Assembly (NCBI RefSeq): GCF_022846255.1
Contig: NZ_AP025682.1
Length of the DNA stretch: 64,000 nucleotides
Strand: one strand, 5' to 3'
Source of the DNA: Escherichia coli
GTDB lineage: Bacteria > Pseudomonadota > Gammaproteobacteria > Enterobacterales > Enterobacteriaceae
The notes under the pieces: model-generated
The model's input: only the letters and a program-made list of their open reading frames with translations
Told to the model about the DNA's origin: nothing
Databases searched by the model: none
Shown: one piece after another, positions 1 to 64,000 of the stretch
How the letters are laid out: each line of letters opens with the position of its first letter
Position numbering within the stretch: position 1 is the stretch's first letter
Program-made: the position numbers and the translations under genes

Positions 1-519
1 GACGTTGTTCGACGCCGACGTCCAACGCCTCGGCACCCGCACTGAAGACAATCGTCACCATGGCTTCGGCTTGCGCTTCAGTAAACGCACGCGGCATATG
101 GTTTTCGAGTTCCAGATAGTCCGCAAGTTCCGCAATGAAGTGCTGAATTTCACGCGCAACGGCGGCACGAAACGCAGCGGAGGTGCCGGAGCGTTCCCGC
201 AATAATAACCGGAAGGCGTTAGGATTATTACCGATGAACTCCATAAATGTGGAGACCGAGGTGCGGATCACACTCCCGCCTTTGGCGATACGCTGACGCG
301 CCTGGCGCATGAGTTGGCGTAGCATTAAACCGCTCTCATCAACCATGGTCAGACCCAGTTCGTCTACGTCGCGGAAATGCCGATAAAAAGAGGTGGGAGC
401 AATGCCCGCTTCACGCGCCACTTCACGCAAACTCAGGCTGGCGAAGCTGCGTTCAGCACTTAATTGGCTAAATGCGGCTTCCACCAGCGAACGGCGGGTT
501 TTTTCTTTTTGTTGCGCTC
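1..519 (-). CDS. fabR: FabR, TetR-family repressor of unsaturated fatty-acid synthesis; 5' part only, 3' end runs off the window start
   Basis: Reverse-strand translation from ~519 reads [29 protein letters not shown]...[12 protein letters not shown], recognised as E. coli FabR; not in ORF track because truncated; divergent from sthA as in E. coli. Confidence 0.85.
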
Positions 520-863
520 TTACGCCCATCACGATGTCTGAATCCTTGCCAAAAGTACTGCTGGCACTATACCAGAGAATGAACATACTGGATTGCTCCA
601 GTATTGTGAATGAACGGTAACGCAATAAAACATATTTACTGCAATTCTTTGGCCGGTTCTTTTACGTACAACGGAAACCTGCCGCTTAAACGGAGAGTAT
701 CGTCGATAAAAATCCAATAAAACGTTCAGGTCAAAAGTAAGAAACAGACAAAGCAAAGGCCGCTCACGATATAGCCAGATAAATGACGGGGATCAATTGG
801 CTTACCCGCGATAAAATGTTACTATTCTGTTGCTTTTATGTATAAGAACAGGTAAGCCCTACC

Positions 864-2264
864 ATGCCACATTCCTACGATTACGATGCCATAGTAATAG
901 GTTCCGGCCCCGGCGGCGAAGGCGCTGCAATGGGCCTGGTTAAGCAAGGTGCGCGCGTCGCAGTTATCGAGCGTTATCAAAATGTTGGCGGCGGTTGCAC
1001 CCACTGGGGTACCATCCCGTCGAAAGCTCTCCGTCACGCCGTCAGCCGCATTATAGAATTTAATCAAAACCCACTATACAGCGACCATTCCCGACTGCTC
1101 CGCTCTTCTTTTGCCGATATCCTTAACCATGCCGATAACGTGATTAATCAACAAACACGTATGCGTCAGGGATTTTACGAACGTAATCATTGTGAAATAT
1201 TGCAGGGGAACGCCCGCTTTGTTGACGATCACACGCTGGCGCTGGACTGCCCGGACGGCACGGTAGAAACGCTAACTGCAGAAAAATTTGTTATTGCCTG
1301 CGGCTCTCGTCCATATCATCCAACAGATGTTGATTTCACCCATCCACGCATTTACGACAGCGACTCAATTCTTAGCATGCACCACGAACCGCGCCATGTA
1401 CTTATCTATGGTGCTGGAGTTATCGGCTGTGAATATGCGTCGATCTTCCGCGGTATGGATGTAAAAGTGGATCTGATCAACACCCGCGATCGGCTGTTGG
1501 CGTTTCTCGATCAAGAGATGTCAGATTCTCTCTCCTATCACTTCTGGAACAGTGGCGTAGTGATTCGTCACAACGAAGAGTACGAGAAGATCGAAGGCTG
1601 TGACGACGGTGTGATCATGCATCTGAAGTCAGGTAAAAAACTGAAAGCTGACTGTCTGCTCTATGCCAACGGCCGCACCGGTAATACCGATTCGCTGGCG
1701 TTACAGAACATTGGGCTGGAAACTGACAGTCGCGGACAGCTGAAGGTCAACAGCATGTATCAGACCGCACAGCCGCACGTTTACGCGGTGGGCGACGTGA
1801 TTGGTTATCCGAGCCTGGCGTCGGCGGCCTATGACCAGGGGCGCATTGCCGCGCAGGCGCTGGTGAAAGGTGAAGCCACCGCACATCTGATTGAAGATAT
1901 CCCTACCGGTATTTACACCATCCCGGAAATCAGCTCTGTGGGCAAAACCGAACAGCAGCTGACCGCGATGAAAGTGCCGTATGAAGTGGGCCGCGCCCAG
2001 TTCAAACATCTGGCACGCGCACAAATCGTTGGCATGAACGTGGGCACGCTGAAAATTTTGTTCCATCGGGAAACGAAAGAGATTCTGGGCATTCACTGCT
2101 TTGGCGAGCGCGCTGCCGAAATTATTCATATCGGTCAGGCGATTATGGAACAGAAAGGTGGCGGCAACACTATTGAGTACTTCGTCAACACCACCTTTAA
2201 CTACCCGACGATGGCGGAAGCCTATCGGGTAGCTGCGCTAAATGGCTTAAACCGCCTGTTTTAA
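864..2264 (+). CDS. sthA: Soluble pyridine nucleotide transhydrogenase (466 aa)
   Basis: ORF-track protein [24 protein letters not shown]... with FAD/NAD Rossmann motifs; length and synteny next to oxyR match E. coli SthA. Confidence 0.95.
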
Positions 2265-3164
2265 CACTTTATCGAAATGGCCATCCATTCTTGCGCGGAT
2301 GGCCTCTGCCAGCTGCTCATAGCGGCTGCGCAGCGGTGAGCCAGGACGATAAACCAGGCCAATCGTGCGGCGAGGTTCCGGCTTAATACACGGCAAATAA
2401 ACAACCCCATCGCGTTTGCGCTCCGGCGGCACAGCCAGCGCAGGCAGTAAAGTGATCCCGCTACCTGCCGCCACCATGTTACGCAGTGTCTCCAGGCTGG
2501 TCGCGCGGAAGTGTGTATCTTCATCCGCCCCGGCTTCAAAGCAGAAACCCATTGCCTGATCGCGCAAACAGTGACCATCTTCCAGCATCAGCAGTTTTTC
2601 CCCTGCCAGATCGGCCATCGGTACGCATTCGCGGTTCGCCCACGGGTGGTCTTCATAGATAGCCAGCAACATTGGCTCATCAAACAACGGCACTTCAATG
2701 AATGCTTCGCTCTCTTTCACCAGCGCGAGGATCACGCAATCGAGTTTGCCGCTGTCCAGTTGCGCCAGTAACTGGTGGGTCTGTGCTTCATGCAGATACA
2801 TTTCCAGCTTTGGAAAGGTCTGGTGCAGCATCGGGATAATATGCGGTAGCAGGTACGGTCCAACCGTGGGAATCAAACCAATATGCAGCGGCCCGGACAT
2901 CGTCTCGCCCTGCTGGCTTGCCATCTCTTTAAGGACTTTCACCTCACGCAGTACGGTACGCGCCTGATCCACCAGCAGCATTCCCGCCTGGGTGAACAAC
3001 ACTTTACGGCTGGTCCGCTCCAGCAACATCACGCCCAACTCATCTTCCAGCTTACGAATTTGCCCGCTAAGCGTCGGCTGGCTAACGTGGCAGGAATCTG
3101 CCGCACGCCGAAAATGGCGGTGTTCGGCCAATGCCACCAGGTACTCAAGATCACGAATATTCAT
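2247..3164 (-). CDS. oxyR: OxyR, LysR-family hydrogen-peroxide-responsive regulator (305 aa)
   Basis: ORF 2247..3209 trimmed to conserved start [22 protein letters not shown]...; 18-bp convergent overlap with sthA 3' end as in E. coli. Confidence 0.95.
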
Positions 3165-3259
3165 TATCCATCCTCCATTGCCACGATAGTTCGCGGCGAT
3201 AGGTAGCATAGCAACGAACGATTATCCCTATCAAGCATTCTGACTGATAATTGCTCACA
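3165..3259. promoter_or_regulatory. Divergent oxyR/oxyS promoter region with OxyR operator
   Basis: 95-bp spacer between oxyR start codon and oxyS 5' end; established OxyR autoregulation/oxyS activation site in E. coli; individual boxes not mapped here. Confidence 0.6.
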
Positions 3260-3374
3260 GAAACGGAGCGGCACCTCTTTTAACCCTTGAAGTCACTGCC
3301 CGTTTCGAGAGTTTCTCAACTCGAATAACTAAAGCCAACGTGAACTTTTGCGGATCTCCAGGATCCGCTTTTTT
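3260..3374 (+). ncRNA. oxyS: OxyS small regulatory RNA (109 nt plus U tail)
   Basis: Sequence GAAACGGAGCGGCACCTCTTTTAACCCTTGAAGTCACTGCCCGTTTCGAGAGTTTCTCAACTCGAATAACTAAAGCCAACGTGAACTTTTGCGGATCTCCAGGATCCGC followed by T8 (intrinsic terminator) read directly; matches remembered oxyS. Confidence 0.88.
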
Positions 3375-3415
3375 TTATTCTACAGGCCCACAGCAAGAGA
3401 GCCTGATAGTAACGG

Positions 3416-4699
3416 TTACTCAATCCGATCTTTGACAATAAAGAAGTAACACAGCGCCCCGGTGAACGTCACACAGGCCGCGATAACCAGCGCCAGATTA
3501 AACGAGTGTGTGGTATCCACGACCCAACCGGTTACGATCGGAGCAAAGGAAGCAAAAACAAAACTGCCAAAGTTTTGAATCCCGGCGATGGAAGCCACTT
3601 TTGTTTCTGACACCATCACCTGCACCAGCCCCCATGCAGATGTTCCCGCGAAATGCACGCAGAACAGCGCCATTGAGATAAACGCTACCGCCTGGGCTGG
3701 CGAGGAAGATTGCACGACCAGCAACGTGCCTAATGCCGACATCATCAAACCGCAGACAATCGCCGTTTTACGCGTCTTCGCCAGGTCATAGCCTTTTTTC
3801 GCCAGCCGATCGACAACAATACCGTTAACCCACATCCCGACCGCCGCCGCGAGGAAAGGAATTGCCGCCACCCAACCGGTTTTCGCCAGACTGAAACCTT
3901 GTTCGGCCTGCAAATAACCGGGTAACCACGCGATGTAGAGCCAACCGGTATAATTGACGCCAGAGAAACCTAAAATCATCCCCCAGGTTGTCCGATGCTT
4001 AAACAGCGCCAGCCACTCGCTAAATTGTAACTGTGGACGCGGTTTAACCGGCGCGGAGAGATATGTCCGTTCTTCCTCGGTCAGGACAAACTGCGCCCGG
4101 TTGCGATACCACGCGTACCAACAGATCCCAACCAGAATCCCTGCTACGCCGATGATGACAAACATCGTCCGCCAGCCCCATGCCAGTTGCATCAATACAA
4201 GAGCAGGAGGCGCGATAGCCTGACCGATAACGGTAGATGAGTTAAAAATCCCCAGCGCCGTGCCGCGTTCTTTTTGCGCATACCAGTCGGTGATCGACTT
4301 TACTCCCGCAGGCATAAATGGCGCTTCGCCAATACCCAGACCGATACGCATTAAAATAAAGTGGCTAAAAGAATTAACCATTCCTGTTAATGCCTGCATT
4401 AATGACCAGAATATTAAGCCTGCGCCTAACACTATTCGTGGGCCAAAGCGGTCTAGCAAAATACCGGAAGGAAGTTGTGAAAAACCATAAGACAGAGAAA
4501 ATGCAGAAAGCAAAACACCAAATTCGGTAGCGGATAATCCTAACTCACCACGAATTGCTTCACCTGCCACGCTCAATGACGAACGGTCGAGAAAATTAAC
4601 GATCCCCGCCATAAATAATAAAACCAGGGTCACTGTCTGAATACGACGAATCCGTTGCGGTTTATTACCCGCAACACTGGTTGACACATCAACGTCCAT
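3416..4699 (-). CDS. MFS transporter, anion:cation symporter (sugar-acid/hexuronate-type) family, 427 aa
   Basis: 12-TM-like hydrophobic profile, MFS signature region GxLLDRFGPR, resemblance to DgoT/ExuT/YjjL-type transporters; accessory relative to my memory of K-12 (oxyS directly followed by argH). Confidence 0.8.
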   Translation of the reverse strand: MDVDVSTSVAGNKPQRIRRIQTVTLVLLFMAGIVNFLDRSSLSVAGEAIRGELGLSATEFGVLLSAFSLSYGFSQLPSGILLDRFGPRIVLGAGLIFWSLMQALTGMVNSFSHFILMRIGLGIGEAPFMPAGVKSITDWYAQKERGTALGIFNSSTVIGQAIAPPALVLMQLAWGWRTMFVIIGVAGILVGICWYAWYRNRAQFVLTEEERTYLSAPVKPRPQLQFSEWLALFKHRTTWGMILGFSGVNYTGWLYIAWLPGYLQAEQGFSLAKTGWVAAIPFLAAAVGMWVNGIVVDRLAKKGYDLAKTRKTAIVCGLMMSALGTLLVVQSSSPAQAVAFISMALFCVHFAGTSAWGLVQVMVSETKVASIAGIQNFGSFVFASFAPIVTGWVVDTTHSFNLALVIAACVTFTGALCYFFIVKDRIE

Positions 4700-4765
4700 T
4701 TTTAGCTCCTTGAGCGGAATTAATCGATTTGATGAATATTCAGAAAATAATTAAGCGAACCGCTA

Positions 4766-5980
4766 TTACCAGTTCCACAATGTGCCATCTTCCAGTCGTG
4801 CGACGGGGAGATACGCCGGGTCATACGGATATTTCGCCGCCAGTTTCTCATCGAAAGAAATACCCAGCCCCGGTTCATCGCCTGGGTGCATATAACCTTC
4901 ATCGAAGCGCCAGCTGTGCGGGAAGACTTCAAGCATTTGTTCGGAATAGCCCATGTACTCCTGAACGCCAAAGTTTGGCACCCAGAGGTCAAAATGCAGC
5001 GCCGCCGCATGGCAAACAGGCGATAAATCTGAAGGGCCATGCGAACCGGTACGTACCTGATAAAGCGATGCAAAATCGGCAATCCGTCGCATCCCGGTAA
5101 TGCCGCCTGCATGGGTAATCGTCGTGCGAATATAGTCAATCAGCTGCTCTTCGATTAACTGTTTGCAGTCCCAGATACTGTTAAACACTTCACCGACCGC
5201 AATCGGCGTCACGGTATGCTGGCGAATCAGACGAAAACATTCCTGGTTCTCGGCAGGCGTCGGATCTTCCATCCAGAACAGGCGGTAATCCTCAATGCTC
5301 CTCCCAAAGCGCGCCGCTTCGATGGGGGTCAGGCGATGGTGCATGTCATGCAACAGATGTTCGTTAAAACCGAACTTATTACGCACCGCTTCAAATAACT
5401 TCGGCGTAAAATCGAGATACTTTTCTGAAGACCACAACTGCTCTTCTGGCCACAGGCCTTTGGTTGCTGGTTCATACGCCAGTCCTTTGCCCTTCGCCAG
5501 ACCATAGGTGGTTTGCATACCCGGTACACCACACTGCACACGAATCGCCTTAAAGCCCATCTGCTGGTGCTTTGCATAGTCTTCAAGGACTTCATCAATC
5601 GTCCGCCCGGTGGTGTGGCAATAAACCATCACGCCTTCACGAGAAGCGCCACCAAGCAGTTGATACAATGGCATATTTGCCGCTTTAGCTTTGATATCCC
5701 ACAACGCCATATCAATGGCAGAAATGGCCGACATCGTGACGGGACCACGTCGCCAGTAAGCTCCTTTATAAAAGAATTGCCAGATATCTTCGATACGGCT
5801 GGCATCGCGGCCAATTAATTGAGGACAAAGATGATCTTTCAGATAAGAAGCGACCGACAATTCGCGACCATTTAACGTGGCATCTCCTAATCCACAAAGT
5901 CCGCTTTCAGTGGTTATTTTAAGCGTAACGAAATTACGCCCGGGACAAGTAACAAAAACATCCACAGCAATAATTTTCAT
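4766..5980 (-). CDS. Enolase-superfamily D-mannonate dehydratase (ManD)/RspA-like sugar-acid dehydratase (~404 aa)
   Basis: ORF 4766..6040 trimmed to [43 protein letters not shown]...; strongly resembles E. coli RspA/ManD family; exact start uncertain (5980 vs 6040). Confidence 0.85.
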
Positions 5981-6383
5981 TATTGCAATCTCCTGTATTG
6001 TAAATAGACACTTCAAACTTAATTTTACGCCTACTACCATACAAGAGAGAAAAGGTGATTATTCAACCGTGATCACATTAAAAATAAAAATTTCTACCGA
6101 GGAGAAAAAACACCCTCAAAAACCACCTGAATAATTAGCCATTATCGTTAAAACAACACGTTAAATAATCACATAACAAACTCCATTAATCATTAAAAAT
6201 GAACACAGCAATAGAAATGAATTATATTCAATTAATTAAAGTATGTATTGGCTGATGTATTGAAAATATAATTTTTATGGGGAGAGTGAAGGTAAAGAAG
6301 ACGCAAGAATAAAAAGGAATGTGACAAATAATGGTTCTGGTTGGGCGTTAAATTTAAGGTCACCAGAATGCTGACAAATTTCT

Positions 6384-6445
6384 GCCTGATGCGGCGTAAA
6401 CGCCTTATCCGCCTACGAAGTGTCACACTTTGTAGGCGTGGTAAG
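6384..6445. repeat. REP (repetitive extragenic palindrome) element(s) downstream of argH
   Basis: GCCTGATGCGGCGTAAACGCCTTATCCGCCTAC plus a second partial palindrome; typical E. coli REP consensus. Confidence 0.65.
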
Positions 6446-6477
6446 CTCCCCATTTTCAGGGGAGCAATATAAACAAA

Positions 6478-7851
6478 TTACCCCAACCGCGCCTGCGCAA
6501 AAGCAATCGCCTGCGCCACCTGTTGCGGTGAGACACCGCCTTTTGCTGCACGCTTGTCGAGGCACGATTGCAGCGACAGAATCGGATAGACATCTTCGCC
6601 AATCACCTGGCTGAATTTCTGCAACTCACTGAGCGGCAGATCTTCCAACGCTTTGCCCTGACGAATGGCTTCCACCACCGCTTCACCCACAATATGGTGC
6701 GCCTCGCGGAACGGTACGCCTTTCGCCACCAGATAATCCGCCAGTTCAGTAGCGTTGGCGTAACCCTGCTGCGCCGCTTCCTGGCAACGCGGACGTTTCA
6801 CCTGAATGCCGTCCAGCACCAGCGCCGCCATATGCAGGCAGTCCAGCCAGGTATCGAGCGCGTCGAACAGACCTTCTTTGTCTTCCTGCATATCTTTGTT
6901 GTAAGCCAGCGGCAAACCTTTCAGCGTCATCATCATGCCGGTTAACGCCCCCTGCACCCGACCGCATTTACCGCGAATCAGCTCCAGCGCATCCGGGTTT
7001 TTCTTCTGCGGCATTAATGATGAACCGGAAGTCACACGGTCAGAAAGCTCCACAAACCCCGCTTCGCCGGTGTTAAAGAAAATCAGATCTTCAGCAAAAC
7101 GCGACAGATGCACCATGCCGATAGCGGCAGCAGAAAGCAGTTCCAACACATGGTCACGGTCAGAAACGCTGTCGAGACTGTTACGGGTCGCCGAAGCAAA
7201 GCCCAGCCAGCCTGCTAACTGTTCACGGTCGATTTCATAGGCCGTTCCTGCCAGTGCGCCACAACCTAGCGGGCTGACATCCAGACGCTTAAGCGCGTCC
7301 TGCAAACGGCTTTCATCACGCGCCAGCATCTCAACGTAGGCCAGGCACCAGTGAGCGAACGTCACCGGCTGGGCGCGTTGCAGGTGAGTGTAACCCGGCA
7401 TCACCGCGTCCTGATTGTTCTGCGCGGTCTCGACCAGAGCGGATTGTAACTGCCGGTTAGCCGTCAGCAACTCGCTAACGGTATCTTTGCACCACAGTTT
7501 CAGGTCAGTTGCTACCTGATCATTACGGCTACGCCCGGTATGCAGTTTTTTGCCTAACTGACCCACTTTGTCGATCAGTTTGCCTTCCACCCAGCTATGG
7601 ATATCTTCGGCGTCGCTTTCAAGGATTTGTTGTGGCCTGGCGCGAACATCTTCCAGCAGCACGTTCAGCGCCTCTTCCAGTTGCGCCTGCTCTTCTGCGG
7701 TTAACACGCCGACCGTTACCAGGGCTTTGGACCAGGCCACAGAGCCAACAATATCCTGCTCCGCCAGACGGTAATCAAAGCGCAGTGAGTCGTTGAATTG
7801 TTTGAACCGTTGATCTGCTGCCTGGGTAAAACGCCCGCCCCAAAGTGCCAT
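6478..7851 (-). CDS. argH: Argininosuccinate lyase (457 aa)
   Basis: [44 protein letters not shown]...; fumarate-lyase signature [12 protein letters not shown]. Confidence 0.96.
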
Positions 7852-7911
7852 AACTCTGTTTCCTTATTTTGAAATTCAATGCCGGAAAGCTGCGCCTCCG
7901 GCCAACAAAAC

Positions 7912-8688
7912 TTAAGCTAAAATCCGCGTACCCATCGGCATACCGTTAAACAGTGCCGGAAGCTGTTCCGCATGACGCCAGGAGGCGATATCTACCGGAC
8001 GGCCCAACGTGCGCGCAGCATCCAGCGCCGCGTTCACTTTCACAATCATGCCGTCAGTAATAATGCCCTGCTCAATCAGTTGTTCTGCTTTCGCGGCGGT
8101 CATTTCGGCAATACGTTGCCCTTTGCCGTCGAGAATGCCGCTGACGTCAGAGAGCAAAATCAGATCCGCGCCCAGCGTTGCCGCCAGCGCCGTCGCCGCC
8201 TGGTCGGCATTGACGTTCATCAGTTGCCCTTCGTCTGTTACGCCAATGGAGCTGACCACCGGCAGATAACCGTTCTCCAGCAAGCTGTTGATAAGCTTAG
8301 GCGAACCTGGCTGCGCCAGTCCAACATGGCCTAACTCTTCATCAAGCTGGGTCACTTTGACGCTGTCGCCGTCACCGAGAAACAAACCTACGGCCGCAAT
8401 CTGATGTTTCTTCGCCCATGCCAGCAGGGTTTTATTTGCCGTTCCCGCCAGTGCTCCGGTGATAATGTCTATCTGATCCGCAGGCGTCACCCGCAGGCCA
8501 TTTTTCTTTTTCACCGGCAGATTCAGCCCTTTCATCAGCTCATCCACCACGCAACCGCCGCCGTGCACAATCACCAGCGGACGCTGATGTGACTCGCGAT
8601 AATTCACCAGTGCGCTAAACAGACGTTCCAGCGCCTCTTCACTATCCAGCAGTACGCCACCCAGTTTGATAATTAATGGATTCATCAT
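7912..8688 (-). CDS. argB: N-acetylglutamate kinase (258 aa)
   Basis: ORF 7912..8721 trimmed to [24 protein letters not shown]...; argCBH operon order. Confidence 0.93.
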
Positions 8689-8695
8689 TGCACCC

Positions 8696-9700
8696 TTAAA
8701 TAAGAGACTGCGTTTCCGCATAGCCGAAACGAATATTGGCGCACTGCACCGCTTGTGCCGCCGCGCCTTTCAGTAAGTTGTCTTCGGTCGCCACAATAAT
8801 CAGATGCTCGCCCTGAACGGCAAAACCGATATCGCAGAATGGCAGTCCAACGACATTTTTCAGCGCCGGAACGCCTTTGTCATACAGCCGCACCAGTGGT
8901 TTATGGGCATACGCCTGCTGTAACGCTTGCGCCACTTGCACCTGGCTCACACCCGGTTTCAGGCGGCAGGTAATGGTTTCGAGAATGCCGCGCGGGAAAT
9001 TGCCCAGATGCGGGGTGAAGATAACGTCAGCACCGAGGTGTGTGGCGATCTCTGGTTGATGGCGATGGGTAAAGACGCCATACGGTTGCAGGCTAACTTC
9101 ACAAAAACTATTTGAAATCGCTGCCTTACGTCCTGCACCGCTCACGCCGCTGGTGGCGTTGATCACCGGCCACTGATTGAGGTCAAGAAGATCGGCATCA
9201 ATCAACGGTTTCAGCGCCAGCTGTGCTGCCGTCGGATAACAGCCTGGCACGGCAATCAAGTTCGCTTCTTTTAATTTATTACCGCACCACTCCGCCAGAC
9301 CGTAGGCTGCCTGTTCCAGCAGTTCCGGGTATTGATGGGTAAAGCCGTAATATTTTTCATAGAAGGCGACATCGTTAACACGAAACGCGCCGGAAAGGTC
9401 GAACACCACACAGCCTGCTTCAAGAAATTGCGGCGCTAAATCGTGGCTGACTTCATGGGCGGTGGCGAGAAACACCACGTCCACCCCTGGGCTAAACTCG
9501 CTGATATCCGACATCGGCTGCAACGGCAGATCAACGATGCCTTTTAGCTGCGGATGCAAATCGGAGATTAACTTTCCCGCATCATTGCTTTGCGCTGAAA
9601 CAGTCAAAGCGGTTATGTTCATATGCGGATGGCGATTTACATAGGTCACTAGCTCTGCGCCAGCGTAGCCGCTGGCACCCACAATCAGCGTATTCAACAT
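8696..9700 (-). CDS. argC: N-acetyl-gamma-glutamyl-phosphate reductase (334 aa)
   Basis: [35 protein letters not shown]...; first gene of argCBH. Confidence 0.95.
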
Positions 9701-9853
9701 CGGGGCTATTCACCTTCTTATGTCTGGTTGCCAGGTTAAACGTAAAACATTCACCTTACGGCTGGTGGGTTTTATTACGCTCAACGTTAGTGTATTTTTA
9801 TTCATAAATACTGCATGAATATTGATACTATCATGACCAGAGGTGTGTCAACA
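9701..9853. promoter_or_regulatory. argE/argCBH divergent control region with ARG-box-like (ArgR operator) sequences
   Basis: AT-rich spacer containing TTATTCATAAATACTGCATGAATATTGATACT (~9797..9834), resembling tandem ARG boxes (TGAAT/ATTCA cores). Confidence 0.6.
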
Positions 9854-11005
9854 ATGAAAAACAAATTACCGCCATTTATCGAGATTTACCGTGCTCTGAT
9901 TGCCACACCTTCAATAAGCGCCACGGAAGAGGCACTCGATCAAAGCAATGCAGATTTAATCACTCTGCTGGCGGACTGGTTTAAGGATTTAGGCTTCAAT
10001 GTGGAAGTACAGCCTGTGCCAGGAACTCGCAACAAATTTAATATGCTGGCCAGTTGCGGACAGGGGGCTGGCGGTTTGTTGCTGGCGGGGCATACCGATA
10101 CGGTGCCATTTGATGACGGACGCTGGACGCGCGATCCATTTACGTTGACGGAGCATGACGGCAAGCTTTACGGCTTAGGCACCGCCGACATGAAAGGCTT
10201 TTTTGCGTTTATCCTTGATGCGCTACGCGATGTCGACGTCACGAAGCTTGCAAAACCGCTCTACATTCTGGCGACTGCCGATGAAGAAACCAGTATGGCC
10301 GGAGCGCGTTATTTTGCCGAAACTACCGCCCTGCGCCCGGATTGCGCCATCATTGGCGAGCCAACGTCGCTGCAACCGGTACGCGCCCATAAAGGTCATA
10401 TCTCTAACGCCATCCGTATTCAGGGCCAGTCGGGCCACTCCAGCGATCCAGCACGCGGAGTTAACGCTATCGAACTGATGCACGACGCCATCGGGCATAT
10501 TTTGCAATTGCGCGATAACCTGAAAGAACGTTATCACTACGACGCGTTTACCGTGCCATACCCCACACTCAACCTCGGGCATATCCACGGTGGCGACGCT
10601 TCTAACCGTATTTGTGCTTGCTGTGAGTTGCATATGGATATTCGTCCGCTGCCAGGCATGACACTCAATGAACTTAATGGTTTGCTCAACGATGCATTAG
10701 CTCCAGTGAGCGAACGCTGGCCGGGTCGTCTGACGGTCGACGAGCTGCATCCGCCGATCCCTGGCTATGAATGCCCACCGAATCATCAACTGGTTGAAGT
10801 GGTTGAGAAATTGCTCGGAGCAAAGACCGAAGTGGTGAATTACTGTACCGAAGCGCCGTTTATTCAAACGTTATGCCCGACGCTGGTTCTGGGCCCTGGC
10901 TCAATTAATCAGGCTCATCAGCCTGATGAATATCTGGAGACGAGGTTTATCAAGCCCACCCGCGAACTGATCACCCAGGTGATTCACCATTTTTGCTGGC
11001 ATTAA
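9854..11005 (+). CDS. argE: Acetylornithine deacetylase (383 aa)
   Basis: ORF 9815..11005 trimmed to [23 protein letters not shown]...; M20 peptidase motifs. Confidence 0.93.
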
Positions 11006-11020
11006 AACGTAGGCCAAACA

Positions 11021-11058
11021 ATGTCGGATGCGATGCTTACGCATCTTATCCGACCTAC
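11021..11058. repeat. REP element downstream of argE
   Basis: ATGTCGGATGCGATGCTTACGCATCTTATCCGACCTAC palindromic REP. Confidence 0.6.
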
Positions 11059-11306
11059 ACCTTTGGTGTTACTCGAGGCGATTTTTTAACATTCCCATAA
11101 GTTACGCTTATTTAAAGCGTCGTGAATTTAATGGCGTAAATTCCTGCTATTTATTCGTTTGCTGAAGCGATTTCGCAGCATTTGACGTCACCGCTTTTAC
11201 GTGGCTTTATAAAAGACGACGAAAAGCAAAGCCCGAGCATATTCGCGCCAATGCGACGTGAAGGATACAGGGCTATCAAACGATAAGATGGGGTGTCTGG
11301 GGTAAT

Positions 11307-13958
11307 ATGAACGAACAATATTCCGCATTGCGTAGTAATGTCAGTATGCTCGGCAAAGTGCTGGGAGAAACCATCAAGGATGCGTTAGGAGAACACATTC
11401 TTGAACGCGTAGAAACTATCCGTAAGTTGTCGAAATCTTCACGCGCTGGCAATGATGCTAACCGCCAGGAGTTGCTCACCACCTTACAAAATTTGTCGAA
11501 CGACGAGCTGCTGCCCGTTGCGCGTGCGTTTAGTCAGTTCCTGAACCTGGCCAACACCGCCGAGCAATACCACAGCATTTCGCCGAAAGGCGAAGCTGCC
11601 AGCAACCCGGAAGTGATCGCCCGCACCCTGCGTAAACTGAAAAACCAGCCGGAACTGAGCGAAGATACCATCAAAAAAGCAGTGGAATCGCTGTCGCTGG
11701 AACTGGTCCTCACGGCTCACCCAACCGAAATTACCCGTCGTACACTGATCCACAAAATGGTGGAAGTGAACGCCTGCTTAAAACAGCTCGATAACAAAGA
11801 TATCGCTGACTACGAACACAACCAGCTGATGCGCCGCCTGCGCCAGTTGATCGCCCAGTCATGGCATACCGATGAAATCCGTAAGCTGCGTCCAAGCCCG
11901 GTAGATGAAGCCAAATGGGGCTTTGCCGTAGTAGAAAACAGCCTGTGGCAAGGCGTACCGAATTACCTGCGCGAACTGAACGAACAACTGGAAGAGAACC
12001 TCGGCTACAAACTGCCCGTCGAATTTGTTCCGGTACGTTTTACCTCGTGGATGGGCGGTGACCGCGACGGCAACCCGAACGTCACTGCCGATATCACCCG
12101 CCACGTCCTGCTACTCAGCCGCTGGAAAGCCACCGATTTGTTCCTGAAAGATATTCAGGTTCTGGTTTCTGAACTGTCGATGGTTGAAGCCACCCCTGAA
12201 CTGCTGGCGCTGGTTGGCGAAGAGGGTGCCGCAGAACCGTATCGCTATCTGATGAAAAACCTGCGTTCTCGCCTGATGGCGACACAGGCATGGCTGGAAG
12301 CGCGCCTGAAAGGCGAAGAACTGCCAAAACCAGAAGGCCTGCTGACACAAAACGAAGAACTGTGGGAACCGCTCTACGCTTGCTACCAGTCACTTCAGGC
12401 GTGTGGCATGGGTATTATCGCCAACGGCGATCTGCTCGACACCCTGCGCCGCGTGAAATGTTTCGGCGTACCGCTGGTCCGTATTGATATCCGTCAGGAG
12501 AGCACGCGCCATACCGAAGCGCTGGGCGAGCTGACCCGCTACCTCGGTATCGGCGACTACGAGAGCTGGTCAGAAGCCGACAAACAGGCGTTCCTGATCC
12601 GCGAACTGAACTCCAAACGTCCGCTTCTACCGCGCAACTGGCAACCAAGCGCCGAAACGCGCGAAGTGCTCGATACCTGCCAGGTGATTGCCGAAGCGCC
12701 GCAAGGCTCCATTGCCGCCTACGTGATCTCGATGGCGAAAACGCCGTCCGACGTGCTGGCTGTCCACCTGCTGCTGAAAGAAGCGGGTATCGGGTTTGCA
12801 ATGCCGGTTGCTCCGCTCTTTGAAACCCTCGATGACCTGAACAACGCCAACGATGTCATGACCCAGCTGCTCAATATCGACTGGTATCGTGGCCTGATTC
12901 AGGGCAAACAGATGGTGATGATTGGCTATTCCGACTCAGCAAAAGATGCGGGCGTGATGGCGGCTTCCTGGGCGCAATATCAGGCACAGGATGCATTAAT
13001 CAAAACCTGCGAAAAAGCGGGTATTGAGCTGACGTTGTTCCACGGTCGCGGCGGTTCCATTGGTCGCGGCGGCGCACCTGCCCATGCGGCGCTGCTGTCA
13101 CAACCGCCAGGAAGCCTGAAAGGTGGCCTGCGCGTGACCGAACAGGGCGAGATGATCCGCTTTAAATATGGTCTGCCAGAAATCACCGTCAGCAGCCTGT
13201 CGCTGTACACTGGGGCGATTCTGGAAGCCAACCTGCTGCCACCGCCTGAGCCGAAAGAGAGCTGGCGTCGTATTATGGATGAACTGTCTGTTATCTCTTG
13301 CGATGTCTACCGCGGCTACGTACGTGAAAACAAAGATTTTGTGCCTTACTTCCGCTCCGCTACGCCGGAACAAGAATTGGGTAAACTGCCGTTGGGTTCA
13401 CGTCCGGCGAAACGTCGCCCAACCGGCGGCGTCGAGTCACTGCGCGCTATTCCGTGGATTTTCGCCTGGACGCAAAACCGCCTGATGCTCCCCGCCTGGC
13501 TGGGTGCAGGTACGGCGCTGCAAAAAGTGGTCGAAGATGGCAAACAGAGCGAGCTGGAAGCCATGTGCCGCGATTGGCCATTCTTCTCGACGCGTCTCGG
13601 CATGCTGGAGATGGTCTTCGCCAAAGCAGACCTGTGGCTGGCGGAATACTATGACCAACGCCTGGTAGACAAAGCACTGTGGCCGTTAGGTAAAGAGTTA
13701 CGCAATCTGCAAGAAGAAGACATCAAAGTGGTGCTGGCGATTGCCAACGATTCTCACCTGATGGCCGATCTGCCGTGGATTGCAGAGTCTATTCAGCTAC
13801 GGAATATTTACACCGACCCGCTGAACGTATTGCAGGCCGAGTTGCTGCACCGCTCCCGCCAGGCAGAAAAAGAAGGCCAGGAACCGGATCCTCGCGTCGA
13901 GCAGGCGTTAATGGTCACTATTGCCGGGATTGCGGCAGGTATGCGTAATACCGGCTAA
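11307..13958 (+). CDS. ppc: Phosphoenolpyruvate carboxylase (883 aa)
   Basis: [30 protein letters not shown]... ; catalytic motifs [22 protein letters not shown]; ends ...GMRNTG. Confidence 0.97.
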
Positions 13959-13973
13959 TCTTCCTCTCCTGCA

Positions 13974-14001
13974 AACCCTCGTGCTTTTGCGCGAGGGTTT
14001 T
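13974..14001 (+). terminator. Intrinsic terminator after ppc
   Basis: Hairpin AAACCCTCGTGC-TTTT-GCGCGAGGGTTTT immediately after ppc stop. Confidence 0.6.
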
Positions 14002-14140
14002 CTGAAATACTTCTGTTCTAACACCCTCGTTTTCAATATATTTCTGTCTGCATTTTATTCAAAATCTGGATATCCCTTCAGATATCCTTAAGGAATTGTC
14101 GTTACATTCGGCGATATTTTTTTCAAGACAGGTTCTTACT

Positions 14141-15874
14141 ATGCATTCCACAGAAGTCCAGGCTAAACCCCTTTTTAGCTGGAAAGCCCTGGGTTGGGCA
14201 CTGCTCTACTTTTGGTTTTTCTCTACTCTGCTACAGGCCATTATTTACATCAGTGGTTATAGTGGCACTAACGGCATTCGCGACTCGCTGTTATTCAGTT
14301 CGCTGTGGTTGATCCCGGTATTCCTCTTTCCGAAGCGGATTAAAATTATTGCCGCAGTGATCGGCGTGGTGCTATGGGCGGCCTCTCTGGCGGCGCTGTG
14401 CTATTACGTCATCTACGGTCAGGAGTTCTCGCAGAGCGTTCTGTTTGTGATGTTCGAAACCAACACCAACGAAGCCAGCGAGTATTTAAGCCAGTATTTC
14501 AGCCTGAAAATTGTGCTTATCGCGCTGGCCTATACGGCGGTGGCAGTTCTGCTGTGGACACGCCTGCGCCCGGTCTATATTCCAAAGCCGTGGCGTTATG
14601 TTGTCTCTTTTGCCCTGCTTTATGGCTTGATTCTGCATCCGATCGCCATGAATACGTTTATCAAGAACAAGCCGTTTGAGAAAACGTTGGATAACCTGGC
14701 ATCGCGTATGGAGCCTGCCGCACCGTGGCAATTCCTGACCGGCTATTATCAGTATCGTCAGCAACTAAACTCGCTAACAAAGCTACTGAATGAAAATAAT
14801 GCCTTGCCGCCGCTGGCTAATTTCAAAGATGAATCGGGTAACGAACCGCGCACCTTAGTGCTGGTAATTGGCGAATCGACCCAGCGTGGACGCATGAGTC
14901 TGTACGGTTATCCGCGTGAAACCACGCCGGAGCTGGATGCGCTGCATAAAACCGATCCGAATCTGACCGTGTTTAATAACGTGGTTACGTCTCGTCCGTA
15001 CACCATTGAAATCCTGCAACAGGCGCTGACCTTTGCCAATGAAAAGAACCCGGATCTGTATCTGACGCAGCCGTCGCTGATGAACATGATGAAACAGGCG
15101 GGTTATAAAACCTTCTGGATCACCAACCAGCAGACGATGACCGCCCGCAATACCATGCTGACGGTATTTTCGCGCCAGACCGACAAGCAGTACTACATGA
15201 ACCAGCAACGTACGCAGAGTGCGCGTGAATACGACACCAACGTGCTGAAGCCGTTCCAGGAAGTGCTGAAGGACCCTGCGCCGAAGAAACTGATCATCGT
15301 TCATCTGCTGGGTACGCATATCAAGTACAAGTACCGTTATCCGGAAGATCAGGGCAAATTTGACGGTAATACAGAGCATGTTCCACCGGGATTAAACGCA
15401 GAAGAGCTGGAGTCATATAATGATTATGACAATGCTAACCTGTACAACGATCACGTGGTTGCCAGCCTGATTAAAGACTTTAAAGCGACCGATCCGAACG
15501 GTTTCCTGGTTTATTTCTCTGACCACGGTGAAGAGGTTTACGACACGCCGCCGCACAAAACTCAGGGGCGTAATGAAGACAACCCGACGCGTCATATGTA
15601 CACCATTCCGTTCCTGCTGTGGACGTCAGAAAAATGGCAAGCGACTCATCCGCGTGATTTCTCACAGGATGTTGATCGTAAATACAGCCTGGCGGAACTG
15701 ATCCACACCTGGTCAGATTTGGCGGGCTTATCTTACGACGGTTACGATCCAACCCGTTCAGTGGTGAATCCGCAGTTCAAAGAAACTACCCGCTGGATTG
15801 GTAACCCGTATAAGAAAAACGCACTGATCGATTACGACACTCTGCCGTATGGCGATCAGGTGGGTAATCAGTAA
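14141..15874 (+). CDS. eptC: Phosphoethanolamine transferase EptC (YijP), 577 aa
   Basis: ORF 14096..15874 trimmed to MHSTEVQAKPLFSWKALGWALLYFWFF...; N-terminal TM segments + sulfatase-like domain. Confidence 0.9.
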   Translation: MHSTEVQAKPLFSWKALGWALLYFWFFSTLLQAIIYISGYSGTNGIRDSLLFSSLWLIPVFLFPKRIKIIAAVIGVVLWAASLAALCYYVIYGQEFSQSVLFVMFETNTNEASEYLSQYFSLKIVLIALAYTAVAVLLWTRLRPVYIPKPWRYVVSFALLYGLILHPIAMNTFIKNKPFEKTLDNLASRMEPAAPWQFLTGYYQYRQQLNSLTKLLNENNALPPLANFKDESGNEPRTLVLVIGESTQRGRMSLYGYPRETTPELDALHKTDPNLTVFNNVVTSRPYTIEILQQALTFANEKNPDLYLTQPSLMNMMKQAGYKTFWITNQQTMTARNTMLTVFSRQTDKQYYMNQQRTQSAREYDTNVLKPFQEVLKDPAPKKLIIVHLLGTHIKYKYRYPEDQGKFDGNTEHVPPGLNAEELESYNDYDNANLYNDHVVASLIKDFKATDPNGFLVYFSDHGEEVYDTPPHKTQGRNEDNPTRHMYTIPFLLWTSEKWQATHPRDFSQDVDRKYSLAELIHTWSDLAGLSYDGYDPTRSVVNPQFKETTRWIGNPYKKNALIDYDTLPYGDQVGNQ

Positions 15875-15892
15875 TTATCAGCCAGATGTTAT

Positions 15893-15985
<93 letters not shown>

Positions 15986-16099
15986 CGACTGAAACTGCCG
16001 CAATGTTTACATCTCACTCCCATCAGGCCACACTTTTCAGGTGGCCTTTTTTCATAATGCCAGTTACTGTTTTCCCGTCTACATACCTAAGGGAATAAC

Positions 16100-16951
16100 A
16101 TGTATCACGACGTCAGCTATCTGCTCTCCCGCCTGATCAACGGCCCGCTGTCCCTGCGCCAGATTTACTTTGCCAGCAGCAACGGCCCGGTGCCCGATCT
16201 TGCGTATCAGGTCGATTTTCCACGGCTGGAAATTGTGCTGGAAGGTGAGTTTATTGATACCGGCGCTGGAGCAGCGTTAGTTCCCGGCGATGTGCTGTAC
16301 GTCCCTGCTGGTGGCTGGAATTTTCCACAATGGCAAGCCCCCGCCACCACCTTTAGCGTGCTGTTTGGCAAACAGCAACTCGGCTTCAGCGTTGTGCAAT
16401 GGGATGGCAAACAATATCAAAATCTGGCGAAGCAACACGTCGCCCGACGCGGCCCGCGCATTGGTTCTTTTCTGCTACAAACGCTCAATGAAATGCAAAT
16501 GCAGTCGCAGGAGCAGCAAACGGCCAGACTTATCGTCGCCAGCCTGCTTAGCCACTGCCGCGATTTGCTCGGCAGCCAAATACAGACCGCCTCACGCAGC
16601 CAGGCTCTATTCGAAGCTATTCGTGATTATATCGACGAACGCTATGCCTCCGCACTTACCCGCGAATCTGTCGCACAGGCGTTCTATATTTCGCCAAATT
16701 ACCTCTCGCACCTGTTTCAAAAAACGGGGGCCATTGGTTTTAACGAATACCTGAATCACACGCGACTGGAGCACGCTAAGACATTATTGAAAGGCTATGA
16801 CCTGAAGGTAAAAGAAGTGGCGCACGCCTGCGGCTTTGTCGACAGCAACTACTTCTGCCGTCTGTTTCGTAAAAATACCGAACGCTCGCCGTCGGAATAT
16901 CGTCGGCAGTACCACAGCCAACTGACAGAAAAACCGACTACTCCAGAATAA
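16100..16951 (+). CDS. yijO: AraC-family transcriptional regulator YijO (283 aa)
   Basis: MYHDVSYLLSRLINGPLSLRQIYFASSNGP...; C-terminal AraC HTH. Confidence 0.88.
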   Translation: MYHDVSYLLSRLINGPLSLRQIYFASSNGPVPDLAYQVDFPRLEIVLEGEFIDTGAGAALVPGDVLYVPAGGWNFPQWQAPATTFSVLFGKQQLGFSVVQWDGKQYQNLAKQHVARRGPRIGSFLLQTLNEMQMQSQEQQTARLIVASLLSHCRDLLGSQIQTASRSQALFEAIRDYIDERYASALTRESVAQAFYISPNYLSHLFQKTGAIGFNEYLNHTRLEHAKTLLKGYDLKVKEVAHACGFVDSNYFCRLFRKNTERSPSEYRRQYHSQLTEKPTTPE

Positions 16952-17279
16952 GATGGGTTTGCTGCGGCGCAGAAAGCACTTTGCGCACTGCGCTCATCAC
17001 CCTCTGCGGCTCACGCAGGAAAGCGTAGATACTGCATTGCACGTAGCGACAATGTTCAAAACGCTCGGCACCGGCAAGCTCGATATCCGTAATTAACAGC
17101 GCAACATCCGCCCGGCGGATATCCTCGTCCGCTAAACGATTCTCCGTTCCCAACGCGCCCTGAGTTTCAATGCTAACGCCCCACTTCTCTAACTGGCACA
17201 ACTTTTCCAGCCGTTCCGCCGCCATATAAGTATGCGCCACGCCGCTTACGCAGGCGGTTACTGCCACCAGATATGCCAT
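16938..17279 (-). CDS. frwD: PTS fructose-like EIIB component FrwD (113 aa)
   Basis: ORF 16938..17342 trimmed to MAYLVAVTACVSGVAHTYMAAERLEK...; PTS IIB Cys motif. Confidence 0.9.
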   Translation of the reverse strand: MAYLVAVTACVSGVAHTYMAAERLEKLCQLEKWGVSIETQGALGTENRLADEDIRRADVALLITDIELAGAERFEHCRYVQCSIYAFLREPQRVMSAVRKVLSAPQQTHLILE

Positions 17280-17280
17280 T

Positions 17281-18159
17281 TTAACCTCCCACGGTAACCT
17301 GAAATCCGGCCCGTTCTGCCATTTCACGCATCGTTGCCACATCGGCTGACGACGGCGCAGAAACCTCTTTCATCGACCATGTTTTCCCCAGCAGGCGGTA
17401 TTTCGGCTCGCCGTACTGATGAAACGGTAACAGATGGATCTGCTTGATATTCAGCGGGATCAGCACGTCAAGCGCCTGCTGCATATTCTCCCGGCTGAGC
17501 GTGAAACCAGGGATCAGCGGTAAACGCGGGATCACGTTGACACCCTCACTCACCAGCAAACGCAGATTCTCCAGCACGCGTTGCAGGTTCATCTTCACCA
17601 CATCCCGCGCCTGAGCCGCATCCATAATTTTTAAATCGAACAACACTTCATCGCACAATTTCGCCAGCGGTAACAGCTTGCTGGCTGGCGCGTCTCCGGC
17701 AGTTTCGATGGCGCATGACACACCCCATAGCCGCAGTCGCTGTAAAAAACGGGTCGCAAACTCCGCCTGCATTAACACTTCGCCGCCAGAAAGCGTGACG
17801 CCACCGCCGGACGTGCGAAAGAAAATGTCATCTTTCATCACTTCCCGTTCCAGAGCGTCAAGGCTGATATCGCGACCAATCCGTTCAAATGCCCCGGAGG
17901 GGCATTCATCCGCATCACGCAAACATTTCGCGCAGTGCAGACATTTCGCCTCTCTGCGCACCGTCTGGATTTTGCCGGAGATCGACTCCGGATTAGCACA
18001 CCATGGGCAAAGATGCGGACAGCCTTTAAAAAAGACCACCGTACGAATGCCCTCGCCGTCATTCAGTGAATAACGCTGAATGTTGAAAATGCGCGCCACA
18101 TCATTGCGGCGCGTTTCCACAACGTTACAGCTGATGCGCTGTCCGGCGGATGATGTCAT
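17281..18159 (-). CDS. pflC: Glycyl-radical enzyme activating protein PflC (radical SAM), 292 aa
   Basis: ORF 17281..18228 trimmed to MTSSAGQRISCNVVETRRNDVARIFNIQRYSLNDGEGIRTVVFFKGCPHLCPWCANPE (CxxxCxxC radical-SAM motif). Confidence 0.9.
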   Translation of the reverse strand: MTSSAGQRISCNVVETRRNDVARIFNIQRYSLNDGEGIRTVVFFKGCPHLCPWCANPESISGKIQTVRREAKCLHCAKCLRDADECPSGAFERIGRDISLDALEREVMKDDIFFRTSGGGVTLSGGEVLMQAEFATRFLQRLRLWGVSCAIETAGDAPASKLLPLAKLCDEVLFDLKIMDAAQARDVVKMNLQRVLENLRLLVSEGVNVIPRLPLIPGFTLSRENMQQALDVLIPLNIKQIHLLPFHQYGEPKYRLLGKTWSMKEVSAPSSADVATMREMAERAGFQVTVGG

Positions 18160-20422
18160 CCTGGATCTCCTTCGACAGTTCGACAAAGAAGGCGCTGTAT
18201 CCGGCAACGCGCACCACCAGCCCGGCATAATCTTGTGGGCGCTGTTGCGCTTCCCGTAACGTGTCGGCGTTCACCACGTTAAACTGAATATGCTGCAACT
18301 TAAGCTGGGTAAACGCCCGTAAGAAGTCGGCTAGTTTGCGTAATCCCGCTTCACCTTCCAGGGTCGCCGGAGTGAATTTCACGTTCAGCAACGTACCGTT
18401 AGACAGCAGCGTATTATCGAGCTTACTGACTGATTTCAGCACCGCCGTTGGCCCTTGTGCATCCTGACCCAGCATGGGTGACAAGCCACCGTCTGCCAGT
18501 TGTTCCCCGGCAAAACGACCGTCTGGCGTCGCGCCAACCACCGATCCCAACGGGACGTGAGCAGAAACGGTATACGATCCTGGCGTGAAGTAGCCGCCGC
18601 GCGGGTTCTGGTATTTTTCCACTTCTTTGCAGTAGTGGCGTAACAGTTCGGCGCTGATGTTATCCACCTCGTCGATATCGTTACCGTATTTCTCGAAGCG
18701 GTTAATTAAGCGAGCGCGGACTTTTTCGCCTTCTGGCGTGGCGAAGTTGGCTTTTAATACCGACAGCAATTCGTCAAAACTTAAACGCTGTTGATCAAAA
18801 ATCATCCCTTTCAACGCATGGAGAGAATCGCTCAGGTTGGCGATACCGATCCCCTGTACGCCGGAGAAGTTATAACGCGCGCCGCCGTCAGTAATATCGC
18901 GGCCTTTTTCCAGACAATCGCTGATAAAAGACGAGAGTAGCGGTACAGGTGCCCAGTCGCGATGGCCGATATCACAAATATTGCTGCCCTCAACCATCAG
19001 GGTGATGTAGTGGCTGATCTTGGCGCGGATCTGTTCCAGTAAACCTTCATAAGTCAGCGCAGCGTTGCCTTCATTTTCATGCAGGCAGATTTCCATCACT
19101 TTCAGCAGGTTAAACATCGCGATGTCATGCAAGCCGTAGGTTCTGCCGGGAATAGATAATTCCACACAGCCCACTACGGAATAGTCGCGCGCATCTTCCA
19201 GCGAAACGCCACGGTTGAGGAACGCTGGCACCACCACTTCATCGTTAAAGATTTGCGGAATACCGGTGCCGAGGCGAATGGTTTCTGCGGTTTTCATCAG
19301 GAACGGCGTGTCGATCAAGGCGTTAGTGCGCACGCCGAGGTTCGGTTGCGGTAATTGCACGCTTTGATAAGCGTCAAGGCAAAGGAACGAAAGCACGTTC
19401 ACCGCGCTACGTCCGTTCTCGGTTAACCCGCCGAGCAGTGCGGTATAGCCGGTAGGGAAACCTGCGAAATAACGCGCGCTACTGGTGGAGCGCAACAGCA
19501 CGATGTCGTTGCATTTCACCCATAAAGATTCGAGCAGTTCTTTCAGGAATGCCGGATCTTCGCCCTGGGTTAATGATGCCTGATAGAACGGCAACATATA
19601 CTGGTCGAAGCGCCCCAACGATAGCGAACTGGCGTTGGATTCGTATTGCAGAATGATGTTCATGTACCAGAATAACTGGCACGCCTGCCAGAACGTCTGC
19701 GGCTTATGTTCGGCGTTATGGCGGGAGATCTCCGCAATGGTCAGCAGTTCTTCGCGACGCGGGCCATCAGTGCAGCTTGCCGCCATCGTTTCCGCCAGTT
19801 CGGCGTAACGCAAAATATGTTTCTGCGAGGCTTCCAGCAGTAACAGCGCTGCCTGATAAAAGTGATTCTCCGGCTGTTGCTGACAATGTTGCTGCATCTG
19901 TGCCACCAGCTCCCCCAGCCCGTGATTCAGCAGGCGCGGGTAATCAATAATAATGTGCCCCTGGCCTTTATCCGTCTGGTTGATGCTGAAAATCTGCGTG
20001 CTGGTCGCGGCTTTTACTTCATCCGTCATCTGCCCGTTGATGAAATCTTTCATCGAACGTTTTTCCCAGTACGGGAACAACTCTTCGCGGTAGATACGTT
20101 TATCTTCTTCGCTGATAGCAAAGCGGTCCTGCGGACGCGTCGGGAATTGATCCAGCTCTTTCAGCAGCCAGTAAGGGTCCATTTCCGGCGACATAATCCC
20201 GGCGCGTGGTTTTACGGTGCGGTTACCGGCAATCAGTTCTTCATCACGAATCGAAATTTCAACGTGTTCAAGGATATACGCTGTTGCTTTCGCCCGACGC
20301 ATTATCACCGGCTCCCCTTCGGTTTGCCGATGGCTGGCGGTATAAAGCAACGCCCGCTCCAGCGAGATTTCACGGGTATTGGCAAACAGTGCAGTTTTGA
20401 GGCGAGAGATACGATTCGTCAT
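18125..20422 (-). CDS. pflD: Glycyl-radical enzyme (pyruvate formate-lyase-like) PflD, 765 aa
   Basis: MTNRISRLKTALFANTREISLERALLY...; C-terminal glycyl radical motif RVAGYSAFF. Confidence 0.95.
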   Translation of the reverse strand: MTNRISRLKTALFANTREISLERALLYTASHRQTEGEPVIMRRAKATAYILEHVEISIRDEELIAGNRTVKPRAGIMSPEMDPYWLLKELDQFPTRPQDRFAISEEDKRIYREELFPYWEKRSMKDFINGQMTDEVKAATSTQIFSINQTDKGQGHIIIDYPRLLNHGLGELVAQMQQHCQQQPENHFYQAALLLLEASQKHILRYAELAETMAASCTDGPRREELLTIAEISRHNAEHKPQTFWQACQLFWYMNIILQYESNASSLSLGRFDQYMLPFYQASLTQGEDPAFLKELLESLWVKCNDIVLLRSTSSARYFAGFPTGYTALLGGLTENGRSAVNVLSFLCLDAYQSVQLPQPNLGVRTNALIDTPFLMKTAETIRLGTGIPQIFNDEVVVPAFLNRGVSLEDARDYSVVGCVELSIPGRTYGLHDIAMFNLLKVMEICLHENEGNAALTYEGLLEQIRAKISHYITLMVEGSNICDIGHRDWAPVPLLSSFISDCLEKGRDITDGGARYNFSGVQGIGIANLSDSLHALKGMIFDQQRLSFDELLSVLKANFATPEGEKVRARLINRFEKYGNDIDEVDNISAELLRHYCKEVEKYQNPRGGYFTPGSYTVSAHVPLGSVVGATPDGRFAGEQLADGGLSPMLGQDAQGPTAVLKSVSKLDNTLLSNGTLLNVKFTPATLEGEAGLRKLADFLRAFTQLKLQHIQFNVVNADTLREAQQRPQDYAGLVVRVAGYSAFFVELSKEIQDDIIRRTAHQL

Positions 20423-20472
20423 GAGGAACTCCTGTGGGAAAGCGAACCCGCCCTTGCGGGCGGGGTAAGAAC

Positions 20473-20793
20473 TTAAGCGGTTTGTGCCAGGTGAGCTTCA
20501 ATTTTGCTCATAATGGCGTCAGCACGTTTTACCGCGTCGCTGATGTTGACACGCACGATAGTCTTGCCAGCAAAACGCTCTTCAAATTTGATGCCGATAT
20601 CTTTGGTCAAAATCACCATATCGGCGCTTGCCACGTCTTCCGCAGTCAGTTCATTTTCCAGACCAATCGACCCCTGGGTTTCTACTTTCACTTCCCAGCC
20701 TTTCGCTTTCGCGGCGCTTTCCAGCGCCTCTGCCGCCATATAAGTATGGGCAACACCTGAAGGACATGCGGTTACTGCGATAATTTTCGTCAT
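20473..20793 (-). CDS. frwB: PTS fructose-like EIIB component FrwB (106 aa)
   Basis: MTKIIAVTACPSGVAHTYMAAEALESAAKAKGWEVKVETQG... Confidence 0.92.
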   Translation of the reverse strand: MTKIIAVTACPSGVAHTYMAAEALESAAKAKGWEVKVETQGSIGLENELTAEDVASADMVILTKDIGIKFEERFAGKTIVRVNISDAVKRADAIMSKIEAHLAQTA

Positions 20794-20807
20794 GGCTCGT
20801 TCCTCAA

Positions 20808-21887
20808 TTAATTAATTTCAAAATCCAGATCCAGGTCGTCTTCCTTCTCTTCAGTTGAAGACCCATTTTTACGCGCCAGACTTTTCAGCACGTTCACGCA
20901 GACTGCCGTCACAACCGCCCCGACAGCCACTGCCGCGATGTAACCCAACTTACCTTCAACCACCGGCAGCACAATCAGACCACCCCAGCCTGCATAGCAC
21001 TGCGCACCGACCAGCGCCGCAGTTACCGCACCACAAACTGAACCGACCATGATGGAAGGAATGACACGCAGCGGATCGGCAGCGGCGAAAGGAATCGCCC
21101 CTTCAGTAACGCCAACACAGCCCATCACCAGTGCCGCCTTGCCGGTTTCGCGCTCTTCTGCGGAGAAATTTTTACGACCAATCAGCGTCGCCAACCCCAT
21201 CCCCAGCGGCGGGATACAAATACCCACGGCAGCAATGGCCACCACGGTATATACACCCTGAGCAACGCAAATCAGCATGAAGGCATAGGCCACTTTGTTA
21301 ACCGGACCGCCCATATCGAACGCCAGCATCAGCCCCATGATCACCGCCAGCATAACAATGCTGCCCTGCTGCATCCCCTGTAGCCACTGAGTCAGGCTGT
21401 TGGTCAACGCCCCTACAGGCTCGCCCAGCCCCCACATCATGACGCCAGCGGTAATCAGTGTGCCGACGATAGGAATGATGAAGATTGGCATCACCGAGCG
21501 CAGAACTTTATGCACCGGAATTTTCTTCAGGTAATGCACCACGATGCCGCCGATAATCCCGGCGATCAGTGCACCAAAGAAGCCCGCACCAAAGCTGTTA
21601 CCAACCCAGGCACCGATAGCGCATGGAGCCAGCGCAGAACGTTCTGCAATGGAATAACCGATGTAAGCGGCGAGGAAAGGCACCATCAGCGTCAAACCTG
21701 CAACGCCGATATCAAACAGTTTTTTCAGATTCGGATCGGCTACGGCATCCGGCACTGCGCCTTTGCCATACAACATGACGGAAACCGCCAGCAAAATACC
21801 GCCCGATACCACGAAGGGAATCATGTGTGAAACGCCCGTCATTAAATGCTGACGGGTATTTTTCAGGATCTGCACCAACTCATTCAT
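20808..21887 (-). CDS. frwC: PTS fructose-like EIIC permease FrwC (359 aa)
   Basis: ORF 20808..22007 trimmed to MNELVQILKNTRQHLMTGVSHMIPFVV...; polytopic membrane protein. Confidence 0.9.
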   Translation of the reverse strand: MNELVQILKNTRQHLMTGVSHMIPFVVSGGILLAVSVMLYGKGAVPDAVADPNLKKLFDIGVAGLTLMVPFLAAYIGYSIAERSALAPCAIGAWVGNSFGAGFFGALIAGIIGGIVVHYLKKIPVHKVLRSVMPIFIIPIVGTLITAGVMMWGLGEPVGALTNSLTQWLQGMQQGSIVMLAVIMGLMLAFDMGGPVNKVAYAFMLICVAQGVYTVVAIAAVGICIPPLGMGLATLIGRKNFSAEERETGKAALVMGCVGVTEGAIPFAAADPLRVIPSIMVGSVCGAVTAALVGAQCYAGWGGLIVLPVVEGKLGYIAAVAVGAVVTAVCVNVLKSLARKNGSSTEEKEDDLDLDFEIN

Positions 21888-22195
21888 AAGCTGCTCCCGG
21901 GCTTGCGAAAGCCCATGTCCATATTTTTGATGGAAGAAACAATAGGCAATCGCAGGCGGAGCAAACAGTGGATAAAAAGGCCATTTACTGGACTTTTGTA
22001 ATATCAATACAAAAATGCGATCCGCCTCATAACTTGCGATAATCCGGAAGTACGCCGCAAAACGGCGTCTTGTGAGACGCGTCGCAAATTGACGGTTACA
22101 TTACATTTGTCCAGCTTTTGGCAGATTTGTCACATGGCAGGCCGTTGCCGTGCGCTCTTATCCTGTAAACAGAAAACCGTACCGGGAGAAAGGCA

Positions 22196-24697
22196 ATGGC
22201 CCTGATTGTGGAATTTATTTGTGAGCTACCTAACGGCGTACATGCGCGTCCGGCAAGCCACGTTGAAACGCTGTGTAATACTTTTTCATCACAAATTGAG
22301 TGGCATAACCTGCGCACTGACCGCAAGGGCAACGCCAAAAGCGCCCTTGCGCTGATTGGCACCGACACGCTGGCGGGCGATAACTGCCAGTTACTGATTT
22401 CCGGGGCCGACGAACAGGAAGCGCACCAGCGTTTAAGCCAATGGCTGCGCGATGAATTCCCCCACTGCGATGCGCCGCTGGCAGAAGTTAAATCTGACGA
22501 ACTGGAACCACTGCCGGTTTCACTGACCAATCTGAATCCGCAAATTATCCGCGCCCGCACCGTGTGCAGCGGTAGCGCAGGCGGCATTCTGACGCCGATC
22601 TCTTCTTTAGATCTCAATGCGCTGGGTAATCTTCCCGCAGCCAAAGGCGTTGACGCCGAACAATCCGCACTGGAAAACGGTCTGACGCTGGTACTGAAAA
22701 ACATAGAGTTTCGTCTGCTGGATAGCGACGGTGCTACCAGCGCGATTCTGGAAGCGCACCGATCCCTGGCTGGCGATACTTCCCTGCGCGAACATTTACT
22801 GGCAGGTGTCAGCGCCGGATTAAGCTGCGCCGAAGCGATTGTTGCCAGTGCGAATCACTTTTGCGAAGAGTTCGCCCGTTCCAGCAGCAGCTACCTGCAA
22901 GAACGTGCCCTGGACGTACGCGACGTCTGCTTCCAGTTACTCCAGCAAATCTACGGTGAGCAACGCTTCCCGGCACCGGGCAAACTGACGCAGCCCGCCA
23001 TTTGTATGGCTGATGAACTGACCCCCAGCCAGTTCCTCGAACTGGATAAAAATCATCTCAAAGGTCTGTTACTGAAAAGTGGCGGCACCACATCACATAC
23101 GGTGATCCTTGCCCGTTCGTTCAACATTCCGACGCTGGTAGGTGTGGATATTGCTGCCCTTACTCCGTGGCAGCATCAGACGATTTATATCGACGGCAAC
23201 GCAGGGGCGATTGTGGTTGAGCCAGGGGAATCCGTGGCCCGTTATTATCAGCAAGAAGCCCGCGTACAGGACGCTCTGCGTGAGCAACAGCGTGTCTGGC
23301 TGACCCAGCAAGCGCGTACCGCAGACGGTATCCGCATTGAAATTGCCGCTAACATCGCTCACTCCGTGGAAGCGCAGGCCGCATTCGGCAATGGTGCGGA
23401 AGGCGTTGGTTTGTTCCGCACTGAAATGCTCTATATGGATCGCACCAGTGCACCGGGTGAAAGCGAGCTGTACAACATTTTTTGTCAGGCGCTGGAGTCT
23501 GCCAACGGACGCAGCATTATTGTGCGCACTATGGACATTGGCGGTGATAAACCCGTTGATTATCTGAACATTCCGGCAGAAGCTAACCCGTTCCTCGGTT
23601 ATCGCGCGGTGCGTATTTATGAAGAATACGCGTCGTTGTTTACCACACAACTACGGTCGATCCTGCGCGCCTCTGCTCACGGCAGCCTGAAAATCATGAT
23701 CCCGATGATCTCCTCAATGGAAGAGATCTTATGGGTGAAAGAAAAACTGGCGGAAGCCAAACAGCAACTGCGTAACGAACACATTCCGTTTGATGAGAAG
23801 ATCCAGCTCGGCATCATGCTGGAAGTGCCGTCGGTGATGTTCATCATCGATCAATGCTGCGAAGAGATTGATTTCTTTAGTATCGGTAGTAATGACCTGA
23901 CGCAATATCTGCTGGCAGTGGATCGCGATAACGCTAAGGTTACTCGTCACTATAACAGCCTGAATCCAGCATTCTTGCGGGCGCTCGATTACGCCGTGCA
24001 GGCGGTGCATCGCCAGGGCAAATGGATTGGTCTGTGCGGTGAACTGGGAGCGAAAGGTTCCGTGCTGCCGTTGCTGGTCGGTTTAGGGCTGGATGAGCTG
24101 AGCATGAGCGCACCGTCAATTCCGGCGGCGAAAGCGCGAATGGCGCAACTTGATAGCCGTGAGTGCCGCCAGTTGCTCAACCAGGCAATGGCCTGCCGTA
24201 CTTCGCTGGAAGTGGAACACCTGCTGGCACAATTCCGCATGACACAACAAGACGCACCGCTGGTCACCGCCGAGTGCATCACACTGGAAAGCGACTGGCG
24301 CAGCAAAGAAGAAGTGCTCAAAGGCATGACCGATAACCTGCTGCTGGCGGGCCGCTGTCGCTATCCGCGTAAACTGGAAGCCGACTTGTGGGCGCGCGAG
24401 GCCGTTTTCTCTACCGGTCTGGGCTTTAGTTTTGCCATTCCCCACAGCAAATCAGAACACATTGAGCAATCCACCATCAGCGTGGCGCGTTTGCAAGCGC
24501 CGGTGCGCTGGGGCGATGATGAAGCGCAATTCATCATTATGTTAACCCTGAACAAACATGCTGCGGGCGATCAGCACATGCGCATTTTCTCGCGCCTCGC
24601 TCGTCGCATCATGCACGAAGAATTCCGTAACGCGCTGGTTAACGCCGCCTCTGCCGACGCTATCGCCAGCCTGCTGCAACATGAACTGGAACTGTAA
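22196..24697 (+). CDS. ptsA: Multiphosphoryl transfer protein PtsA/FrwA (HPr-EI-EIIA fusion), 833 aa
   Basis: [30 protein letters not shown]... (HPr-like N-terminus), EI-like core with [23 protein letters not shown]-terminal IIA-like domain. Confidence 0.92.
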
Positions 24698-24708
24698 AAG
24701 GAAACATC

Positions 24709-25371
24709 ATGGAACTGTATCTGGACACCGCTAACGTCGCAGAAGTCGAACGTCTGGCACGCATATTCCCGATTGCCGGGGTGACAACTAACCCGAGCAT
24801 TATCGCTGCCAGCAAGGAGTCCATCTGGGAAGTGCTGCCGCGCCTTCAAAAAGCGATCGGTGATGAGGGAATTCTGTTTGCTCAGACCATGAGCCGCGAC
24901 GCGCAGGGTATGGTGAAAGAAGCGAAACACCTGCGCGACGCTATTCCGGGCATTGTGGTGAAAATTCCGGTAACCTCTGAAGGTCTGGCAGCAATTAAAA
25001 TGCTGAAGAAAGAAGGCATTACTACGCTGGGAACCGCAGTGTACAGCGCCGCGCAAGGATTACTGGCGGCGCTGGCTGGAGCCAAATACGTTGCTCCATA
25101 CGTTAACCGCGTAGATGCCCAGGGCGGTGACGGCATTCGTACTGTACAGGAGTTGCAAGCGTTACTGGAAATGCATGCGCCAGAAAGCATGGTGCTGGCT
25201 GCCAGCTTTAAAACACCACGTCAGGCGCTGGATTGTTTGCTGGCTGGATGTGAATCCATCACACTGCCCTTAGATGTAGCGCAACAAATGCTTAACACCC
25301 CTGCGGTAGAGTCAGCTATAGAGAAGTTCGAGCACGACTGGAATGCCGCATTTGGCACTACTCATCTCTAA
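24709..25371 (+). CDS. fsaB: Fructose-6-phosphate aldolase 2 (220 aa)
   Basis: [37 protein letters not shown]...; transaldolase-like fold. Confidence 0.93.
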
Positions 25372-25381
25372 AGGAGTAATT

Positions 25382-26485
25382 ATGGACCGCATTATTCAAT
25401 CACCAGGTAAATACATCCAGGGCGCAGATGTAATTAATCGTCTGGGCGAGTACCTGAAGCCACTGGCGGAACGCTGGTTAGTGGTGGGTGACAAATTTGT
25501 TTTAGGTTTTGCTCAATCCACTGTCGAGAAAAGCTTTAAAGATGCTGGACTGGTAGTAGAAATTGCGCCGTTTGGCGGTGAATGTTCGCAAAATGAGATC
25601 GACCGTCTGCGTGGCATCGCGGAGACTGCGCAGTGTGGCGCAATTCTCGGTATCGGTGGCGGAAAAACCCTCGATACTGCCAAAGCACTGGCACATTTCA
25701 TGGGTGTTCCGGTAGCGATCGCACCGACTATCGCTTCCACCGACGCACCGTGCAGCGCATTGTCTGTTATCTACACCGATGAGGGTGAGTTTGACCGCTA
25801 TCTGCTGTTGCCAAATAACCCGAATATGGTCATTGTCGACACCAAAATCGTCGCTGGCGCGCCCGCGCGTCTGTTAGCGGCGGGTATTGGCGATGCGCTG
25901 GCAACCTGGTTTGAAGCGCGTGCCTGTTCCCGTAGCGGCGCGACCACCATGGCGGGTGGCAAGTGCACTCAGGCAGCGCTGGCACTGGCTGAACTGTGCT
26001 ACAACACCCTGCTGGAAGAAGGCGAAAAAGCGATGCTTGCCGCCGAACAGCATGTAGTGACTCCGGCGCTGGAGCGCGTGATTGAAGCGAACACCTATTT
26101 GAGTGGCGTTGGTTTTGAAAGCGGCGGGCTGGCGGCGGCACACGCGGTACATAACGGCCTGACCGCTATCCCGGACGCGCATCACTATTATCATGGTGAA
26201 AAAGTGGCATTCGGTACGCTGACGCAGCTGGTTCTGGAAAACGCGCCGGTGGAGGAAATCGAAACCGTAGCTGCGCTTAGCCATGCGGTAGGTTTGCCAA
26301 TAACTCTCGCTCAACTGGATATTAAAGAAGATGTCCCGGCGAAAATGCGAATTGTGGCAGAAGCGGCATGTGCAGAAGGTGAAACCATCCACAACATGCC
26401 TGGCGGCGCGACGCCAGATCAGGTTTACGCCGCACTGCTGGTAGCCGACCAGTATGGTCAGCGTTTCCTGCAAGAGTGGGAATAA
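25382..26485 (+). CDS. gldA: Glycerol dehydrogenase (367 aa)
   Basis: ORF 25343..26485 trimmed to [37 protein letters not shown]... Confidence 0.93.
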
Positions 26486-26529
26486 CCTACTCCAAACTCC
26501 CGGCTTGTCCGGGAGTTTGAACGCAAAAT

Positions 26530-26632
26530 TGCCTGATGCGCTACGCTTATCAGGCCTACGCAATCTCTGCAATATAGTAAATTTATGTACTTTTGTAGGC
26601 CGGATAAGGCGTTCACGCCGCATCCGGCACGC
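26530..26632. repeat. BIME/REP cluster downstream of gldA
   Basis: GCCTGATGCGCTACGCTTATCAGGCCTAC ... GTAGGCCGGATAAGGCGTTCACGCCGCATCCGGCA; preceded by hairpin AAACTCCCGGCTTGTCCGGGAGTTT (26495..26519). Confidence 0.7.
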
Positions 26633-26760
26633 TGTGCCAGTAATCTGAAACTTCCACCTTGTTCGGGTGTTTTTTTATCCGCTTCTGGACATTTTCTCCA
26701 CAGAACAATCGTTAGCCCGGAAGGTCGAATCTGTGACTCTTATTTTCACGGACGAAACAG

Positions 26761-27378
26761 ATGAAAGCTTCACTGGCGTTATTCAGTCTTCTGACGTTAT
26801 TTACCAGTTACTCCTTAAAATCTCCCGCCGTTCCACCAACCGTGGTACAAATCCAGGCTAACACCAATCTTGCCATCGCAGACGGCGCCAGACAGCAAAT
26901 CGGCAGCACGCTATTTTACGATCCGGCGTATGTGCAGCTTACCTATCCTGGCGGTGATGTCCCGCAAGAACGCGGCGTATGTTCCGATGTGGTGATCCGT
27001 GCATTGCGCAGCCAGAAGGTCGATTTGCAGAAACTGGTGCACGAAGATATGGCGAAGAATTTTGCTGCGTACCCGCAAAAATGGCAGTTAAAGCGCCCGG
27101 ACAGCAACATCGATCACCGTCGGGTGCCTAATCTGGAAACCTGGTTTACCCGCCACGATAAAACACGCCCCACCAGCAAGAACCCCAGTGACTATCAAGC
27201 GGGCGATATTGTCTCCTGGCGATTAGATAACGGGCTGGCACATATTGGGGTGGTGTCAGATGGCTTCGCCCGCGACGGTACGCCGCTGGTGATACATAAC
27301 ATTGGCGCAGGCGCGCAGGAAGAAGATGTACTGTTTAGCTGGCGGATGGTGGGGCACTATCGGTATTTTGCTAAATAA
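26761..27378 (+). CDS. yijF: DUF1287-family secreted protein YijF (205 aa)
   Basis: MKASLALFSLLTLFTSYSLKSPAVPPTVVQIQ... signal peptide; matches E. coli YijF. Confidence 0.85.
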   Translation: MKASLALFSLLTLFTSYSLKSPAVPPTVVQIQANTNLAIADGARQQIGSTLFYDPAYVQLTYPGGDVPQERGVCSDVVIRALRSQKVDLQKLVHEDMAKNFAAYPQKWQLKRPDSNIDHRRVPNLETWFTRHDKTRPTSKNPSDYQAGDIVSWRLDNGLAHIGVVSDGFARDGTPLVIHNIGAGAQEEDVLFSWRMVGHYRYFAK

Positions 27379-27404
27379 GAGATCTCCCCACATGAAGAAA
27401 AAAT

Positions 27405-28310
27405 TCAGATCCTTTTTACACTGACGGCTTCTTTTTTCTTACGGCTCACCAGCGCCAGTGCCAGCACAATCAGCACAATACCGCTACCTTCAACTGCCCC
27501 CGGATTCTCACCGAGCAGCCACCAGGAAAAGAGTACGCCGCAAACGGGAACGGCCAGTGTGCTTAAGCTGGCAATACTGGCAGGCAAGTTTTTCAATACA
27601 AACAACCATAAGCTCCACGCCAGCGCTGTCGCCAGAATCGCACTGTAGGCCAGCGCCCAGAACACGGTGGGTTGCCAGTCAATTTCACGTTGCGGCACCA
27701 GTAAAGCGACCACGCTCATCACCAGCGCCGCATACAGCATCTGCCAGGATGTTAGCGACAATAAATCCACGCGCGGATGGCGGGCATACAGACGTTTAGC
27801 AACAATCGCGCTCGCCCCCCAACTCACACCGGAGAGGATTGCCAGCATGGCACTTTTCATCGAAGAGAAATCGAGTTGCCACGGCTGCAACACCAAAAAT
27901 AAGCCGAAAGCGGCAATCAGTATCGCGAAATATTGCCCACGTCGCAGGCGTTCACCGAGAAACAACGCGGCGAAAATTACCACCCAGAACGGCATGGTAT
28001 AGCTCAGGATTGCCACCTTCCCCGCTCCGCCGCTGACCAGCGCCCACTGTGCCAGGCCAACCATCCCGCAGGTTTGTAACAGGGCAATGGCTAAGGTGTA
28101 TTTAAACGGCGTCGGGCGCATTCCGCGACCACGTAATAAAAGGACGATGAATAAAACGAGAGCGCCGAAAATGCAGCGTAAGGCGGTGAAGTCGAAGGCA
28201 CCGATGTAGCTGGTGACTTGCTTCATGAAAATCCAGCTATAACTCCAGATAAGTGTGAGCACAACCAGGCCACTGATTGCCAGTGGGTTGCTCTTTCCTG
28301 CGGCAGACAT
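27405..28310 (-). CDS. yijE: EamA/DMT-family transporter YijE (301 aa)
   Basis: ORF 27405..28376 trimmed to [30 protein letters not shown]...; 10-TM DMT-like. Confidence 0.85.
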
Positions 28311-28362
28311 GAGAGATCCAGTGTGTAGTTTTCCTGTGGACACTATACGCCGGTAAAGAAAC

Positions 28363-28393
28363 TTCAGCGACTGCATGAAAGGCAGTCGCTGAA
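28363..28393 (-). terminator. Candidate intrinsic terminator downstream of katG
   Basis: Inverted repeat TTCAGCGACTGC-ATGAAAG-GCAGTCGCTGAA just 3' of katG stop. Confidence 0.5.
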
Positions 28394-28403
28394 GAAGGTC
28401 AGA

Positions 28404-30700
<2,297 letters not shown>

Positions 30701-30912
30701 TGTAGATCAAATTGATCGTAATTAAGACTTTTTGATTATGTCCGATTTAGGATAAATGCTTTATAAGAAAAGGTTTTAGCCTGGTACCCTTCAAGTAATG
30801 AAGGCGAAAACAAGGCTGATAACCTTATTTTCCCGCCCTCATTTCGAGGCAGCATTTTGTGCTCTGTTTAAAATTTGTGAACACTGTGTGATTTTCACAA
30901 AAGGCACACTAT

Positions 30913-31806
<894 letters not shown>

Positions 31807-31844
31807 TTACCTCATCAATCGCTTATCGTTATATGTTGTGTTGT

Positions 31845-31880
31845 GCACATCTATCCGTTTAGACGTCCAGATGTAAAGAT
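31845..31880. promoter_or_regulatory. MetJ operator (tandem Met boxes) upstream of metF
   Basis: Minus-strand reading CTGGACGTCTAAACGGATAGATGTG contains tandem 8-bp AGACGTCT-like Met boxes just upstream of metF start. Confidence 0.65.
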
Positions 31881-32184
31881 GAAGGAAAAGCCGAAGGGCG
31901 TCAACCGAAAAATAACCAATGATGGTGAGGAAAAATCAGGGAAGATGAAAAAAACTCATCTTAATTAGAGGCGATAAAAGATTTCTCTATAGCGCAATCC
32001 ACCTCGCACGTTTTGACTCATATTCTGACAACACAGCGACACCTGGGCTAATTCGAAAAACAACGTCCTGCCACCGGATGGTGATGTTAAGGCATCTGAT
32101 TCGGCCTGCGCCCTCGCGTAGGCCGAATACAGGATCTGCGCAATCAACGGGTAACAAACAGTTGAGTCAATTCAGTGCGCACTT

Positions 32185-33744
32185 TTATTTGATATCCTTC
32201 ACGCGCATACCGTTGAGCTGTTCATCCGTAATGGTGTTGCCCGCTTTGAAGTAATCAACCACCGCGTGATAAACGTAATAACCGCCCGTTGTGTTACGCG
32301 CTTTCCCTTCGGTAAAGGCGGTAAAACCATCTCCACCATCAGCAAGGAAACTCTGAGTAGCAATGTGATAAACCGTCGCATCTTCAATGGGTTTGCCATT
32401 CAGAGTCAGTGTGATTACCCGCTGACCAACCGGCTTGCTGCTGTCGTACTTCATTTCCAGGCCTTTCGATACCTGTAAAACGCCATTGCTTAAACTTGCG
32501 CCGTGTTCCATCAGACTGCGTAATTGTTTACCCGTGAGTTCCATCGTCACCAGTTCGTTGGGGAACGGGAACGTACTGATAACGCCGCCCATCGTGATCG
32601 CCCCTGCGGGGATCTCATTGCGGATACCACCAGAGTTTGTTAACGCCAGTTGGGTATTTTTACCCGCTGCTGCCAGTAAAGCGTCAGCCGCCAGGTTCCC
32701 GAGGGAAGCCGATTCACCATAGGCACGTTTTAATTCAACCGGCGATTGCGCCACCGTTTGTTGCACCACTTCATCAAGCTTTTTATTCCAGCCGTCGATC
32801 ACCTGTTTCGTTTGCGGATCGGGCTTCCACTCGTCAGCGTAAATGGTTTTAAGCTCGAAGTTTTTCACCGTAAAATTATGCGGCTTCTCTTTGTAGTCGA
32901 GAACCAGTTTGCCCACATCAATCCCGCCGCTGTCAGTGGAGAGGATGAGCGTATTGCCGACTTTAATCGGTTCCGGCGTACCCACATGTGCATGTCCGGT
33001 GATCAAAATATCCAGCCCTTTCACCTGACTTGCCGTCTGAATATCTTTATCCAACGCGCGACGCACATCTGTGCCTCCCATACTGGACTGGCGGGCCGGA
33101 ACACCTTCATGGATCAGGGCGACGGTCAAATCAACCTTGCCTTTAAGTTCATCGATATAACGTTGTAGCCATTTAATTTCATCACGCGCCTCAATACCCA
33201 CTCGCGTGGCAGCAGATACTGTGTCATTAAAGGCAAATACACCGTGCAAACCTATAACGCCTATTTTCACACCGTCTTTTTCGATGATGGTATAGGGCTT
33301 ATCCCAGAATGATTTACTGCTGTTCTGATAAAAAACATTGCCCTGCACAATCGGGAATTTTGCCTGACTCAACTGTAATAATGTGTTGTCCCAGCCGTGG
33401 TCAAATTCATGGTTGCCTATCGTGACGGCATCAAACGGCATAGTATTCATAATATCGATAATAGCCTTACCTTTGGTCAGGCTGCTGATATATGGCCCGG
33501 TAAAATAGTCGCCCGCATCAAAAAACCATGTCGCTTTATTTTTTGCTTTTTCTTGCTTAACCAGCGTAGTGATATTTGCCCAGCCGCCAATATCCCGTTT
33601 ACCGTTCGCAATCCACGGCACTTTATAAGGCTCTACATGTGCATGGAGGTCGTTAGTATAAATAATGGTGACATCTTTGGCGCAAGCCCAGAACGGCAAT
33701 GTTAATGCGATACCCGCAGCAAGTATTTTAATTTTCATAAACAA
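32185..33744 (-). CDS. Secreted bifunctional metallophosphatase/5'-nucleotidase (UshA/CpdB family), paralog A, 519 aa
   Basis: Signal peptide [22 protein letters not shown]; metallophosphatase motifs [26 protein letters not shown]; C-terminal 5'-nucleotidase-domain motifs NSGGIR, FPFPN, GGDGF; absent from metL-metF interval in my memory of K-12. Confidence 0.85.
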
Positions 33745-33797
33745 TCCCTTTCAGTGAGATAAAGGATTGCTACATTACGTTCTGAAAGACTTATTTA

Positions 33798-33813
33798 TGT
33801 GAGAGTAATCACA
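33798..33813. promoter_or_regulatory. CRP-type binding site (TGTGA-N6-TCACA) in divergent promoter between paralog A and the zinc-ribbon ORF
   Basis: Sequence TGTGAGAGTAATCACA read directly; perfect match to both CRP half-sites with 6-bp spacer. Confidence 0.5.
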
Positions 33814-33870
33814 TCCGCAGGGGATAGTTGCCGGACAAAATCAACGACCTTGTGAAATCGTTGGTGATAT

Positions 33871-34995
33871 ATGTCGACTCTGTTTACGATTAATGCCTGT
33901 AAAACGTTCGGTTGCCGAAATTTGGGATTGGCCTCATCGGAAGATTACAGTTGGCCAGACTATAAACTGGGTTATCCGGCACTGCACTGTCGGGCATGTG
34001 GAAGTTACCCGCCGTTGTTTGACGAACAGCAATTTCGTGACTGGTTGTCAGTTCACTTATCTACTTTTGCAACTGAGAAAGGTCATTTCTGCCCGGTATG
34101 TTATGGCACAGACATGATTTGTTATGGTCACAATCCACAGGGTTCGCAACGCATTCAATGCCGTAACTGCAAAAAAGTCTGGACGCCTAAAAAATATCAG
34201 AAAGAAATTACGCATCCCCAGGCCATTGAAACCGTTCAACTGTTCATACCCTTTCAAGGGGCCAGTGCAGTACAAAAACTGTATGTTTTAGTCAGTCTTG
34301 ACGCCACTCGTGGCAACATTCTTCATCTCTCCACGAATTATACGCAACATCAGACAGGAGACAGTCTGCGGTACAGTTACAAGGGCAACACAGAACCAAC
34401 TATGCACCATCGCGATATCGTGCAGAAGGTAGATATGCGTGAAGCGCAATTCTTGCGCCGGAGCCAGTTCGATGAAATTCAGTATGGCAGTGCTGTACTC
34501 AAGCGCAACGGTAAGGGAGCCATACTACGCCCGGTTATCACGGCACACGGGCATTTCAGAATACTGAAAATCCGCTATCCAGATGTCAAAACGCATATTA
34601 TTTCACACGAATGTTTTCTAAGAGGCGCAATTATTACAGCCTGGGCAGATCAGTTCCGCCAACAACAAGGTGAACTTTGGTTCGTAGAAGAAGAAATCAG
34701 TGACAGTAACGCTGATACGCCCTGGCATTTTAAGGGAACGACATACCATGGTTGGTGGCAAAATCAGTGGCAGCGCTGGGAGCAGGGGAATAACTGCAAG
34801 ATGGTCTGCCTACTCACGGGAGCCTGCTTAGAAAGGGGCGCAAATGTTTCTCTGGCAACCAGTCGTTGTTTTATCACATGGCTGACAGACCAACACGACT
34901 TTACCCAAAGCGCGTTATTATCCGCAGGTCGCGTAACACAAATGCTGACCTCACTGGCGTTAAAATACAATGAATCGCTCACTCCATCTTGTTAG
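33871..34995 (+). CDS. Hypothetical cytoplasmic protein with N-terminal tandem CxxC zinc ribbons (InsA-like), 374 aa; function unknown
   Basis: ATG start at 33871; four CxxC pairs in first ~100 aa (CKTFGC, CRACG, CPVCYG...QRIQCRNCKKVW); no signal peptide; long uninterrupted ORF in AT-rich island. Confidence 0.6.
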   Translation: MSTLFTINACKTFGCRNLGLASSEDYSWPDYKLGYPALHCRACGSYPPLFDEQQFRDWLSVHLSTFATEKGHFCPVCYGTDMICYGHNPQGSQRIQCRNCKKVWTPKKYQKEITHPQAIETVQLFIPFQGASAVQKLYVLVSLDATRGNILHLSTNYTQHQTGDSLRYSYKGNTEPTMHHRDIVQKVDMREAQFLRRSQFDEIQYGSAVLKRNGKGAILRPVITAHGHFRILKIRYPDVKTHIISHECFLRGAIITAWADQFRQQQGELWFVEEEISDSNADTPWHFKGTTYHGWWQNQWQRWEQGNNCKMVCLLTGACLERGANVSLATSRCFITWLTDQHDFTQSALLSAGRVTQMLTSLALKYNESLTPSC

Positions 34996-35224
34996 TCAAT
35001 ACACTCGACAAACGACCATAAATTAAGAGAGAGCACTACCTTTCATTTAATTAAATATATAAATGTATGACCGTGAAATATAATCATGGTCAATGTTTAA
35101 TTAATAACATTATTTGTTACTAAGATCACACAATACTTTTCTGAACTATGCTTACATAAAATAAGACACGATGTGTCTTTTATTTAAATAATTCAACAAA
35201 TGTAACACACCCTATCCAGGAGGG

Positions 35225-36778
35225 ATGATGAAAACTGTATTTACAACATTATCAGTCATATTCGGCGTGATATTTTCTCACAGTGTTCTAGCTCAGGACG
35301 TTACTATTTATTATACGAATGACATTCACGCACATGTCAATCCGGCAAAAATCATCGCTGTTGATAAGAACAGACTTATAGGTGGTATGGCTAATATTGC
35401 AGGCATCGTTAATGAAGCGAAGAAAAAAAGCAAAGATGTGTTTTTCTTTGATGCAGGCGACTATTTTACCGGGCCGTATATCAGCACCCTGACCAAAGGT
35501 GAAGCTATTATTGATATCATGAACACTATGCCCTTTGATGCGGTGTCTGTTGGTAATCACGAGTTCGATCACGGTGTGCCCAATATGGTGTCTCAGTTAT
35601 CAAAAGCAAAATTTCCCATTCTGCTGGGAAATATCTACTACACCGATACGAATAAACCAGTTTGGGATCATCCGTGGACCATTATCGAAAAAGATGGTTT
35701 AAAGATTGGTGTGATTGGATTGCATGGCGCATTCGCTTTCTATGATACAGTCGCGGCAAAAGCACGTGAAGGCGTAGAAGCCAGAGACGAAATTAAATAT
35801 TTAAATAAAGCACTTGCAGAATTAAAAGGTAAAGTCGACATTACCGTTTTGCTAATTCACGAAGGTGTCCCGGCGCGTCAATCAAGCTTTGGTAGTAAAG
35901 ATGTGGAGCGGCTACTACAGGCAGATATTGAGACAGCTAAAAAAGTGAATGGTGTTGATGTCTTAATTACCGGTCACGCACATGTCGGAACACCGCAACC
36001 AATAAAAGTTAATAACACATTAATTGTATCTACCGATGCATACGGCACCAACATCGGAAAACTTGTGCTTGATTACAATCCGAAAACGAAGAAAATTGAT
36101 AGTTATAATGGTGAGTTAATCACCATCTTTGCAGATCAATTTAAACCTGACACCATCGTTCAAAATACTATTGATAAATGGAGTGCAAAGCTTAACAAAA
36201 TAACACAGGAAGTTGTCGGCCATTCTCCCGTAGTTTTAACACGTGAGTATGGTAGTTCCTCTTCTACCGGCAACCTTATTCTTGATGCAATGATGGAAAA
36301 AACACCTGATGCCGTTGCCGGATTTCAAAATAGCGGTGGGATGCGAGCTGATTTTCCTAAAGGCGATATCACACTGGGAGATGTTATTAGCACATTCCCC
36401 TTTAATAATGACCTCATCGAGATGGATTTGACGGGCCGCGATCTCAAATCATTGATGACGCATGCAACCAATCTAACTAACGGTGTGTTACAAGTTTCTA
36501 AAAGTGTTGCGGTTGTCTATGACAGCAAAAAACCACTCAACCAACGGTTAATCTCTTTCACCATTAACGGCAAACCCGTGGAAGATAATCAAACATATCG
36601 TATTGCCACGCACTCCTTTTGTGCCAGTGGTGGTGACGGTTTTGAAGCATTTTTGAATGGAAAAAATGTGAAAACGATACCGGGAACAACCTCGGCGGAA
36701 TCTATCATCGATTATTTCAAAAATCACAAGCCTATCACCCCAGACTTAACTAAACGAGTCATGGACGTCGCCAAATAA
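35225..36778 (+). CDS. Secreted bifunctional metallophosphatase/5'-nucleotidase (UshA/CpdB family), paralog B, 517 aa
   Basis: Strong SD (AGGAGGG) then MMKTVFTTLSVIFGVIFSHSVLAQDVTIYYTNDIHAHV...; same motif set as paralog A (GDYFTG, GNHEFD, GHAHVG, NSGGMR, GGDGF). Confidence 0.85.
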   Translation: MMKTVFTTLSVIFGVIFSHSVLAQDVTIYYTNDIHAHVNPAKIIAVDKNRLIGGMANIAGIVNEAKKKSKDVFFFDAGDYFTGPYISTLTKGEAIIDIMNTMPFDAVSVGNHEFDHGVPNMVSQLSKAKFPILLGNIYYTDTNKPVWDHPWTIIEKDGLKIGVIGLHGAFAFYDTVAAKAREGVEARDEIKYLNKALAELKGKVDITVLLIHEGVPARQSSFGSKDVERLLQADIETAKKVNGVDVLITGHAHVGTPQPIKVNNTLIVSTDAYGTNIGKLVLDYNPKTKKIDSYNGELITIFADQFKPDTIVQNTIDKWSAKLNKITQEVVGHSPVVLTREYGSSSSTGNLILDAMMEKTPDAVAGFQNSGGMRADFPKGDITLGDVISTFPFNNDLIEMDLTGRDLKSLMTHATNLTNGVLQVSKSVAVVYDSKKPLNQRLISFTINGKPVEDNQTYRIATHSFCASGGDGFEAFLNGKNVKTIPGTTSAESIIDYFKNHKPITPDLTKRVMDVAK

Positions 36779-36818
36779 AATCTCATTTATCAGTCAATTT
36801 ATTTAACAAGGAATGTGA

Positions 36819-48396: not shown

Positions 48397-49356
48397 GTGG
48401 CACAACGAGATTATGTACGCCGCAGCCAACCGGCACCTTCGCGGCGAAAAAAGAGCACCTCACGGAAAAAGCAACGAAATCTGCCTGCGGTTTCTCCCGC
48501 TATGGTCGCTATTGCTGCCGCCGTTCTTGTGACCTTTATCGGTGGTCTGTACTTCATTACGCATCACAAGAAAGAAGAGTCCGAGACGCTGCAAAGCCAG
48601 AAAGTGACCGGAAACGGACTACCACCAAAACCAGAAGAACGCTGGCGCTACATCAAAGAGCTGGAAAGTCGCCAGCCGGGTGTGCGTGCGCCTACAGAAC
48701 CTTCTGCCGGTGGTGAAGTGAAAACGCCGGAGCAACTGACACCAGAACAACGCCAGCTTCTTGAGCAAATGCAGGCTGATATGCGCCAGCAGCCAACGCA
48801 GCTGGTTGAAGTTCCATGGAATGAACAGACGCCGGAACAGCGTCAGCAAACGCTACAGCGCCAGCGTCAGGCGCAGCAATTAGCGGAGCAGCAACGCCTG
48901 GCTCAGCAGTCGCGTACGACTGAACAAAGCTGGCAGCAGCAGACGCGTACGTCGCAAGCCGCGCCGGTACAGGCGCAACCGCGCCAGTCTAAACCGGCTT
49001 CTACTCAGCAGCCGTACCAGGATCTGCTGCAAACCCCTGCGCACACGACCGCGCAGTCGAAGCCGCAGCAAGCTGCGCCGGTTGCTCGTGCCGCTGACGC
49101 GCCAAAACCGACGGCGGAGAAAAAAGACGAACGCCACTGGATGGTGCAGTGCGGTTCGTTCAGAGGCGCGGAACAGGCAGAGACGGTACGTGCTCAGCTG
49201 GCGTTCGAAGGCTTTGACTCAAAAATTACCACCAACAATGGCTGGAATCGTGTGGTGATTGGCCCGGTGAAAGGCAAAGAGAACGCAGACAGCACCCTCA
49301 ATCGCTTGAAGATGGCGGGTCATACAAACTGCATTCGGCTCGCCGCCGGGGGTTGA
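48397..49356 (+). CDS. ftsN: Cell division protein FtsN (319 aa, GTG start)
   Basis: MAQRDYVRRSQPAPSRRKKSTSRKKQRNLPAVSPAMVAIAAAVLVTFIGG...; Q/P-rich linker and C-terminal SPOR domain. Confidence 0.94.
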   Translation: MAQRDYVRRSQPAPSRRKKSTSRKKQRNLPAVSPAMVAIAAAVLVTFIGGLYFITHHKKEESETLQSQKVTGNGLPPKPEERWRYIKELESRQPGVRAPTEPSAGGEVKTPEQLTPEQRQLLEQMQADMRQQPTQLVEVPWNEQTPEQRQQTLQRQRQAQQLAEQQRLAQQSRTTEQSWQQQTRTSQAAPVQAQPRQSKPASTQQPYQDLLQTPAHTTAQSKPQQAAPVARAADAPKPTAEKKDERHWMVQCGSFRGAEQAETVRAQLAFEGFDSKITTNNGWNRVVIGPVKGKENADSTLNRLKMAGHTNCIRLAAGG

Positions 49357-49380
49357 AACCCTCAAAATCCCCCCCATCTA
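49353..49380 (+). promoter_or_regulatory. Sigma-32 heat-shock promoter of hslVU
   Basis: TTGAAA (-35) ... CCCCCATCTA (-10) matching sigma32 consensus CTTGAAA/CCCCATNT, ~70 bp upstream of hslV. Confidence 0.75.
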
Positions 49381-49448
49381 TAATTGCATTATGCCCCGTA
49401 CTTTTGTACGGGGTTTGTACTCTGTATTCGTAACCAAGGGGTCAGCTC

Positions 49449-49979
49449 GTGACAACTATAGTAAGCGTACGCCGTAACGGCCATGTGGTCATCGCTGGTG
49501 ATGGTCAGGCCACGTTGGGCAATACCGTAATGAAAGGCAACGTGAAAAAGGTCCGCCGTCTGTACAACGACAAAGTCATCGCGGGCTTTGCGGGCGGTAC
49601 TGCGGATGCTTTTACGCTGTTCGAACTGTTTGAACGTAAACTGGAAATGCATCAGGGCCATCTGGTCAAAGCCGCCGTTGAGCTGGCGAAAGACTGGCGT
49701 ACCGATCGCATGCTGCGCAAACTTGAAGCACTGCTGGCAGTCGCGGATGAAACTGCATCGCTTATCATCACCGGTAACGGTGACGTGGTGCAGCCAGAAA
49801 ACGATCTTATTGCTATCGGCTCCGGCGGCCCTTACGCCCAGGCTGCGGCGCGCGCGCTGTTAGAAAACACTGAACTTAGCGCCCGTGAAATTGCTGAAAA
49901 GGCGTTGGATATTGCAGGCGACATTTGCATCTATACCAACCATTTCCACACCATCGAAGAATTAAGCTACAAAGCGTAA
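49449..49979 (+). CDS. hslV: ATP-dependent protease subunit HslV (176 aa)
   Basis: [38 protein letters not shown]... N-terminal Thr nucleophile. Confidence 0.97.
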
Positions 49980-49988
49980 GGATCTCCC

Positions 49989-51320
49989 ATGTCTGAAATG
50001 ACCCCACGCGAAATCGTCAGCGAACTGGATAAGCACATCATCGGCCAGGACAACGCCAAGCGTTCCGTGGCGATTGCTCTGCGTAACCGCTGGCGTCGCA
50101 TGCAGCTCAACGAAGAGCTGCGCCATGAAGTGACCCCGAAAAATATCCTGATGATCGGCCCGACCGGTGTCGGTAAAACTGAAATCGCCCGTCGTCTGGC
50201 TAAGCTGGCGAATGCGCCGTTCATCAAAGTTGAAGCGACCAAATTCACCGAAGTGGGCTATGTCGGTAAGGAAGTGGATTCTATTATTCGCGATCTGACC
50301 GATGCCGCCGTGAAAATGGTACGCGTCCAGGCTATCGAGAAAAACCGTTATCGCGCTGAAGAACTGGCAGAAGAACGTATTCTCGACGTGCTGATCCCAC
50401 CGGCTAAAAACAACTGGGGACAGACCGAACAGCAGCAGGAACCGTCCGCTGCTCGTCAGGCATTCCGCAAAAAACTGCGTGAAGGCCAGCTTGATGACAA
50501 AGAAATCGAGATCGATCTTGCCGCAGCACCGATGGGCGTTGAAATTATGGCTCCTCCGGGCATGGAAGAGATGACCAGCCAGCTGCAGTCCATGTTCCAG
50601 AACCTGGGCGGTCAGAAGCAAAAAGCGCGTAAGCTGAAAATCAAAGACGCCATGAAGCTGCTGATTGAAGAAGAAGCGGCGAAACTGGTGAACCCGGAAG
50701 AGCTGAAGCAAGATGCTATCGACGCTGTTGAGCAGCACGGGATCGTGTTTATCGACGAAATCGACAAAATCTGTAAGCGCGGCGAGTCTTCCGGTCCGGA
50801 TGTTTCTCGTGAAGGCGTTCAGCGTGACCTGCTGCCGCTGGTAGAAGGTTGCACTGTTTCCACCAAACACGGGATGGTCAAAACTGACCACATTCTGTTT
50901 ATCGCTTCTGGCGCGTTCCAGATTGCGAAACCGTCTGACCTGATCCCGGAACTGCAAGGTCGCCTGCCAATCCGCGTTGAGCTGCAGGCACTGACCACCA
51001 GCGACTTTGAGCGTATACTGACCGAGCCGAATGCCTCTATCACCGTGCAGTACAAAGCACTGATGGCAACTGAGGGCGTAAATATCGAGTTTACCGACTC
51101 CGGTATTAAGCGCATCGCGGAAGCGGCATGGCAGGTGAACGAATCTACCGAAAACATCGGTGCTCGTCGTTTACATACCGTTCTGGAGCGTTTAATGGAA
51201 GAGATTTCCTACGACGCCAGCGATTTAAGCGGTCAAACTATCACTATTGACGCAGATTATGTGAGCAAACATCTGGATGCGTTGGTGGCAGATGAAGATC
51301 TGAGCCGTTTTATCCTATAA
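49989..51320 (+). CDS. hslU: ATP-dependent protease ATPase subunit HslU (443 aa)
   Basis: [40 protein letters not shown]...; Walker A GPTGVGKT. Confidence 0.97.
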
Positions 51321-51386
51321 TCGCGTTCAATCATTTTCATCATTGTTTGATGGGGCTGAAAGGCCCCATTTTTATTGGCGCGTATT

Positions 51387-52313
51387 ATGACTGAACAACA
51401 AATTAGCCGAACTCAGGCGTGGCTGGAAAGTTTACGACCTAAAACCCTCCCCCTCGCCTTTGCTGCAATTATCGTCGGGACGGCGCTGGCATGGTGGCAA
51501 GGTCACTTCGATCCACTGGTCGCCCTGCTGGCATTGATTACCGCCGGGCTATTACAGATCCTTTCTAACCTCGCCAATGATTACGGCGATGCGGTAAAAG
51601 GCAGCGATAAACCTGACCGCATTGGGCCGCTACGCGGCATGCAAAAAGGGGTCATTACCCAGCAAGAGATGAAACGGGCGCTCATTATTACCGTTGTGCT
51701 CATCTGTCTTTCCGGGCTGGCACTGGTTGCAGTGGCGTGCCATACGCTGGCCGATTTTGTCGGTTTCCTGATTCTTGGCGGGTTGTCGATCATTGCCGCT
51801 ATCACCTACACCGTGGGCAATCGTCCTTATGGTTATATCGGTTTGGGTGATATTTCCGTACTGGTTTTCTTTGGCTGGTTGAGCGTCATGGGGAGCTGGT
51901 ATTTACAGGCTCATACATTGATTCCGGCACTGATCCTTCCGGCAACCGCATGCGGCCTGCTGGCAACGGCAGTACTGAACATTAATAACCTGCGTGATAT
52001 CAATAGCGACCGCGAAAACGGCAAAAACACGCTGGTGGTGCGCTTAGGTGCAGTAAACGCGCGTCGTTATCATGCCTGCCTGCTGATGGGCTCTCTGGTG
52101 TGTCTGGCGCTGTTTAATCTCTTTTCACTGCATAGCCTGTGGGGCTGGCTGTTCCTGCTGGCGGCACCATTACTGGTGAAGCAAGCCCGTTATGTGATGC
52201 GGGAAATGGACCCGGTGGCGATGCGACCGATGCTGGAACGCACTGTCAAGGGAGCGTTACTGACTAACCTGCTGTTTGTTTTAGGGATATTCCTAAGCCA
52301 GTGGGCAGCATAA
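51387..52313 (+). CDS. menA: 1,4-dihydroxy-2-naphthoate octaprenyltransferase (308 aa)
   Basis: ORF 51375..52313 trimmed to MTEQQISRTQAWLESLRPKTLPLAFAAIIVG...; UbiA-family prenyltransferase. Confidence 0.92.
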   Translation: MTEQQISRTQAWLESLRPKTLPLAFAAIIVGTALAWWQGHFDPLVALLALITAGLLQILSNLANDYGDAVKGSDKPDRIGPLRGMQKGVITQQEMKRALIITVVLICLSGLALVAVACHTLADFVGFLILGGLSIIAAITYTVGNRPYGYIGLGDISVLVFFGWLSVMGSWYLQAHTLIPALILPATACGLLATAVLNINNLRDINSDRENGKNTLVVRLGAVNARRYHACLLMGSLVCLALFNLFSLHSLWGWLFLLAAPLLVKQARYVMREMDPVAMRPMLERTVKGALLTNLLFVLGIFLSQWAA

Positions 52314-52405
52314 CTGACAAATATCAATTAACAATTGATGATTTTGCCAACAGCCTACATAGCGCGATATACTGAAAATTCTCGCAGCAACTGAATGTTA
52401 AGCCT

Positions 52406-52891
52406 ATGAAATACGATACTTCCGAGCTTTGTGACATCTATCAAGAAGATGTTAACGTCGTGGAACCGCTGTTCTCCAACTTTGGCGGACGGGCGTCGTT
52501 TGGCGGACAAATAATCACGGTAAAATGTTTCGAGGACAACGGGTTGCTGTACGATCTGCTCGAACAGAATGGCCGTGGTCGTGTTCTTGTCGTCGATGGC
52601 GGTGGTTCTGTTCGTCGCGCACTGGTCGATGCTGAACTGGCGCGTCTGGCAGTACAAAATGAATGGGAAGGCCTGGTCATTTACGGCGCGGTGCGTCAGG
52701 TAGATGACCTGGAAGAGCTGGATATCGGCATCCAGGCGATGGCAGCAATTCCAGTCGGTGCCGCTGGCGAAGGCATTGGCGAAAGCGATGTCCGCGTCAA
52801 TTTTGGCGGTGTCACCTTCTTCTCCGGCGACCATCTTTATGCCGACAATACCGGGATTATTCTTTCTGAAGATCCGTTGGATATTGAATGA
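52406..52891 (+). CDS. rraA: RNase E inhibitor RraA (161 aa)
   Basis: [67 protein letters not shown]... Confidence 0.95.
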
Positions 52892-52900
52892 TAAAAAAGG

Positions 52901-52912
52901 CACCGCAAGGTG
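52901..52912. repeat. IS4 target-site duplication, left copy
   Basis: CACCGCAAGGTG directly abutting IS4 left end; identical copy at 54339..54350. Confidence 0.8.
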
Positions 52913-54338
52913 TAATGCCAGTCAGTTAAGCAACTGACTGGCTCTTTTTCGGGGCTGTGGGGTATTTCCAGGGCCTCTCCTTTACCACTCTCGGGAAGGC
53001 CCTTTCCCTTCTTGTCGGTAATTTCACAAGTTGTCCCATACTTGCAAGATCGCGCATCAGCTCCGGTATACGTCCCGGTGAAGCGCCCTGCAATGTCATC
53101 AGCATTCTCATCACCATTCCACATGATTCTGAGAAACTCAGTTGATTCGGCCAGTAACCTTTCAGATGTTCCGCCATTTTAATCATCTGATATCTCACCA
53201 GATTATAAGCCAGTAAGACACCCCACAGCTCTTGCTCCACAAGCTCCGGTTTTTTACTTCTCAGCGTCAGCCTGCTCAGTTGCATCGTCTGTTTTATCTC
53301 CCTGTATCCCAGTTCGATTTCCCAGCGATGACTGTACAGATCCGCCATTTCTCCTCCGGGGAAGCGCATGGCGTCCGTCATCGACGTCAGCAGATGGCAG
53401 ACTTTTCCTTTGCGCGTCACGGTCAGCAGGCGGGCTGTCACTTCATTTCCCAGTCCCGGCCACTTTTTTCGTGCCTGCGGGCTGGTTTTCAGCTTCACCA
53501 GATGATCGCCTTTACCCAGTTTTCTGATCTCTTCATATTGCGCTCCCTTTCTGAGAGGTATCATCCAGTGGCGGTGTTCTCCCGCCAGGCTCCAGGCATT
53601 TAACAGTCCCAGTGAGTAATAACCTTTATCCATTAACGTCAGAGTGTTATCGCCGGTTTGTTCTATAAGTTGCTCAGCAAGCTCATTTTCGCTGTTCTTC
53701 ATCGTGCCGAAGGCTGCAGCCGTCAGCAGATGGCTGGTCAGTTCCATCTGGCAGACCATTTTGACCTGCGGGTAGAGCGCCGGGTTCCCGGCATGTGTCT
53801 GGCGGGGGAAGGCTGCATCGTTCTCTGGTGTATCCGGTGTGCGCCAGAACACACCATCGATGGCCAGCAGGGTCAGGCCGCACCAGTGCGGATGCGGCGT
53901 GGCGTTATGCCAGAGCTGCGCTGTTTTCGTGAACACGCGGCGGACAGCCTCACTTCCCAGGCGCTGGCGGGCCTGAATAACGGCACTGGGGGCAACGAAG
54001 GGGCGATTGCCCGGCAGCATGATGTCCAGGCGATTCACAATCTGGTGAAGAGGTTCTTTACGCTCAAGCGCCATGCCAACAATACACCAGACCATCATTT
54101 CGAGGGGAAGACGGCGCTTGCGTAGCGTTACAGTACCTGATTCGGCAAGGCAACGAGAGATGAGTTCGGGGTCGAGGTAATCCCCCAGAGAAGTCAGTGG
54201 GTTACGCAGAGAATCGTAACGGGATACCAGATCAAGAGCCTGTCCAATGTGCATAAAAAAATCCGGAAACAAGTGAGCGTTTCCGGATTCTTACACAGCC
54301 ACTGGATCGGTCAACTGATCCTTAACTGATCGGCATTA
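52913..54338 (-). mobile_element. Insertion sequence IS4 (1426 bp) with imperfect 18-bp terminal inverted repeats
   Basis: Ends TAATGCCAGTCAGTTAAG ... CTTAACTGATCGGCATTA (16/18 inverted match); length 1426 bp equals canonical IS4; single transposase ORF; 12-bp TSD. Confidence 0.9.
52926..54254 (-). CDS. insG: IS4 transposase (DDE family, ~442 aa)
   Basis: ORF 52926..54272 trimmed to [36 protein letters not shown]...; recognised IS4 transposase. Confidence 0.9.
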
Positions 54339-54350
54339 CACCGCAAGGTG
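54339..54350. repeat. IS4 target-site duplication, right copy
   Basis: CACCGCAAGGTG followed by CCTTTTTT. Confidence 0.8.
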
Positions 54351-54413
54351 CCTTTTTTCTGCGTTACCTGTTGGCCTACACAGTAAAGAAATTACGCGAA
54401 AGATGAAGTGTAA

Positions 54414-54707
<294 letters not shown>

Positions 54708-54849
54708 TTACCGGTGACGCCTTAATAAATACGAGCGCACTTTAGTTAGCTCCGATTGTATGAAGCCGCGCCATCGCTGTCCAGCGGCACGCCTTGCAGA
54801 TTACGGTTTGCCACACTTTTCATCCTTCTCCTGGTGACATAATCCACAC

Positions 54850-55010
54850 CAATCGAAAATGTTAATAAATTTGTTGCGCGAATGATCTAACAAACATGCA
54901 TCATGTACAATCAGATGGAATAAATGGCGCGATAACGCTCATTTTATGACGAAGCACACACATTTTAAGTTCGATATTTCTCGTTTTTGCTCGTTAACGA
55001 TAAGTTTACA
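54850..55010. promoter_or_regulatory. glpFKX promoter region with CRP-like and GlpR-operator-like sequences
   Basis: Repeated TCGTT/AACGA half-sites (TTTTGCTCGTTAACGATAAGTTTAC, AAGTTCGATATTTCTCGTTTTTGC) resembling GlpR operators; upstream AT-rich TGT..ACA motifs. Confidence 0.5.
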
Positions 55011-55083
55011 GCATGCCTACAAGCATCGTGGAGGTCCGTGACTTTCACGCATACAACAAACATTAACTCTTCAGGATCCGATT

Positions 55084-57460
<2,377 letters not shown>

Positions 57461-57466
57461 TGTAAA

Positions 57467-57498
57467 TGCCGGATGAAGCGTTTATGCCGCATCCGGTA
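57467..57498. repeat. REP element between glpK and glpX
   Basis: GCCGGATGAAGCGTTTATGCCGCATCCGGTAG. Confidence 0.7.
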
Positions 57499-57594
57499 GT
57501 CCTGAATCGTGCGGGGGCAACCCCGCACACATCAATAATCCCGCCCTTCCCCTGTGCTACACTTCGCGCCATTCCTTACTGCTTAGAGTTTGCT

Positions 57595-58605
57595 ATGAGA
57601 CGAGAACTTGCCATCGAATTTTCCCGCGTCACCGAATCAGCGGCGCTGGCTGGCTACAAATGGTTAGGACGCGGCGATAAAAACACCGCGGACGGCGCGG
57701 CGGTAAACGCCATGCGTATTATGCTCAACCAGGTCAACATTGACGGCACCATCGTCATTGGTGAAGGTGAAATCGACGAAGCACCGATGCTCTACATTGG
57801 TGAAAAAGTCGGTACTGGTCGCGGCGACGCGGTAGATATTGCTGTTGATCCGATTGAAGGCACGCGCATGACGGCGATGGGCCAGGCTAACGCGCTGGCG
57901 GTGCTGGCAGTAGGCGATAAAGGCTGTTTCCTCAACGCGCCAGATATGTATATGGAGAAGCTGATCGTCGGACCGGGAGCCAAAGGCACCATTGATCTGA
58001 ACCTGCCGCTGGCGGATAACCTGCGCAATGTTGCGGCGGCGCTCGGCAAACCGTTGAGCGAACTGACGGTAACGATTCTGGCAAAACCGCGCCACGATGC
58101 CGTTATCGCAGAAATGCAGCAACTCGGCGTGCGCGTATTTACTATTCCGGACGGCGACGTTGCAGCCTCAATTCTCACCTGTATGCCAGACAGCGAAGTT
58201 GACGTGCTGTACGGTATTGGTGGCGCGCCGGAAGGCGTGGTTTCTGCGGCGGTGATCCGCGCATTAGATGGTGACATGAACGGTCGTCTGCTGGCGCGTC
58301 ATGACGTCAAAGGCGACAACGAAGAGAATCGTCGCATTGGCGAGCAGGAGCTGGCACGCTGCAAAGCGATGGGCATCGAAGCCGGTAAAGTATTGCGTTT
58401 GGGCGATATGGCGCGCAGCGACAACGTCATCTTTTCTGCCACCGGCATCACCAAAGGTGATCTGCTGGAAGGTATTAGCCGCAAAGGCAATATCGCCACC
58501 ACCGAAACGCTGCTGATCCGTGGTAAATCACGCACCATTCGTCGCATTCAGTCCATCCACTATCTGGATCGTAAAGACCCGGAAATGCAGGTGCACATCC
58601 TCTGA
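57595..58605 (+). CDS. glpX: Fructose-1,6-bisphosphatase class II GlpX (336 aa)
   Basis: ORF 57466..58605 trimmed to MRRELAIEFSRVTESAALAGYKWLGRGDKNTADGAAVNAMR... Confidence 0.95.
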   Translation: MRRELAIEFSRVTESAALAGYKWLGRGDKNTADGAAVNAMRIMLNQVNIDGTIVIGEGEIDEAPMLYIGEKVGTGRGDAVDIAVDPIEGTRMTAMGQANALAVLAVGDKGCFLNAPDMYMEKLIVGPGAKGTIDLNLPLADNLRNVAAALGKPLSELTVTILAKPRHDAVIAEMQQLGVRVFTIPDGDVAASILTCMPDSEVDVLYGIGGAPEGVVSAAVIRALDGDMNGRLLARHDVKGDNEENRRIGEQELARCKAMGIEAGKVLRLGDMARSDNVIFSATGITKGDLLEGISRKGNIATTETLLIRGKSRTIRRIQSIHYLDRKDPEMQVHIL

Positions 58606-58626
58606 TTGATTTGATCGATTGAGCCT

Positions 58627-58655
58627 TCCAGTCCTTCGGGACTGGAATTTTTTTG
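58627..58655 (+). terminator. Intrinsic terminator after glpX
   Basis: TTCCAGTCCTTCGGGACTGGAA hairpin followed by T7. Confidence 0.8.
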
Positions 58656-58701
58656 TTCGGAGAACGAAGATAAGGCAAGTCAATCAAAACAGGAGAAAAA
58701 C

Positions 58702-59448
58702 ATGGCTGATTGGGTAACAGGCAAAGTCACTAAAGTGCAGAACTGGACCGACGCCCTGTTTAGTCTCACCGTTCACGCTCCCGTGCTTCCGTTTACCGCC
58801 GGGCAATTCACCAAACTTGGCCTTGAAATTGAAGGCGAACGCGTTCAGCGCGCCTACTCCTATGTTAACTCGCCCGATAATCCGGATCTGGAGTTTTACC
58901 TGGTCACCGTCCCCGATGGCAAATTAAGTCCACGACTGGCGGCACTGAAACCGGGCGATGAAGTGCAGGTGGTTAGCGAAGCCGCTGGCTTCTTTGTGCT
59001 GGATGAAGTACCAGATTGCGAAACGCTATGGATGCTGGCAACCGGTACAGCGATTGGCCCTTATTTATCGATTCTGCAATTGGGCAAAGATTTAGAACGC
59101 TTCAAAAACATGGTGCTGGTTCACGCCGCACGATATGCCGCCGACTTAAGCTATCTACCTCTGATGCAGGAACTGGAAAAACGCTACGAGGGGAAACTGC
59201 GCATTCAGACGGTGGTCAGTCGGGAAACGGCTGTGGGTTCGCTCACTGGGCGATTACCGGCGTTAATTGAAAGTGGTGAACTGGAAAGCGCGGTTGGCCT
59301 GCCGATGAATAAAGAAACCAGCCATGTGATGCTGTGCGGCAATCCACAGATGGTGCGCGATACACAACAGTTGCTGAAGGAGACCCGGCAGATGACGAAA
59401 CATTTACGTCGCCGACCGGGCCATATGACAGCGGAGCATTACTGGTAA
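58702..59448 (+). CDS. fpr: Ferredoxin/flavodoxin-NADP+ reductase (248 aa)
   Basis: MADWVTGKVTKVQNWTDALFSLTVHAPVLPFTAGQFTKLGL... Confidence 0.95.
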   Translation: MADWVTGKVTKVQNWTDALFSLTVHAPVLPFTAGQFTKLGLEIEGERVQRAYSYVNSPDNPDLEFYLVTVPDGKLSPRLAALKPGDEVQVVSEAAGFFVLDEVPDCETLWMLATGTAIGPYLSILQLGKDLERFKNMVLVHAARYAADLSYLPLMQELEKRYEGKLRIQTVVSRETAVGSLTGRLPALIESGELESAVGLPMNKETSHVMLCGNPQMVRDTQQLLKETRQMTKHLRRRPGHMTAEHYW

Positions 59449-59452
59449 GCGG

Positions 59453-59881
59453 TTACTTGTCGATAAACGGCACGATCAAGAGATCCGCACTCAACTTATT
59501 GATCATCCCGCGATATGCCGGCATCAAACGGTTGATAAATGAGTGGTGATGACCACAGACAAGGAGGTCGCACTGCTCTTTTTGCATAATTTCCAGCAGT
59601 GTTTCCGGCATTTCTCCGCGTTCAATACGCAGTTTTGTCTTCGGCCATTGAATATTTTTCGTCAGTTTATACAGCTTGTTATCCGACTTATTCTTCAACA
59701 ATTGAAGAATATCTTCTGTTGCAGGGAAGTAGATACCCGGATACAACTCGCTTAAGCCATCATCAATATGAATTAACGTCAGGTGAGCGTCATTATGTCT
59801 GGCGAGCTCCAGGGCTTTATTCACCAGTAAGGCATCTTCTTCATTCCCGGAAATTGCCACGCCAATGTGTTTATAAGCCAT
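59453..59881 (-). CDS. uspD: Universal stress protein D (142 aa)
   Basis: [42 protein letters not shown]... Confidence 0.92.
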
Positions 59882-59907
59882 GTTTAACTCCTTCTAAAGC
59901 AACTCCA

Positions 59908-60207
59908 TCAAGCTAACGAACGCAGTGATAACTCAAAAATAATCATCTCGGCCTGGCATGAGAAGGTGAAGGCCGCATCAAGCTCAACTTGCCCTTCCAG
60001 ATCCTTAATCTTATAGGCCACGCTGGCCCCTTCATCTGCAGAGGATGCAGCGGCGGCAAGCTCTTTCAGTTTGGTCATAAAGGACTCTGCTTCTTCGCGG
60101 GTGGCAAAAAAGCGCGAAAACTTACTGGTACAGTTGTCGTTATCAATCACCGTACCGATATCAATCGCACATCCTTTAGTACTGCATTTATCTACGACAT
60201 CTTTCAT
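59908..60207 (-). CDS. yiiS: UPF0381 protein YiiS (99 aa)
   Basis: [54 protein letters not shown]... Confidence 0.88.
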
Positions 60208-60418
60208 AGGGCACCTCTGTATATTCGCCTCTCTGTCGATTACGACTTAAGAATAATGCGCCGTTAAAGGAAGAACAAACAAGTAATGATCTTATGGATT
60301 ACCATTTTTTTTGATATTGCTTAAGGTGAAGAGTTCAGAAGGATTTTCCGGGCATTGTCACTTGCATCGTGGAAATAACAATCCCGGAAAAAAATAGCGA
60401 TAAGAGATATATTAAAGG

Positions 60419-60859
60419 TTAATTACTTGATTTATTGTCGGCTTTATACTTCACATCCTGGGTATCTTTACCATATTTATTTTCGCCTTGTGTGCCAACA
60501 AACGCACCAAGATCGATAAGCATCATCACCAGAATCAATGTCGGGACAAAACGCCCCACCGCCCATTGCCAGACACCCGGTAAAATTGCCCAGTTACCCG
60601 CCAGCAGCATCCACGCCACAATCATCAGAAATGCCCATGCGCCGGAACGCCCGCGATCATGCAAGCGCTTAACGGTTACTGCCGCTGTTGGCCAAAGCAA
60701 GCACACAAGGCAAAACGCCGCGGTCTGAATATCGAGTAAATTTTTACCCGCCAGTGAGAAAAGCACCAGCATGCCTGCGAACCACAGGCCTATCCAAATC
60801 CAGAAATCACGGCGTCCAATACGCCCTTTAAATGAGAATAACCATTGCTGTATGGTCAT
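60419..60859 (-). CDS. yiiR: DUF805 inner-membrane protein YiiR (146 aa)
   Basis: MTIQQWLFSFKGRIGRRDFWIWIGLWFAGMLVLFSLAG... Confidence 0.88.
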   Translation of the reverse strand: MTIQQWLFSFKGRIGRRDFWIWIGLWFAGMLVLFSLAGKNLLDIQTAAFCLVCLLWPTAAVTVKRLHDRGRSGAWAFLMIVAWMLLAGNWAILPGVWQWAVGRFVPTLILVMMLIDLGAFVGTQGENKYGKDTQDVKYKADNKSSN

Positions 60860-60959
60860 GTAAGTTCCTTGATGGTTGTCTTTTCCAGGATTCTACCCTT
60901 TTGACAAGGGCGACAGATATCGTTTTAATCGGAGCCAGTCATAACAAAAGGTACTGTCA

Positions 60960-61559
60960 ATGAAGCCAGGGTGTACGCTGTTTTTTCTCTTATGTTCTGC
61001 ATTAACCGTTACAACAACGGCGCATGCACAAACACCAGATACGGCAACGACCGCGCCTTATCTGCTGGCTGGAGCCCCTACTTTCGATCTCTCCATCAGC
61101 CAGTTTCGAGAAGACTTTAACAGCCAGAATCCCAGCCTGCCACTGAACGAATTTCGTGCCATCGACAGCAGTCCCGACAAAGCCAATCTCACTCGTGCAG
61201 CAAGTAAAATTAACGAGAACTTGTATGCTTCTACTGCACTGGAGCGCGGTACCTTAAAAATCAAAAGCATTCAAATAACCTGGCTACCCATCCAGGGGCC
61301 AGAGCAAAAAGCCGCGAAAGCGAAAGCTCAGGCATACATGGCAGCGGTGATCCGCACACTCACCCCATTAATGACCAAAACTCAAAGCCAGAAAAAACTG
61401 CAGTCGCTACTAACGGCGGGGAAAAACAAACGTTATTACACCGAGACAGAAGGTGCACTGCGTTATGTTGTCGCGGACAACGGCGAAAAGGGGCTGACCT
61501 TCGCTGTTGAACCGATTAAGCTGGCGCTATCTGAATCGCTTGAAGGTTTGAATAAATGA
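60960..61559 (+). CDS. yiiQ: DUF1454 secreted protein YiiQ (199 aa)
   Basis: MKPGCTLFFLLCSALTVTTTAHAQTPDTATTAPYLLAG... signal peptide. Confidence 0.88.
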   Translation: MKPGCTLFFLLCSALTVTTTAHAQTPDTATTAPYLLAGAPTFDLSISQFREDFNSQNPSLPLNEFRAIDSSPDKANLTRAASKINENLYASTALERGTLKIKSIQITWLPIQGPEQKAAKAKAQAYMAAVIRTLTPLMTKTQSQKKLQSLLTAGKNKRYYTETEGALRYVVADNGEKGLTFAVEPIKLALSESLEGLNK

Positions 61560-61666
61560 CAAAAAGCAAAGCCTTTGTGCCGATGAATCTCTATACTGTT
61601 TCACAGACCTGCTGCCCTGCGGGGCGGCCATCTTCCTTTATTCGCTTATAAGCGTGGAGAATTAAA

Positions 61667-62434
61667 ATGCGACATCCTTTAGTGATGGGTAACTGGAAAC
61701 TGAACGGCAGCCGCCACATGGTTCACGAGCTGGTTTCTAACCTGCGTAAAGAGCTGGCAGGTGTTGCTGGCTGTGCGGTTGCAATCGCACCACCGGAAAT
61801 GTACATCGATATGGCGAAGCGTGAAGCTGAAGGCAGCCACATCATGCTGGGTGCGCAAAACGTGGACCTGAACCTGTCCGGCGCATTCACCGGTGAAACC
61901 TCTGCTGCTATGCTGAAAGACATCGGCGCACAGTACATCATCATCGGCCACTCTGAACGTCGTACTTACCACAAAGAATCTGACGAACTGATCGCGAAAA
62001 AATTCGCGGTGCTGAAAGAGCAGGGTCTGACTCCGGTTCTGTGCATCGGTGAAACCGAAGCGGAAAACGAAGCGGGCAAAACTGAAGAAGTTTGTGCACG
62101 TCAGATCGACGCGGTACTGAAAACTCAGGGTGCTGCGGCATTCGAAGGTGCGGTTATCGCTTACGAACCTGTATGGGCAATCGGTACTGGCAAATCTGCA
62201 ACTCCGGCTCAGGCACAGGCTGTTCACAAATTCATCCGTGACCACATTGCTAAAGTTGACGCTAACATCGCTGAACAAGTGATCATTCAGTACGGCGGCT
62301 CTGTAAACGCGTCTAACGCTGCAGAACTGTTTGCTCAGCCAGACATCGACGGCGCGCTGGTTGGCGGTGCTTCTCTGAAAGCTGACGCTTTCGCCGTGAT
62401 CGTTAAAGCTGCAGAAGCGGCTAAACAGGCTTAA
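61667..62434 (+). CDS. tpiA: Triosephosphate isomerase (255 aa)
   Basis: [67 protein letters not shown]... Confidence 0.97.
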
Positions 62435-62443
62435 GTCTGACAG

Positions 62444-62466
62444 GTGCCGGATTTCATATCCGGCAC
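62444..62466. terminator. Bidirectional terminator hairpin between tpiA and cdh
   Basis: GTGCCGGATTTCATATCCGGCAC perfect inverted repeat between convergent genes. Confidence 0.7.
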
Positions 62467-62488
62467 TTACTTTCCTAAACTCCTCGCC

Positions 62489-63244
62489 TTAACGCAAAAT
62501 CTCACACTGATGATCCTGGATTTCCTCGGCTGAAGCACGGTTCAGCGTCAGTAGATTTCGTTGTGTCGCCAGCAATACAAATGAGTTATCACTCTGCCGT
62601 ACCATCGCCAGCCCGTAGCTTCCCATATGTTCCCGCGCCTCAGGCACTTCTTCCGCCAGCATCATAAATGGGCTGCGTTGTACCAGTTCGCTTTCCGTTA
62701 CCCGACGCACCAGGTACTCATGCCCACGCAAACCACCTGGCAGTGGCAACCAGCGGCTACTGATGTTCGCCAGATTGTTATCCAGCTGTTCGCGCACATC
62801 AGGACGAATACAAGAAATATGAATATGAAAATGGTTTTGCGTACGCCCGGTGCGGGAGTTGATCGCCAGAGATACCGCGCGATCGGGAACAGGCTGGCCG
62901 TATTTTTGGCTCATAAAATCACGCGCCTGCCAGGCTAACCAGAAAAAATTAGGCGTTGACGGATCGGTCAACAATGGGCTTTCAGTACCGTTAATACGGT
63001 ACGTTGGCATCAACAGATATTGCAGTGGGCCATGACGATCTTTTAAAACCACGTATCCGGCGTTGGGTTTGACTTCCGCACATGGCGACGGGTTTTGGTT
63101 TTCCTGCTGGTTGGGCAAACATTGCTCAAGAACAATCTTACGTAACGTGTCTGACTCTTCACCGGTTAATTTCCAGTAACCAATACCGGCAGCCACAACG
63201 GCGATAACTATCATCACCAAAAAAAGAAGACCCGCTTTTTTCAT
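62489..63244 (-). CDS. cdh: CDP-diacylglycerol pyrophosphatase (251 aa)
   Basis: ORF 62489..63436 trimmed to [38 protein letters not shown]... Confidence 0.93.
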
Positions 63245-63350
63245 CTTTTTTTCCCTGTACCTCAAAGAGATGCAAGGGTAACGCAAAATCGTGACAAATA
63301 AAAAACCCAGTCGCGAGAAACCACCGGGCTTGATAATTATCCTGGGGAAA

Positions 63351-64000
63351 TCAGCGTTTGCTGATCTGATCGAACGTACCGCCGTTAGCAAAATGCTCTT
63401 TTTGCGCTTTCGTCCAGCCGCCGAACTCTTCATCAATGGTGAATAACTTCAATTTTGGAAACGCATTTTCGTACTTTTTCGCTACCTCAGCGTCGCGCGG
63501 ACGGTAGTAGTTTTTCGCTGCAATTTCCTGACCTTCTGGCGAGTAGAGATATTTCAGGTAGGCTTCCGCCACCTCTTTGGTGTCTTTTTTCTCGACCACT
63601 TTATCGACCACCGACACGGTTGGCTCTGCGAGGATAGACTCACTCGGCGTGACGATTTCGAATTTATCTTTCCCCAGTTCATTCGCTGCCAGCAGAGCTT
63701 CATTTTCCCAGGCAATCAGTACATCGCCAATTCCGCGCTCGACAAAAGTGTTAGTGGATCCGCGCGCGCCAGAATCCAGAACTTCGACGTTTTTATACAG
63801 TGCCCGAACAAAATCCTGTGCTTTTGCCTGATCGTTGTTGTTGTGATGCAGCGCGTAGCCCCAGGCTGCCAGGTAATTCCAGCGCGCGCCACCAGAGCTT
63901 TTCGGATTAGGCGTGATCACCGAAACACCCGGTTTAATCAGATCGTTCCAGTCATGGATCTGCTTCGGATTACCCTTACGTACCAGGAAAACAATGGTGG
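63351..64000 (-). CDS. sbp: Sulfate-binding periplasmic protein Sbp; 3' part only, 5' end beyond window end
   Basis: ORF 63351..63920 C-terminus ...[21 protein letters not shown] recognised as Sbp; full protein (~329 aa) cannot fit before the window end, so the frame is expected to continue. Confidence 0.85.

Follow-up and report, generated by a model that had tools for sequence, protein, structure and literature searches.

The window, that is, the whole 64,000-nucleotide stretch of the Escherichia coli contig NZ_AP025682.1 that was analyzed, carries the convergent genes sthA, coding for the soluble, Si-specific NAD(P)+ transhydrogenase, and oxyR, coding for the peroxide-sensing LysR-type regulator, together with the small RNA gene oxyS (Table 1). 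Both proteins were identified with NCBIfam equivalog models, SthA with NF003585 (805 bits against a cut-off of 465, aligned over residues 2-466) and OxyR with NF008361 (633 bits against a cut-off of 329, aligned over residues 1-305 of 305). As both models align to the last residues, the stops of the two genes are set by the reading frames and not by a choice of annotation. The mechanical list of open reading frames holds a 320-aa version of oxyR, whose ATG lies upstream of the annotated start.

Table 1. Features of the sthA/oxyR junction and its surroundings (window coordinates; K-12 coordinates and strand where published data were mapped)
Feature	Position	K-12 position	Strand	Details
sthA CDS	864..2264		+	466 aa, stop TAA 2262-2264; ORF list, translation, RefSeq homologous loci
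oxyR CDS	3164..2247		-	305 aa, ATG 3164, stop TAA 2249..2247
Tail-to-tail coding overlap sthA/oxyR	2247..2264		both	18 bp, six codons in register
Hairpin I4	2279..2304		+	sthA 3' UTR, GGCCAUCC-(10 nt loop)-GGAUGGCC, -15.1 kcal/mol
Mapped sthA mRNA 3' end	2309	4159345 (-)	+	Term-seq, PMC7815308 Supplementary file 1; 45 nt past stop
sthA-direction read-through Rho region	2639	4159015 (-)	+	~375 nt past sthA stop, antisense to oxyR
Hairpin I3	2199..2234		-	oxyR 3' UTR, core CUACCCGA...UCGGGUAG, -20.6 kcal/mol, begins 14 nt past oxyR stop
Hairpin I2	2154..2198		-	oxyR 3' UTR, AAAGGUGGUG...CGCCACCUUU plus inner stem, then CUGUUCC
oxyR-direction Rho termination region	~2145	4159509 (+)	-	DirectRNA-seq with and without bicyclomycin, PMC7815308 Supplementary file 2
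Minimum zone transcribed on both strands	2145..2309		both	~165 nt, inferred from mapped ends
oxyS small RNA	3260..3369		+	Rfam RF00035, 139.5 bits; divergent from oxyR, outside overlap
oxyS intrinsic terminator	3350-3368		+	terminator scan

The shared segment holds the last five sense codons plus the stop of both genes, reading TTA AAC CGC CTG TTT TAA (L N R L F stop) on the plus strand and L K Q A V stop on the minus strand, and the TAA stop of each gene pairs base for base with a Leu codon (TTA) of the partner. The translated C terminus of SthA is ...ALNGLNRLF. With two real coding sequences sharing their 3' nucleotides, the pair belongs to the convergent overlapping protein-coding genes. 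An earlier note on this DNA had claimed an 18-bp overlap at 2247-2264 with the sthA stop inside the last codons of oxyR, and the ORF list and the translation return exactly these coordinates, the sthA TAA lying opposite the oxyR Leu codon. The arrangement was given there as that of E. coli, and the same 18 bp are indeed annotated in MG1655, 88-3493, and MS20657; the annotation of the closest complete genome shows them too. In RefSeq MG1655 (K-12), oxyR (b3961) spans 4158490-4159407 and sthA (b3962) spans 4159390-4160790, with the same orientation, the identical overlap, and the same hairpin sequences as in the window. Within the two genes, 59 of 2,301 positions differ between the window and K-12, and beyond oxyS the window carries an accessory MFS-manD segment that is absent from K-12.

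A different stop on re-annotation would remove the overlap, as the earlier note had pointed out, but the RefSeq stops agree with ours. The chance that the overlap is an artefact of annotation or sequencing, with one of the genes truly stopping earlier, is practically nil, and this reading is already refuted by the data on frames, conservation, and structure. Both frames are homologous over their full length, which fixes the stops, the gene ends read the same across 76 species and thousands of E. coli genomes, and the crystallized OxyR construct reaches residue 305 (PDB 1I69 and 1I6A, spanning residues 87-305). Nothing in favor of an artefact was found at sthA/oxyR. A 314-aa OxyR with a 43-bp overlap in Pectobacterium is spurious, as oxyR is frameshifted in that record, and merely shows that such artefacts occur.

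The sthA/oxyR junction was found in 5,425 of the 5,426 complete E. coli genomes. The contig scan covered the 80 closest loci, all from Enterobacteriaceae. Of 79 Enterobacteriaceae species, 76 have an overlap of 18 bp and the other three one of 27 bp, in which it arose via a TTA-to-CTG change in sthA. It is also 18 bp long in four of the six representatives of other Enterobacterales families (Erwinia, Hafnia, Serratia, and Edwardsiella), while Pectobacterium has a 9-bp overlap by homologous frame and Dickeya has none, with a 116-bp spacer between the genes and a canonical terminator behind sthA. The convergent adjacency itself is kept across five Enterobacterales families. The overlap is conserved in evolution and is not a strain-specific accident, and the spacer of Dickeya indicates that it is dispensable. 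We are highly confident that sthA and oxyR, two unrelated chromosomal genes, overlap here tail to tail in an ordinary, conserved way, an arrangement long annotated, already mapped, and already known. The overlap appears to result passively from genome compaction, with SthA dictating the sequence. LNRLF, the SthA tail, hardly varies, and the OxyR tail accepts V-to-I, A-to-T, and Q-to-K/E changes and lengthens by three residues once the Leu codon of sthA becomes CTG. Structural alignment with foreign OxyR proteins stops near residue 291, and with a distant SthA it continues through the final residue.

The earlier note had also seen no room for an intergenic terminator, and this stands: there is no intergenic DNA at all, and no canonical terminator appears at the junction. 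The consensus scan for terminators and promoters over positions 600-3500 returned nothing there, with hit counts at the level of shuffled sequence, and its terminator hits were just that of oxyS plus two at chance level. A search of 2050-2700 against Rfam (E <= 1) gave no family match at the junction, and OxyS was the sole Rfam hit. Signals for 3' ends still exist, which refines the claim, in the form of conserved hairpins that sit within the coding sequence of the partner. As there is no intergenic DNA, the 3' end of each gene forms on the untranslated antisense strand of the other.

The Term-seq end of sthA is classed as "primary sthA, antisense oxyR" and averages 78,428 reads in LB at an OD of 0.4 and 54,987 at an OD of 2.0 (PMC7815308). 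These 3'-end data, like the Rho data, were obtained in K-12 and not in the window strain; the mapping between K-12 and window coordinates was verified on the sequence, and hairpins I2, I3, and I4 are all identical in both. The sthA end falls 5 nt after I4, following ...GGCC UCUGC, and has no U tract. I4 is composed of the oxyR codons for E-A-I-R and M-D-G-H. Pairing holds in 97.6% of cells across 73 distinct sequences, with compensatory changes at three pairs; 0 of 500 shuffles reach the observed compensatory signal, a count that is not a probability, as the species compared are related. Changes from Ile to Val in this stem go with a matching GAT-to-GAC change in eight distinct sequences, and its 4-fold and 3-fold synonymous sites are almost invariant. 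The asymmetry between strands is small (98.8% versus 97.7%). Synonymous randomization of the single sequence, which kept the protein and followed E. coli codon usage, was marginal for I4 (p = 0.07), so the case for this hairpin rests on the cross-species data. In Pseudocitrobacter I4 is not conserved, and the hairpins seen in other families are different ones that lie at shifted positions. We propose that the sthA 3' end would be made by Rho termination deeper in oxyR, about 375 nt downstream, after which a 3'-exonuclease would trim the mRNA back to the hairpin.

For oxyR itself, the list of PMC7815308 contains no Term-seq 3' end. The region that ends transcription in the oxyR direction is bicyclomycin sensitive, i.e., Rho dependent, with a Rho score of 5.10 (significance, 3e-16) against 5.81 (6e-31) for the region in the sthA direction (PMC7815308 Supplementary file 2). 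It is located 9 nt downstream of I2, or about 102 nt beyond the oxyR stop, a position that is not nucleotide accurate, as the Rho regions derive from comparisons of 800-nt windows and are not exact ends. Both scores were recomputed from the published read counts and agree, and by these scores read-through increases on Rho inhibition in both directions, as is typical of Rho-dependent terminators. The C:G ratio of the untranslated antisense RNA is 1.4 over 2400-2640 on the plus strand and 1.04 over 2246-2145 on the minus strand.

The two hairpins of the oxyR 3' UTR consist in turn of sthA codons. I3 is built from N-Y-P-T...Y-R-V and includes a rare Arg codon, CGG (2226-2228), whose G is kept in 78 of the 79 species. 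I2 is built from K-G-G...T-T-F, and both of its Thr ACC codons are invariant in all 79. On the minus strand, 99.6% of I2 cells are paired, and the core stem is paired in 99.8% against 93.7% on the plus strand, although the structures of I2 and I3 were taken from the window's own minus-strand fold, which biases the pair counts toward that strand. No double compensatory changes were seen for I2 or I3 in the species comparison.

Folding z-scores for the region are -2.86 on the plus strand and -3.73 on the minus strand, and the oxyR 3' region is more stable than controls with randomized synonymous codons (p = 0.0015). Where only one side of a pair has changed, the G-U pairs that remain are mostly on the strand serving as 3' UTR. 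What the present comparison adds is the demonstration that the hairpins are conserved at synonymous sites, apparently by selection, one of them with compensatory changes. They could instead be by-products of the amino acid sequence and codon bias, the 3' ends being set only by Rho and chance structure. In line with this, the I4 region folds equally well in 7% of random synonymous variants, GCC, GGC, ATC, and ACC are preferred codons anyway, double compensatory changes are lacking in I2 and I3, and other families have different hairpins. We nevertheless consider by-products unlikely, as the 4-fold sites of the stems are 98 to 100% fixed while other Gly, Ala, and Thr ones in the same genes vary freely. 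The retention of the rare CGG codon, the matched Ile-to-Val and GAT-to-GAC changes of I4, the stability of the oxyR 3' region far beyond that of its synonymous controls, and the short distance from I4 to the mapped sthA end all argue against them as well. It is highly improbable, on the other hand, that both messages are ended at the junction by one shared bidirectional intrinsic (Rho-independent) terminator. The symmetry of the site, with an 8-bp perfect stem starting 14 nt past each stop, and the U-rich run UUUCUGUU after I2 would fit such an element, but no junction hairpin is flanked by an A tract and a U tract, the consensus scan is empty there, the sthA 3' end has no U run, read-through is bicyclomycin dependent in both directions, and the two genes use separate hairpins. 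The combination of a GC-rich stem, a short loop, and a direct U tract that defines intrinsic terminators is absent from the junction: I4 is followed by UCUGCC, and the loop region of I2 spans 35 nt, with an interrupted U run behind the hairpin.

Full-length RNA profiling has revealed bidirectional intrinsic terminators that overlap between convergent genes. They solve the same problem of ending two convergent messages in little space, but sthA/oxyR lacks the shared GC stem with A/U flanks and has three hairpins plus Rho. The sthA end is like the stem-loop-protected Rho-dependent ends described in PMC7815308, as it follows a stable hairpin without a U tract and has the bicyclomycin-sensitive region beyond it, on an antisense strand that is not translated. 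The same study counts 99 "primary and antisense" Term-seq ends in E. coli. The sthA end differs from these in that the trimming step is presumed at this locus and in that its protecting hairpin is made wholly of partner codons, seemingly held at synonymous sites.

The mapped ends at about 2145 and at 2309 imply that the sthA and oxyR messages are complementary over at least ~165 nt. The earlier claim that each transcript runs antisense into the other gene agrees with published data, namely the Term-seq end at 2309 and the Rho regions at K-12 positions 4159509 and 4159015 (PMC7815308), plus an excludon listing (PMC12288877). The 3'-end mapping that had been proposed as a check was already in print and puts the sthA end inside oxyR (PMC7815308). 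ExcludonFinder (PMC12288877) counts oxyR-sthA as one of 165 convergent "excludons" of MG1655, called in 50% or more of 58 RNA-seq data sets. Neighboring transcripts do overlap here, as judged from the published Term-seq, DirectRNA-seq, and RNA-seq with coordinates checked on the sequence, and the pair shares this trait with the other excludons listed. It differs from them in that the coding sequences themselves overlap, not the UTRs alone, and, whereas excludons involve mutually exclusive expression and RNase III processing, sthA/oxyR is known from transcript overlap alone.

A functional excludon would require that the convergent transcription, over at least 165 nt, interferes through polymerase collision or RNase III and produces reciprocal expression. 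SthA is an NADPH consumer, and the re-reduction of OxyR and its regulon depend on NADPH, a link between the two proteins that speaks for such a function, as does the adjacency kept across five Enterobacterales families. Membership of oxyR-sthA in the MG1655 "excludome" (PMC12288877) and the reach of both messages into the partner gene (PMC7815308) point the same way. We still regard a functional excludon as quite unlikely. The expression of oxyR is weak, constitutive, and autoregulated, which makes the gene an unpromising source of interference, and the spacer and canonical sthA terminator of Dickeya indicate that close coupling is dispensable. Furthermore, the criterion of ExcludonFinder is coverage overlap only (PMC12288877), and none of the papers found describes reciprocal expression, RNase III dependence, or a phenotype for oxyR-sthA. 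A literature search combining oxyR, sthA, and antisense gave nothing relevant besides the ExcludonFinder list (PMC12288877); a match to "sthAB" refers to a Salmonella fimbrial operon and not to this gene. The SMRT-Cappable-seq supplements (PMC6131387) mention neither sthA nor oxyR. We think that any regulatory effect of the complementarity is at most weak. That the hairpins and the duplex zone of at least 165 nt form a conserved module tying the level of the transhydrogenase to that of the peroxide sensor is very unlikely. In such a module, oxyR mRNA would fall when sthA is strongly transcribed, or the other way round, through collision or RNase III, and the hairpins would set how deeply each message invades the other.

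The overlap between sthA and oxyR matters little beyond bookkeeping. Editing the 3' end of sthA or oxyR, whether by deletion, insertion, or recoding, alters the protein of the other gene, so standard knock-outs or codon-optimized replacements of oxyR or sthA can remove the last codons, the stop, or the 3'-end hairpin of the partner. Near the end of either gene, synonymous positions are constrained, as the 3'-end structure of the partner's mRNA is encoded there, and this makes the sthA/oxyR ends a small, clean case of apparent selection for RNA structure inside coding sequence. Antisense regulation, if true, would connect redox sensing to NADPH balance.

The convergent genes for the soluble transhydrogenase SthA and the peroxide regulator OxyR end inside each other. 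Within their shared segment the plus strand reads TTA AAC CGC CTG TTT TAA, encoding the SthA tail L-N-R-L-F-stop, and the minus strand reads TTA AAA CAG GCG GTT TAA, encoding the OxyR tail L-K-Q-A-V-stop; the two frames are in register, so the stop codon of either gene faces a TTA (Leu) codon of the other. SthA scores 805 bits with the NCBIfam equivalog NF003585 (Si-specific NAD(P)+ transhydrogenase; cut-off 465), and OxyR scores 633 bits with NF008361 (cut-off 329), its alignment spanning positions 1-305 of a 305-position model. The stop positions thus do not depend on how the genes were annotated.

Features of the sthA/oxyR junction (window coordinates)
Feature	Position	Strand	Remarks
sthA ORF	864..2264	+	466 codons; TAA at 2262-2264 (mechanical ORF list, translation)
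oxyR ORF	3164..2247	-	305 aa annotated-length product from ATG at 3164; TAA at 2249..2247
Coding overlap sthA/oxyR	2247..2264	both	18 bp (window sequence, ORF list, translation)
I4, hairpin in sthA 3' untranslated region	2279-2304	+	14 nt from sthA stop to start; -15.1 kcal/mol
I3, hairpin in oxyR 3' untranslated region	2201-2232	-	14 nt from oxyR stop to start; -20.6 kcal/mol
I2, hairpin in oxyR 3' untranslated region	2154-2198	-	-15.6 kcal/mol

The ORF list and translation place the overlap exactly where the earlier note had put it, and the note was also right to take it for the E. coli arrangement, as RefSeq annotates the same 18 bp in K-12 MG1655 (oxyR 4158490-4159407, sthA 4159390-4160790), in strain 88-3493 and in strain MS20657, where the window's neighbouring accessory segment has a 100% match. 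The junction region is found at 95% identity or more in 5,425 of 5,426 complete E. coli genomes. The window itself is E. coli but not K-12, with 59 of 2,301 positions differing across sthA and oxyR. As to the flanks, fabR lies directly upstream of sthA in the window (1-863) and in K-12, while 88-3493 and MS20657 (comparison loci L001 and L089) have an M20 aminoacylase gene in its place, accompanied in 88-3493 by a citrate-proton symporter gene, so that this flank too varies among E. coli. On the other side, between oxyS and the site of K-12 argH, the window carries (3416-6040, minus strand) genes for a 427-aa D-galactonate-transporter-like MFS transporter and a D-mannonate dehydratase of the ManD type (732 bits with NF043051). 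This segment is absent from K-12 and 88-3493 and present in 1,859 of the 5,426 complete genomes, chromosomal every time.

Conservation was followed in a one-genome-per-species scan of the closest 80 loci, all from Enterobacteriaceae and with SthA at least 90% identical; both genes were placed by tblastn and followed to their stops, which scored 79 loci and left out one on too short a contig. The 18-bp overlap was present in 76 of the 79 loci holding both genes. The other three (Enterobacter soli, Pluralibacter gergoviae and Buttiauxella) overlap by 27 bp; there sthA has CTG in place of the Leu codon TTA, which removes the oxyR stop and makes OxyR three codons longer, up to a TAG that faces CTA, the next Leu codon of sthA. 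This Leu codon, Leu459 (window 2238-2240), is CTA, a rare codon, in 40 of the 79 species, and its reverse complement TAG is an in-frame back-up stop for OxyR, used in the three species without the primary one. In Pseudocitrobacter (L027, L032 and L037; ~3890-3956) SthA ends in NRLW instead of NRLF and the OxyR tail has a one-codon insertion, yet the overlap remains at 18 bp.

Erwinia, Hafnia, Edwardsiella and Serratia also share 18 bp, with the tails LNRLF and LKQAV. In Dickeya dianthicola the genes do not overlap: between them lies a spacer of 116 bp, AT-rich and internally repetitive (L084 3908-4023), each gene has its own diverged version of the 18 bp once shared, and sthA gains a canonical stem and U-run terminator, AACCGG...CCGGTTTTTT. 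An insertion with duplication seems to have done away with the overlap. The spacer is built of repeated TTGATTAAATCAAT(C/T)GTTTT-like units, and TTAAGCCGAC is present twice on the oxyR side. For Pectobacterium zantedeschiae (CP139172.1; L088 3365-4309) we rejected the called 314-aa OxyR and its 43-bp overlap, as the call ends in unrelated sequence after a frameshift near codon 240, either a sequencing error or a pseudogene; the homologous frame ends in ENLSK* and overlaps by 9 bp. The overlap, then, is old and usually retained, but not indispensable. Divergent from oxyR, at the position of the E. coli small RNA oxyS, Erwinia, Dickeya, Hafnia, Serratia and Edwardsiella (L083-L087, ~4940-5830) code for a peroxiredoxin-glutaredoxin hybrid of 243-244 aa with AhpC-TSA and Glutaredoxin domains.

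Constraint on the shared codons is unequal. SthA residues are near-invariant and the opposite OxyR residues vary (V to I, A to T, Q to K/E); because the third codon position faces the first position of the partner, "silent" sthA changes alter OxyR, which tolerates them. Solved structures agree with this: alignments to OxyR homologue structures from other genera reach only about residue 291 of 305, and that to the distant soluble transhydrogenase structure 9n4y extends to the last SthA residue. The sthA Leu codon supplying the oxyR stop is TTA or CTA, both rare in E. coli, in 76 of 79 species, which indicates that the stop position itself is maintained. In our reading the overlap is passive and of the compaction type: SthA sets the sequence, and the OxyR tail runs on under loose constraint.

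The claim that no intergenic room is left for a terminator holds, with zero intergenic DNA and no canonical terminator at the junction in a consensus scan (3 matches against 3.0 expected by chance), whose sole convincing match was the oxyS terminator. The 3' end mapping that the note had proposed was already published for K-12 (PMC7815308, Adams et al. 2021, supplementary tables). Coordinates were converted as K-12 = 4161654 minus window, verified by reproducing a published 61-nt string and its flanks; hairpins and mapped ends are identical in K-12 and the window. The sthA Term-seq end at 4159345 (-), window 2309, is classed "primary (sthA), antisense (oxyR)", averages 78,428 reads in LB at OD 0.4 and 54,987 at OD 2.0, and is not listed for M63 medium; it lies 45 nt past the sthA stop, within oxyR. 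Two bicyclomycin-sensitive Rho regions complete the picture, their scores agreeing with our recomputation from the published read counts. That at 4159509 (+), window 2145 (score 5.10, significance 3e-16), ends oxyR-direction transcription ~100 nt past the oxyR stop, within sthA; that at 4159015 (-), window 2639 (score 5.81, significance 6e-31), stops sthA read-through ~375 nt into antisense oxyR. Transcripts thus run antisense into the partner as the note had supposed, and at least 2145-2309 (~165 nt) is transcribed on both strands.

On the two sides of the overlap lie perfect 8-bp inverted repeats, three in all, and folding z scores are -2.86 for the sthA 3' region and -3.73 for the oxyR 3' region. 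The mapped sthA end lies 5 nt past I4 (...GGAUGGCC UCUGC) with no U tract, as expected of a Rho-terminated message trimmed to a protective stem-loop; the Term-seq paper (PMC7815308) invokes this process in general, and we infer it for this locus. The oxyR-direction Rho region lies 9 nt past I2, within CUGUUCCAU. In the I3 loop (window 2212-2222, minus strand) an inner GGC/GCC stem closes a UUCC tetraloop (UUCG in several species); at this place sthA uses GAA for Glu in 79/79 species, while other nearby Glu codons switch freely between GAA and GAG.

I4 pairs in 97.6% of cells across 73 distinct sequences, with a hypervariable loop and fixed stems. Three of its pairs have two-sided changes (10 cells), for example OxyR Ile ATC to Val GTC with a matching Asp GAT to GAC, and 0 of 500 shuffles matched the observed values, counts that are not probabilities given the relatedness of the species. 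Synonymous sites in the stem are near-invariant (C in Gly GGC 73/74, Ala GCC 74/74, Ile ATC 66/67), and nearby fourfold Gly and Ala sites outside it freely use all four or three bases. I2 and I3, with structures taken from the minus-strand fold of the window, pair in 96.1% of cells; no double changes were found in their pairs across the species alignment, variation being one-sided and preserving G-U pairs on the minus strand. Both Thr ACC codons of I2 are invariant in 79/79 species and the rare Arg CGG of I3 is kept in 78/79, and other Thr codons nearby take any of the four bases. Core Watson-Crick stem pairing is 99.8% on the minus versus 93.7% on the plus strand for I2, 96.0% versus 93.0% for I3 and 97.7% versus 98.8% for I4, each hairpin being slightly better preserved where it is 3' untranslated region. 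With synonymous codons randomised and proteins fixed, the oxyR 3' region folds at -37.6 kcal/mol against -23.1 +/- 4.5 (p = 0.0015), and the I4 region, marginally, at -15.1 against -9.0 +/- 3.7 (p = 0.07). I4 is not preserved in Pseudocitrobacter; Hafnia, Edwardsiella, Erwinia and Serratia have other stems at shifted positions past the sthA stop, and an I2-like long stem past the oxyR stop followed by the same CUGUUCCAUGAU tail. Selection on the I2, I3 and I4 structures is likely, if short of proven.

The best supported explanation is a passive, conserved coding overlap in which each message probably ends by Rho-dependent termination on the partner's antisense strand, which is untranslated, and in which hairpins made of partner codons mark, and probably stabilise, the ends. 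An annotation artefact is excluded by the full-length equivalog matches and by the recurrence of the junction in 5,425/5,426 E. coli genomes and of the 18 bp in 76/79 species. A shared bidirectional intrinsic terminator ending both messages conflicts with the absence of U and A tracts, with the bicyclomycin sensitivity and with the use of different hairpins in the two directions. ExcludonFinder independently lists oxyR-sthA among 165 convergent "excludons" (neighbouring genes with overlapping transcripts), detected in 50% or more of 58 RNA-seq sets from MG1655 (PMC12288877). That the transcript overlap is a regulatory device is less likely and has no direct support: the list takes coverage overlap as its sole criterion, a literature search found no study of the pair, and Dickeya shows that the genes are separable.

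Convergent overlaps phased so that a stop codon complements a Leu codon are an established phenomenon, as are Rho termination of antisense RNA and "primary and antisense" 3' ends. The Term-seq paper (PMC7815308) counts 99 such ends in E. coli. The finding is real, was rightly interpreted by the earlier note and was previously known, the overlap from the reference annotation, the transcript overlap from the excludon list (PMC12288877) and the 3' ends from the Term-seq tables (PMC7815308). New here are an account, for this locus, of conserved 3'-end hairpins embedded in codons, and of the unequal constraint on the SthA and OxyR tails.

Follow-up and report, generated by a model that had tools for sequence, protein, structure and literature searches.

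The closest described relative of the operon reported here is rspA-rspB of Escherichia coli. RspA is said to be a ManD of low efficiency that lacks an established physiological role, in a species that already has UxuA for mannonate, and to our knowledge neither rspA nor the rspAB-ydfJI genes have ever been given such a role; the ManD subgroup takes in gluconate-specific, promiscuous and inactive members. At the rspA promoter of K-12, RspR (YdfH) protects 31 bp centred on ATACTTGTAT (an ATACnnGTAT box) and represses transcription, and the mapped start site puts this box over the -35 (PMC8249747). This promoter, rspAp, has been described with known RspR and CRP sites (bioRxiv 10.1101/2025.05.13.653802), and genomic SELEX in K-12 found a single RspR target.

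The operon that we describe lies in a 64-kb stretch of E. coli DNA (64,000 nucleotides, hereafter the window). It resembles rspA-rspB in that its dehydratase, ManD, and RspA are paralogues (91% amino acid identity), in that its promoter has the CRP half-site, the -35 TTGTAT and GGTAGTAG at equal spacing, and in that its transporter is part of the rspA locus in other genera. It differs in lying 2.5 Mb away (K-12 coordinates), in being present in only about one third of strains, in having an ACS transporter instead of the rspB dehydrogenase, and in having lost the left half of the RspR palindrome. With members of the ManD subgroup (Novosphingobium 2QJJ, Pectobacterium 4E4F, Chromohalobacter 3OW1) the enzyme shares the fold family, the metal ligands, the Tyr-Arg base, the His acid and the predicted product, 2-keto-3-deoxy-D-gluconate, its own activity being a prediction from sequence. 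The L-gulonate pathway of Chromohalobacter has a TRAP transporter and a linked GntR regulator (PMC5507952), whereas the present cassette has an MFS symporter and, as was originally predicted, no regulator gene. This symporter is similar to DgoT (PDB 6E9N/6E9O) in belonging to the ACS/SLC17-like MFS family, in aligning over its full length and in having the counterparts of the pairs D46/R47 and R126/E133, but the identity is only about one third, the cutoff of TIGR00893 is missed, and the partner enzyme is a mannonate-type, not a galactonate-type, dehydratase.

We think, with a probability of about 0.6, that this is an old, strain-variable operon of manD and an ACS-family MFS transporter, derived from an rspA locus, with a role in the use of sugar acids and under the control of RspR and CRP; the anatomy, the homology, the distribution among strains and species, the purifying selection and the common promoter module are shown below, and the substrate, the control and any read-through into oxyS are what we infer. 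The two genes correspond to c4920 and c4921 of strain CFT073, on which a literature search found no expression or phenotype data.

The argH-oxyS junction

Between oxyS and argH the window carries 3,101 bp (3377-6477) that are absent from K-12 MG1655, which has 54 bp at this place. Homology between the window and K-12 stops right after the T-run of oxyS (3376/3377) and restarts at the stop codon of argH (6478). The original prediction, that K-12 lacks the two genes here and that they form an insertion, was thus correct, but the right boundary that it gave, 6383, has to be moved to 6477, since the element at 6383-6465 is also absent from K-12. The left border is the oxyS sRNA gene with its terminator (3260-3376, plus strand; Rfam RF00035, 139.5 bits for a threshold of 75); the gene itself occupies 3260-3369, and a terminator scan places the hairpin at 3350-3368, followed by the T-run to 3376. 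The right border is the open reading frame of argH (6478-7851, minus strand).

Both cassette genes are on the minus strand, manD (4766-5980, 404 amino acids) being followed, after a spacer of 66 bp (4700-4765), by the transporter gene (3416-4699, 427 amino acids), exactly the arrangement and the gap that had been predicted. They correspond to CFT073 c4920 (WP_000691039.1) and c4921 (WP_000382186.1, annotated by PGAP), for which RefSeq has the names "ManD" and "MFS transporter". The region is an ordinary accessory operon, already annotated, and both protein families are well known. The open reading frame of the dehydratase spans 4766-6040; its true start is ATG 5980 (MKIIAVD...), in agreement with the PGAP annotation of identical alleles and with the N-termini of crystallised RspA and ManD. 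A Shine-Dalgarno sequence, AGGAG (5990-5994, minus strand), can be read 9 nt 5' of this codon, and the upstream ATG at 6040 falls within the -35 region of the promoter.

Further upstream, an AT-rich non-coding stretch (6121-6382, GC about 0.29-0.35) is conserved less than the genes; its identity is 94% with E. coli cq9 and 86-90% when other Escherichia species are compared. It is followed by a REP-like palindrome (6383-6444) and a hairpin, GCTCCCC-N7-GGGGAGC (6445-6465), which together make up the last part of the cassette (6383-6477, minus strand; inverted repeat I22 of the window). These two elements, missing in K-12, adjoin the 3' end of argH and stand in place of its ancestral terminator; the K-12 argH terminator is kept in Salmonella and C. 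freundii.

An rspA-type promoter and its probable regulators

The core promoter of the operon (6016-6048, minus strand), recognised by its homology to the rspA promoter, consists of a -35 TTGTAT (6044-6039), a 17-nt spacer and a predicted -10 TAAGTT (6021-6016); transcription would start about 30 nt 5' of ATG 5980, near position 6010. It includes an invariant core, CTTGTATGGTAG (6045-6034), which K-12 has unchanged in front of rspA and which more than 12 genera have in front of ydfI and of the orthologues of rspA and the transporter gene. A GTGA lies 31 nt upstream of this core, and the resulting module, GTGA-N27-CTTGTATGGTAG, is found upstream of rspA, the transporter gene and ydfI in those genera, of rspA in K-12, and of manD in the window, where it is seen once in 64 kb with 0.03 expected. 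The spacing is the same in 33 of 40 promoter instances. The CRP-type site of the cassette (6059-6080, minus strand) has the half-site TGTGATCAC at 6077-6069, a poor right half and a centre near -60.5. Across the region footprinted at rspA, CTTGTATGGTAGTAG in the manD promoter is the K-12 rspAp sequence, at the same spacing from the CRP site. No RspR/CRP module was found in the 66-bp spacer between the two genes, while in Raoultella the transporter gene and rspA each have one; we therefore read manD and the transporter gene as one operon.

The transporter leads to the same locus. Its orthologues (82-89% amino acid identity) sit inside the rspA-rspB-ydfJ-ydfI-rspR locus in at least ten other enterobacterial genera, in the arrangement ynfA-[MFS]-rspA-rspB-ydfJ-ydfI-...-rspR-ydfG-dcp (the hosts are Raoultella, Cedecea, Kluyvera, Enterobacter spp., Pluralibacter, Lelliottia, Siccibacter, Atlantibacter, Citrobacter sp. 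18056 and a Klebsiella MAG), and in four of those loci the order is rspA and then the MFS gene, as in the cassette. The cassette may be seen as a transplanted piece of an rspA-type locus, with a diverged rspA paralogue, an anion:cation symporter and an rspA-type promoter.

It had been predicted that the cassette relies on an unlinked regulator, and a candidate can now be named: because a promoter module of the rspA type, with its CRP site, overlaps the RspR operator as footprinted at rspA, and because the transporter belongs to the rspA/RspR locus elsewhere, the manD operon is probably controlled by RspR plus CRP. Among the 5,426 complete E. coli genomes, 5,416 carry rspR, the locus of which lies outside the window. 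On this model cAMP-CRP would activate the operon from a site centred near -60, and RspR, supplied from the distant rspA locus, would probably repress it in trans through an operator region that the -35 TTGTAT overlaps.

The strongest challenge to this model, doubtful in our opinion but to be taken seriously, is that the same genes, with the rspA-derived -35 and the CRP site kept and the left operator half lost, have escaped RspR, so that their expression is set by CRP alone or is mostly silenced via H-NS on the AT-rich upstream DNA. Indeed, the equivalent of the RspR box, TCTCTTGTAT (6048-6039), keeps the right half alone of the palindrome ATACnnGTAT; all Escherichia alleles of the cassette have TCTC in place of the left ATAC (three of four bases changed in the window), and Citrobacter sp. 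R56 has AATC, so that RspR binding may be weak or lost, and the 260 bp upstream have a GC content of about 0.29. This argument is weakened by the invariance of the 12-nt core across genera and three different promoters, and by the fact that the transporter and ydfI promoters of other genera likewise have no perfect left half (nTTC), which together suggest that the conserved recognition element may be the core and not the published palindrome. The single-target SELEX result is uninformative either way on the cassette, since K-12 does not have it.

If RspR and CRP do control the operon, as we consider probable, a transcription factor defined as "single-target" in K-12 may act on further targets in other strains. 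Its regulon would then probably include an additional transporter and another dehydratase in many strains of E. coli, among them the uropathogen CFT073. The connection to the RspR regulon is of modest interest; the operon is otherwise ordinary, its genes being already annotated but unstudied.

The dehydratase, the transporter and their candidate substrates

The assignment of the first gene to the ManD/RspA-type dehydratases of the enolase superfamily, already proposed in the original prediction, is borne out by a score of 731.6 bits with the NCBIfam ManD equivalog model NF043051 (cutoff 550, residues 1-404 covered) and by gap-free alignments to RspA 4IL2 (E=7e-270) and to ManD 4E4F of Pectobacterium, with about 91-93% identity to both. 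Identity to K-12 RspA is 91.4% at the amino acid level and 80% at the nucleotide level. In Novosphingobium ManD the Mg2+ ligands are reportedly Asp210, Glu236 and Glu262, at the ends of barrel strands 3-5, and catalysis in the subgroup presumably relies on a Tyr159-Arg147 base dyad and on His212 as the acid. All the corresponding residues (R147, Y159, D212, H214, E238, E264 and H314) are kept in the cassette enzyme: the metal ligands are D212 (LLHDMHH), E238 (WMEDP) and E264 (VGEVF), and the base and acid residues R147 (AIRVQ), Y159 (TTYG) and H214 are the same in 4IL2 and 4E4F. The offset of +2 to the Novosphingobium numbering fits the 404:402 alignment with 2QJJ. The loop at 150-180 is almost unchanged with respect to RspA and Pectobacterium ManD.

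The cassette enzyme forms a long-branch clade of its own, outside all RspA orthologues. We rejected a recent duplication of E. coli rspA on account of this separate branch and of the nucleotide identity of only about 80%.

For the second gene, predicted as an MFS transporter, no solved structure matches better than that of DgoT, the D-galactonate:H+ symporter of E. coli (6E9N, E=1.9e-57), to which it aligns over its full length (residues 13-424 aligned to DgoT chain residues 24-440). D46, R47, R126 and E133 of DgoT are said to be its proton-coupling and carboxylate-binding residues, and they align with D38, R39, R118 and E125 of the cassette protein. The score with TIGR00893, the D-galactonate transporter subfamily, is 276.6 bits and below the cutoff of 395, which makes the protein a relative within the ACS family and not a DgoT orthologue. 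Judged from these alignments, it is a DgoT-like member of the anion:cation symporter (ACS/SLC17-like) family of MFS proteins. K-12 ydfJ was considered as a homologue and rejected: both products have 427 amino acids, yet their identity is 22% and they belong to different MFS families. One source calls an orthologue of the transporter an L-galactonate transporter.

Taken together, the two proteins could form a short route into central metabolism. The transporter would import a hexonate-type sugar acid by proton symport, and ManD would dehydrate D-mannonate, and possibly D-gluconate too, to 2-keto-3-deoxy-D-gluconate, probably with low efficiency, like RspA. The core enzymes KdgK and Eda would then handle this product, and the chromosomal RspB and YdfI could provide mannonate from substrates of the L-gulonate type.

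It is unlikely, in our view, that the cassette serves a different compound from mannonate or L-gulonate, such as D-gluconate, L-idonate, L-galactonate or a further acid sugar, or that the enzyme is an RspA-like "starvation-sensing" ManD, in which case the label "D-mannonate dehydratase" would be misleading. The separate long branch of the enzyme, the diversity of its subgroup, the sub-threshold score of the transporter with the D-galactonate model and the L-galactonate label given to its orthologue would all fit such an idea. On the other side, an enzyme that passes the ManD equivalog model, that is 91-93% identical to RspA and Pectobacterium ManD, and whose active site and 150-180 loop are nearly unchanged is more in favour of a mannonate-type substrate. 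A pair of strains with and without c4920-c4921 would be a defined means to find it.

Distribution, age and the oxyS side

The cassette (scored as present when at least 80% of it was found) is in 1,860 of the 5,426 complete E. coli genomes (34%), always on the chromosome, and 3,554 have the empty, K-12-type junction. Some 1,713 of the carriers have the cassette by itself, and 147 have it joined to a further sugar cluster. Its carriers include CFT073 (phylogroup B2) and cq9, in which the flanks are about 99% identical to K-12. The empty spacer and the argH terminator are homologous in Salmonella enterica, S. bongori and C. freundii, whose loci were reached via the member list of the ArgH cluster, and we therefore consider the cassette to be an insertion; it would have entered the argH-oxyS junction by displacing the 54-bp spacer with the argH terminator. 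An exact look-up of the OxyR of Citrobacter sp. R56, made for empty Citrobacter sites, returned the same lineage only.

The insertion is not a recent one. The cassette occupies the same site in three further Escherichia species, one of them E. whittamii, and in part also in Citrobacter sp. R56, where manD has decayed and the transporter gene is intact, so that the two genes are not strictly interdependent. Compared with other Escherichia species, dS is 0.29-0.32 for the MFS gene and 0.27-0.31 for argH. By these comparisons the presence/absence polymorphism predates E. coli as a species; the predicted accessory insertion is right in its polarity, and it is no recent or strain-specific acquisition. 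The cassette genes are under strong purifying selection, with dN/dS of 0.01-0.04 (0.034-0.038 for manD, 0.010-0.025 for the transporter gene), close to argH and oxyR.

A recent arrival of the cassette as a mobile genomic islet, or its deletion from K-12, is very improbable: the first idea could draw on its presence in only 34% of genomes and on the AT-rich edge and the REP element at one border, and the second on the shared site in other Escherichia and a Citrobacter, but at the cassette we found no integrase or transposase reading frame, IS element, tRNA or flanking direct or inverted repeats beyond chance, the composition is not atypical (coding GC about 0.5, 0.48-0.56), no cassette-bearing complete genome has a plasmid copy, dS equals that of the flanks in comparisons with E. 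whittamii and Escherichia sp. E1V33, and a simple deletion is refuted by the homology of the K-12 spacer, which is ancestral, with those of S. enterica, S. bongori and C. freundii.

The stop codon of the transporter gene lies 38 bp (3378-3415) from the oxyS T-run, in good agreement with the predicted distance of about 40 bp. In this 3' flank (3377-3415, minus strand, 38-39 bp) the terminator scan found no minus-strand terminator between the transporter gene and oxyS, and the RNA fold has a weak stem, after which comes the oxyS hairpin in reverse complement, followed by AAAAGUU and no U-tract. With no terminator of its own, the operon, once induced, might be transcribed antisense through oxyS into oxyR. 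The boldest extension of our reading is that RspR controls a second, remote operon in about one third of strains, that this operon completes a cryptic pathway of the L-gulonate/mannonate type, and that read-through couples sugar acids to OxyS/OxyR. As a whole this is improbable; if true, RspR would not be "single-target" as described for K-12, the cassette would supply the anion:cation symporter that the rspAB-ydfJI cluster of E. coli lacks, and the availability of sugar acids would be tied to the OxyS/OxyR oxidative-stress circuit. In any case, the 3' neighbourhood of oxyS is unlike the textbook layout of K-12 in about one third of strains, its neighbour being a gene without its own terminator. 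The junction is larger still in 147 genomes, where an extra 9.4-kb sugar cluster is joined at about 6185.

The insertion and its boundaries

Two genes that the original prediction had placed between oxyS and argH, and considered foreign to K-12 at this position, are indeed found there, while in K-12 MG1655 argH and oxyS are only 54 bp apart. The order in the window is fabR (minus strand, running off the window start), sthA (864-2264, plus), oxyR (2247-3164, minus), oxyS (3260-3369, plus; Rfam score 139.5 bits), a gene for an MFS transporter of 427 aa (3416-4699, minus), the dehydratase gene manD (404 aa; 4766-5980, minus) and argH (6478-7851, minus), beyond which lie argB and argC on the minus strand and then argE on the plus strand. 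The 66 bp proposed between the two cassette genes is correct, and the transporter-oxyS distance, put at about 40 bp, is 38 bp from the transporter stop codon to the oxyS T-run. The insertion is thus real, but its right boundary, placed at 6383, has to be moved to 6477: homology with K-12 ends right after the T-run of the oxyS terminator (3376/3377) and restarts at the argH stop codon (6478), and the segment missing in K-12 is 3377-6477 (3,101 bp). It is 94 bp longer than first thought because a REP-like palindromic element (GCCTGATGCGGCGTAAACGCCTTATCCGCCTAC...) and a GCTCCCC/GGGGAGC hairpin (6383-6465), immediately 3' of argH, are also new. This stretch stands in place of the ancestral argH terminator and shows lower conservation across Escherichia species than any other part of the insert (70-79% identity).

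The longest open reading frame of the dehydratase starts at 6040, but this ATG falls within the promoter. Three observations favour 5980 instead: PGAP uses this start in identical alleles, an AGGAG Shine-Dalgarno sequence (5994-5990, minus strand) precedes it, and it agrees with the N-termini of the crystallised RspA and ManD proteins.

We found no intrinsic terminator on the minus strand from the transporter stop codon to oxyS; the sole strong hairpin there is the oxyS terminator read in reverse complement, with AAAAGUU after it and not a U-tract. Cassette transcripts could therefore run on, antisense to oxyS and co-directional with oxyR, although Rho-dependent termination may end them before oxyS. 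The 54-bp spacer of K-12 contains a terminator belonging to argH; strains with the cassette have the new hairpin and REP-like element 3' of argH instead.

Distribution, age and origin of the cassette

In a survey of 5,426 complete RefSeq E. coli genomes, the cassette was present over at least 80% of its length in 1,860, in every case on the chromosome and annotated as "MFS transporter | manD: D-mannonate dehydratase ManD", and 3,554 have an intact K-12-type junction. A third state of the site was observed in 147 genomes, in which an additional sugar cluster of about 9.4 kb (FGGY kinase, L-ribulose-5-P 3-epimerase, four-gene ABC transporter, DeoR regulator and araD-like 4-epimerase) separates the manD upstream region from argH, with its junction at about 6185 of the window (for example in E. 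coli CFSAN061763, locus L039, 3639-13242). Both proteins belong to well-known families, and the cassette is present in CFT073 (WP_000691039.1 and WP_000382186.1), where its genes were already annotated as c4920 and c4921, since argH is c4919 and oxyR c4922 in the original annotation of that genome; our literature search on c4920 and c4921 found no paper discussing either gene.

A genome scan detected the cassette at the same site in Escherichia whittamii, Escherichia sp. E1V33 and Escherichia sp. MOD1-EC7003, in loci collinear with the window over up to 10 kb. In Citrobacter sp. R56 the same site holds an intact transporter gene (92% aa identity), and all that is left of manD, behind the same conserved promoter, is 63 aa in which its N- and C-termini are fused in frame (L024, the locus of this strain, 6693-6884). 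The Citrobacter sp. R56 layout recurs in two more contigs from sequencing runs.

Because the cassette occupies the same site in other species, its loss from K-12 was first suspected. This is excluded by the empty site of Salmonella enterica, S. bongori and C. freundii, whose argH-oxyS spacer is clearly homologous to that of K-12, including the argH terminator hairpin (GAGCCTGGC...GCCGGGCTTTTTT); the ancestral site was therefore empty, and the spacer was replaced when the cassette inserted. Nothing points to a mobile element: neither integrase, IS element, tRNA nor meaningful flanking repeat was found at the cassette, its coding GC is ordinary, and no plasmid-borne copy exists among the 1,860 carriers.

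In every comparison made, the nucleotide identity of the cassette follows that of its flanks: 97.5-97.8% versus about 97% with E. coli cq9, 93-96% versus about 94% with Escherichia sp. E1V33, about 93% for both with E. whittamii, and 78% versus about 84% with Citrobacter sp. R56. The dS values against other Escherichia species are 0.29-0.32 for the transporter gene and 0.27-0.31 for argH. With dN/dS of 0.010-0.038 (argH, 0.025-0.049), both cassette genes are under strong purifying selection. These comparisons indicate an old, vertically inherited insertion, that is, an ancient polymorphism and not a recent arrival.

Orthologues of the transporter (82-89% aa identity) occur in other genera, and none was found there at argH-oxyS. 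They sit in the rspA locus, ynfA - [MFS] - rspA - rspB - ydfJ - ydfI - ... - rspR (ydfH) - ydfG - dcp, in Raoultella, Cedecea, Kluyvera, two Enterobacter species, Pluralibacter, Lelliottia, Siccibacter, Atlantibacter and others. The position of the MFS gene within this locus varies between genera; Kluyvera, Lelliottia, Siccibacter and Enterobacter sp. kpr-6 have rspA followed by the MFS gene, as in the cassette, and the E. coli rspA locus lacks this transporter. The original prediction was right in its observation, apart from the boundary, and largely right in its interpretation, which was nevertheless incomplete: the cassette is an ancient polymorphic insertion and a satellite of the rspA/RspR locus, with an rspA-type promoter.

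The window itself is a recombination mosaic. Positions 2801-10400, covering the 5' part of oxyR, oxyS, the cassette, argHBC and part of argE, are near-identical to CFT073 (0-2 mismatches per 400 nt); 1-2800 differs alike from CFT073, cq9 and K-12 (4-18 mismatches per 400 nt), and the best match of 1-7000 among complete RefSeq genomes is not above 98.9%. This pattern is consistent with lineages having exchanged the cassette allele through homologous recombination in the core genes on either side. Another accessory pair, an M20 aminoacylase and a citrate-proton symporter between sthA and fabR, was seen in CFT073 (locus L037, 20897-23422), FHI_NMBU_03 and the three other Escherichia species named above, and is missing from the window (fabR-sthA, about 590-860) and from K-12.

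Promoter and candidate regulators

Upstream of manD stands CTTGTATGGTAGTAG, identical to the K-12 rspA promoter, with a GTGA 31 nt further upstream; this core occurs once in the 64-kb window against 0.03 expected. In all the genera with the rspA locus listed above, this module is also found ahead of rspA orthologues, of transporter orthologues and of ydfI, and the 31-nt spacing is kept in 33 of 40 instances. According to Shimada et al. 2021 (PMC8249747), RspR (YdfH) represses rspA transcription, and its 31-bp footprint on the K-12 rspA promoter has at its centre the palindrome ATACnnGTAT (ATACTTGTAT in K-12), a box that lies over the -35 element as judged from the mapped start site. By homology to the rspA promoter, we assign to the cassette, all on the minus strand, a putative CRP half-site TGTGATCAC (6077-6069), a predicted -35 element TTGTAT (6044-6039) and, after a 17-nt spacer, a predicted -10 element TAAGTT (6021-6016; the same hexamer in Kluyvera), ahead of the manD ATG at 5980. 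The cassette differs from K-12 rspA in the left half of the palindrome, which reads TCTC instead of the published ATAC; in transporter and ydfI promoters of other genera this half is also imperfect (nTTC). The invariant part is a 12-nt core that reaches beyond the published box.

The module CTTGTATGGTAG with its upstream GTGA was also seen ahead of ydfI and the transporter gene in Raoultella and Lelliottia (loci L003, 13193; L018, 12193; L019, 10820), and the RspR regulon outside K-12 therefore appears to include at least three promoters. Since rspR is present in 5,416 of the 5,426 genomes and the cassette has the rspA-type module, the unlinked regulator that had been postulated acquires a specific candidate, RspR together with CRP, both of which would bind the manD promoter.

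The two proteins and their possible function

The dehydratase passes the NCBIfam ManD equivalog model (731.6 bits, cutoff 550), aligns gap-free with E. coli CFT073 RspA (4IL2) and Pectobacterium ManD (4E4F), and keeps R147, Y159, D212, H214, E238, E264 and H314, which correspond to the base dyad (Arg-Tyr), the acid (His) and the three metal ligands reportedly described for the ManD subgroup by Rakus et al. 2007. With all of these present, the proposed dehydratase identity holds and the protein does not lack catalytic residues; its identity to K-12 RspA is 91.4% (aa) and 80% (nt). A recent duplication of E. coli rspA is ruled out by the neighbour-joining tree, in which the cassette ManDs form a separate long-branch clade outside all RspA orthologues, E. 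coli RspA included; the dehydratase is an old paralogue or xenologue.

The transporter belongs to the anion:cation symporter family. Its closest solved relative is the D-galactonate:H+ symporter DgoT (E=1.9e-57, full length), with whose D46, R47, R126 and E133 its own D38, R39, R118 and E125 align; however, it scores 276 bits against TIGR00893, under the cutoff of 395, and is therefore not a DgoT orthologue.

The cassette is a conserved operon under purifying selection, pairing an organic-anion transporter of the proton-symporter type with a ManD-type dehydratase whose active site is intact, both behind an rspA-type promoter. In the pathway that we propose, the transporter would take up a hexonate, and ManD would dehydrate D-mannonate to 2-keto-3-deoxy-D-gluconate, to be used by the core enzymes KdgK and Eda. 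Two points speak against a simple role of this kind: E. coli already possesses UxuA, and RspA is a low-efficiency ManD that is not known to have a physiological role. A possible pathway context is offered by the enzyme types of the rspA locus, a Zn-dependent dehydrogenase (RspB), a mannitol-dehydrogenase-family reductase (YdfI) and ManD, which would match the Chromohalobacter route of Wichelecki et al. 2014, cited in PMC5507952 and reportedly running from L-gulonate through fructuronate and mannonate to KDG.

Follow-up and report, generated by a model that had tools for sequence, protein, structure and literature searches.

The AT-rich tract between manD and argH in Escherichia coli: likely regulatory region of an optional, H-NS/StpA-bound sugar-acid operon

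The locus considered here raises the question of what a long, extremely AT-rich and apparently gene-free tract is doing between a sugar-acid dehydratase gene and argH in Escherichia coli. An earlier note on the window (the whole 64-kb stretch of DNA that was analysed) had described a block of about 340 bp of very low GC content, lying between the start of the dehydratase gene and a REP element next to argH. Both the block and its placement are borne out. The GC content amounts to 30.3% over 6041-6383 and to 30.5% over the whole intergenic tract of 404 bp, and a sliding-window scan places the lowest-GC 343-bp stretch of the window at 5970-6312 (28.6% as against a mean of 51.5% with a standard deviation of 5.5%, i.e. 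about 4 standard deviations below), making this the compositional extreme of the window. The two AT-rich strings quoted in that description are found at 6080-6098 and 6187-6241. The left edge of the tract has to be corrected from 6041 to the ATG of manD (minus strand, 5980-5978), and on the right the tract ends at a REP unit (6384-6416), beyond which lies the argH stop codon (6478-6480). Other lowest-GC stretches of the window, with 30-36% GC, occur at 34986-35328, 38407-38749, 39116-39458 and 60140-60482. Among the matches listed of about 1,870 matching RefSeq records, there is no feature annotation under the tract. The tract is an unannotated case of a well-known kind, namely the ordinary regulatory spacer of an accessory operon, and it leaves current understanding unchallenged. 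More specifically, we consider it likely that it is the 5' regulatory region of an optional manD-MFS operon, silenced by H-NS/StpA and combining a weak promoter in its manD-proximal part with a Rho-like distal part. The tract and its surroundings are laid out as follows:

2247-3164, minus strand: oxyR
3260-3369, plus strand: oxyS (OxyS, RF00035), with an Rfam score of 139.5 bits
3377-6477: variable cassette, from the oxyS terminator to the argH stop, made up of the MFS gene, manD, the tract and REP units
3416-4699, minus strand: MFS transporter gene, an intact ORF of 427 aa
4766-5980, minus strand: manD
5981-6384, no strand: whole AT-rich intergenic tract, single-copy and chromosomal
6478-7851, minus strand: argH

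The cassette is 3.1 kb in length and fills the gap between oxyS and argH, which in K-12, counted from the oxyS terminator to the argH stop, comprises 54 bp. ManD scores 731 bits against the NCBIfam equivalog profile (cut-off 550), and the MFS protein is related, by a profile match, to the D-galactonate transporter subfamily; PGAP names are available for both genes. ManD is, on the strength of its profile match, an enolase-superfamily D-mannonate dehydratase, and the operon is a two-gene sugar-acid module. The tract is carried by 1,867-1,870 of the 5,426 complete E. coli genomes (about 34%), once in each and always on the chromosome. Its site is constant, always lying between oxyS and argH, and the K-12 and O157 genomes are devoid of the cassette. 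Hence, the region is not native to all E. coli. The tract is 100% identical in the RefSeq record of ATCC 11775 (NZ_CP033092.2); in this record the MFS gene is flagged as a pseudogene with an internal stop, as against the intact ORF of the window, ManD differs by 2 aa, and the locus tag RS23640 is skipped between manD and argH. A literature search on ManD in CFT073 or on an oxyS/argH island returned nothing useful.

The note had also regarded the tract as horizontally acquired, a claim on which the divergence of the cassette genes bears. Between the window and E-93, which carries a 95%-class allele, 25 of the 28 differences in manD and 30 of the 32 in the MFS gene fall at third codon positions, and since nearly all the differences are of this type both genes are under purifying selection. 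The third-position divergence is 6.2% in manD and 7.0% in the MFS gene, to be compared with 7.2% in argH and 4.6% in oxyR. As the cassette thus equals argH and oxyR in third-position divergence, it is, judged by these alignments, an old presence/absence polymorphism that has been diverging in parallel with the core genome, rather than a recent import. Copies of the tract were found neither in phages nor in true plasmids, the two “plasmid” matches being mislabelled records of chromosome size, and a mobile-element origin was rejected on these grounds; nor is there an integrase or IS element at the cassette, apart from an IS1 in one strain. Acquisition therefore stands as far as presence or absence at a fixed site is concerned, while a recent foreign origin is contradicted by the core-like divergence and the lack of mobile copies. 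Homologues of ManD at 90-94% amino acid identity are widespread in Enterobacterales, and the tract is present upstream of manD in none of the 80 loci fetched from this set. Where a related MFS gene adjoins manD in the fetched non-E. coli loci, the gene order is reversed. A metagenome scan with a conserved 24-mer for deeper alleles that could reveal covariation turned up no class of alleles beyond those already known in E. coli.

A longer island occupies the same site in about 150 genomes. From the oxyR side, it consists of oxyR, oxyS, the MFS gene, manD, the tract, an oxyS-like relic and an FGGY kinase gene, followed by genes for a ribulose-5-phosphate 3-epimerase, an ABC transporter, a DeoR regulator and AraD, and finally by argH. 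Its manD shows a third-position divergence of 5.9% from that of the window, which makes it as near as E-93. The tract of the long island is 88% identical to that of the window over 5981-6184, and only 66% identical over 6185-6345. The tract is hence best considered in two halves, of which the one distal to manD, together with its border, contains the following:

6185-6345: distal half, unconstrained, 93% identical among short-form alleles
6200-6228, plus strand: promoter-like site TGAACA-17-TATATT, with a -35 element that varies among alleles
6240-6384, minus strand (argH/manD sense): C-rich, G-poor, unstructured stretch resembling a rut site 3' of argH
6384-6438: REP pair (BIME-like), a REP unit (6384-6416) followed by the inverted arm from the palindrome at 6410-6438
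6445-6465, minus strand: GC hairpin GCTCCCC-N7-GGGGAGC, lacking a T run and placed 13 nt beyond the argH stop

The divergence of the distal half among short-form alleles is near the level of third codon positions. On the minus strand, the 145 nt of 6240-6384 have a C/G ratio of 3.2, which is at the 99.96th percentile in the window, with G making up 8%; the RNA fold z-score of this stretch is +0.3, i.e. it is unstructured, and its skew persists in the diverged allele with a C/G ratio of 1.6-2.2. By these features it resembles a Rho loading site: it shares with Rho-dependent terminators and their rut sites a C-rich, G-poor, unstructured and untranslated character and a position directly after a gene end, the likeness here being one of composition only. 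Thus, the distal 145 bp along with the REP units may end read-through from argCBH ahead of manD by Rho-dependent termination. The GC hairpin next to the argH stop is likely a 3'-end stabiliser of the argH mRNA. The REP pair has the core GATGCGGCGTAAACGCCTTATCCG typical of REP/BIME elements and naRNA4 (RF02564), and this core recurs at 15943-15976, 26595-26628 and other loci. The tract itself differs from such elements in that the REP sequence is confined to the border and the AT-rich part is single-copy.

With respect to coding potential, the earlier impression that the tract holds no credible ORF is corroborated on several counts. In the comparison of alleles, a third-codon-position substitution bias is absent from every tract ORF of at least 12 aa. 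The longest of these, an ORF of 73 aa on the minus strand (6232-6453), crosses the REP units and is disrupted in 2 of 7 other alleles; an ORF of 43 aa likewise crosses the REP units and is also disrupted in some alleles. A tblastx comparison of the tract with the neighbourhoods of 80 manD homologues and all fetched loci had a best E-value of 0.02, and a pseudogene remnant was rejected on this basis. A covariance-model search at a permissive E-value recovered no Rfam family at or above its threshold within 5981-6480. The sole match is naRNA4 (29.2 bits with a threshold of 59.5, E = 0.031), and it arises because of the REP pair. Hence, neither a conserved protein-coding gene nor a known small RNA was found in the ORF test, the tblastx comparison and the Rfam search. 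No intrinsic terminator was found inside the tract.

These observations also speak to the alternative that an unannotated small RNA or small protein is encoded inside the tract. For a small RNA, the plus-strand promoter-like site at 6200-6228 could supply a start and the downstream REP hairpins could protect the 3' end, with plus-strand 6235-6480 folding at z = -4.0; the locus tag missing from one RefSeq record between manD and argH would also fit. However, the -35 element of that site differs among alleles, the tract is without an intrinsic terminator, the fold z-score stems from the REP palindromes, and Rfam offers just the sub-threshold, REP-driven naRNA4 match. For a small protein, there is no ORF with a coding substitution pattern, and the longest ones are broken in some alleles. 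We therefore hold an encoded product of either kind to be very unlikely.

The earlier proposal that the tract is a nucleoid-protein binding region can be set against published ChIP-seq data from the strain CFT073, whose tract (NC_004431.1, 4684953-4685449) is identical to that of the window at 492 of 497 positions. In CFT073, oxyR is c4922 (PMC12871727), and from the gene lengths, the coordinates and this placement of oxyR, c4920 (1,215 nt) is manD and c4921 (1,284 nt) is the MFS gene. Both c4920 and c4921 are bound by H-NS as well as StpA (Hustmyer et al. 2022, PMC9765446, Data set S1 sheet 1E): the H-NS occupancy is 0.102 and 0.146, respectively, with a cut-off of 0.07, and is down to 0.027 and 0.050 in the strain with hns deleted, while the StpA occupancy is 0.084 and 0.128. 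The same study assigns c4921 to Class III, i.e. H-NS bound with a weak RNAP signal in the wild type, and its list of H-NS-bound genes does not include argH and oxyR (PMC9765446). These values are per-gene averages at 10-15% of the scale maximum that cover the genes rather than the tract, and c4921, the gene further from the tract, has a higher H-NS/StpA signal than c4920, so that nucleation at the tract is something we can only infer. As a side observation from the same data, an ops-like 12-mer, GGCGGTAGCGTT, lies inside c4921 (window 3416-4699) and shows no RfaH binding (Hustmyer et al., PMC9765446).

The tract itself has several properties consistent with such binding. It contains 9 instances of the high-affinity H-NS motif tCG(t/a)T(a/t)AATT when as many as 2 mismatches are allowed, as compared to a mean of 4.0 ± 2.0 for dinucleotide shuffles, of which 3 in 300 attain this number. 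With up to 1 mismatch there are 2 instances, as compared to 0.34 in the shuffles (14/300), the enrichment being modest. There are 11 A/T-tracts where about 4 would be expected per 404 bp, and the frequency of TpA steps is 0.094 as against 0.043 in the window (2.2-fold). When AA/TT periodicity was used to gauge curvature, no clear peak at 10-11 bp emerged in the tract. In its very low GC content, A-tracts and TpA steps, and in heading strain-variable genes, the tract is like the xenogeneic-silencing regions of CFT073 (PMC9765446), and so it is in its adjoining genes, which are listed as H-NS/StpA-bound, with a weak RNAP signal for the classed gene c4921. It differs from them in the modest occupancy of 0.10-0.15 and in that the cassette genes are of ordinary GC content and have diverged with the core genome. 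Taken together, the binding of the adjoining genes and the motif excess make it very probable that the tract is part of an H-NS/StpA-bound domain, and to this extent the earlier proposal holds as regards H-NS, the data being per-gene values from which we infer the state of the tract. H-NS/StpA filaments would use the A-tracts, TpA steps and motif-like sites of the tract, and the operon would be silent under standard growth.

The manD-proximal half is where a promoter is to be sought, and it contains the following candidate elements:

5981-6184, minus strand: manD-proximal half, candidate promoter and 5' leader
5990-5994, minus strand: Shine-Dalgarno sequence AGGAG, 9 nt upstream of the manD ATG
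6036-6066, minus strand: weak sigma-70 candidate TTGAAT-19-TATGGT from a position-weight scan, with a predicted start at ~6029
6051-6022, minus strand: weak sigma-70 candidate TTCTCT-18-TAAAAT, overlapping the former, with a predicted start at ~6015
6041-6048, minus strand: anti-Shine-Dalgarno arm UCUCUUGU, predicted to pair with 5989-5996 (ACAGGAGA)
6055-6067 and 6160-6172: 13-bp inverted repeat GTGATTATTCAAC / GTTAAATAATCAC, 12/13 complementary, with the arms 92 bp apart
6059-6080, minus strand: CRP-like 22-mer, perfect in its left half (AATGTGATC, 6079-6071) but poor in its right half
6145-6183: conserved 39-bp block, with 1 and 2 changes in two long-island alleles
6145-6154 and 6158-6167: H-NS-motif-like sites inside the 39-bp block

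The conservation of these elements is pertinent to a further alternative, by which the tract is neutral AT-rich filler resulting from rearrangements at a recombination-prone site, with an incidental weak promoter and passive binding of H-NS. Between the window and E-93, the tract diverges by 5.4% in its proximal and 6.8% in its distal half, roughly the third-position rate, and this divergence of 5-7% among short-form alleles implies weak constraint within the species, as filler would show. The 66% identity of the distal half between the island forms, and the failure to find a strong promoter, a terminator or an RNA family, are likewise compatible with it. In the long-island allele, however, the proximal 200 bp are kept and the distal part is diverged, which is the best evidence for function: 5981-6100, for the most part, and 6145-6183 are nearly unchanged there, although the sequence on either side of the block is 35-40% diverged. 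Moreover, manD and the MFS gene are under purifying selection and need a promoter, and the H-NS-like motifs exceed those in composition-matched shuffles. Accordingly, we view neutral filler as unlikely and continue with the tract as the regulatory region of the manD-MFS operon.

On the manD strand of the tract there is no strong sigma-70 promoter, a consensus scan being blank and a position-weight scan yielding weak candidates only. The proximal 200 bp would hold the weak promoter of the operon, perhaps as a class II promoter assisted by CRP. The 9-mer AATGTGATC has its only copy in the 64 kb at this place, with 0.53 expected in the whole window. The CRP-like site is centred at 6069.5, some 40.5 bp ahead of the start predicted at 6029, a spacing that would amount to class II geometry. 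Class II CRP-dependent promoters with a single good half-site are of the galP1-like kind. The present site shares with them a TGTGA half-site in consensus flanks, the distance of about 40.5 bp from a candidate start and a sugar-acid context; it differs in that the right half-site matches at 2 of 5 positions, the start is a predicted one, and TGTGA is disrupted in one natural allele, where it reads TGTTA. An informal by-eye comparison with the operator consensus sequences of KdgR, UxuR/ExuR and GntR gave no convincing palindrome. Both arms of the 13-bp inverted repeat lie in the proximal block, each beside a (T/A)ATGTGAT motif, and the repeat could constitute either paired operators or an RNA stem.

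If transcribed from further upstream, the proximal half might instead act as a structured cis-regulatory leader of manD, starting upstream of ~6172 and either gating translation or attenuating transcription in response to a signal. The RNA fold of the proximal 216 nt has a minimum free energy of -49.5 kcal/mol (z = -2.9, with 0/200 shuffles as stable), which speaks in favor of such a leader. Its main stems, 6172-6160 with 6067-6055 and 6048-6041 with 5996-5989, are kept in 10 alleles, the diverged long form included, and few of the predicted pairs are broken across this set. Transcription could begin near 6214 from a perfect TATAAT at 6226-6221, but the -35 element of this site (AATACA) is poor. 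Further, there is no compensatory change in any of the 68 predicted pairs across the 10 alleles, and both arms of the stem masking the Shine-Dalgarno sequence are invariant in them and hence devoid of covariation evidence. The fold has no Rfam match, the tract is absent upstream of the 80 manD homologues from other Enterobacterales, and the inverted repeats are equally readable as DNA operators. With a start at ~6029 or ~6015, the Shine-Dalgarno-masking arm would not be transcribed. For these reasons we rate a signal-responsive structured leader as distinctly improbable, and within the favored regulatory-region model a 5' leader may mask the ribosome-binding site of manD.

An extended version of the model would join the two halves in a two-part module operating at the RNA level, with a Rho-dependent distal insulator reinforced by H-NS and a signal-responsive anti-Shine-Dalgarno leader closed by the 13-bp stem. 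This is a long shot; if true, it would be a cis-regulatory RNA not described before and confined to this cassette of E. coli. The simpler regulatory region, with its H-NS/StpA-bound sequence, weak proximal promoter and Rho-like distal part, shows how a sugar-acid uptake and dehydration module found in one E. coli genome out of three, uropathogenic B2 strains among them, is probably silenced and insulated from the arginine operon.

The final question concerns the origin of the site itself. The gap between oxyS and argH occurs in at least three states in E. coli: empty, as in K-12; with manD and the MFS gene; and with these two plus a nine-gene sugar cluster. The loci behind this comparison and that with Citrobacter amalonaticus below are the window at 3377-6477 and the fetched loci L004, L005, L092 and L094. 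The oxyS-like relic of the long form is located at 4123-4245 on the plus strand of L004, from E. coli WP3-W18-ESBL-08, and L092 has one too. In L004, it lies between the tract and the stop codon of the FGGY kinase gene; about 20 nt are missing from its 5' end, and its terminator stem is degraded. Its score against the Rfam OxyS model is 35.5 bits (threshold 75, E = 8e-5), and its local alignment score is 102 as against 17.5 ± 2.1 for shuffles. Its sequence is of the Escherichia type and not of the Citrobacter type. In Citrobacter amalonaticus, the same site is occupied by the sugar cluster alone, in the order argH-aldolase-DeoR-ABC transporter-epimerase-FGGY kinase-oxyS-oxyR, with an oxyS scoring 95 bits and an FGGY kinase gene convergent with it. 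This layout and the relic together suggest that the latter marks an older position of oxyS before the oxyS-MFS-manD-tract segment joined; hence, the relic is probably the fossil of an oxyS that stood there prior to the arrival of the manD segment. The K-12 gap is thereby recast as a multi-state cassette site, one state of which has a fossil oxyS, a point of use for pangenome annotation and for the study of transcription flanking oxyS.

In the window, the spot equivalent to the relic is taken up by 39 bp (6346-6384) and the REP units, the native oxyS bounding the other side of the cassette. The further suggestion in the earlier note, that the block might be the remnant of the original junction of the insertion, has something to it for the locus, where the relic of the long form marks such a fossil junction, but is not demonstrable in the sequence of the window. 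Aligned with the native oxyR-oxyS region, the distal tract of the window reaches a score of 19, which is at the level of shuffles (16.2 ± 2.0, with 33/300 as good), so that in contrast to the long form it has no significant similarity to oxyS; a comparison of the distal tract with the empty site of K-12 likewise gave no significant similarity. A likeness to oxyS perceived by eye, with 6318-6345 as the -10 region and 6346-6384 as the 5' part, was rejected because the alignment is no better than that of shuffles. The same result weighs against the tract being a regulator gene or a second oxyS locus that has since eroded. That a 5'-truncated oxyS-like relic stands directly beyond the tract in the long island, at a site which is a hot spot for cassettes, would be in keeping with decay of this kind, but the tblastx comparison with the manD neighbourhoods was blank, and the GC content of 30% is far below that of any flanking gene. 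We deem such an origin extremely unlikely. A genome with a 51-nt tract (H100) was also considered as evidence on the junction and rejected, the shortening being an IS1-mediated deletion that is uninformative in this regard. In LP5-1 (L091), an IS1 insertion has deleted manD together with the 5' end of the MFS gene and the bulk of the tract, of which only the final 51 nt remain beside the REP sequence.

Follow-up and report, generated by a model that had tools for sequence, protein, structure and literature searches.

Gene content and integrity of the locus

Gene calls in the window (the whole 64,000-nt stretch analysed) were taken from the open reading frame listing and from the RefSeq annotation of a strain that is 99.4% identical and has the same coordinates. 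Five genes, frwC, frwB, pflD, pflC, and frwD, are co-directional on the minus strand, and ptsA, fsaB, and gldA diverge from them on the plus strand, as described in the original prediction. The claimed overlap of pflD and pflC was likewise recovered, the stop of pflD lying at 18125 and the ATG of pflC at 18159 (35 nt), and the same 35-nt overlap was found in Salmonella, Lelliottia, and Edwardsiella. Good Shine-Dalgarno sequences precede every start codon of the cluster. Position 22007, which had been given as the end of the cluster, is the TTG of the longest open reading frame; the start of frwC was instead placed at ATG 21887, because this codon carries a GGGAG Shine-Dalgarno sequence and the equivalog model spans residues 1–359 of 359. 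The extra 120 nt up to TTG 22007 belong to a conserved non-coding control region.

The nine proteins of the locus keep their K-12 lengths, have 98–100% identity to K-12, and contain no internal stops, so that the genes are intact and without frameshifts, as had been stated. The dN/dS ratios versus K-12 and Salmonella were 0.00–0.11 per gene, indicating strong purifying selection, and the family assignments of the cluster proteins far exceeded the curated cut-offs (NCBIfam/TIGR, Pfam). The window is chromosomal E. coli DNA, and of 5426 complete genomes of the species, 5425 contain the locus, the top matches having 99.5% identity; ATCC 11775 is among the isolates nearest to the strain of the window. 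Compared with the K-12 locus (b3945–b3953), the window has the same nine genes in the same order, orientation, and lengths, including the 35-nt pflD/pflC and 14-nt frwD/yijO overlaps, and the differences are allelic only. The gene block is also kept in Salmonella and Lelliottia, as well as in Edwardsiella, where it lacks gldA and occupies another chromosomal site.

Control region, spacer hairpin, and yijO

frwC and ptsA are separated by a divergent control region (21888..22195, 308 nt) that differs from K-12 at eight positions. In a five-taxon alignment, mean column identity was 80%, with long invariant blocks between variable stretches. A CRP-like site was detected by motif match at 22071–22086, and a direct repeat of ATTTGTC at 22105–22111 and 22125–22131; further conserved blocks are located at 21937–21951, 21974–22002, and 22016–22035. 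Neither an FNR-like site nor a sigma-70 consensus promoter was found inside these 308 nt.

Within the 50-nt spacer between frwB and pflD, a scan for terminator-like structures returned a GC-rich hairpin (CCCGCCC-GCAA-GGGCGGG, 20447..20464, minus strand), which is probably an intra-operon RNA stem-loop. K-12 retains it with a G-U pair, and Lelliottia has CCCACCC-TTCG-GGGTGGG, i.e., a compensatory change. The corresponding spacers of Salmonella and Edwardsiella are different, longer, and REP-like by eye, and the hairpin pairs are not kept.

On the other flank, yijO (16100..16951, plus strand) is convergent with frwD, which it overlaps by 14 nt, and encodes an AraC-family transcription factor (98.9% identical to K-12) with Pfam HTH_18/HTH_AraC matches at residues 192–270; the N-terminal ~160 residues had no family match among Pfam and NCBIfam profiles. 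The gene stands beside the cluster, with an equal overlap, in Salmonella, Lelliottia, and Edwardsiella. YijO is given as uncharacterised in PMC4797297 and PMC9308461. It accompanies the cluster to its other chromosomal site in Edwardsiella and is a candidate regulator of the cluster.

Components of the phosphotransferase system

The gene frwC (20808..21887, minus strand) encodes a PTS EIIC permease of the fructose family (359 aa, 99.4% identical to K-12), which was aligned over its entire length by NCBIfam NF007787 (719 bits, cut-off 426) and also matched TIGR01427 (301 bits). Two EIIB proteins of the same family, each with an active-site Cys10, are encoded on the same strand: frwB (20473..20793; 106 aa; NF007783, 210 bits, cut-off 135; TIGR00829, 138 bits; 100% K-12 identity; active-site motif AVTACPSGVAHTYMAAE) and frwD (16938..17279; 113 aa; NF007747, 225 bits, cut-off 153, as well as Pfam PTS_IIB; 99.1% K-12 identity; active-site motif AVTACVSGVAHTYMAAE). 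HPr, EI, and EIIA(Fru) are fused in the 833-aa product of ptsA (22196..24697, plus strand), a multiphosphoryl transfer protein (TIGR01417, 481 bits) with the Pfam domains PTS-HPr (7–84), PEP-utilisers_N (123–237), PEP-utilizers (266–337), PEP-utilizers_C (363–653), and PTS_EIIA_2 (690–829). Its phospho-histidine motifs are GVHARPA (His16), GGTTSHT (His301), and AIPHS (His750); the assignment of phosphorylated residues in PtsA and the EIIB proteins follows established knowledge of the PTS. The phosphorelay is complete at the level of residues, comprising the histidines of EI, HPr, and EIIA, the cysteines of FrwB and FrwD, and FrwC as EIIC.

PflD and its activase PflC

PflD (18125..20422, minus strand, 765 aa) matched PF02901 (PFL-like) over residues 1–626 (702 bits) and PF01228 (Gly_radical) over residues 645–747 (108 bits). 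The glycine-radical motif RVAGYSAFF noted in the original prediction was located at residues 738–746 and conforms to RVxG[FWY], with Gly741 as the radical position. PflC (17281..18159, minus strand, 292 aa) is the radical-SAM activase of PflD; the radical-SAM CxxxCxxC likewise noted in the original prediction is the cluster motif CPHLCPWC (CX3CX2C) at residues 47–54, and matches were obtained to NF007483 (629 bits, cut-off 326), to TIGR02494 for glycyl-radical enzyme activating proteins (264 bits, cut-off 174), and to Pfam Radical_SAM and Fer4_12. With its barrel, glycine-radical domain, motif, and activase, PflD belongs to the glycyl radical enzyme superfamily (PFL-like). Substitutions relative to K-12 number 11 in PflD and six in PflC. 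PflD shares 98.6% identity with K-12 PflD (b3951) across all 765 residues in the same synteny, and its best solved relative is PDB 8yjo, “Probable dehydratase PflD” (1720 bits); identity, synteny, and structure match mark it as the orthologue of the characterised K-12 protein.

The next-best solved relatives were 8id0 and then the B12-independent glycerol dehydratase of Clostridium butyricum (1r8w, 646 bits), a full-length homologue which has both RVAGYSA and GCVE in common with PflD. The Cys loop GCVE (residues 418–421, with Cys419 and Glu421) aligns with that of 1r8w and has a single Cys followed, two residues on, by the Glu (C-x-E) that serves as general base in glycyl-radical 1,2-eliminases (glycerol/propanediol dehydratase, CutC, and HypD type). 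TIGR01774 (PFL2-3) scored 1342 bits against a cut-off of 678, whereas the PFL equivalog TIGR01255 gave 120 bits (cut-off 994), and the match to a true PFL structure (1h16) reached only 118 bits, over the C-terminal two thirds of the protein. The acyl-enzyme chemistry of PFL needs an adjacent Cys-Cys pair (Cys418/Cys419 of E. coli PflB), and this pair is absent from the Cys loop of PflD. The database name “formate C-acetyltransferase,” carried by the equivalog NF007437 (1723 bits), is a misnomer, since the loop is the dehydratase-type GCVE without the Cys-Cys pair of PFL.

FsaB and GldA

Fructose-6-phosphate aldolase 2 is encoded by fsaB (24709..25371, plus strand, 220 aa; TIGR00875, 351 bits, cut-off 246), matches FSA structures in the PDB (E ~1e-97), and has four substitutions relative to K-12. 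The dS of fsaB was unusually high (0.42, compared with ~0.1–0.2 in neighbours). Downstream, gldA (25382..26485, plus strand, 367 aa) encodes the NADH-dependent L-1,2-propanediol/glycerol dehydrogenase (NF047954, 753 bits, cut-off 700; 100% K-12 identity). Genes for a PTS, for an aldolase of the FSA type, and for GldA are thereby linked to pflD in the genome, as frwCBD, ptsA, fsaB, and gldA adjoin.

Substrate and proposed pathway

The premise of an unclear substrate for PflD and for this PTS has been overtaken: E. coli PflD has been reported to convert 1,5-anhydromannitol-6-phosphate (1,5-AM6P) to 1-deoxyfructose-6-phosphate (Ma et al., J Am Chem Soc 2024;146:26187, doi 10.1021/jacs.4c07718, via PMC12441222 section 5.1). 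According to the same account, the polyol is phosphorylated by the PTS before cleavage by PflD, the glycyl radical is required, and cleavage of the anhydro-polyol enables growth of E. coli (Ma et al. 2024 via PMC12441222). The substrates are two C2 epimers, 1,5-anhydroglucitol-6-phosphate (1,5-AG6P) being taken by YbiW and 1,5-AM6P by PflD (PMC12441222). For the phosphorylation, the review speaks only of a PTS (PMC12441222). In vitro activation with a sugar phosphate and mutant phenotypes, both proposed as checks in the original prediction, are in effect already on record for the 98.6%-identical K-12 orthologue. The finding is thus real and already explained, the substrate of PflD being known since 2024; the reading of the cluster as structurally intact and likely functional stands, and the unclear substrate on which it was premised does not.

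In the proposed pathway, PtsA, which combines HPr, Enzyme I, and EIIA(Fru) in one chain, would draw phosphate from PEP and pass it from His301 via His16 to His750, and from there to Cys10 of FrwB and/or FrwD. FrwC would bring the polyol in as its 6-phosphate, the gene context pointing to the Frw PTS as the carrier. PflC is predicted from the motifs seen here to set the radical on Gly741 of PflD, in keeping with the glycyl radical chemistry established for radical-SAM activases of this family, and the radical would then move to Cys419. Because the GCVE loop is of the eliminase type, an elimination mechanism is suggested in which Cys419 would take the hydrogen beside the ring C1-O bond and Glu421 would aid elimination of the ring C-O bond, as with the hydroxyl that is expelled by glycyl-radical diol dehydratases. 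Ring opening would yield open-chain 1-deoxyfructose-6-phosphate, substrate and product being those reported for K-12 PflD. Cleavage of 1-deoxyfructose-6-phosphate by FsaB would give hydroxyacetone and glyceraldehyde-3-phosphate, the latter entering glycolysis, and GldA would turn hydroxyacetone into 1,2-propanediol using NADH; FsaB and GldA are reportedly the enzymes that complete the route after PflD. The pathway would be confined to anaerobiosis because the glycyl radical is oxygen-sensitive.

Comparison with known systems

YbiW/YbiY (PflF/PflE) and FsaA (PDB 8id7, 8yjn) form a paralogous system for 1,5-AG6P. YbiW is of the same enzyme class as PflD, matches it over its full length (479 bits), and has the same reported product, 1-deoxyfructose-6-phosphate, but it acts on the C2 epimer with glucitol instead of mannitol configuration, and its locus lies outside the window. 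By score, YbiW is more distant from PflD than the glycerol dehydratase (479 vs 646 bits). The latter is grouped with other glycyl-radical 1,2-eliminases, i.e., propanediol dehydratase (5i2a), CutC, and HypD, and a common logic of radical beta-elimination is likely for these enzymes and PflD. They differ in the leaving group, which in PflD is the ether oxygen in the ring of a phosphorylated anhydro-sugar, and the reaction thus opens a ring and does not release water; they also differ in context, as PflD works with a PTS and an aldolase rather than with a microcompartment or an aldehyde reductase. PflB/PflA (1h16) resemble PflD/PflC in superfamily fold, C-terminal glycyl-radical domain, and radical-SAM activase, yet PflB catalyses C-C cleavage to formate and PflD a C-O elimination.

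Alternative explanations

The physiological substrate might be fructose or some other ketose or polyol that is common and enters via the “fructose-like” Frw PTS, with 1,5-anhydromannitol as just an in vitro or side substrate. The EIIA domain, like FrwC, FrwB, and FrwD, is of the fructose PTS family, and the conservation of the locus (5425/5426 genomes, dN/dS ~0.03) suggests a substrate that is often met. PtsA was placed in a putative PTS for anaerobic fructose catabolism in an older report (cited in PMC6643234), and 1,5-anhydromannitol is described as a non-physiological polyol in mammals (review PMC12441222). A radical ring-opening would, however, be pointless for fructose, which already reaches glycolysis via FruBKA, and a 1-deoxy-ketose product fits the aldolase and hydroxyacetone/propanediol dehydrogenase genes with which pflD stays linked. 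Together with the epimer specificity of the reported activities (1,5-AG6P for YbiW, 1,5-AM6P for PflD; PMC12441222), this makes a fructose-type substrate improbable.

It is more improbable still that PflD is a second pyruvate/2-keto-acid formate-lyase (“formate C-acetyltransferase 2”) that would make formate and acyl-CoA out of a keto acid arising from a PTS sugar. This function is suggested by the RefSeq and NCBIfam name, by the PFL-like fold, and by the glycyl-radical domain, but the single Cys of the GCVE loop, the sub-threshold TIGR01255 score, and the ranking of structures (118 bits for PFL vs 646 bits for glycerol dehydratase) all speak against it, as do the designation of 8yjo as a probable dehydratase and the reported C-O cleavage of 1,5-AM6P (PMC12441222).

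Least probable of all is a cryptic remnant in the strain of the window, intact by sequence and never expressed: the control region is devoid of a consensus sigma-70 promoter and an FNR site, “putative” gene names persisted for decades, and frwC and pflD were reported as under-expressed on dihydroxyacetone under aerobic conditions, but every gene is under purifying selection in a nearly universal locus, the control-region blocks are invariant in five taxa, Shine-Dalgarno sequences are good at all starts, fsaB and gldA were reported as switched on anaerobically, and growth of E. coli on anhydro-polyols was reported (PMC12441222).

Significance of the locus

An intact glycyl-radical enzyme and its activase are embedded in a complete PTS, and the predicted anaerobic function is likely in view of the phosphorelay residues, the intact genes, the low dN/dS ratios, and the near-universal presence of the locus. 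The cluster in the window is the ordinary intact frwCB-pflDC-frwD locus of the E. coli core genome, and it very probably serves the anaerobic catabolism of 1,5-anhydro-D-mannitol by an “anhydroglycolysis” route.

Gene layout and start codons

The genes of the glycyl-radical cluster are encoded on the minus strand, a correction to the original prediction, in the order frwC (20808–21887; EIIC of the fructose family), frwB (20473–20793; EIIB), pflD (18125–20422; glycyl-radical enzyme), pflC (17281–18159; glycyl-radical activase), and frwD (16938–17279; EIIB). Divergent from these, on the plus strand and separated from frwC by a spacer of 308 nt, lie ptsA (22196–24697; HPr, Enzyme I, and EIIA(Fru) in a single chain), fsaB (24709–25371; fructose-6-phosphate aldolase), and gldA (25382–26485; L-1,2-propanediol/glycerol dehydrogenase). 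The AraC-family gene yijO (16100–16951, plus strand; 12529–13389 in the sequence designated L003) converges on frwD. The predicted overlap of pflD and pflC was confirmed at 35 nt (18125–18159) and is identical in Salmonella, Lelliottia, and Edwardsiella.

The gene content that had been assigned to 16938–22007 was recovered, but the end at 22007 was not, this position being the TTG of the longest possible open reading frame, while frwC begins at the ATG at 21887. This ATG is preceded by a GGGAG ribosome-binding site, the NCBIfam equivalog model aligns from there over positions 1–359 of 359, and the 120 nt upstream of it (to 22007) are conserved non-coding sequence. Longer starts for frwC (TTG 22007), pflC (ATG 18228), frwD (ATG 17342), and gldA (ATG 25343) were rejected because the annotated ATGs have Shine–Dalgarno sequences, as does each start codon of the locus, and because the equivalog models match over their full length when these starts are used.

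Integrity and conservation

The cluster is intact and free of frameshifts, as predicted: all nine proteins (the products of yijO, frwD, pflC, pflD, frwB, frwC, ptsA, fsaB, and gldA) have exactly the length of their K-12 counterparts, lack internal stops, and are 98.0–100% identical to them in amino acids. The PflD allele differs from that of K-12 by 11 substitutions (window residue first: M41L, S141N, S216N, G220A, P221Q, E238Q, A282T, P290A, L384F, I541V, and D543E), and frwB carries 4.7% nucleotide differences with zero amino-acid changes. Per gene, dN/dS was 0.00–0.10 against K-12 and 0.02–0.11 against Salmonella, the latter comparison leaving out frwD, whose lengths differ. The window is E. 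coli chromosomal DNA. All but one of 5426 complete E. coli genomes (5425) gave a match to the 5070-nt region, 5393 of them covering at least 80% of it; the closest matches were at 99.4–99.5% identity and included strain ATCC 11775, whose annotation coordinates equal those of the window throughout the locus. The possibility that the genes are pseudogenes in this strain, which had been raised along with the prediction, was checked by dN/dS; a pseudogene or cryptic reading was rejected because of the low dN/dS, the Shine–Dalgarno sequence at every start, and the near-universal occurrence in E. coli.

Among the individual genes, fsaB had a dS of 0.42 against K-12 at 91.6% nucleotide identity, compared to a dS of about 0.10–0.24 in its neighbours, with a protein 98.2% identical; this synonymous divergence points to an old allele or to a recombined patch.

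Other features of the window

The window is collinear with ATCC 11775 except for positions 1–745, for which BLAST found no match in the equivalent stretch, and for an insertion sequence of the IS4 family (~1.4 kb, ~52913–54338) between rraA and zapB. The insertion encodes a transposase of 448 aa (52926–54272, minus strand), is absent from ATCC 11775 there, and occupies this site in other strains. A gene for an MFS transporter and manD (D-mannonate dehydratase) occupy 3416–5980 between oxyR/OxyS and argH; the MFS reading frame of the window is uninterrupted, with 428 codons and a terminal stop only, but the ATCC 11775 annotation gives it an internal stop and classes it as a pseudogene. For the stretch of ATCC 11775 that corresponds to 32185–39375 (metF–metL), 99% identical to and collinear with the window, the annotation of that strain lists three paralogous ‘bifunctional metallophosphatase/5′-nucleotidase’ genes, one hypothetical gene, and a nucleoside channel of the Tsx type. 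Rfam matches above the gathering score were the OxyS sRNA (3260–3369, plus strand), the L31 ribosomal-protein leader upstream of rpmE (44730–44782, minus strand), and the ClpQY (hslVU) promoter element (49394–49451, plus strand).

Enzyme class of PflD and PflC

PflD consists of a PFL-like and a glycine-radical domain, and the predicted motifs were both located, RVAGYSAFF at PflD residues 738–746 with Gly741, and the radical-SAM cluster motif CPHLCPWC at PflC residues 47–54. The catalytic loop of PflD reads G-C-V-E (Cys419, Glu421), and in the alignment each of these residues falls opposite its counterpart in the GCVE loop of the B12-independent glycerol dehydratase 1r8w. Likewise, PflD scored 1720 bits against PDB entry 8yjo (“Probable dehydratase PflD”) and 646 bits against 1r8w, compared to 118 bits against the true pyruvate formate-lyase 1h16 and 120 bits against the PFL equivalog model TIGR01255, whose cut-off of 994 bits it thus fails to reach. 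Pyruvate formate-lyase chemistry requires an adjacent Cys-Cys pair, which is absent from PflD. Judged by its sequence, PflD is hence placed in the glycyl-radical eliminase group, and PflC matches the glycyl-radical activases (TIGR02494, 264 bits). In addition to 8yjo, structures exist for the paralogous YbiW (8id7 and 8yjn).

RefSeq and NCBIfam still label PflD “formate C-acetyltransferase” (NF007437) and PflC “[formate-C-acetyltransferase]-activating enzyme” (NF007483), and these names are carried across thousands of genomes. For PflD the name is wrong by sequence as well as by published biochemistry; since the Cys-Cys pair is missing, it misdescribes the chemistry.

Substrate and proposed pathway

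According to section 5.1 of a review (PMC12441222), anaerobic pathways for 1,5-anhydroglucitol and 1,5-anhydromannitol were identified by Ma et al. (2024, JACS 146:26187). The same section describes cleavage of the anhydro-polyols as requiring a glycyl radical, which makes the reaction strictly anaerobic, and the pathways as enabling growth of E. coli (PMC12441222). PflD is reported there to convert 1,5-anhydromannitol-6-phosphate to 1-deoxyfructose-6-phosphate, so that the original suggestion of a sugar-phosphate substrate was correct (PMC12441222). The accompanying statement that PflD and the PTS have an unclear substrate is outdated on the review’s account: the 1,5-anhydromannitol route of the cluster has been known since 2024, and the substrate is therefore not an open question any longer (Ma et al., as cited in PMC12441222). 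The expectation that the cluster is likely functional under some anaerobic condition holds, the cluster being both intact and anaerobic. YbiW of E. coli acts on the C2 epimer of the PflD substrate (1,5-anhydroglucitol-6-phosphate), and both enzymes yield one product, which fits the presence of two paralogous systems in this organism.

The PTS encoded at the locus is complete (EI, HPr, EIIA, EIIB, EIIC). PtsA carries the HPr, Enzyme I, and EIIA(Fru) domains on one chain with the expected phospho-histidines His16, His301, and His750, both EIIB proteins, FrwB and FrwD, have the active-site Cys10, and FrwC is an EIIC of the fructose family. Given these residues and domains, we infer from the gene context that the Frw/PtsA PTS serves 1,5-anhydromannitol. 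PEP would phosphorylate PtsA, the phosphate would pass to FrwB and/or FrwD, and FrwC would import 1,5-anhydromannitol as the 6-phosphate. PflC would then generate the Gly741 radical on PflD, from where it would move to Cys419. Substrate and product of PflD are as reported; judging from the eliminase-type loop, Cys419 would probably abstract a hydrogen adjacent to the C1–O5 ring bond with Glu421 as the base, and the ring oxygen would leave, like the hydroxyl in diol dehydratases, to give open-chain 1-deoxyfructose-6-phosphate. The last steps would fall to FsaB and GldA. Reportedly, FsaA/FsaB split the product into glyceraldehyde-3-phosphate and hydroxyacetone, and the latter is said to be reduced to 1,2-propanediol by GldA. 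The divergent operon in the window encodes exactly these FsaB and GldA steps.

Distribution in other taxa

The frw–pfl block is found at the ppc–katG position in Salmonella and Lelliottia. In Edwardsiella tarda ATCC 23685, its neighbours are unrelated genes, uvrC/pgsA at one end and ato genes at the other; there the block is without gldA, retains a yijO-like AraC gene and the 14-nt overlap, and encodes a PflD of 91% identity. As yijO adjoins the cluster in all taxa examined, at two chromosomal positions, the block appears to have moved as one unit. The best 120 matches to PflD were from Enterobacterales only, at 89% identity or more, and in a search of representative proteins the true PflD relatives fell into one cluster, with the next full-length match 47% identical. 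The gene neighbourhoods of two distant relatives were uninformative, one being a 3.8-kb contig with enzyme and activase only (P0122) and the other a truncated enzyme adjoining a DeoR regulator (P0123).

Control region and candidate regulator

The 308-nt region between frwC and ptsA (21888–22195) contains long invariant blocks in an alignment of five taxa (21937–21951, 21974–22002, and 22016–22035). A CRP-like site (22071–22086), with conserved half-sites and a varying centre, is supported mainly by this cross-species conservation. An ATTTGTC direct repeat (22105–22111 and 22125–22131), likewise conserved, has a 20-nt period, a geometry that would suit an AraC-type protein. No FNR-like site with up to two mismatches and no sigma-70 consensus was found in the control region (overall, 6 sigma-70 sites compared to 7.6 ± 3.3 in shuffled sequence), and Rfam gave no match within the locus.

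YijO continues to appear among the uncharacterised transcription factors (PMC4797297, PMC9308461). It is a candidate cognate regulator because its gene moves with the frw–pfl block to the other chromosomal site in Edwardsiella. We tentatively consider that YijO may be a dedicated sensor of 1,5-anhydromannitol(-6-phosphate) that, together with CRP, activates both divergent promoters and is subject to antisense feedback, a possibility to which we give slightly less than an even chance. Its operators would be the ATTTGTC repeat (22105–22131) alongside the CRP-like site, and read-through of the operon into the convergent yijO would provide the feedback. Circumstantial support comes from the adjacency in four taxa, the strongly footprinted control region, and the frwD–yijO excludon: the 3′ ends of the two genes share 14 nt in each of the four taxa examined (E. 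coli, Salmonella, Lelliottia, and Edwardsiella), and the pair is an entry in an RNA-seq list of convergent transcript overlaps (“excludon”).

Within the operon, the 50-nt frwB–pflD spacer holds a stable, GC-rich hairpin (CCCGCCC-GCAA-GGGCGGG, 20447–20464, minus strand). In Lelliottia it is preserved through a compensatory change (CCCACCC-TTCG-GGGTGGG), while in Salmonella and Edwardsiella this position is taken by other, longer sequence, REP-like by eye. The hairpin may be an intra-operon element of RNA stability or attenuation.

Implications

In the published pathway, FsaB, GldA, and the Frw PTS acquire a physiological role. The pathway also connects a locus of the E. coli core genome with anhydro-sugars, which matter for gut ecology and for human 1,5-anhydroglucitol biology. 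A natural source of 1,5-anhydromannitol would explain the strong conservation of the locus.

Follow-up and report, generated by a model that had tools for sequence, protein, structure and literature searches.

The palindrome TGTGAGAGTAATCACA (33798-33813), located between divergent genes for a 5'-nucleotidase and a zinc-ribbon protein, is probably a cAMP-CRP site common to two back-to-back class II CRP-dependent promoters. It was found in a 64-kb window, i.e. the whole stretch of Escherichia coli DNA that we analyzed, and it matches both CRP half-sites with a spacer of 6 bp, confirming what a sequence-only reading had described. CRP control of the gene pair appears well supported by comparison: half-sites and position are kept in 13 genera and in distant paralogous loci, and the cAMP-CRP wiring of nucleoside scavenging suggested by that reading seems the best account of the site. 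Transcription starts, CRP binding, activation and the dominant promoter of the two are predicted here from sequence.

The palindrome and its genomic setting

The exact motif TGTGA-N6-TCACA occurs only once in the window, against 0.06 copies expected from 100 dinucleotide-preserving shuffles, six of which held at least one exact match. Tolerating one mismatch gave 3 matches vs 1.54 expected, indicating that only the exact palindrome stands out. The inverted repeat forms the core of an A/T-flanked 22-bp site of CRP type, TTATGTGAGAGTAATCACATCC (33795..33816, no strand assigned; centre 33805.5). Scored with a home-made CRP weight matrix drawn up from an informal set of 20 known sites, this 22-mer reached 13.2, rank 5 among ~64,000 window positions and inside the range spanned by that set (3.7-21.9); the known CRP site of the cytR promoter (47152-47173), an internal control, scored 14.5. 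The divergent placement noted in the sequence-only reading holds, with bounds that shift from 33745-33870 to 33739-33870 (132 bp) once the start that RefSeq gives for the CFT073 orthologue (ATG 33738) is used. A matrix scan of this region returned one CRP site (13.2; next best 2.5), whose centre lies 67.5 bp from the ATG of the nucleotidase gene and 65.5 bp from that of the zinc-ribbon gene.

The nucleotidase gene, here nucleotidase A (32185..33738, minus strand, RefSeq annotation; CFT073 c4898), encodes a UshA-like metallophosphatase/5'-nucleotidase of 517 aa with a signal peptide. It matches NCBIfam 5'-nucleotidase families, in all cases under the equivalog cut-offs, and is 87-99% identical across genera. 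The zinc-ribbon ORF (33871..34995, plus strand; CFT073 c4897) encodes a 'cytoplasmic protein' of 374 aa. Synteny of the two genes between metF and metL extends to at least eight further genera, the carriers being Citrobacter, Klebsiella, Kosakonia, Phytobacter, Kluyvera, Superficieibacter, Pseudocitrobacter, Salmonella arizonae and E. whittamii. From this distribution the pair looks ancestral and lost from K-12-like strains; the term 'acquired island', which had been applied to the locus, is therefore unsupported for the pair, and only the AT-rich module behind it is accessory. This accessory module (35228..39375, plus strand; GC content 37-46%) comprises nucleotidase B (35228-36778), nucleotidase C (36819-38438) and a Tsx paralogue (38515-39375; c4894). 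Among 5426 complete E. coli genomes, 658 have the full island, counted at 80% or more of a 7.8-kb query, and 1841 have the core pair. Core-pair carriers include CFT073, Nissle 1917, LF82, ST131 and EAEC 042, as well as numerous strains of Klebsiella, Citrobacter and Enterobacter; among others in Enterobacter, the accessory genes follow nucleotidase A on the nucleotidase A strand. The same island is GR 31 (metL..metF) of ExPEC/APEC, with three UshA-like ORFs and a Tsx-like ORF, suggested to be a nucleoside processing and uptake system (PMC12928451); that paper does not cover regulation, the zinc-ribbon ORF or the CRP site. Searching the literature by locus tag yielded no report on CRP, transcription starts, expression or binding at this locus, only a paper on TosR and an unrelated sRNA prediction.

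Matrix scans of the two other intergenic regions gave a divided result. Upstream of nucleotidase B, a second CRP-like site, ATTTGTTACTAAGATCACACAA (35112..35133, no strand assigned), has one core mismatch, scores 14.8 (rank 2) and is kept in the sole divergent E. coli variant compared. It is flanked by terminator-like hairpins (35068-35092 and 35163-35179), and its geometry convincingly fits neither class I nor class II; it is a candidate CRP site only. In front of the Tsx paralogue (38439-38514) the best matrix score was 5.3, i.e. no site.

Conservation and predicted promoter geometry

To follow the site across Enterobacteriaceae, we used an alignment of 21 intergenic regions from 13 genera. 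Mean conservation was 1.63 bits over TGTGA, 0.80 bits over the spacer and 2.00 bits over TCACA, which is invariant, and G5/G7 and their mirror positions were invariant in both half-sites in all 21 sequences, indicating that the bases contacted by CRP are constrained while the spacer drifts. In the most divergent E. coli allele the spacer changes from GAGTAA to GAATAC and the half-sites are unchanged. G at position 6 of the left half (TGTGAG) is also invariant, its mirror position variable. No indel was found between 33772 and 33841, although the stretch 33814-33835 within it varies freely and, at 0.69 bits, is the least conserved part of the intergenic region.

The site recurs beyond this family. 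Genes related only distantly to the zinc-ribbon gene (25-41% identity) adjoin other nucleoside/nucleotide scavenging genes. Of the seven distant lineages examined, five have a CRP-like site with a matrix score of 11-18.9 at 64.5-92.5 bp upstream of the gene or operon of the zinc-ribbon family; in a sixth, Motilimonas, the distance is 132.5 bp. The layout of a 5'-nucleotidase gene ~66 bp to one side of the site and a zinc-ribbon gene ~66-68 bp to the other is repeated in the paralogous pairs L050 and L040, which are only 38-41% identical. The consensus stays GTGA-N6-TCAC down to 25% identity of the zinc-ribbon protein, and this stability despite protein drift fits a universal factor such as CRP. 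That the palindrome is a functionless product of chance is scarcely credible: exact matches in 6/100 shuffled windows and the fact that the palindrome was picked after being seen would favor it, but the 21 aligned sequences keep the half-sites while the spacer drifts, the site recurs at 25-41% identity, and for practical purposes these comparative data have refuted chance already.

By the general geometry of class II promoters, the -10 hexamer ideally starts 29.5 bp from the centre of the CRP site. On the plus strand, the putative -10 element CAAAAT of the zinc-ribbon gene (33836..33841; mean 1.81 bits; A2, A5 and T6 invariant) starts 30.5 bp from the centre, which would place the transcription start at ~33847-33848 and CRP at ~-41.5/-42.5. 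On the minus strand, the putative -10 element TAATGT of nucleotidase A (33772..33777; pattern TAAnnT; positions 1, 2, 3 and 6 invariant, n = 21) starts 28.5 bp from the centre, predicting a transcription start at ~33764-33765 and CRP at ~-40.5/-41.5. A -10-like hexamer lies at 29.5 bp in the paralogous loci L050, L040, L047 and L056. Class II CRP geometry thus appears to fit both divergent promoters, and it would leave leaders of 24-26 nt with the ribosome-binding sites inside them. Class I placement (-61.5) was rejected because its leaders of only 4-6 nt are too short to hold such sites. The -10 candidates are weak (3/6 and 4/6 matches to TATAAT). A simple sigma-70 scan returned no promoter within the divergent region; its sole match sits inside the nucleotidase coding sequence and was rejected as a promoter. 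An empty scan is expected for class II promoters and gives no support either.

We propose that one CRP dimer bound at 33805.5 would be positioned at ~-41.5 relative to a zinc-ribbon transcription start near 33847 and likewise relative to a nucleotidase A start near 33764, both predicted promoters lacking a -35 element and having the CRP site in its stead. In the absence of glucose, with cAMP high, CRP would recruit RNA polymerase in either one direction or the other; given that a single class II site cannot serve two RNA polymerases at once, bidirectional activation would be mutually exclusive. Transcription from the zinc-ribbon promoter possibly reads through into nucleotidases B and C and the Tsx paralogue. 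Catabolite control of the kind exerted on the classical deo, udp, cdd, nupC/G and tsx genes would then extend to periplasmic dephosphorylation of nucleotides and, where the locus has its long form, to outer-membrane entry of nucleosides. The flanking genes serve nucleoside/nucleotide scavenging, a classical CRP-controlled function (PMC3454398), which we count in favor of CRP.

Two blocks next to the site are strongly conserved, suggesting a second, locus-specific factor that would gate access, possibly the zinc-ribbon protein. The block CGTTCTGAAAG (33778..33788, no strand assigned; mean 1.84 bits), which separates the CRP site from the -10 element of nucleotidase A, is more conserved than its mirror stretch 33814-33835, and its TCTG is found at the same offset in L050 and L040; it may be the binding site of this factor. 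The other, ATCAACGACC ... AAATCGTTGGTG (33840..33866, no strand assigned), contains the inverted repeat CAACGA-N10-TCGTTG and surrounds the predicted transcription start and the ribosome-binding site of the zinc-ribbon gene. Within it AAATCGTTGGT is invariant in all 21 sequences, and a GTTG(G/A) motif precedes the start codon in distant relatives too; this block may act as an operator or as an element of the 5'-UTR. Scanning 33500-35400 against Rfam with E up to 1 gave zero matches, indicating that the blocks are not a known RNA family. Several candidates were tried and rejected. A terminator-like hairpin on the minus strand (33842-33863) was found once vs 0.8 expected in shuffles. An RNA hairpin CUUUCAG/CUGAAAG masking the ribosome-binding site of nucleotidase A would need a 5' arm that precedes the predicted transcription start; conservation of its 3' arm is accounted for by the ribosome-binding site, and informative covariation is absent. 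Compared by eye with consensus sequences, CGTTCTGAAAG fits none of the Cra, DeoR, PurR and lac operators. The symmetric lac operator has TGTGAG in common with the palindrome, but its gap is 4 bp vs 6 bp.

CytR, CRP occupancy and a possible locus-specific operator

The sequence-only reading had also raised joint control by CytR, which would bind beside CRP and prevent activation as long as cytidine is lacking. We regard this as unlikely. As operator forms we considered TGCAA-N2-3-TTGCA or GTTGCATT octamer repeats adjoining CRP. Inverted pentamer repeats TGCAA-N2-4-TTGCA with up to two mismatches were found in none of the three intergenic regions, and octamer matches in 33739-33870 were at chance level (3 vs 1.3 expected). 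Two CRP sites flank the CytR operator at every known CytR target except cytR itself, and in CytR-CRP anti-activation promoters the two CRP sites are ~50 bp apart (PMC3454398); in 33739-33870 there is one CRP site, with no CytR operator beside it. The nucleoside-related genes of the locus do fit a CytR theme, and GTTGCCGG (33828-33835) matches 5/8 CytR octamer positions, its centre 26 bp from the CRP centre and its place taken in Kosakonia and Phytobacter by C/TGCAA-TAG-TTGCA, yet the surrounding stretch 33814-33835 is the least conserved of the region. A further candidate is the direct octamer repeat AATTCAAC-A-AATGTAAC (35190..35206, no strand assigned) upstream of nucleotidase B, 19 bp before ATG 35225 and 22 bp before the RefSeq start 35228. 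Its 1-bp spacer is the form known from the cytR and cdd operators (PMC3454398), and it is the only adjacent octamer pair in the window with at most one mismatch. The expected number is 0.38 per 64 kb, or 0.037 at the composition of the AT-rich module, and the nearest CRP-like site is 75 bp away, leaving this repeat a weak lead as a CytR operator, not significant window-wide. The cytR gene does lie downstream as had been pointed out (~47280-48305, 13.4 kb), but this is its usual chromosomal place and its proximity is no evidence for a regulatory link.

Occupancy data from one strain count against CRP binding. EAEC 042 carries the identical 16-mer, and a CRP ChIP-seq list for this strain (PMC12363807 Table S2; 322 chromosomal peaks, LB, mid-log, scores down to 4) has no peak at 4603xxx-4608xxx and does not contain the 16-mer, as judged from a peak list for one condition. 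The list does include the nearby glpF and cytR peaks. The missing peak would agree with a palindrome that only resembles a CRP site and is the operator of a locus-specific protein, likeliest the zinc-ribbon/transposase-fold protein, which would control its own promoter as IS1 InsA does. The N-terminus of the protein resembles the DNA-binding zinc ribbon of IS1 InsA, the distance between site and zinc-ribbon-family gene is fixed in distant lineages though the neighbour and the intergenic length (130-987 bp) change, and G6 of the left half is invariant against a variable mirror position. A class II promoter, however, would give a fixed gene distance anyway, and the lac CRP site also reads TGTGAG...CTCAC. 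Moreover, the conserved positions are exactly the CRP contacts with the 6-bp spacer of CRP, the motif has not drifted even where the zinc-ribbon protein is down to 25% identity, and the -10-like hexamers are spaced as for an activator replacing a -35 element, not as for a repressor, altogether making a locus-specific operator rather improbable. Still more doubtful is that CRP binds here but represses or is 'silent', with other factors driving the promoters. Many CRP targets detected by ChIP are without transcriptional effect (PMC12363807), the -10 candidates are weak, and the Tsx paralogue c4894 is raised on TosR overexpression in CFT073 (PMC5956150), hinting at other control such as relief of silencing. 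A silent site, on the other hand, would not hold invariant spacing to two conserved hexamers in 13 genera nor recur in paralogous loci, and a centre near -41.5 without a -35 element is an activating geometry.

The zinc-ribbon protein and comparison with known systems

Next to the CRP site, the zinc-ribbon protein may be the more interesting lead. It is predicted to combine two IS1/InsA-like zinc ribbons with an RNase-H-like (DDE transposase/integrase) fold, the fold of the RNase-H-like catalytic core being recognized. Eight conserved cysteines form two CxxC...CxxC sets; the N-terminus matched NF050000 at 23.2 bits, below the cut-off of 28, and the Pfam InsA zinc ribbon at E = 0.007. Residues C97, C100, R197 and H228 are invariant family-wide; no acidic residue is, E247 being conserved at 90% or more. 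The family is small (123 representatives among 1.84 billion) and always found in the context of nucleoside/nucleotide genes. Second copies of the zinc-ribbon gene are seen in a few genomes, e.g. L009/L017. Compared with IS1 InsA, IS1595-type transposases and domesticated transposase regulators, the gene is mostly single-copy and syntenic and, by copy number and context, shows no sign of mobility, one copy lying between metF and metL in nine genera. Tentatively, and with less confidence than we place in the CRP site, the protein could belong to an undescribed domesticated family of IS1-like transposases that spans Enterobacterales, Vibrionales and Alteromonadales and serves as dedicated regulator, or nucleic-acid-processing partner, of nucleoside/nucleotide scavenging loci, each member expressed from a class II CRP promoter, with the site in Enterobacteriaceae driving the divergent nucleotidase as well. 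Such a protein might bind the blocks beside the CRP site and gate CRP/RNA polymerase, which would explain the absent CRP ChIP signal in LB.

If cAMP-CRP does control the two promoters, this would provide a regulatory handle on an uncharacterized gene pair carried between metF and metL by ~1/3 of complete E. coli genomes, and periplasmic nucleotide breakdown, together with an extra Tsx channel in ExPEC-type strains, would fall under catabolite control. The more valuable by-product could be the zinc-ribbon family, whose relatives down to 25% identity adjoin deo, nupC, add, aphA-type and 5'-nucleotidase genes; a transposase fold in such company would make a testable case for a transposase-derived player in nucleoside metabolism.

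With the CytR/CRP regulon promoters deoP2, cddP, udpP, tsxP2, nupG and cytRP the locus has in common the nucleoside/nucleotide scavenging theme and a CRP site, placed here by prediction, at ~-41.5; their tandem CRP sites and recognizable CytR operator are absent here, and membership in that regulon is unsupported. The predicted geometry resembles that of the class II promoters galP1 and the melR-derived CC(-41.5), in which a consensus-type CRP site stands in for the -35 element, with the -10 element ~29.5 bp from its centre and short leaders; here, the -10 elements are weaker, the starts are predicted and a second class II promoter apparently lies on the other strand. This promoter class is also described in PMC12363807. 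As for the divergent arrangement, one CRP site shared by divergent promoters is well established, with 11 K-12 cases given in PMC3105977, which cites the model study by El-Robh and Busby 2002. Like araBAD-araC, xylAB-xylFGHR and glpEGR-glpD (PMC3105977), the region studied here has one CRP site in a short divergent interval; it differs in that the site is nearly central in 132 bp, both promoters are predicted to be of class II and their upstream contacts would overlap, so that two-sided regulation, if it takes place as proposed, would make this locus a natural compact case of one CRP dimer for two class II promoters.

Sequence and setting of the CRP-type palindrome

The interval between metF (30913-31803, minus strand, with katG at 28404-30623, minus) and metL (39593-42025, minus) carries an inserted block (32185-39375). 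Following the CFT073 RefSeq annotation, this block encodes nucleotidase A (32185-33738, minus; c4898), a hypothetical protein with zinc ribbons (33871-34995, plus; c4897), nucleotidase B (35228-36778, plus), nucleotidase C (36819-38438, plus) and a Tsx paralogue (38515-39375, plus; c4894). Inspection of the divergent region confirmed the palindrome that the sequence-only reading had claimed: TGTGAGAGTAATCACA (33798-33813) carries both CRP half-sites exactly and lies in the near-exact middle of the 132-bp region, its centre separated from the start codons (ATG) of nucleotidase A and the zinc-ribbon gene by 67.5 and 65.5 bp, respectively. Exact TGTGA-N6-TCACA occurs once in the 64-kb window against 0.06 expected; allowing up to one mismatch gives 3 matches against 1.54 expected, and one of the one-mismatch matches (35115-35130) lies upstream of nucleotidase B.

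Scoring with a home-made weight matrix, for which 20 classical sites were used rather than a curated source, ranked the 22-mer (33795-33816) fifth among ~64,000 window positions (score 13.2). The cytR promoter, with its known CRP site (47152-47173, within 47133-47173, AAATTCAATATTCATCACACTT), served as internal control for this matrix; the site scored 14.5, rank 3. The best score in the window, 14.9, fell at 30855-30876 (TTTTGTGCTCTGTTTAAAATTT) in the stretch that separates katG from the metF end, where there is one good half-site only. The divergent ptsA(ptsP)-frwC intergenic region, for which the EAEC 042 CRP ChIP-seq table lists no peak, contains two further CRP-like sites (22013-22034, score 14.4; 22068-22089, score 11.1). 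Chance statistics and matrix score alone are suggestive; we consider the comparative data to be the decisive evidence.

Conservation of the site and predicted promoter geometry

The half-sites were unchanged in all eight E. coli alleles, the most divergent of which is altered in the spacer alone (GAGTAA to GAATAC). Alignment of 21 divergent intergenic regions from 13 genera of Enterobacteriaceae revealed an invariant right half-site TCACA (33809-33813; 21/21, 2.00 bits), a left half-site TGTGA (33798-33802) with a mean conservation of 1.63 bits, a 6-bp spacer (33803-33808) with 0.80 bits and, to the right of the site, a stretch (33814-33835) with 0.69 bits. Changes in the left half-site were confined to T6 and A8 (TGCGA, TGTGC, CGTGC, TGGGG), and G5, G7 and their mirror positions, the bases most strongly contacted by CRP, were invariant. 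Not a single indel was found between 33772 and 33841 in any aligned sequence, and the distance from the site's centre to the nucleotidase start was 66.5-67.5 bp in all of them. Half-site constraint together with fixed spacing is a classical hallmark of dimeric factors bound at a fixed helical phase.

The site is flanked by two -10-like hexamers, TAATGT on the nucleotidase A side (33777-33772, minus; positions 1, 2, 3 and 6, TAAnnT, invariant) and CAAAAT on the zinc-ribbon side (33836-33841, plus; A2, A5 and T6 invariant), which start 28.5 bp and 30.5 bp from its centre, respectively. At a class II CRP promoter the distance from centre to -10 hexamer is 29.5 bp. Transcription is predicted to start near 33764 and 33847, which would place CRP at about -41.5 for both promoters and give leaders of 24-26 nt that include the ribosome-binding sequences. 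Placement of CRP at the class I distance (-61.5) was rejected, as the leaders would be 4-6 nt only. Scanning the divergent region for the sigma-70 consensus yielded nothing useful, as expected where CRP takes the place of the -35 element.

Distribution of the locus and the zinc-ribbon family

The divergent intergenic region was found at 91.5-100% identity in 1841 complete E. coli genomes, and the long five-gene form in 658 of 5426, including CFT073, Nissle 1917 and LF82. Many of the 1841, e.g. ST131 and EAEC 042, have a short form that consists of nucleotidase A and the zinc-ribbon gene only, in which the 3' end of the latter runs into the metL end with a 37-bp overlap. Short-form strains (L002-L006 and L045, among them ST131 and EAEC 042) encode a zinc-ribbon protein only 77-78% identical to that of the window, with divergence of the gene rising toward its 3' end. 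Identity is 95-99% in the upstream intergenic region and in nucleotidase A, a pattern that suggests a recombination breakpoint within the zinc-ribbon gene.

A scan of one genome per species gave 37 loci. The divergent pair also occurs in Citrobacter, Klebsiella, Enterobacter, Kosakonia, Phytobacter, Pluralibacter, Silvania, Superficieibacter, Kluyvera, Pseudocitrobacter, Rahnella, Salmonella arizonae and other Escherichia species. Given that the pair sits between metF and metL in nine of these lineages and that nucleotidase A identity across genera (87-99%) is close to that of MetF and MetL, the core pair is best read as ancestral at this place and lost in K-12-type strains. The proposal of an acquired island finds no support for this region; the accessory part here is the AT-rich nucleotidase B/nucleotidase C/Tsx module only. 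The Tsx paralogue c4894 is among the top genes up under TosR overexpression in CFT073 (log2 fold change 3.3; PMC5956150), compatible with relief of silencing of this module. In Enterobacter and Citrobacter sp. wls619, nucleotidase B, the Tsx paralogue and nucleotidase C lie 3' of nucleotidase A on its strand, as do the accessory genes of second copies in some Escherichia genomes, and are therefore attached to the opposite arm of this divergent promoter. Whichever the arrangement, one of the two divergent promoters lies upstream of the accessory genes. Six loci with accessory genes behind nucleotidase A (L016, L017, L018, L034, L036, L039) are not at metF-metL. In a 2026 genome paper the island appears as 'GR 31 metL..metF', with the suggestion that it forms a nucleoside processing system; regulation is not addressed there (PMC12928451).

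The zinc-ribbon protein family is small (123 representatives in 1.84 billion proteins), and its annotation goes no further than hypothetical or cytoplasmic protein. Distant members are encoded divergently from a 5'-nucleotidase in a metagenome (L050; 41% identity to the window protein), Citrobacter sp. Awk 4 (L040; 38%) and Photobacterium (L051; 37%), and directly downstream of one on the same strand in Vibrio scophthalmi (L056; 33%). Others diverge from nupC and a nucleoside phosphorylase (metagenome L047; 33%), from nupC-deoC-deoA-deoB, followed by TatD and a Bmp-type ABC system (Agarivorans, L054; 34%), from a porin, an AphA-type phosphatase and a class II phosphodiesterase (Salmonella Give, L052; 29%), or from deoD-tal-deoB, followed by adenosine deaminase (Motilimonas, L043; 25%). 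In 5 of 8 distant lineages the family gene, or the nucleotidase-zinc-ribbon operon, is preceded at 64.5-92.5 bp by a CRP-like palindrome (matrix score 11-18.9); in Motilimonas there is one at 132.5 bp, and Photobacterium retains a degenerate remnant only. In L050, L040, L047 and L056 a -10-like hexamer (A2, T6) begins precisely 29.5 bp away from the centre, and the first two repeat the full layout, with the nucleotidase start at 64.5-66.5 bp and the zinc-ribbon start at 66.5-68.5 bp. The motif stays GTGA-N6-TCAC across family proteins down to 25% identity, and this constancy despite protein drift argues for a universal factor, CRP, rather than the fast-evolving neighbour protein as the binder.

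Sequence searches with the zinc-ribbon ORF gave weak IS1/InsA-type zinc-ribbon matches only, and its confident AlphaFold2 model (pLDDT 93.5, pTM 0.93) gave only weak RNase-H-like matches in Foldseek. Because of these matches, and since the gene is essentially single-copy and syntenic, and nucleoside or nucleotide genes are always adjacent, it looks like a domesticated transposase. Judged by gene context only, the frequent divergent arrangement suggests that the protein is a regulator, but it may have a nucleic-acid-processing role. This transposase-fold family tied to nucleoside scavenging most deserves pursuit, the site itself being of moderate interest.

CytR, occupancy in vivo and known divergent promoters

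Known CytR targets carry an imperfect TGCAA-N2-3-TTGCA or an octamer repeat between two CRP sites, cytR itself being the only target with one CRP site (PMC3454398). The region 33739-33870 has a single CRP site (next best matrix score 2.5), no TGCAA/TTGCA pentamer repeat even when 2 mismatches are allowed, and 3 CytR octamer matches at 2 mismatches where 1.3 are expected, and the suggested CytR wiring finds no support in it. Nor does the nearness of cytR, 13 kb downstream, lend any: the gene (47280-48305) is at its ordinary place adjoining priA and ftsN. The only CytR-like feature of the divergent region, GTTGCCGG at 33828, falls within its least conserved stretch; at this position Kosakonia and Phytobacter carry (C/T)GCAA-TAG-TTGCA, and there may be CytR input in some genera. 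Upstream of nucleotidase B, in the interval 35068-35227 that follows the zinc-ribbon gene, a CRP-like site (35112-35133; score 14.8, rank 2 in the window) lacks clean class I or class II spacing and is flanked by two terminator-like hairpins (35068-35092 and 35163-35179). A CytR-like direct octamer repeat of the 1-bp form, AATTCAAC-A-AATGTAAC (35190-35206; 0.38 expected per window by chance), lies 75 bp from it. Enterobacter-type loci have a different hairpin and then the same TTATTTAAA ahead of nucleotidase B.

EAEC 042 carries the short form with an identical 16-mer. Its published CRP ChIP-seq peak list (LB, mid-log; 322 chromosomal peaks, scores down to 4) has no peak at 4603xxx-4608xxx, and the 16-mer is absent from the supplement; nearby peaks at glpF (score 3873) and cytR (weak, 13) match the record's coordinates. 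Under these conditions the site is either without detectable occupancy or was missed; a specific factor that occludes it, silencing or low accessibility could account for this. Natural candidates for the binding place of an occluding second factor would be two conserved blocks on either side of the CRP site, CGTTCTGAAAG (33778-33788; 1.84 bits) and ATCAACGACC ... AAATCGTTGGTG (33840-33866), the latter holding the inverted repeat CAACGA-N10-TCGTTG. Their conservation exceeds the apparent need of a core promoter; neither block matched an Rfam family or fitted the operator consensuses with which it was compared.

With half-sites and spacing conserved in 13 genera and recurring in distant family loci, the CRP reading of the palindrome is well supported by comparison, one in vivo data set being negative. 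Two class II promoters on one CRP dimer would have to be used by turns, because each polymerase needs the DNA on CRP's far side. Single CRP sites with divergent promoters have reportedly been studied systematically by El-Robh and Busby. Comparison of sequences lends good support to assigning the element to a well-known kind, the class II CRP site common to divergent promoters; that one CRP site can serve divergent promoters is established, with 11 cases in K-12 (PMC3105977, citing El-Robh and Busby).

What the first reader, a model, noticed from the sequence alone, without database searches (positions are those of the whole stretch)
33871..34995. 374-aa cytoplasmic ORF with tandem CxxC zinc ribbons and no recognisable catalytic domain
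Seen: the first ~100 residues hold four CxxC pairs; the second ribbon (CPVCYG...GSQRIQCRNCKKVW) resembles the IS1 InsA / transposase-type zinc ribbon. The remaining ~270 residues match nothing I recognise, and I could not find a DDE triad or helix-turn-helix. It is the only non-secreted protein in the island and is divergently transcribed from paralog A across a 126-bp spacer. Inference: either a new zinc-ribbon regulator of the island or a domesticated transposase-derived protein.
Basis: partly seen in the sequence, partly recalled or inferred. Interest (0 to 1): 0.65.

Follow-up and report, generated by a model that had tools for sequence, protein, structure and literature searches.

The report
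Tamed IS1 transposase beside nucleotide-scavenging genes
The 374-aa ORF is a real, conserved, single-copy host gene descended from an IS1-type transposase that has lost its catalytic residues and its mobility. In many gamma-proteobacteria it always sits next to genes for scavenging external nucleotides and nucleosides, so it is most likely their regulator or sensor, though that role is untested.

Summary
The ORF (33871-34995, +) is real and under purifying selection (dN/dS 0.09-0.25). It occurs once per genome in 1841 of 5426 complete E. coli genomes.

- The two catalytic Asp positions carry no conserved acid anywhere in the family.
- There are no terminal inverted repeats.
- The E. coli clade has deleted the helix-turn-helix.

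In about 35 loci from four gamma-proteobacterial orders the gene lies next to periplasmic 5'-nucleotidases, Tsx channels, nupC-deoCABD, or acid phosphatase/phosphodiesterase genes.

Best reading: an exapted IS1 transposase serving as regulator or sensor of a nucleotide-scavenging module. The origin is shown; the regulatory role is inferred. Rivals are a non-canonical His/Glu enzyme and a cytoplasmic partner or inhibitor of the nucleotidase. I found no publication that characterises it.

The parts
33871..34995 (+). 374-aa ORF: exapted IS1-type transposase homologue (RefSeq 'hypothetical protein' or 'cytoplasmic protein')
33898..33999 (+). Zinc ribbon 1 (C10, C15, C40, C43; Cx4C...CxxC). It is family-specific; all four Cys are >=93% conserved.
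   Evidence: strands in the model
34090..34170 (+). Zinc ribbon 2 (C74, C77, C97, C100), the InsA / IS1-type transposase ribbon
34222..34659 (+). RNase H-like (DDE-transposase-type) core, residues ~118-263: b1-b2-b3-a1-b4-a2-b5-a3. The catalytic Asp positions are not acidic. H228 is invariant; H246, E247 and R251 are nearly invariant.
34672..34980 (+). Family-specific beta-sheet insertion (residues 268-314, GWWxxxW motif) and C-terminal helical bundle (320-370). No match outside the family.
33745..33870 (.). Divergent control region between nucleotidase paralog A and the ORF. Its length and blocks are conserved in Escherichia, Citrobacter, Enterobacter and Klebsiella.
33798..33813 (.). Exact CRP consensus box TGTGAGAGTAATCACA, conserved across genera
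33842..33863 (.). Inverted repeat CAACGA-N10-TCGTTG just upstream of the ORF's ribosome-binding site. The arms are conserved and the spacer varies. It is a candidate operator or 5'-leader hairpin (inferred).
32185..33744 (-). Periplasmic 5'-nucleotidase paralog A (metallophosphatase/5'-nucleotidase). It is the constant partner of the ORF in enterobacteria.
35115..35130 (.). CRP-like box (1 mismatch) in the promoter region of paralog B
35225..38438 (+). 5'-nucleotidase paralogs B (35225-36778) and C (36819-38438)
38515..39375 (+). Tsx-type nucleoside-specific outer-membrane channel

Best explanation
The ORF encodes a host-domesticated descendant of an IS1-type transposase.

**Ancestral architecture.** It is still seen in Vibrio, Photobacterium, Agarivorans and some Salmonella homologues: an extra zinc ribbon, the InsA zinc ribbon, a three-helix helix-turn-helix, an RNase H-like transposase core, a beta insertion and a helical tail.

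**What has changed.** The two catalytic aspartates are gone in every member, and the gene no longer behaves as a mobile element. The Escherichia/Salmonella/Citrobacter/Klebsiella/Enterobacter clade has also deleted the helix-turn-helix.

**Most likely function (inferred).** The gene is locked to genes that degrade external nucleotides and take up or catabolise nucleosides. I therefore think it is the dedicated cytoplasmic regulator or sensor of that scavenging module. It would act at the conserved divergent promoter together with CRP. The strongly conserved His/Glu/Arg pocket at the former active site would bind a nucleotide- or nucleoside-derived effector.

The origin, the loss of catalytic residues and mobility, the purifying selection and the gene linkage are shown. 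DNA binding, effector binding and regulation are inferred.
For: **Fold and homology**
- The AF2 model has pLDDT 93.7 and pTM 0.93, with RNase H topology.
- The family profile aligns to E. coli IS1 InsAB' residues 4-87 (ribbon plus helix-turn-helix), hhalign 96.4%, E 1e-9.
- Distant members hit the NCBIfam IS1 transposase model up to position 140 of 199, below its cut-off.
- A model of the Photobacterium-type member shows the three-helix helix-turn-helix before the core.

**Degenerate triad**
- Acidic residues are 0-20% around b1 (residues 117-131) and 0-11% at residues 220-229.
- T121, P221, H228, H246, E247 and R251 are 79-100% conserved.

**Not mobile**
- One copy per genome in 1841 E. coli genomes.
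- 14 of 72,556 plasmid records hold a match, against at least 5000 for IS1.
- No flanking inverted repeats.

**Selection**
- dN/dS is 0.09-0.25.

**Gene linkage**
- Divergent 5'-nucleotidase, with or without Tsx, in E. coli, Salmonella, Citrobacter, Enterobacter and Klebsiella.
- A 5'-nucleotidase lies 21-98 bp upstream on the same strand in the 20 Vibrionaceae/Psychromonas loci where I measured the gap.
- Divergent nupC-deoCABD in Agarivorans and Gynuella.
- Divergent porin, class B acid phosphatase and class II phosphodiesterase in Salmonella Give.
- A paralogue with a Tsx-like channel plus a phosphodiesterase/sulfatase-like gene.

**Control region**
- The spacer is conserved, with a CRP box and an inverted repeat.
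Against: - There is no experimental evidence of DNA binding, expression or regulation.
- The E. coli clade lacks the helix-turn-helix. By my own recollection of Ohta et al. 2004, IS1 InsA needs it to bind DNA.
- I found no shared operator motif across family loci. The recurrent palindrome upstream of the Vibrio nucleotidases looks like a LacI-family (PurR/CytR-type) site and is not universal.
- CRP boxes already account for some of the control.
- Invariant His/Glu at the former active site could mean catalysis rather than sensing.
- In Vibrionaceae the gene lies downstream in the nucleotidase operon. That position is also typical of enzyme-partner or immunity pairs.
- Residue-level equivalence to the IS1 DDE rests on secondary structure only. 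The cores do not align by sequence.
Confidence: 0.5

Rival explanations
1. It is still an enzyme. The RNase H-like core has swapped the DDE triad for a His/His/Glu (plus Arg) site and acts on nucleic acids or nucleotides in the cytoplasm, for example as a nuclease or phosphodiesterase feeding salvage. The zinc ribbons would hold the substrate.
For: The most conserved residues lie where the second and third catalytic residues of RNase H-fold enzymes normally sit: H228 100%, H246 93%, E247 100% acidic, R251 89%, R197 100%. The protein is linked to nucleotide-degrading genes.
Against: No sequence or fold match to a known His-dependent RNase H-fold nuclease. The top fold matches are transposases and integrases. 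The partner enzymes act in the periplasm and already release nucleosides, so a cytoplasmic nuclease has no obvious substrate. The divergent-gene layout in enterobacteria, Agarivorans and Gynuella is more typical of regulators.
Confidence: 0.17
2. It is a cytoplasmic partner of the cognate periplasmic nucleotidase. It would be an inhibitor or immunity protein, or an export chaperone, that protects the cytoplasmic nucleotide pool before export. This would be analogous to the classical cytoplasmic protein inhibitor of E. coli UshA, which I recall from 1960s biochemistry.
For: In the 20 Vibrionaceae/Psychromonas loci measured, the gene follows the nucleotidase by 21-98 bp on the same strand. This resembles nuclease-inhibitor pairs. 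The protein is cytoplasmic, and the linkage to 5'-nucleotidase genes is near-universal.
Against: Agarivorans and Gynuella homologues sit beside nupC-deoCABD with no secreted hydrolase. The B2 island has three nucleotidases for one ORF. A transposase-derived protein with zinc ribbons, and ancestrally a helix-turn-helix, is an odd scaffold for an enzyme inhibitor. K-12, where the classical inhibitor was found, lacks this gene: 3585 of 5426 E. coli genomes have no match.
Confidence: 0.1
3. It is a selfish element: an active or recently decayed IS1/IS1595-like insertion sequence, or a transposon carrying nucleotidase genes as cargo.
For: InsA-type ribbon, IS1-like fold, and automatic 'IS1 family transposase' labels on Vibrio, Proteus and Serratia homologues. 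The cassette sits at different chromosomal sites in Enterobacter and Klebsiella. The island has low GC.
Against: - Single copy in every E. coli genome that has it.
- Same metF-metL position in Escherichia, Salmonella and Citrobacter.
- No terminal inverted repeats.
- Catalytic aspartates absent family-wide.
- No Pfam DDE_Tnp_IS1 or HTH_Tnp_IS1 hit in 56 members, whereas true IS1 proteins carry both.
- Almost absent from plasmids.
- dN/dS about 0.1 between genera.
Confidence: 0.03

Closest known systems
IS1 transposase InsAB' and its InsA repressor (E. coli IS1)
   Same: N-terminal Cys4 zinc ribbon followed, in most family members, by a three-helix helix-turn-helix. This is homologous by profile comparison. 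The RNase H-like core is most similar to IS1 transposase models. By my own knowledge, InsA is itself a DNA-binding transcriptional repressor, so a regulatory descendant is a small step.
   Different: - An extra N-terminal ribbon, a beta insertion and a C-terminal helical domain.
- No conserved acid at the two Asp positions.
- No PF03400 or PF12759 hit, no frameshift, no inverted repeats.
- Single-copy host gene.
- The E. coli clade lacks the helix-turn-helix.
IS1595 / ISXO2 transposases
   Same: Zinc ribbon followed by a DDE core. There are weak hits to the shared IS1/IS1595 ribbon model.
   Different: PF12760 is hit only weakly, in 5 of 56 members at E <= 0.1 and in none at E <= 0.001. No DDE_Tnp_IS1595 hit appears. 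IS1, IS6 and Mutator models rank top by fold, not IS1595.
Exapted transposon proteins used as regulators: eukaryotic FHY3/FAR1 and CENP-B, and bacterial TldR (nuclease-dead TnpB-derived repressors); also the Piv invertase (all from my own knowledge)
   Same: A transposon-encoded DNA-recognition protein kept by the host, with the catalytic centre degenerate and mobility lost, under purifying selection.
   Different: Different transposase superfamily (IS1 DDE), bacterial, and tied to a metabolic module. The regulatory function here is inferred, not shown. I know of no described bacterial DDE-transposase-derived metabolic regulator, and the paper searches found none.
CytR/DeoR/CRP control of nucleoside catabolism in E. 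coli (functional analogue; established knowledge)
   Same: The target gene classes are the same (tsx, nupC, deoCABD), and CRP boxes are present in the promoters.
   Different: No homology to the LacI or DeoR families. These are a different DNA-binding module and fold.

Membership tests
IS1 family transposase | InsA-type N-terminal Cys4 zinc ribbon (PF03811 / NF050000) | tested here: met
   Residues 74-105. NF050000 scores 23.2 bits (cut-off 28) and PF03811 gives E 0.007 for this protein. 9 of 56 members reach E <= 0.001. Family hhalign to InsAB' is 96.4%.
IS1 family transposase | IS1 helix-turn-helix after the ribbon (PF12759) | tested here: not met
   It is absent from this protein. The model has no helix between residues 101 and 117. 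It is present structurally in distant members and aligns to the InsA helix-turn-helix, but PF12759 is not hit in any of 56 members.
IS1 family transposase | DDE_Tnp_IS1 catalytic core with conserved D, D, E (PF03400) | tested here: not met
IS1 family transposase | Terminal inverted repeats flanking the gene | tested here: not met
   No inverted-repeat pair brackets the ORF or the island. The only bracketing pairs are the mirrored starts of paralogs A and B.
IS1 family transposase | Multiple copies or presence on mobile replicons | tested here: not met
   One place per genome in 1841 E. coli genomes. 14 of 72,556 plasmid records hold a match, mostly mislabelled chromosomes. IS1 has 16,756 places in at least 5000 records.
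IS1595 / ISXO2 transposase | Zn_ribbon_IS1595 plus the DDE_Tnp_IS1595 domain | tested here: not met
   PF12760 is hit only at E 0.0036 or worse, in 5 of 56 members. No DDE_Tnp_IS1595 hit appears.
Domesticated (exapted) transposase gene | Demonstrable descent from a transposase | tested here: met
Domesticated (exapted) transposase gene | Single-copy orthologues at a syntenic host locus across species, without transposon ends | tested here: met
   The metF-metL position is shared by Escherichia, Salmonella and Citrobacter. Single copy. No inverted repeats.
Domesticated (exapted) transposase gene | Purifying selection on an intact ORF | tested here: met
   dN/dS is 0.09-0.25, and the ORF is intact in five genera.
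Domesticated (exapted) transposase gene | A demonstrated host function | not testable with these tools
   Only the genomic association is available.
Sequence-specific transcription regulator | DNA-binding domain and a cognate operator | tested here: inconclusive
   Zinc ribbons are present but the helix-turn-helix is lost in this clade. A conserved inverted repeat lies at 33842-63 in the ORF's own leader, but no motif is shared across family loci.
Known anti-phage defence proteins (PADLOC) | Match to a defence-system model | tested here: not met
   No match for the window protein or for P0170 and P0147. P0143 gave only two weak CARF-model matches (E 0.0022 and 0.033), which I treat as noise.

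The most novel reading that the evidence does not exclude
This would be a previously undescribed family of bacterial transcription factors or sensors built from a catalytically dead IS1 transposase. The former DDE active site, now an invariant His/His/Glu/Arg pocket, would bind a nucleotide or nucleoside effector. The protein would switch on periplasmic nucleotide hydrolysis and nucleoside uptake and catabolism across Enterobacterales, Vibrionales and Alteromonadales. To my knowledge it would be the first DDE-transposase domestication in bacteria dedicated to metabolic regulation.
Probability: 0.3. Interest if true: 0.8.

Novelty: new variant of a known kind. Interest (0 to 1): 0.66.

Why it matters
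Exaptation of transposases into host regulators is well documented in eukaryotes and has only recently been shown for TnpB in bacteria. A DDE (IS1) transposase turned into a conserved host gene would be a new bacterial case.

The gene is in a third of complete E. coli genomes, including Nissle 1917, ExPEC B2 strains and ST131. It is also in Salmonella, Citrobacter, Klebsiella, Enterobacter and many Vibrionaceae, where databases call it 'cytoplasmic protein' or mislabel it 'IS1 family transposase'.

Its strict linkage to 5'-nucleotidase, Tsx, NupC and Deo genes gives a directly testable route to how these bacteria control use of extracellular nucleotides and DNA. That trait is relevant to gut and urinary-tract colonisation.

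Tried and rejected
- **Sequence libraries for the C-terminal 270 residues.** Pfam, NCBIfam, PHROGs, PADLOC and PDB sequences gave nothing beyond the ribbon.
- **hhalign of the core against IS1 InsB.** Neither a single InsB sequence nor a 17-sequence IS1 alignment gave a significant match (E 0.2-0.27). Catalytic-residue mapping therefore rests on secondary structure.
- **Gathering diverse IS1 sequences.** Both the plasmid tblastn and the last protein search were saturated by near-identical IS1A/B.
- **Profile search with the 56-sequence alignment.** It returned only the same family.
- **The search for related loci with that alignment.** It failed because the alignment was too diverse; I repeated it with a 16-sequence subset.
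- **Inverted repeats as transposon ends.** None were found.
- **A family-wide operator.** The GCAAACG(T/A)TTGC palindrome next to CRP boxes upstream of Vibrio nucleotidases looks like a LacI-family site and is absent from other family loci. The CAACGA-N10-TCGTTG repeat has no second copy in the island.
- **Riboswitch or other RNA in the island.** No Rfam match at E <= 1.
- **Literature.** No paper mentions the accession or characterises the family. One 2026 paper describes the island (GR31) but does not include this ORF among the GR31 ORFs it lists or discusses.
- **Invertase or phase-variation idea.** Rejected: there are no flanking repeats and no catalytic residues.

Full report
**Setting.** The window is E. 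coli chromosome: yijE, katG and metF on one side and metL on the other. Between metF and metL lies a low-GC island (38-47% against ~52-55% in the flanks). It holds, in order:
- 5'-nucleotidase paralog A (32185-33744, minus strand);
- the target ORF (33871-34995, plus strand);
- nucleotidase paralogs B and C;
- a Tsx-type nucleoside channel.

RefSeq annotates the same arrangement in Nissle 1917 and many B2 strains and calls the ORF 'hypothetical protein' WP_000105536.1. A 2026 paper on APEC strain BEN2908 describes this island as GR31 (metL..metF). In the passages I read, the GR31 ORFs it lists and discusses are the three UshA-like ORFs and Tsx, not this ORF.

**Checking the observation.**
- The ORF, its length and its strand are as stated.
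- The N-terminal 100 residues carry four Cys pairs, but one is Cx4C (C10/C15) and three are CxxC (C40/C43, C74/C77, C97/C100).
- The second ribbon gives weak, sub-threshold hits to IS1/IS1595-type ribbon models (NF050000 23.2 bits against a cut-off of 28; PF03811 E 0.007).
- Nothing else in Pfam, NCBIfam, PHROGs, PADLOC or PDB sequences matches.
- The spacer to paralog A is 126 bp with the TTG start, or 132 bp with the RefSeq ATG.

**It is a real, selected gene.** Orthologues named 'cytoplasmic protein' occur in Escherichia, Salmonella, Citrobacter, Klebsiella, Enterobacter, Pluralibacter, Kluyvera and Pseudocitrobacter. Pairwise dN/dS among five genera is 0.09-0.25, with intact reading frames. 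In complete E. coli genomes it is present in 1841 of 5426, always once. An exhaustive representative search found about 120 clusters. These include full-length relatives of 400-530 aa at 21-35% identity.

**What the protein is.** An AlphaFold model built on a 56-sequence alignment is very confident (pLDDT 93.7, pTM 0.93). After the two ribbons and a connecting helix, residues ~118-263 form b1-b2-b3-a1-b4-a2-b5-a3, the RNase H-like topology. A four-stranded beta insertion (268-314, carrying the conserved GWWxxxW) and a helical tail follow.
- Foldseek against AFDB50 shows the family itself. Vibrio, Proteus, Serratia and Photobacterium members are auto-labelled 'IS1 family transposase'.

**Sequence-level link to IS1.** I rebuilt E. 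coli K-12 IS1 InsAB' from the genome. The family profile aligns to InsAB' residues 4-87, the zinc ribbon plus the helix-turn-helix, with 96.4% probability and E 1e-9.
- The helix-turn-helix columns are present in most family members.
- In the 374-391-aa enterobacterial clade, including this protein, they are a clean ~50-residue deletion.
- A model of the 500-aa Photobacterium-type member shows three helices between ribbon 2 and the core.
- Distant members hit the NCBIfam IS1 transposase model past the ribbon, up to position 140 of 199, below threshold.
- The cores themselves do not align significantly by sequence.

**Catalytic centre.** In IS1 the triad is the D of MDEQW (b1), the D of MTDGW (after b4) and the E of RIERH. 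I read this from the sequence and from my knowledge of the RNase H fold. I mapped these positions by secondary structure.
- The first Asp falls near residues 121-125, and the second somewhere in 220-228.
- In the 56-sequence alignment the acidic fraction is 0-20% for residues 117-131 and 0-11% for 220-229.
- These positions instead hold conserved T121, R220, P221 and H226, and invariant H228.
- Just after b5, E247 is 100% acidic and H246 is 93% conserved.
- R197 is invariant, and R251, W296 and W300 are nearly invariant.

The DDE triad is therefore lost family-wide, but the old active-site region is the most conserved part of the protein. The exact residue equivalence is an inference. The absence of conserved acids holds for any plausible register.

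**Not a mobile element.**
- No inverted repeats bracket the ORF or the island.
- It is single-copy.
- Only 14 of 72,556 plasmid records match, mostly mislabelled chromosomal pieces. Genuine IS1 saturates the search, with at least 5000 records and 16,756 places.
- True IS1 proteins carry PF03811, PF12759 and PF03400. Of these three, only PF03811 appears among the Pfam matches of the 56 family members.
- The pair of nucleotidase A and the ORF sits at the same metF-metL position in Escherichia, Salmonella and Citrobacter.

**Genomic association.** This is the strongest clue to function.

| Lineage | Neighbouring genes |
|---|---|
| E. coli B2 | Three nucleotidases plus Tsx |
| E. coli ST131, Citrobacter, Salmonella | One divergent nucleotidase |
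| Enterobacter hormaechei, a Klebsiella sp. | Same divergent cassette (two nucleotidases plus Tsx, 132-bp spacer) at other chromosomal sites |
| Two metagenomic or unnamed relatives | Divergent nucleotidase |
| 20 Vibrionaceae/Psychromonas loci from a one-genome-per-species scan | Signal-peptide 5'-nucleotidase gene ending 21-98 bp upstream on the same strand |
| Agarivorans, Gynuella | Divergent nupC-deoCABD; in Agarivorans a Bmp-type nucleoside ABC transporter on the other side |
| Salmonella Give | Divergent porin, class B acid phosphatase and class II cyclic-nucleotide phosphodiesterase |
| A ~25%-identical paralogue in some E. coli and Salmonella (dnaJ-nhaA or priC regions) | Tsx-like channel and a sulfatase/phosphodiesterase-type hydrolase, sometimes a nucleotidase |

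Every gene class here acts on external nucleotides or on nucleoside uptake and catabolism.

**Control region.** The divergent spacer is conserved across four enterobacterial genera.
- It has an exact CRP consensus box (33798-33813).
- It has an inverted repeat CAACGA-N10-TCGTTG (33842-33863) just before the ORF's ribosome-binding site.
- A one-mismatch CRP box lies upstream of paralog B.
- Vibrio nucleotidase promoters carry a CRP box preceded by a GCAAACG(T/A)TTGC palindrome. I attribute this to a LacI-family regulator, because it is not found at other family loci.
- No Rfam RNA is present.

**Interpretation.**
- Shown: the protein descends from an IS1-type transposase, has lost the catalytic aspartates and all signs of mobility, is under purifying selection, and is genetically locked to nucleotide/nucleoside scavenging genes.
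- Inferred: it is the module's cytoplasmic regulator or sensor, perhaps using the conserved His/Glu/Arg pocket at the former active site to bind a nucleotide-derived effector.
- The Agarivorans and Gynuella layout favours a regulator, because the gene is divergent from nupC-deo with no secreted hydrolase nearby.
- The loss of the helix-turn-helix in the E. coli clade and the lack of an identified operator weaken the regulator reading.
- Rivals are a non-canonical enzyme, a cytoplasmic inhibitor or chaperone of the nucleotidase, and, essentially excluded, a selfish IS.

**Novelty.** Databases already flag the ribbon. I found no description of the family, of its transposase-core fold, or of its linkage to scavenging genes. 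Exapted transposon proteins are a known kind. An IS1-derived, metabolism-linked bacterial family is a new variant.

Noticed in passing
window 33871-34995 vs L018 7001-8131: E. coli carries two very divergent alleles of this ORF: about 99% identity in 560 genomes (>=95% identity) and about 81% in 1175. Against the ST131-type locus the window is 95-100% identical through paralog A, the spacer and the first ~30 nt of the ORF. Identity then drops to 82-94% and to ~72% from ~34200. dS is 0.35 in the N-terminal part and 1.9 in the C-terminal part. This points to a recombination junction inside the gene.
   Followed up: partly
L018 8095-8131: In the ST131-type locus there are no paralogs B and C and no Tsx. 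The ORF's 3' end overlaps the 3' end of convergent metL by 37 nt.
   Followed up: no
window 35068-35092 and 35163-35179: Two palindromes lie in the AT-rich 229-bp region between the ORF and paralog B: TGACCGTGAAATATAATCATGGTCA and AAGACACGATGTGTCTT. Either could be the ORF's terminator or a regulatory site. This is unresolved.
   Followed up: no
window 33738-33744: The mechanical ORF call starts paralog A at a TTG (33744). RefSeq starts it at the ATG two codons downstream (MKIKIL...), so the spacer is 132 bp rather than 126 bp.
   Followed up: yes
L019-L040, about 60-120 nt upstream of the 5'-nucleotidase start: Vibrionaceae nucleotidase promoters share a GCAAACG(T/A)TTGC palindrome placed 6-8 nt before a CRP-like TGTGA-N6-TCACA box. 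This looks like a PurR/CytR-type LacI-family operator and suggests these operons belong to a purine/nucleoside regulon.
   Followed up: partly
L048 (E. coli CP099174.1, dnaJ-nhaA region) and L011: A second, ~25%-identical paralogue of the ORF exists in some E. coli and Salmonella. It is co-directional with a Tsx-like channel and a sulfatase/phosphodiesterase-type hydrolase. In related loci a radical-SAM gene is adjacent (L015-L017).
   Followed up: partly
L047 (NZ_LN868945.1) and phage records OR845442.1, OR850920.1: Several 'plasmid' and 'phage' records that match the ORF are evidently chromosomal fragments. For example, Salmonella Senftenberg 'plasmid 3' carries metB-metL...metF-katG. This is a database labelling issue.
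   Followed up: partly
window 33000-39400: GC content falls to 38-47% across the island, against ~52-55% in the flanks. This is consistent with horizontal origin. K-12-type genomes lack the whole segment: 3585 of 5426 genomes have no match.
   Followed up: partly
window 39554-39583: A perfect 14-nt palindrome, AACAAAAGCTGGCA/TGCCAGCTTTTGTT, lies between Tsx and the end of metL. It is probably a bidirectional terminator.
   Followed up: no
L007-L009 (Salmonella enterica serovar Give): The homologue with the porin, acid phosphatase and phosphodiesterase operon lies in a region with IS3-family fragments and a PAP2 phosphatase gene. This is possibly a separate genomic island for nucleotide or phosphate scavenging.
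   Followed up: no
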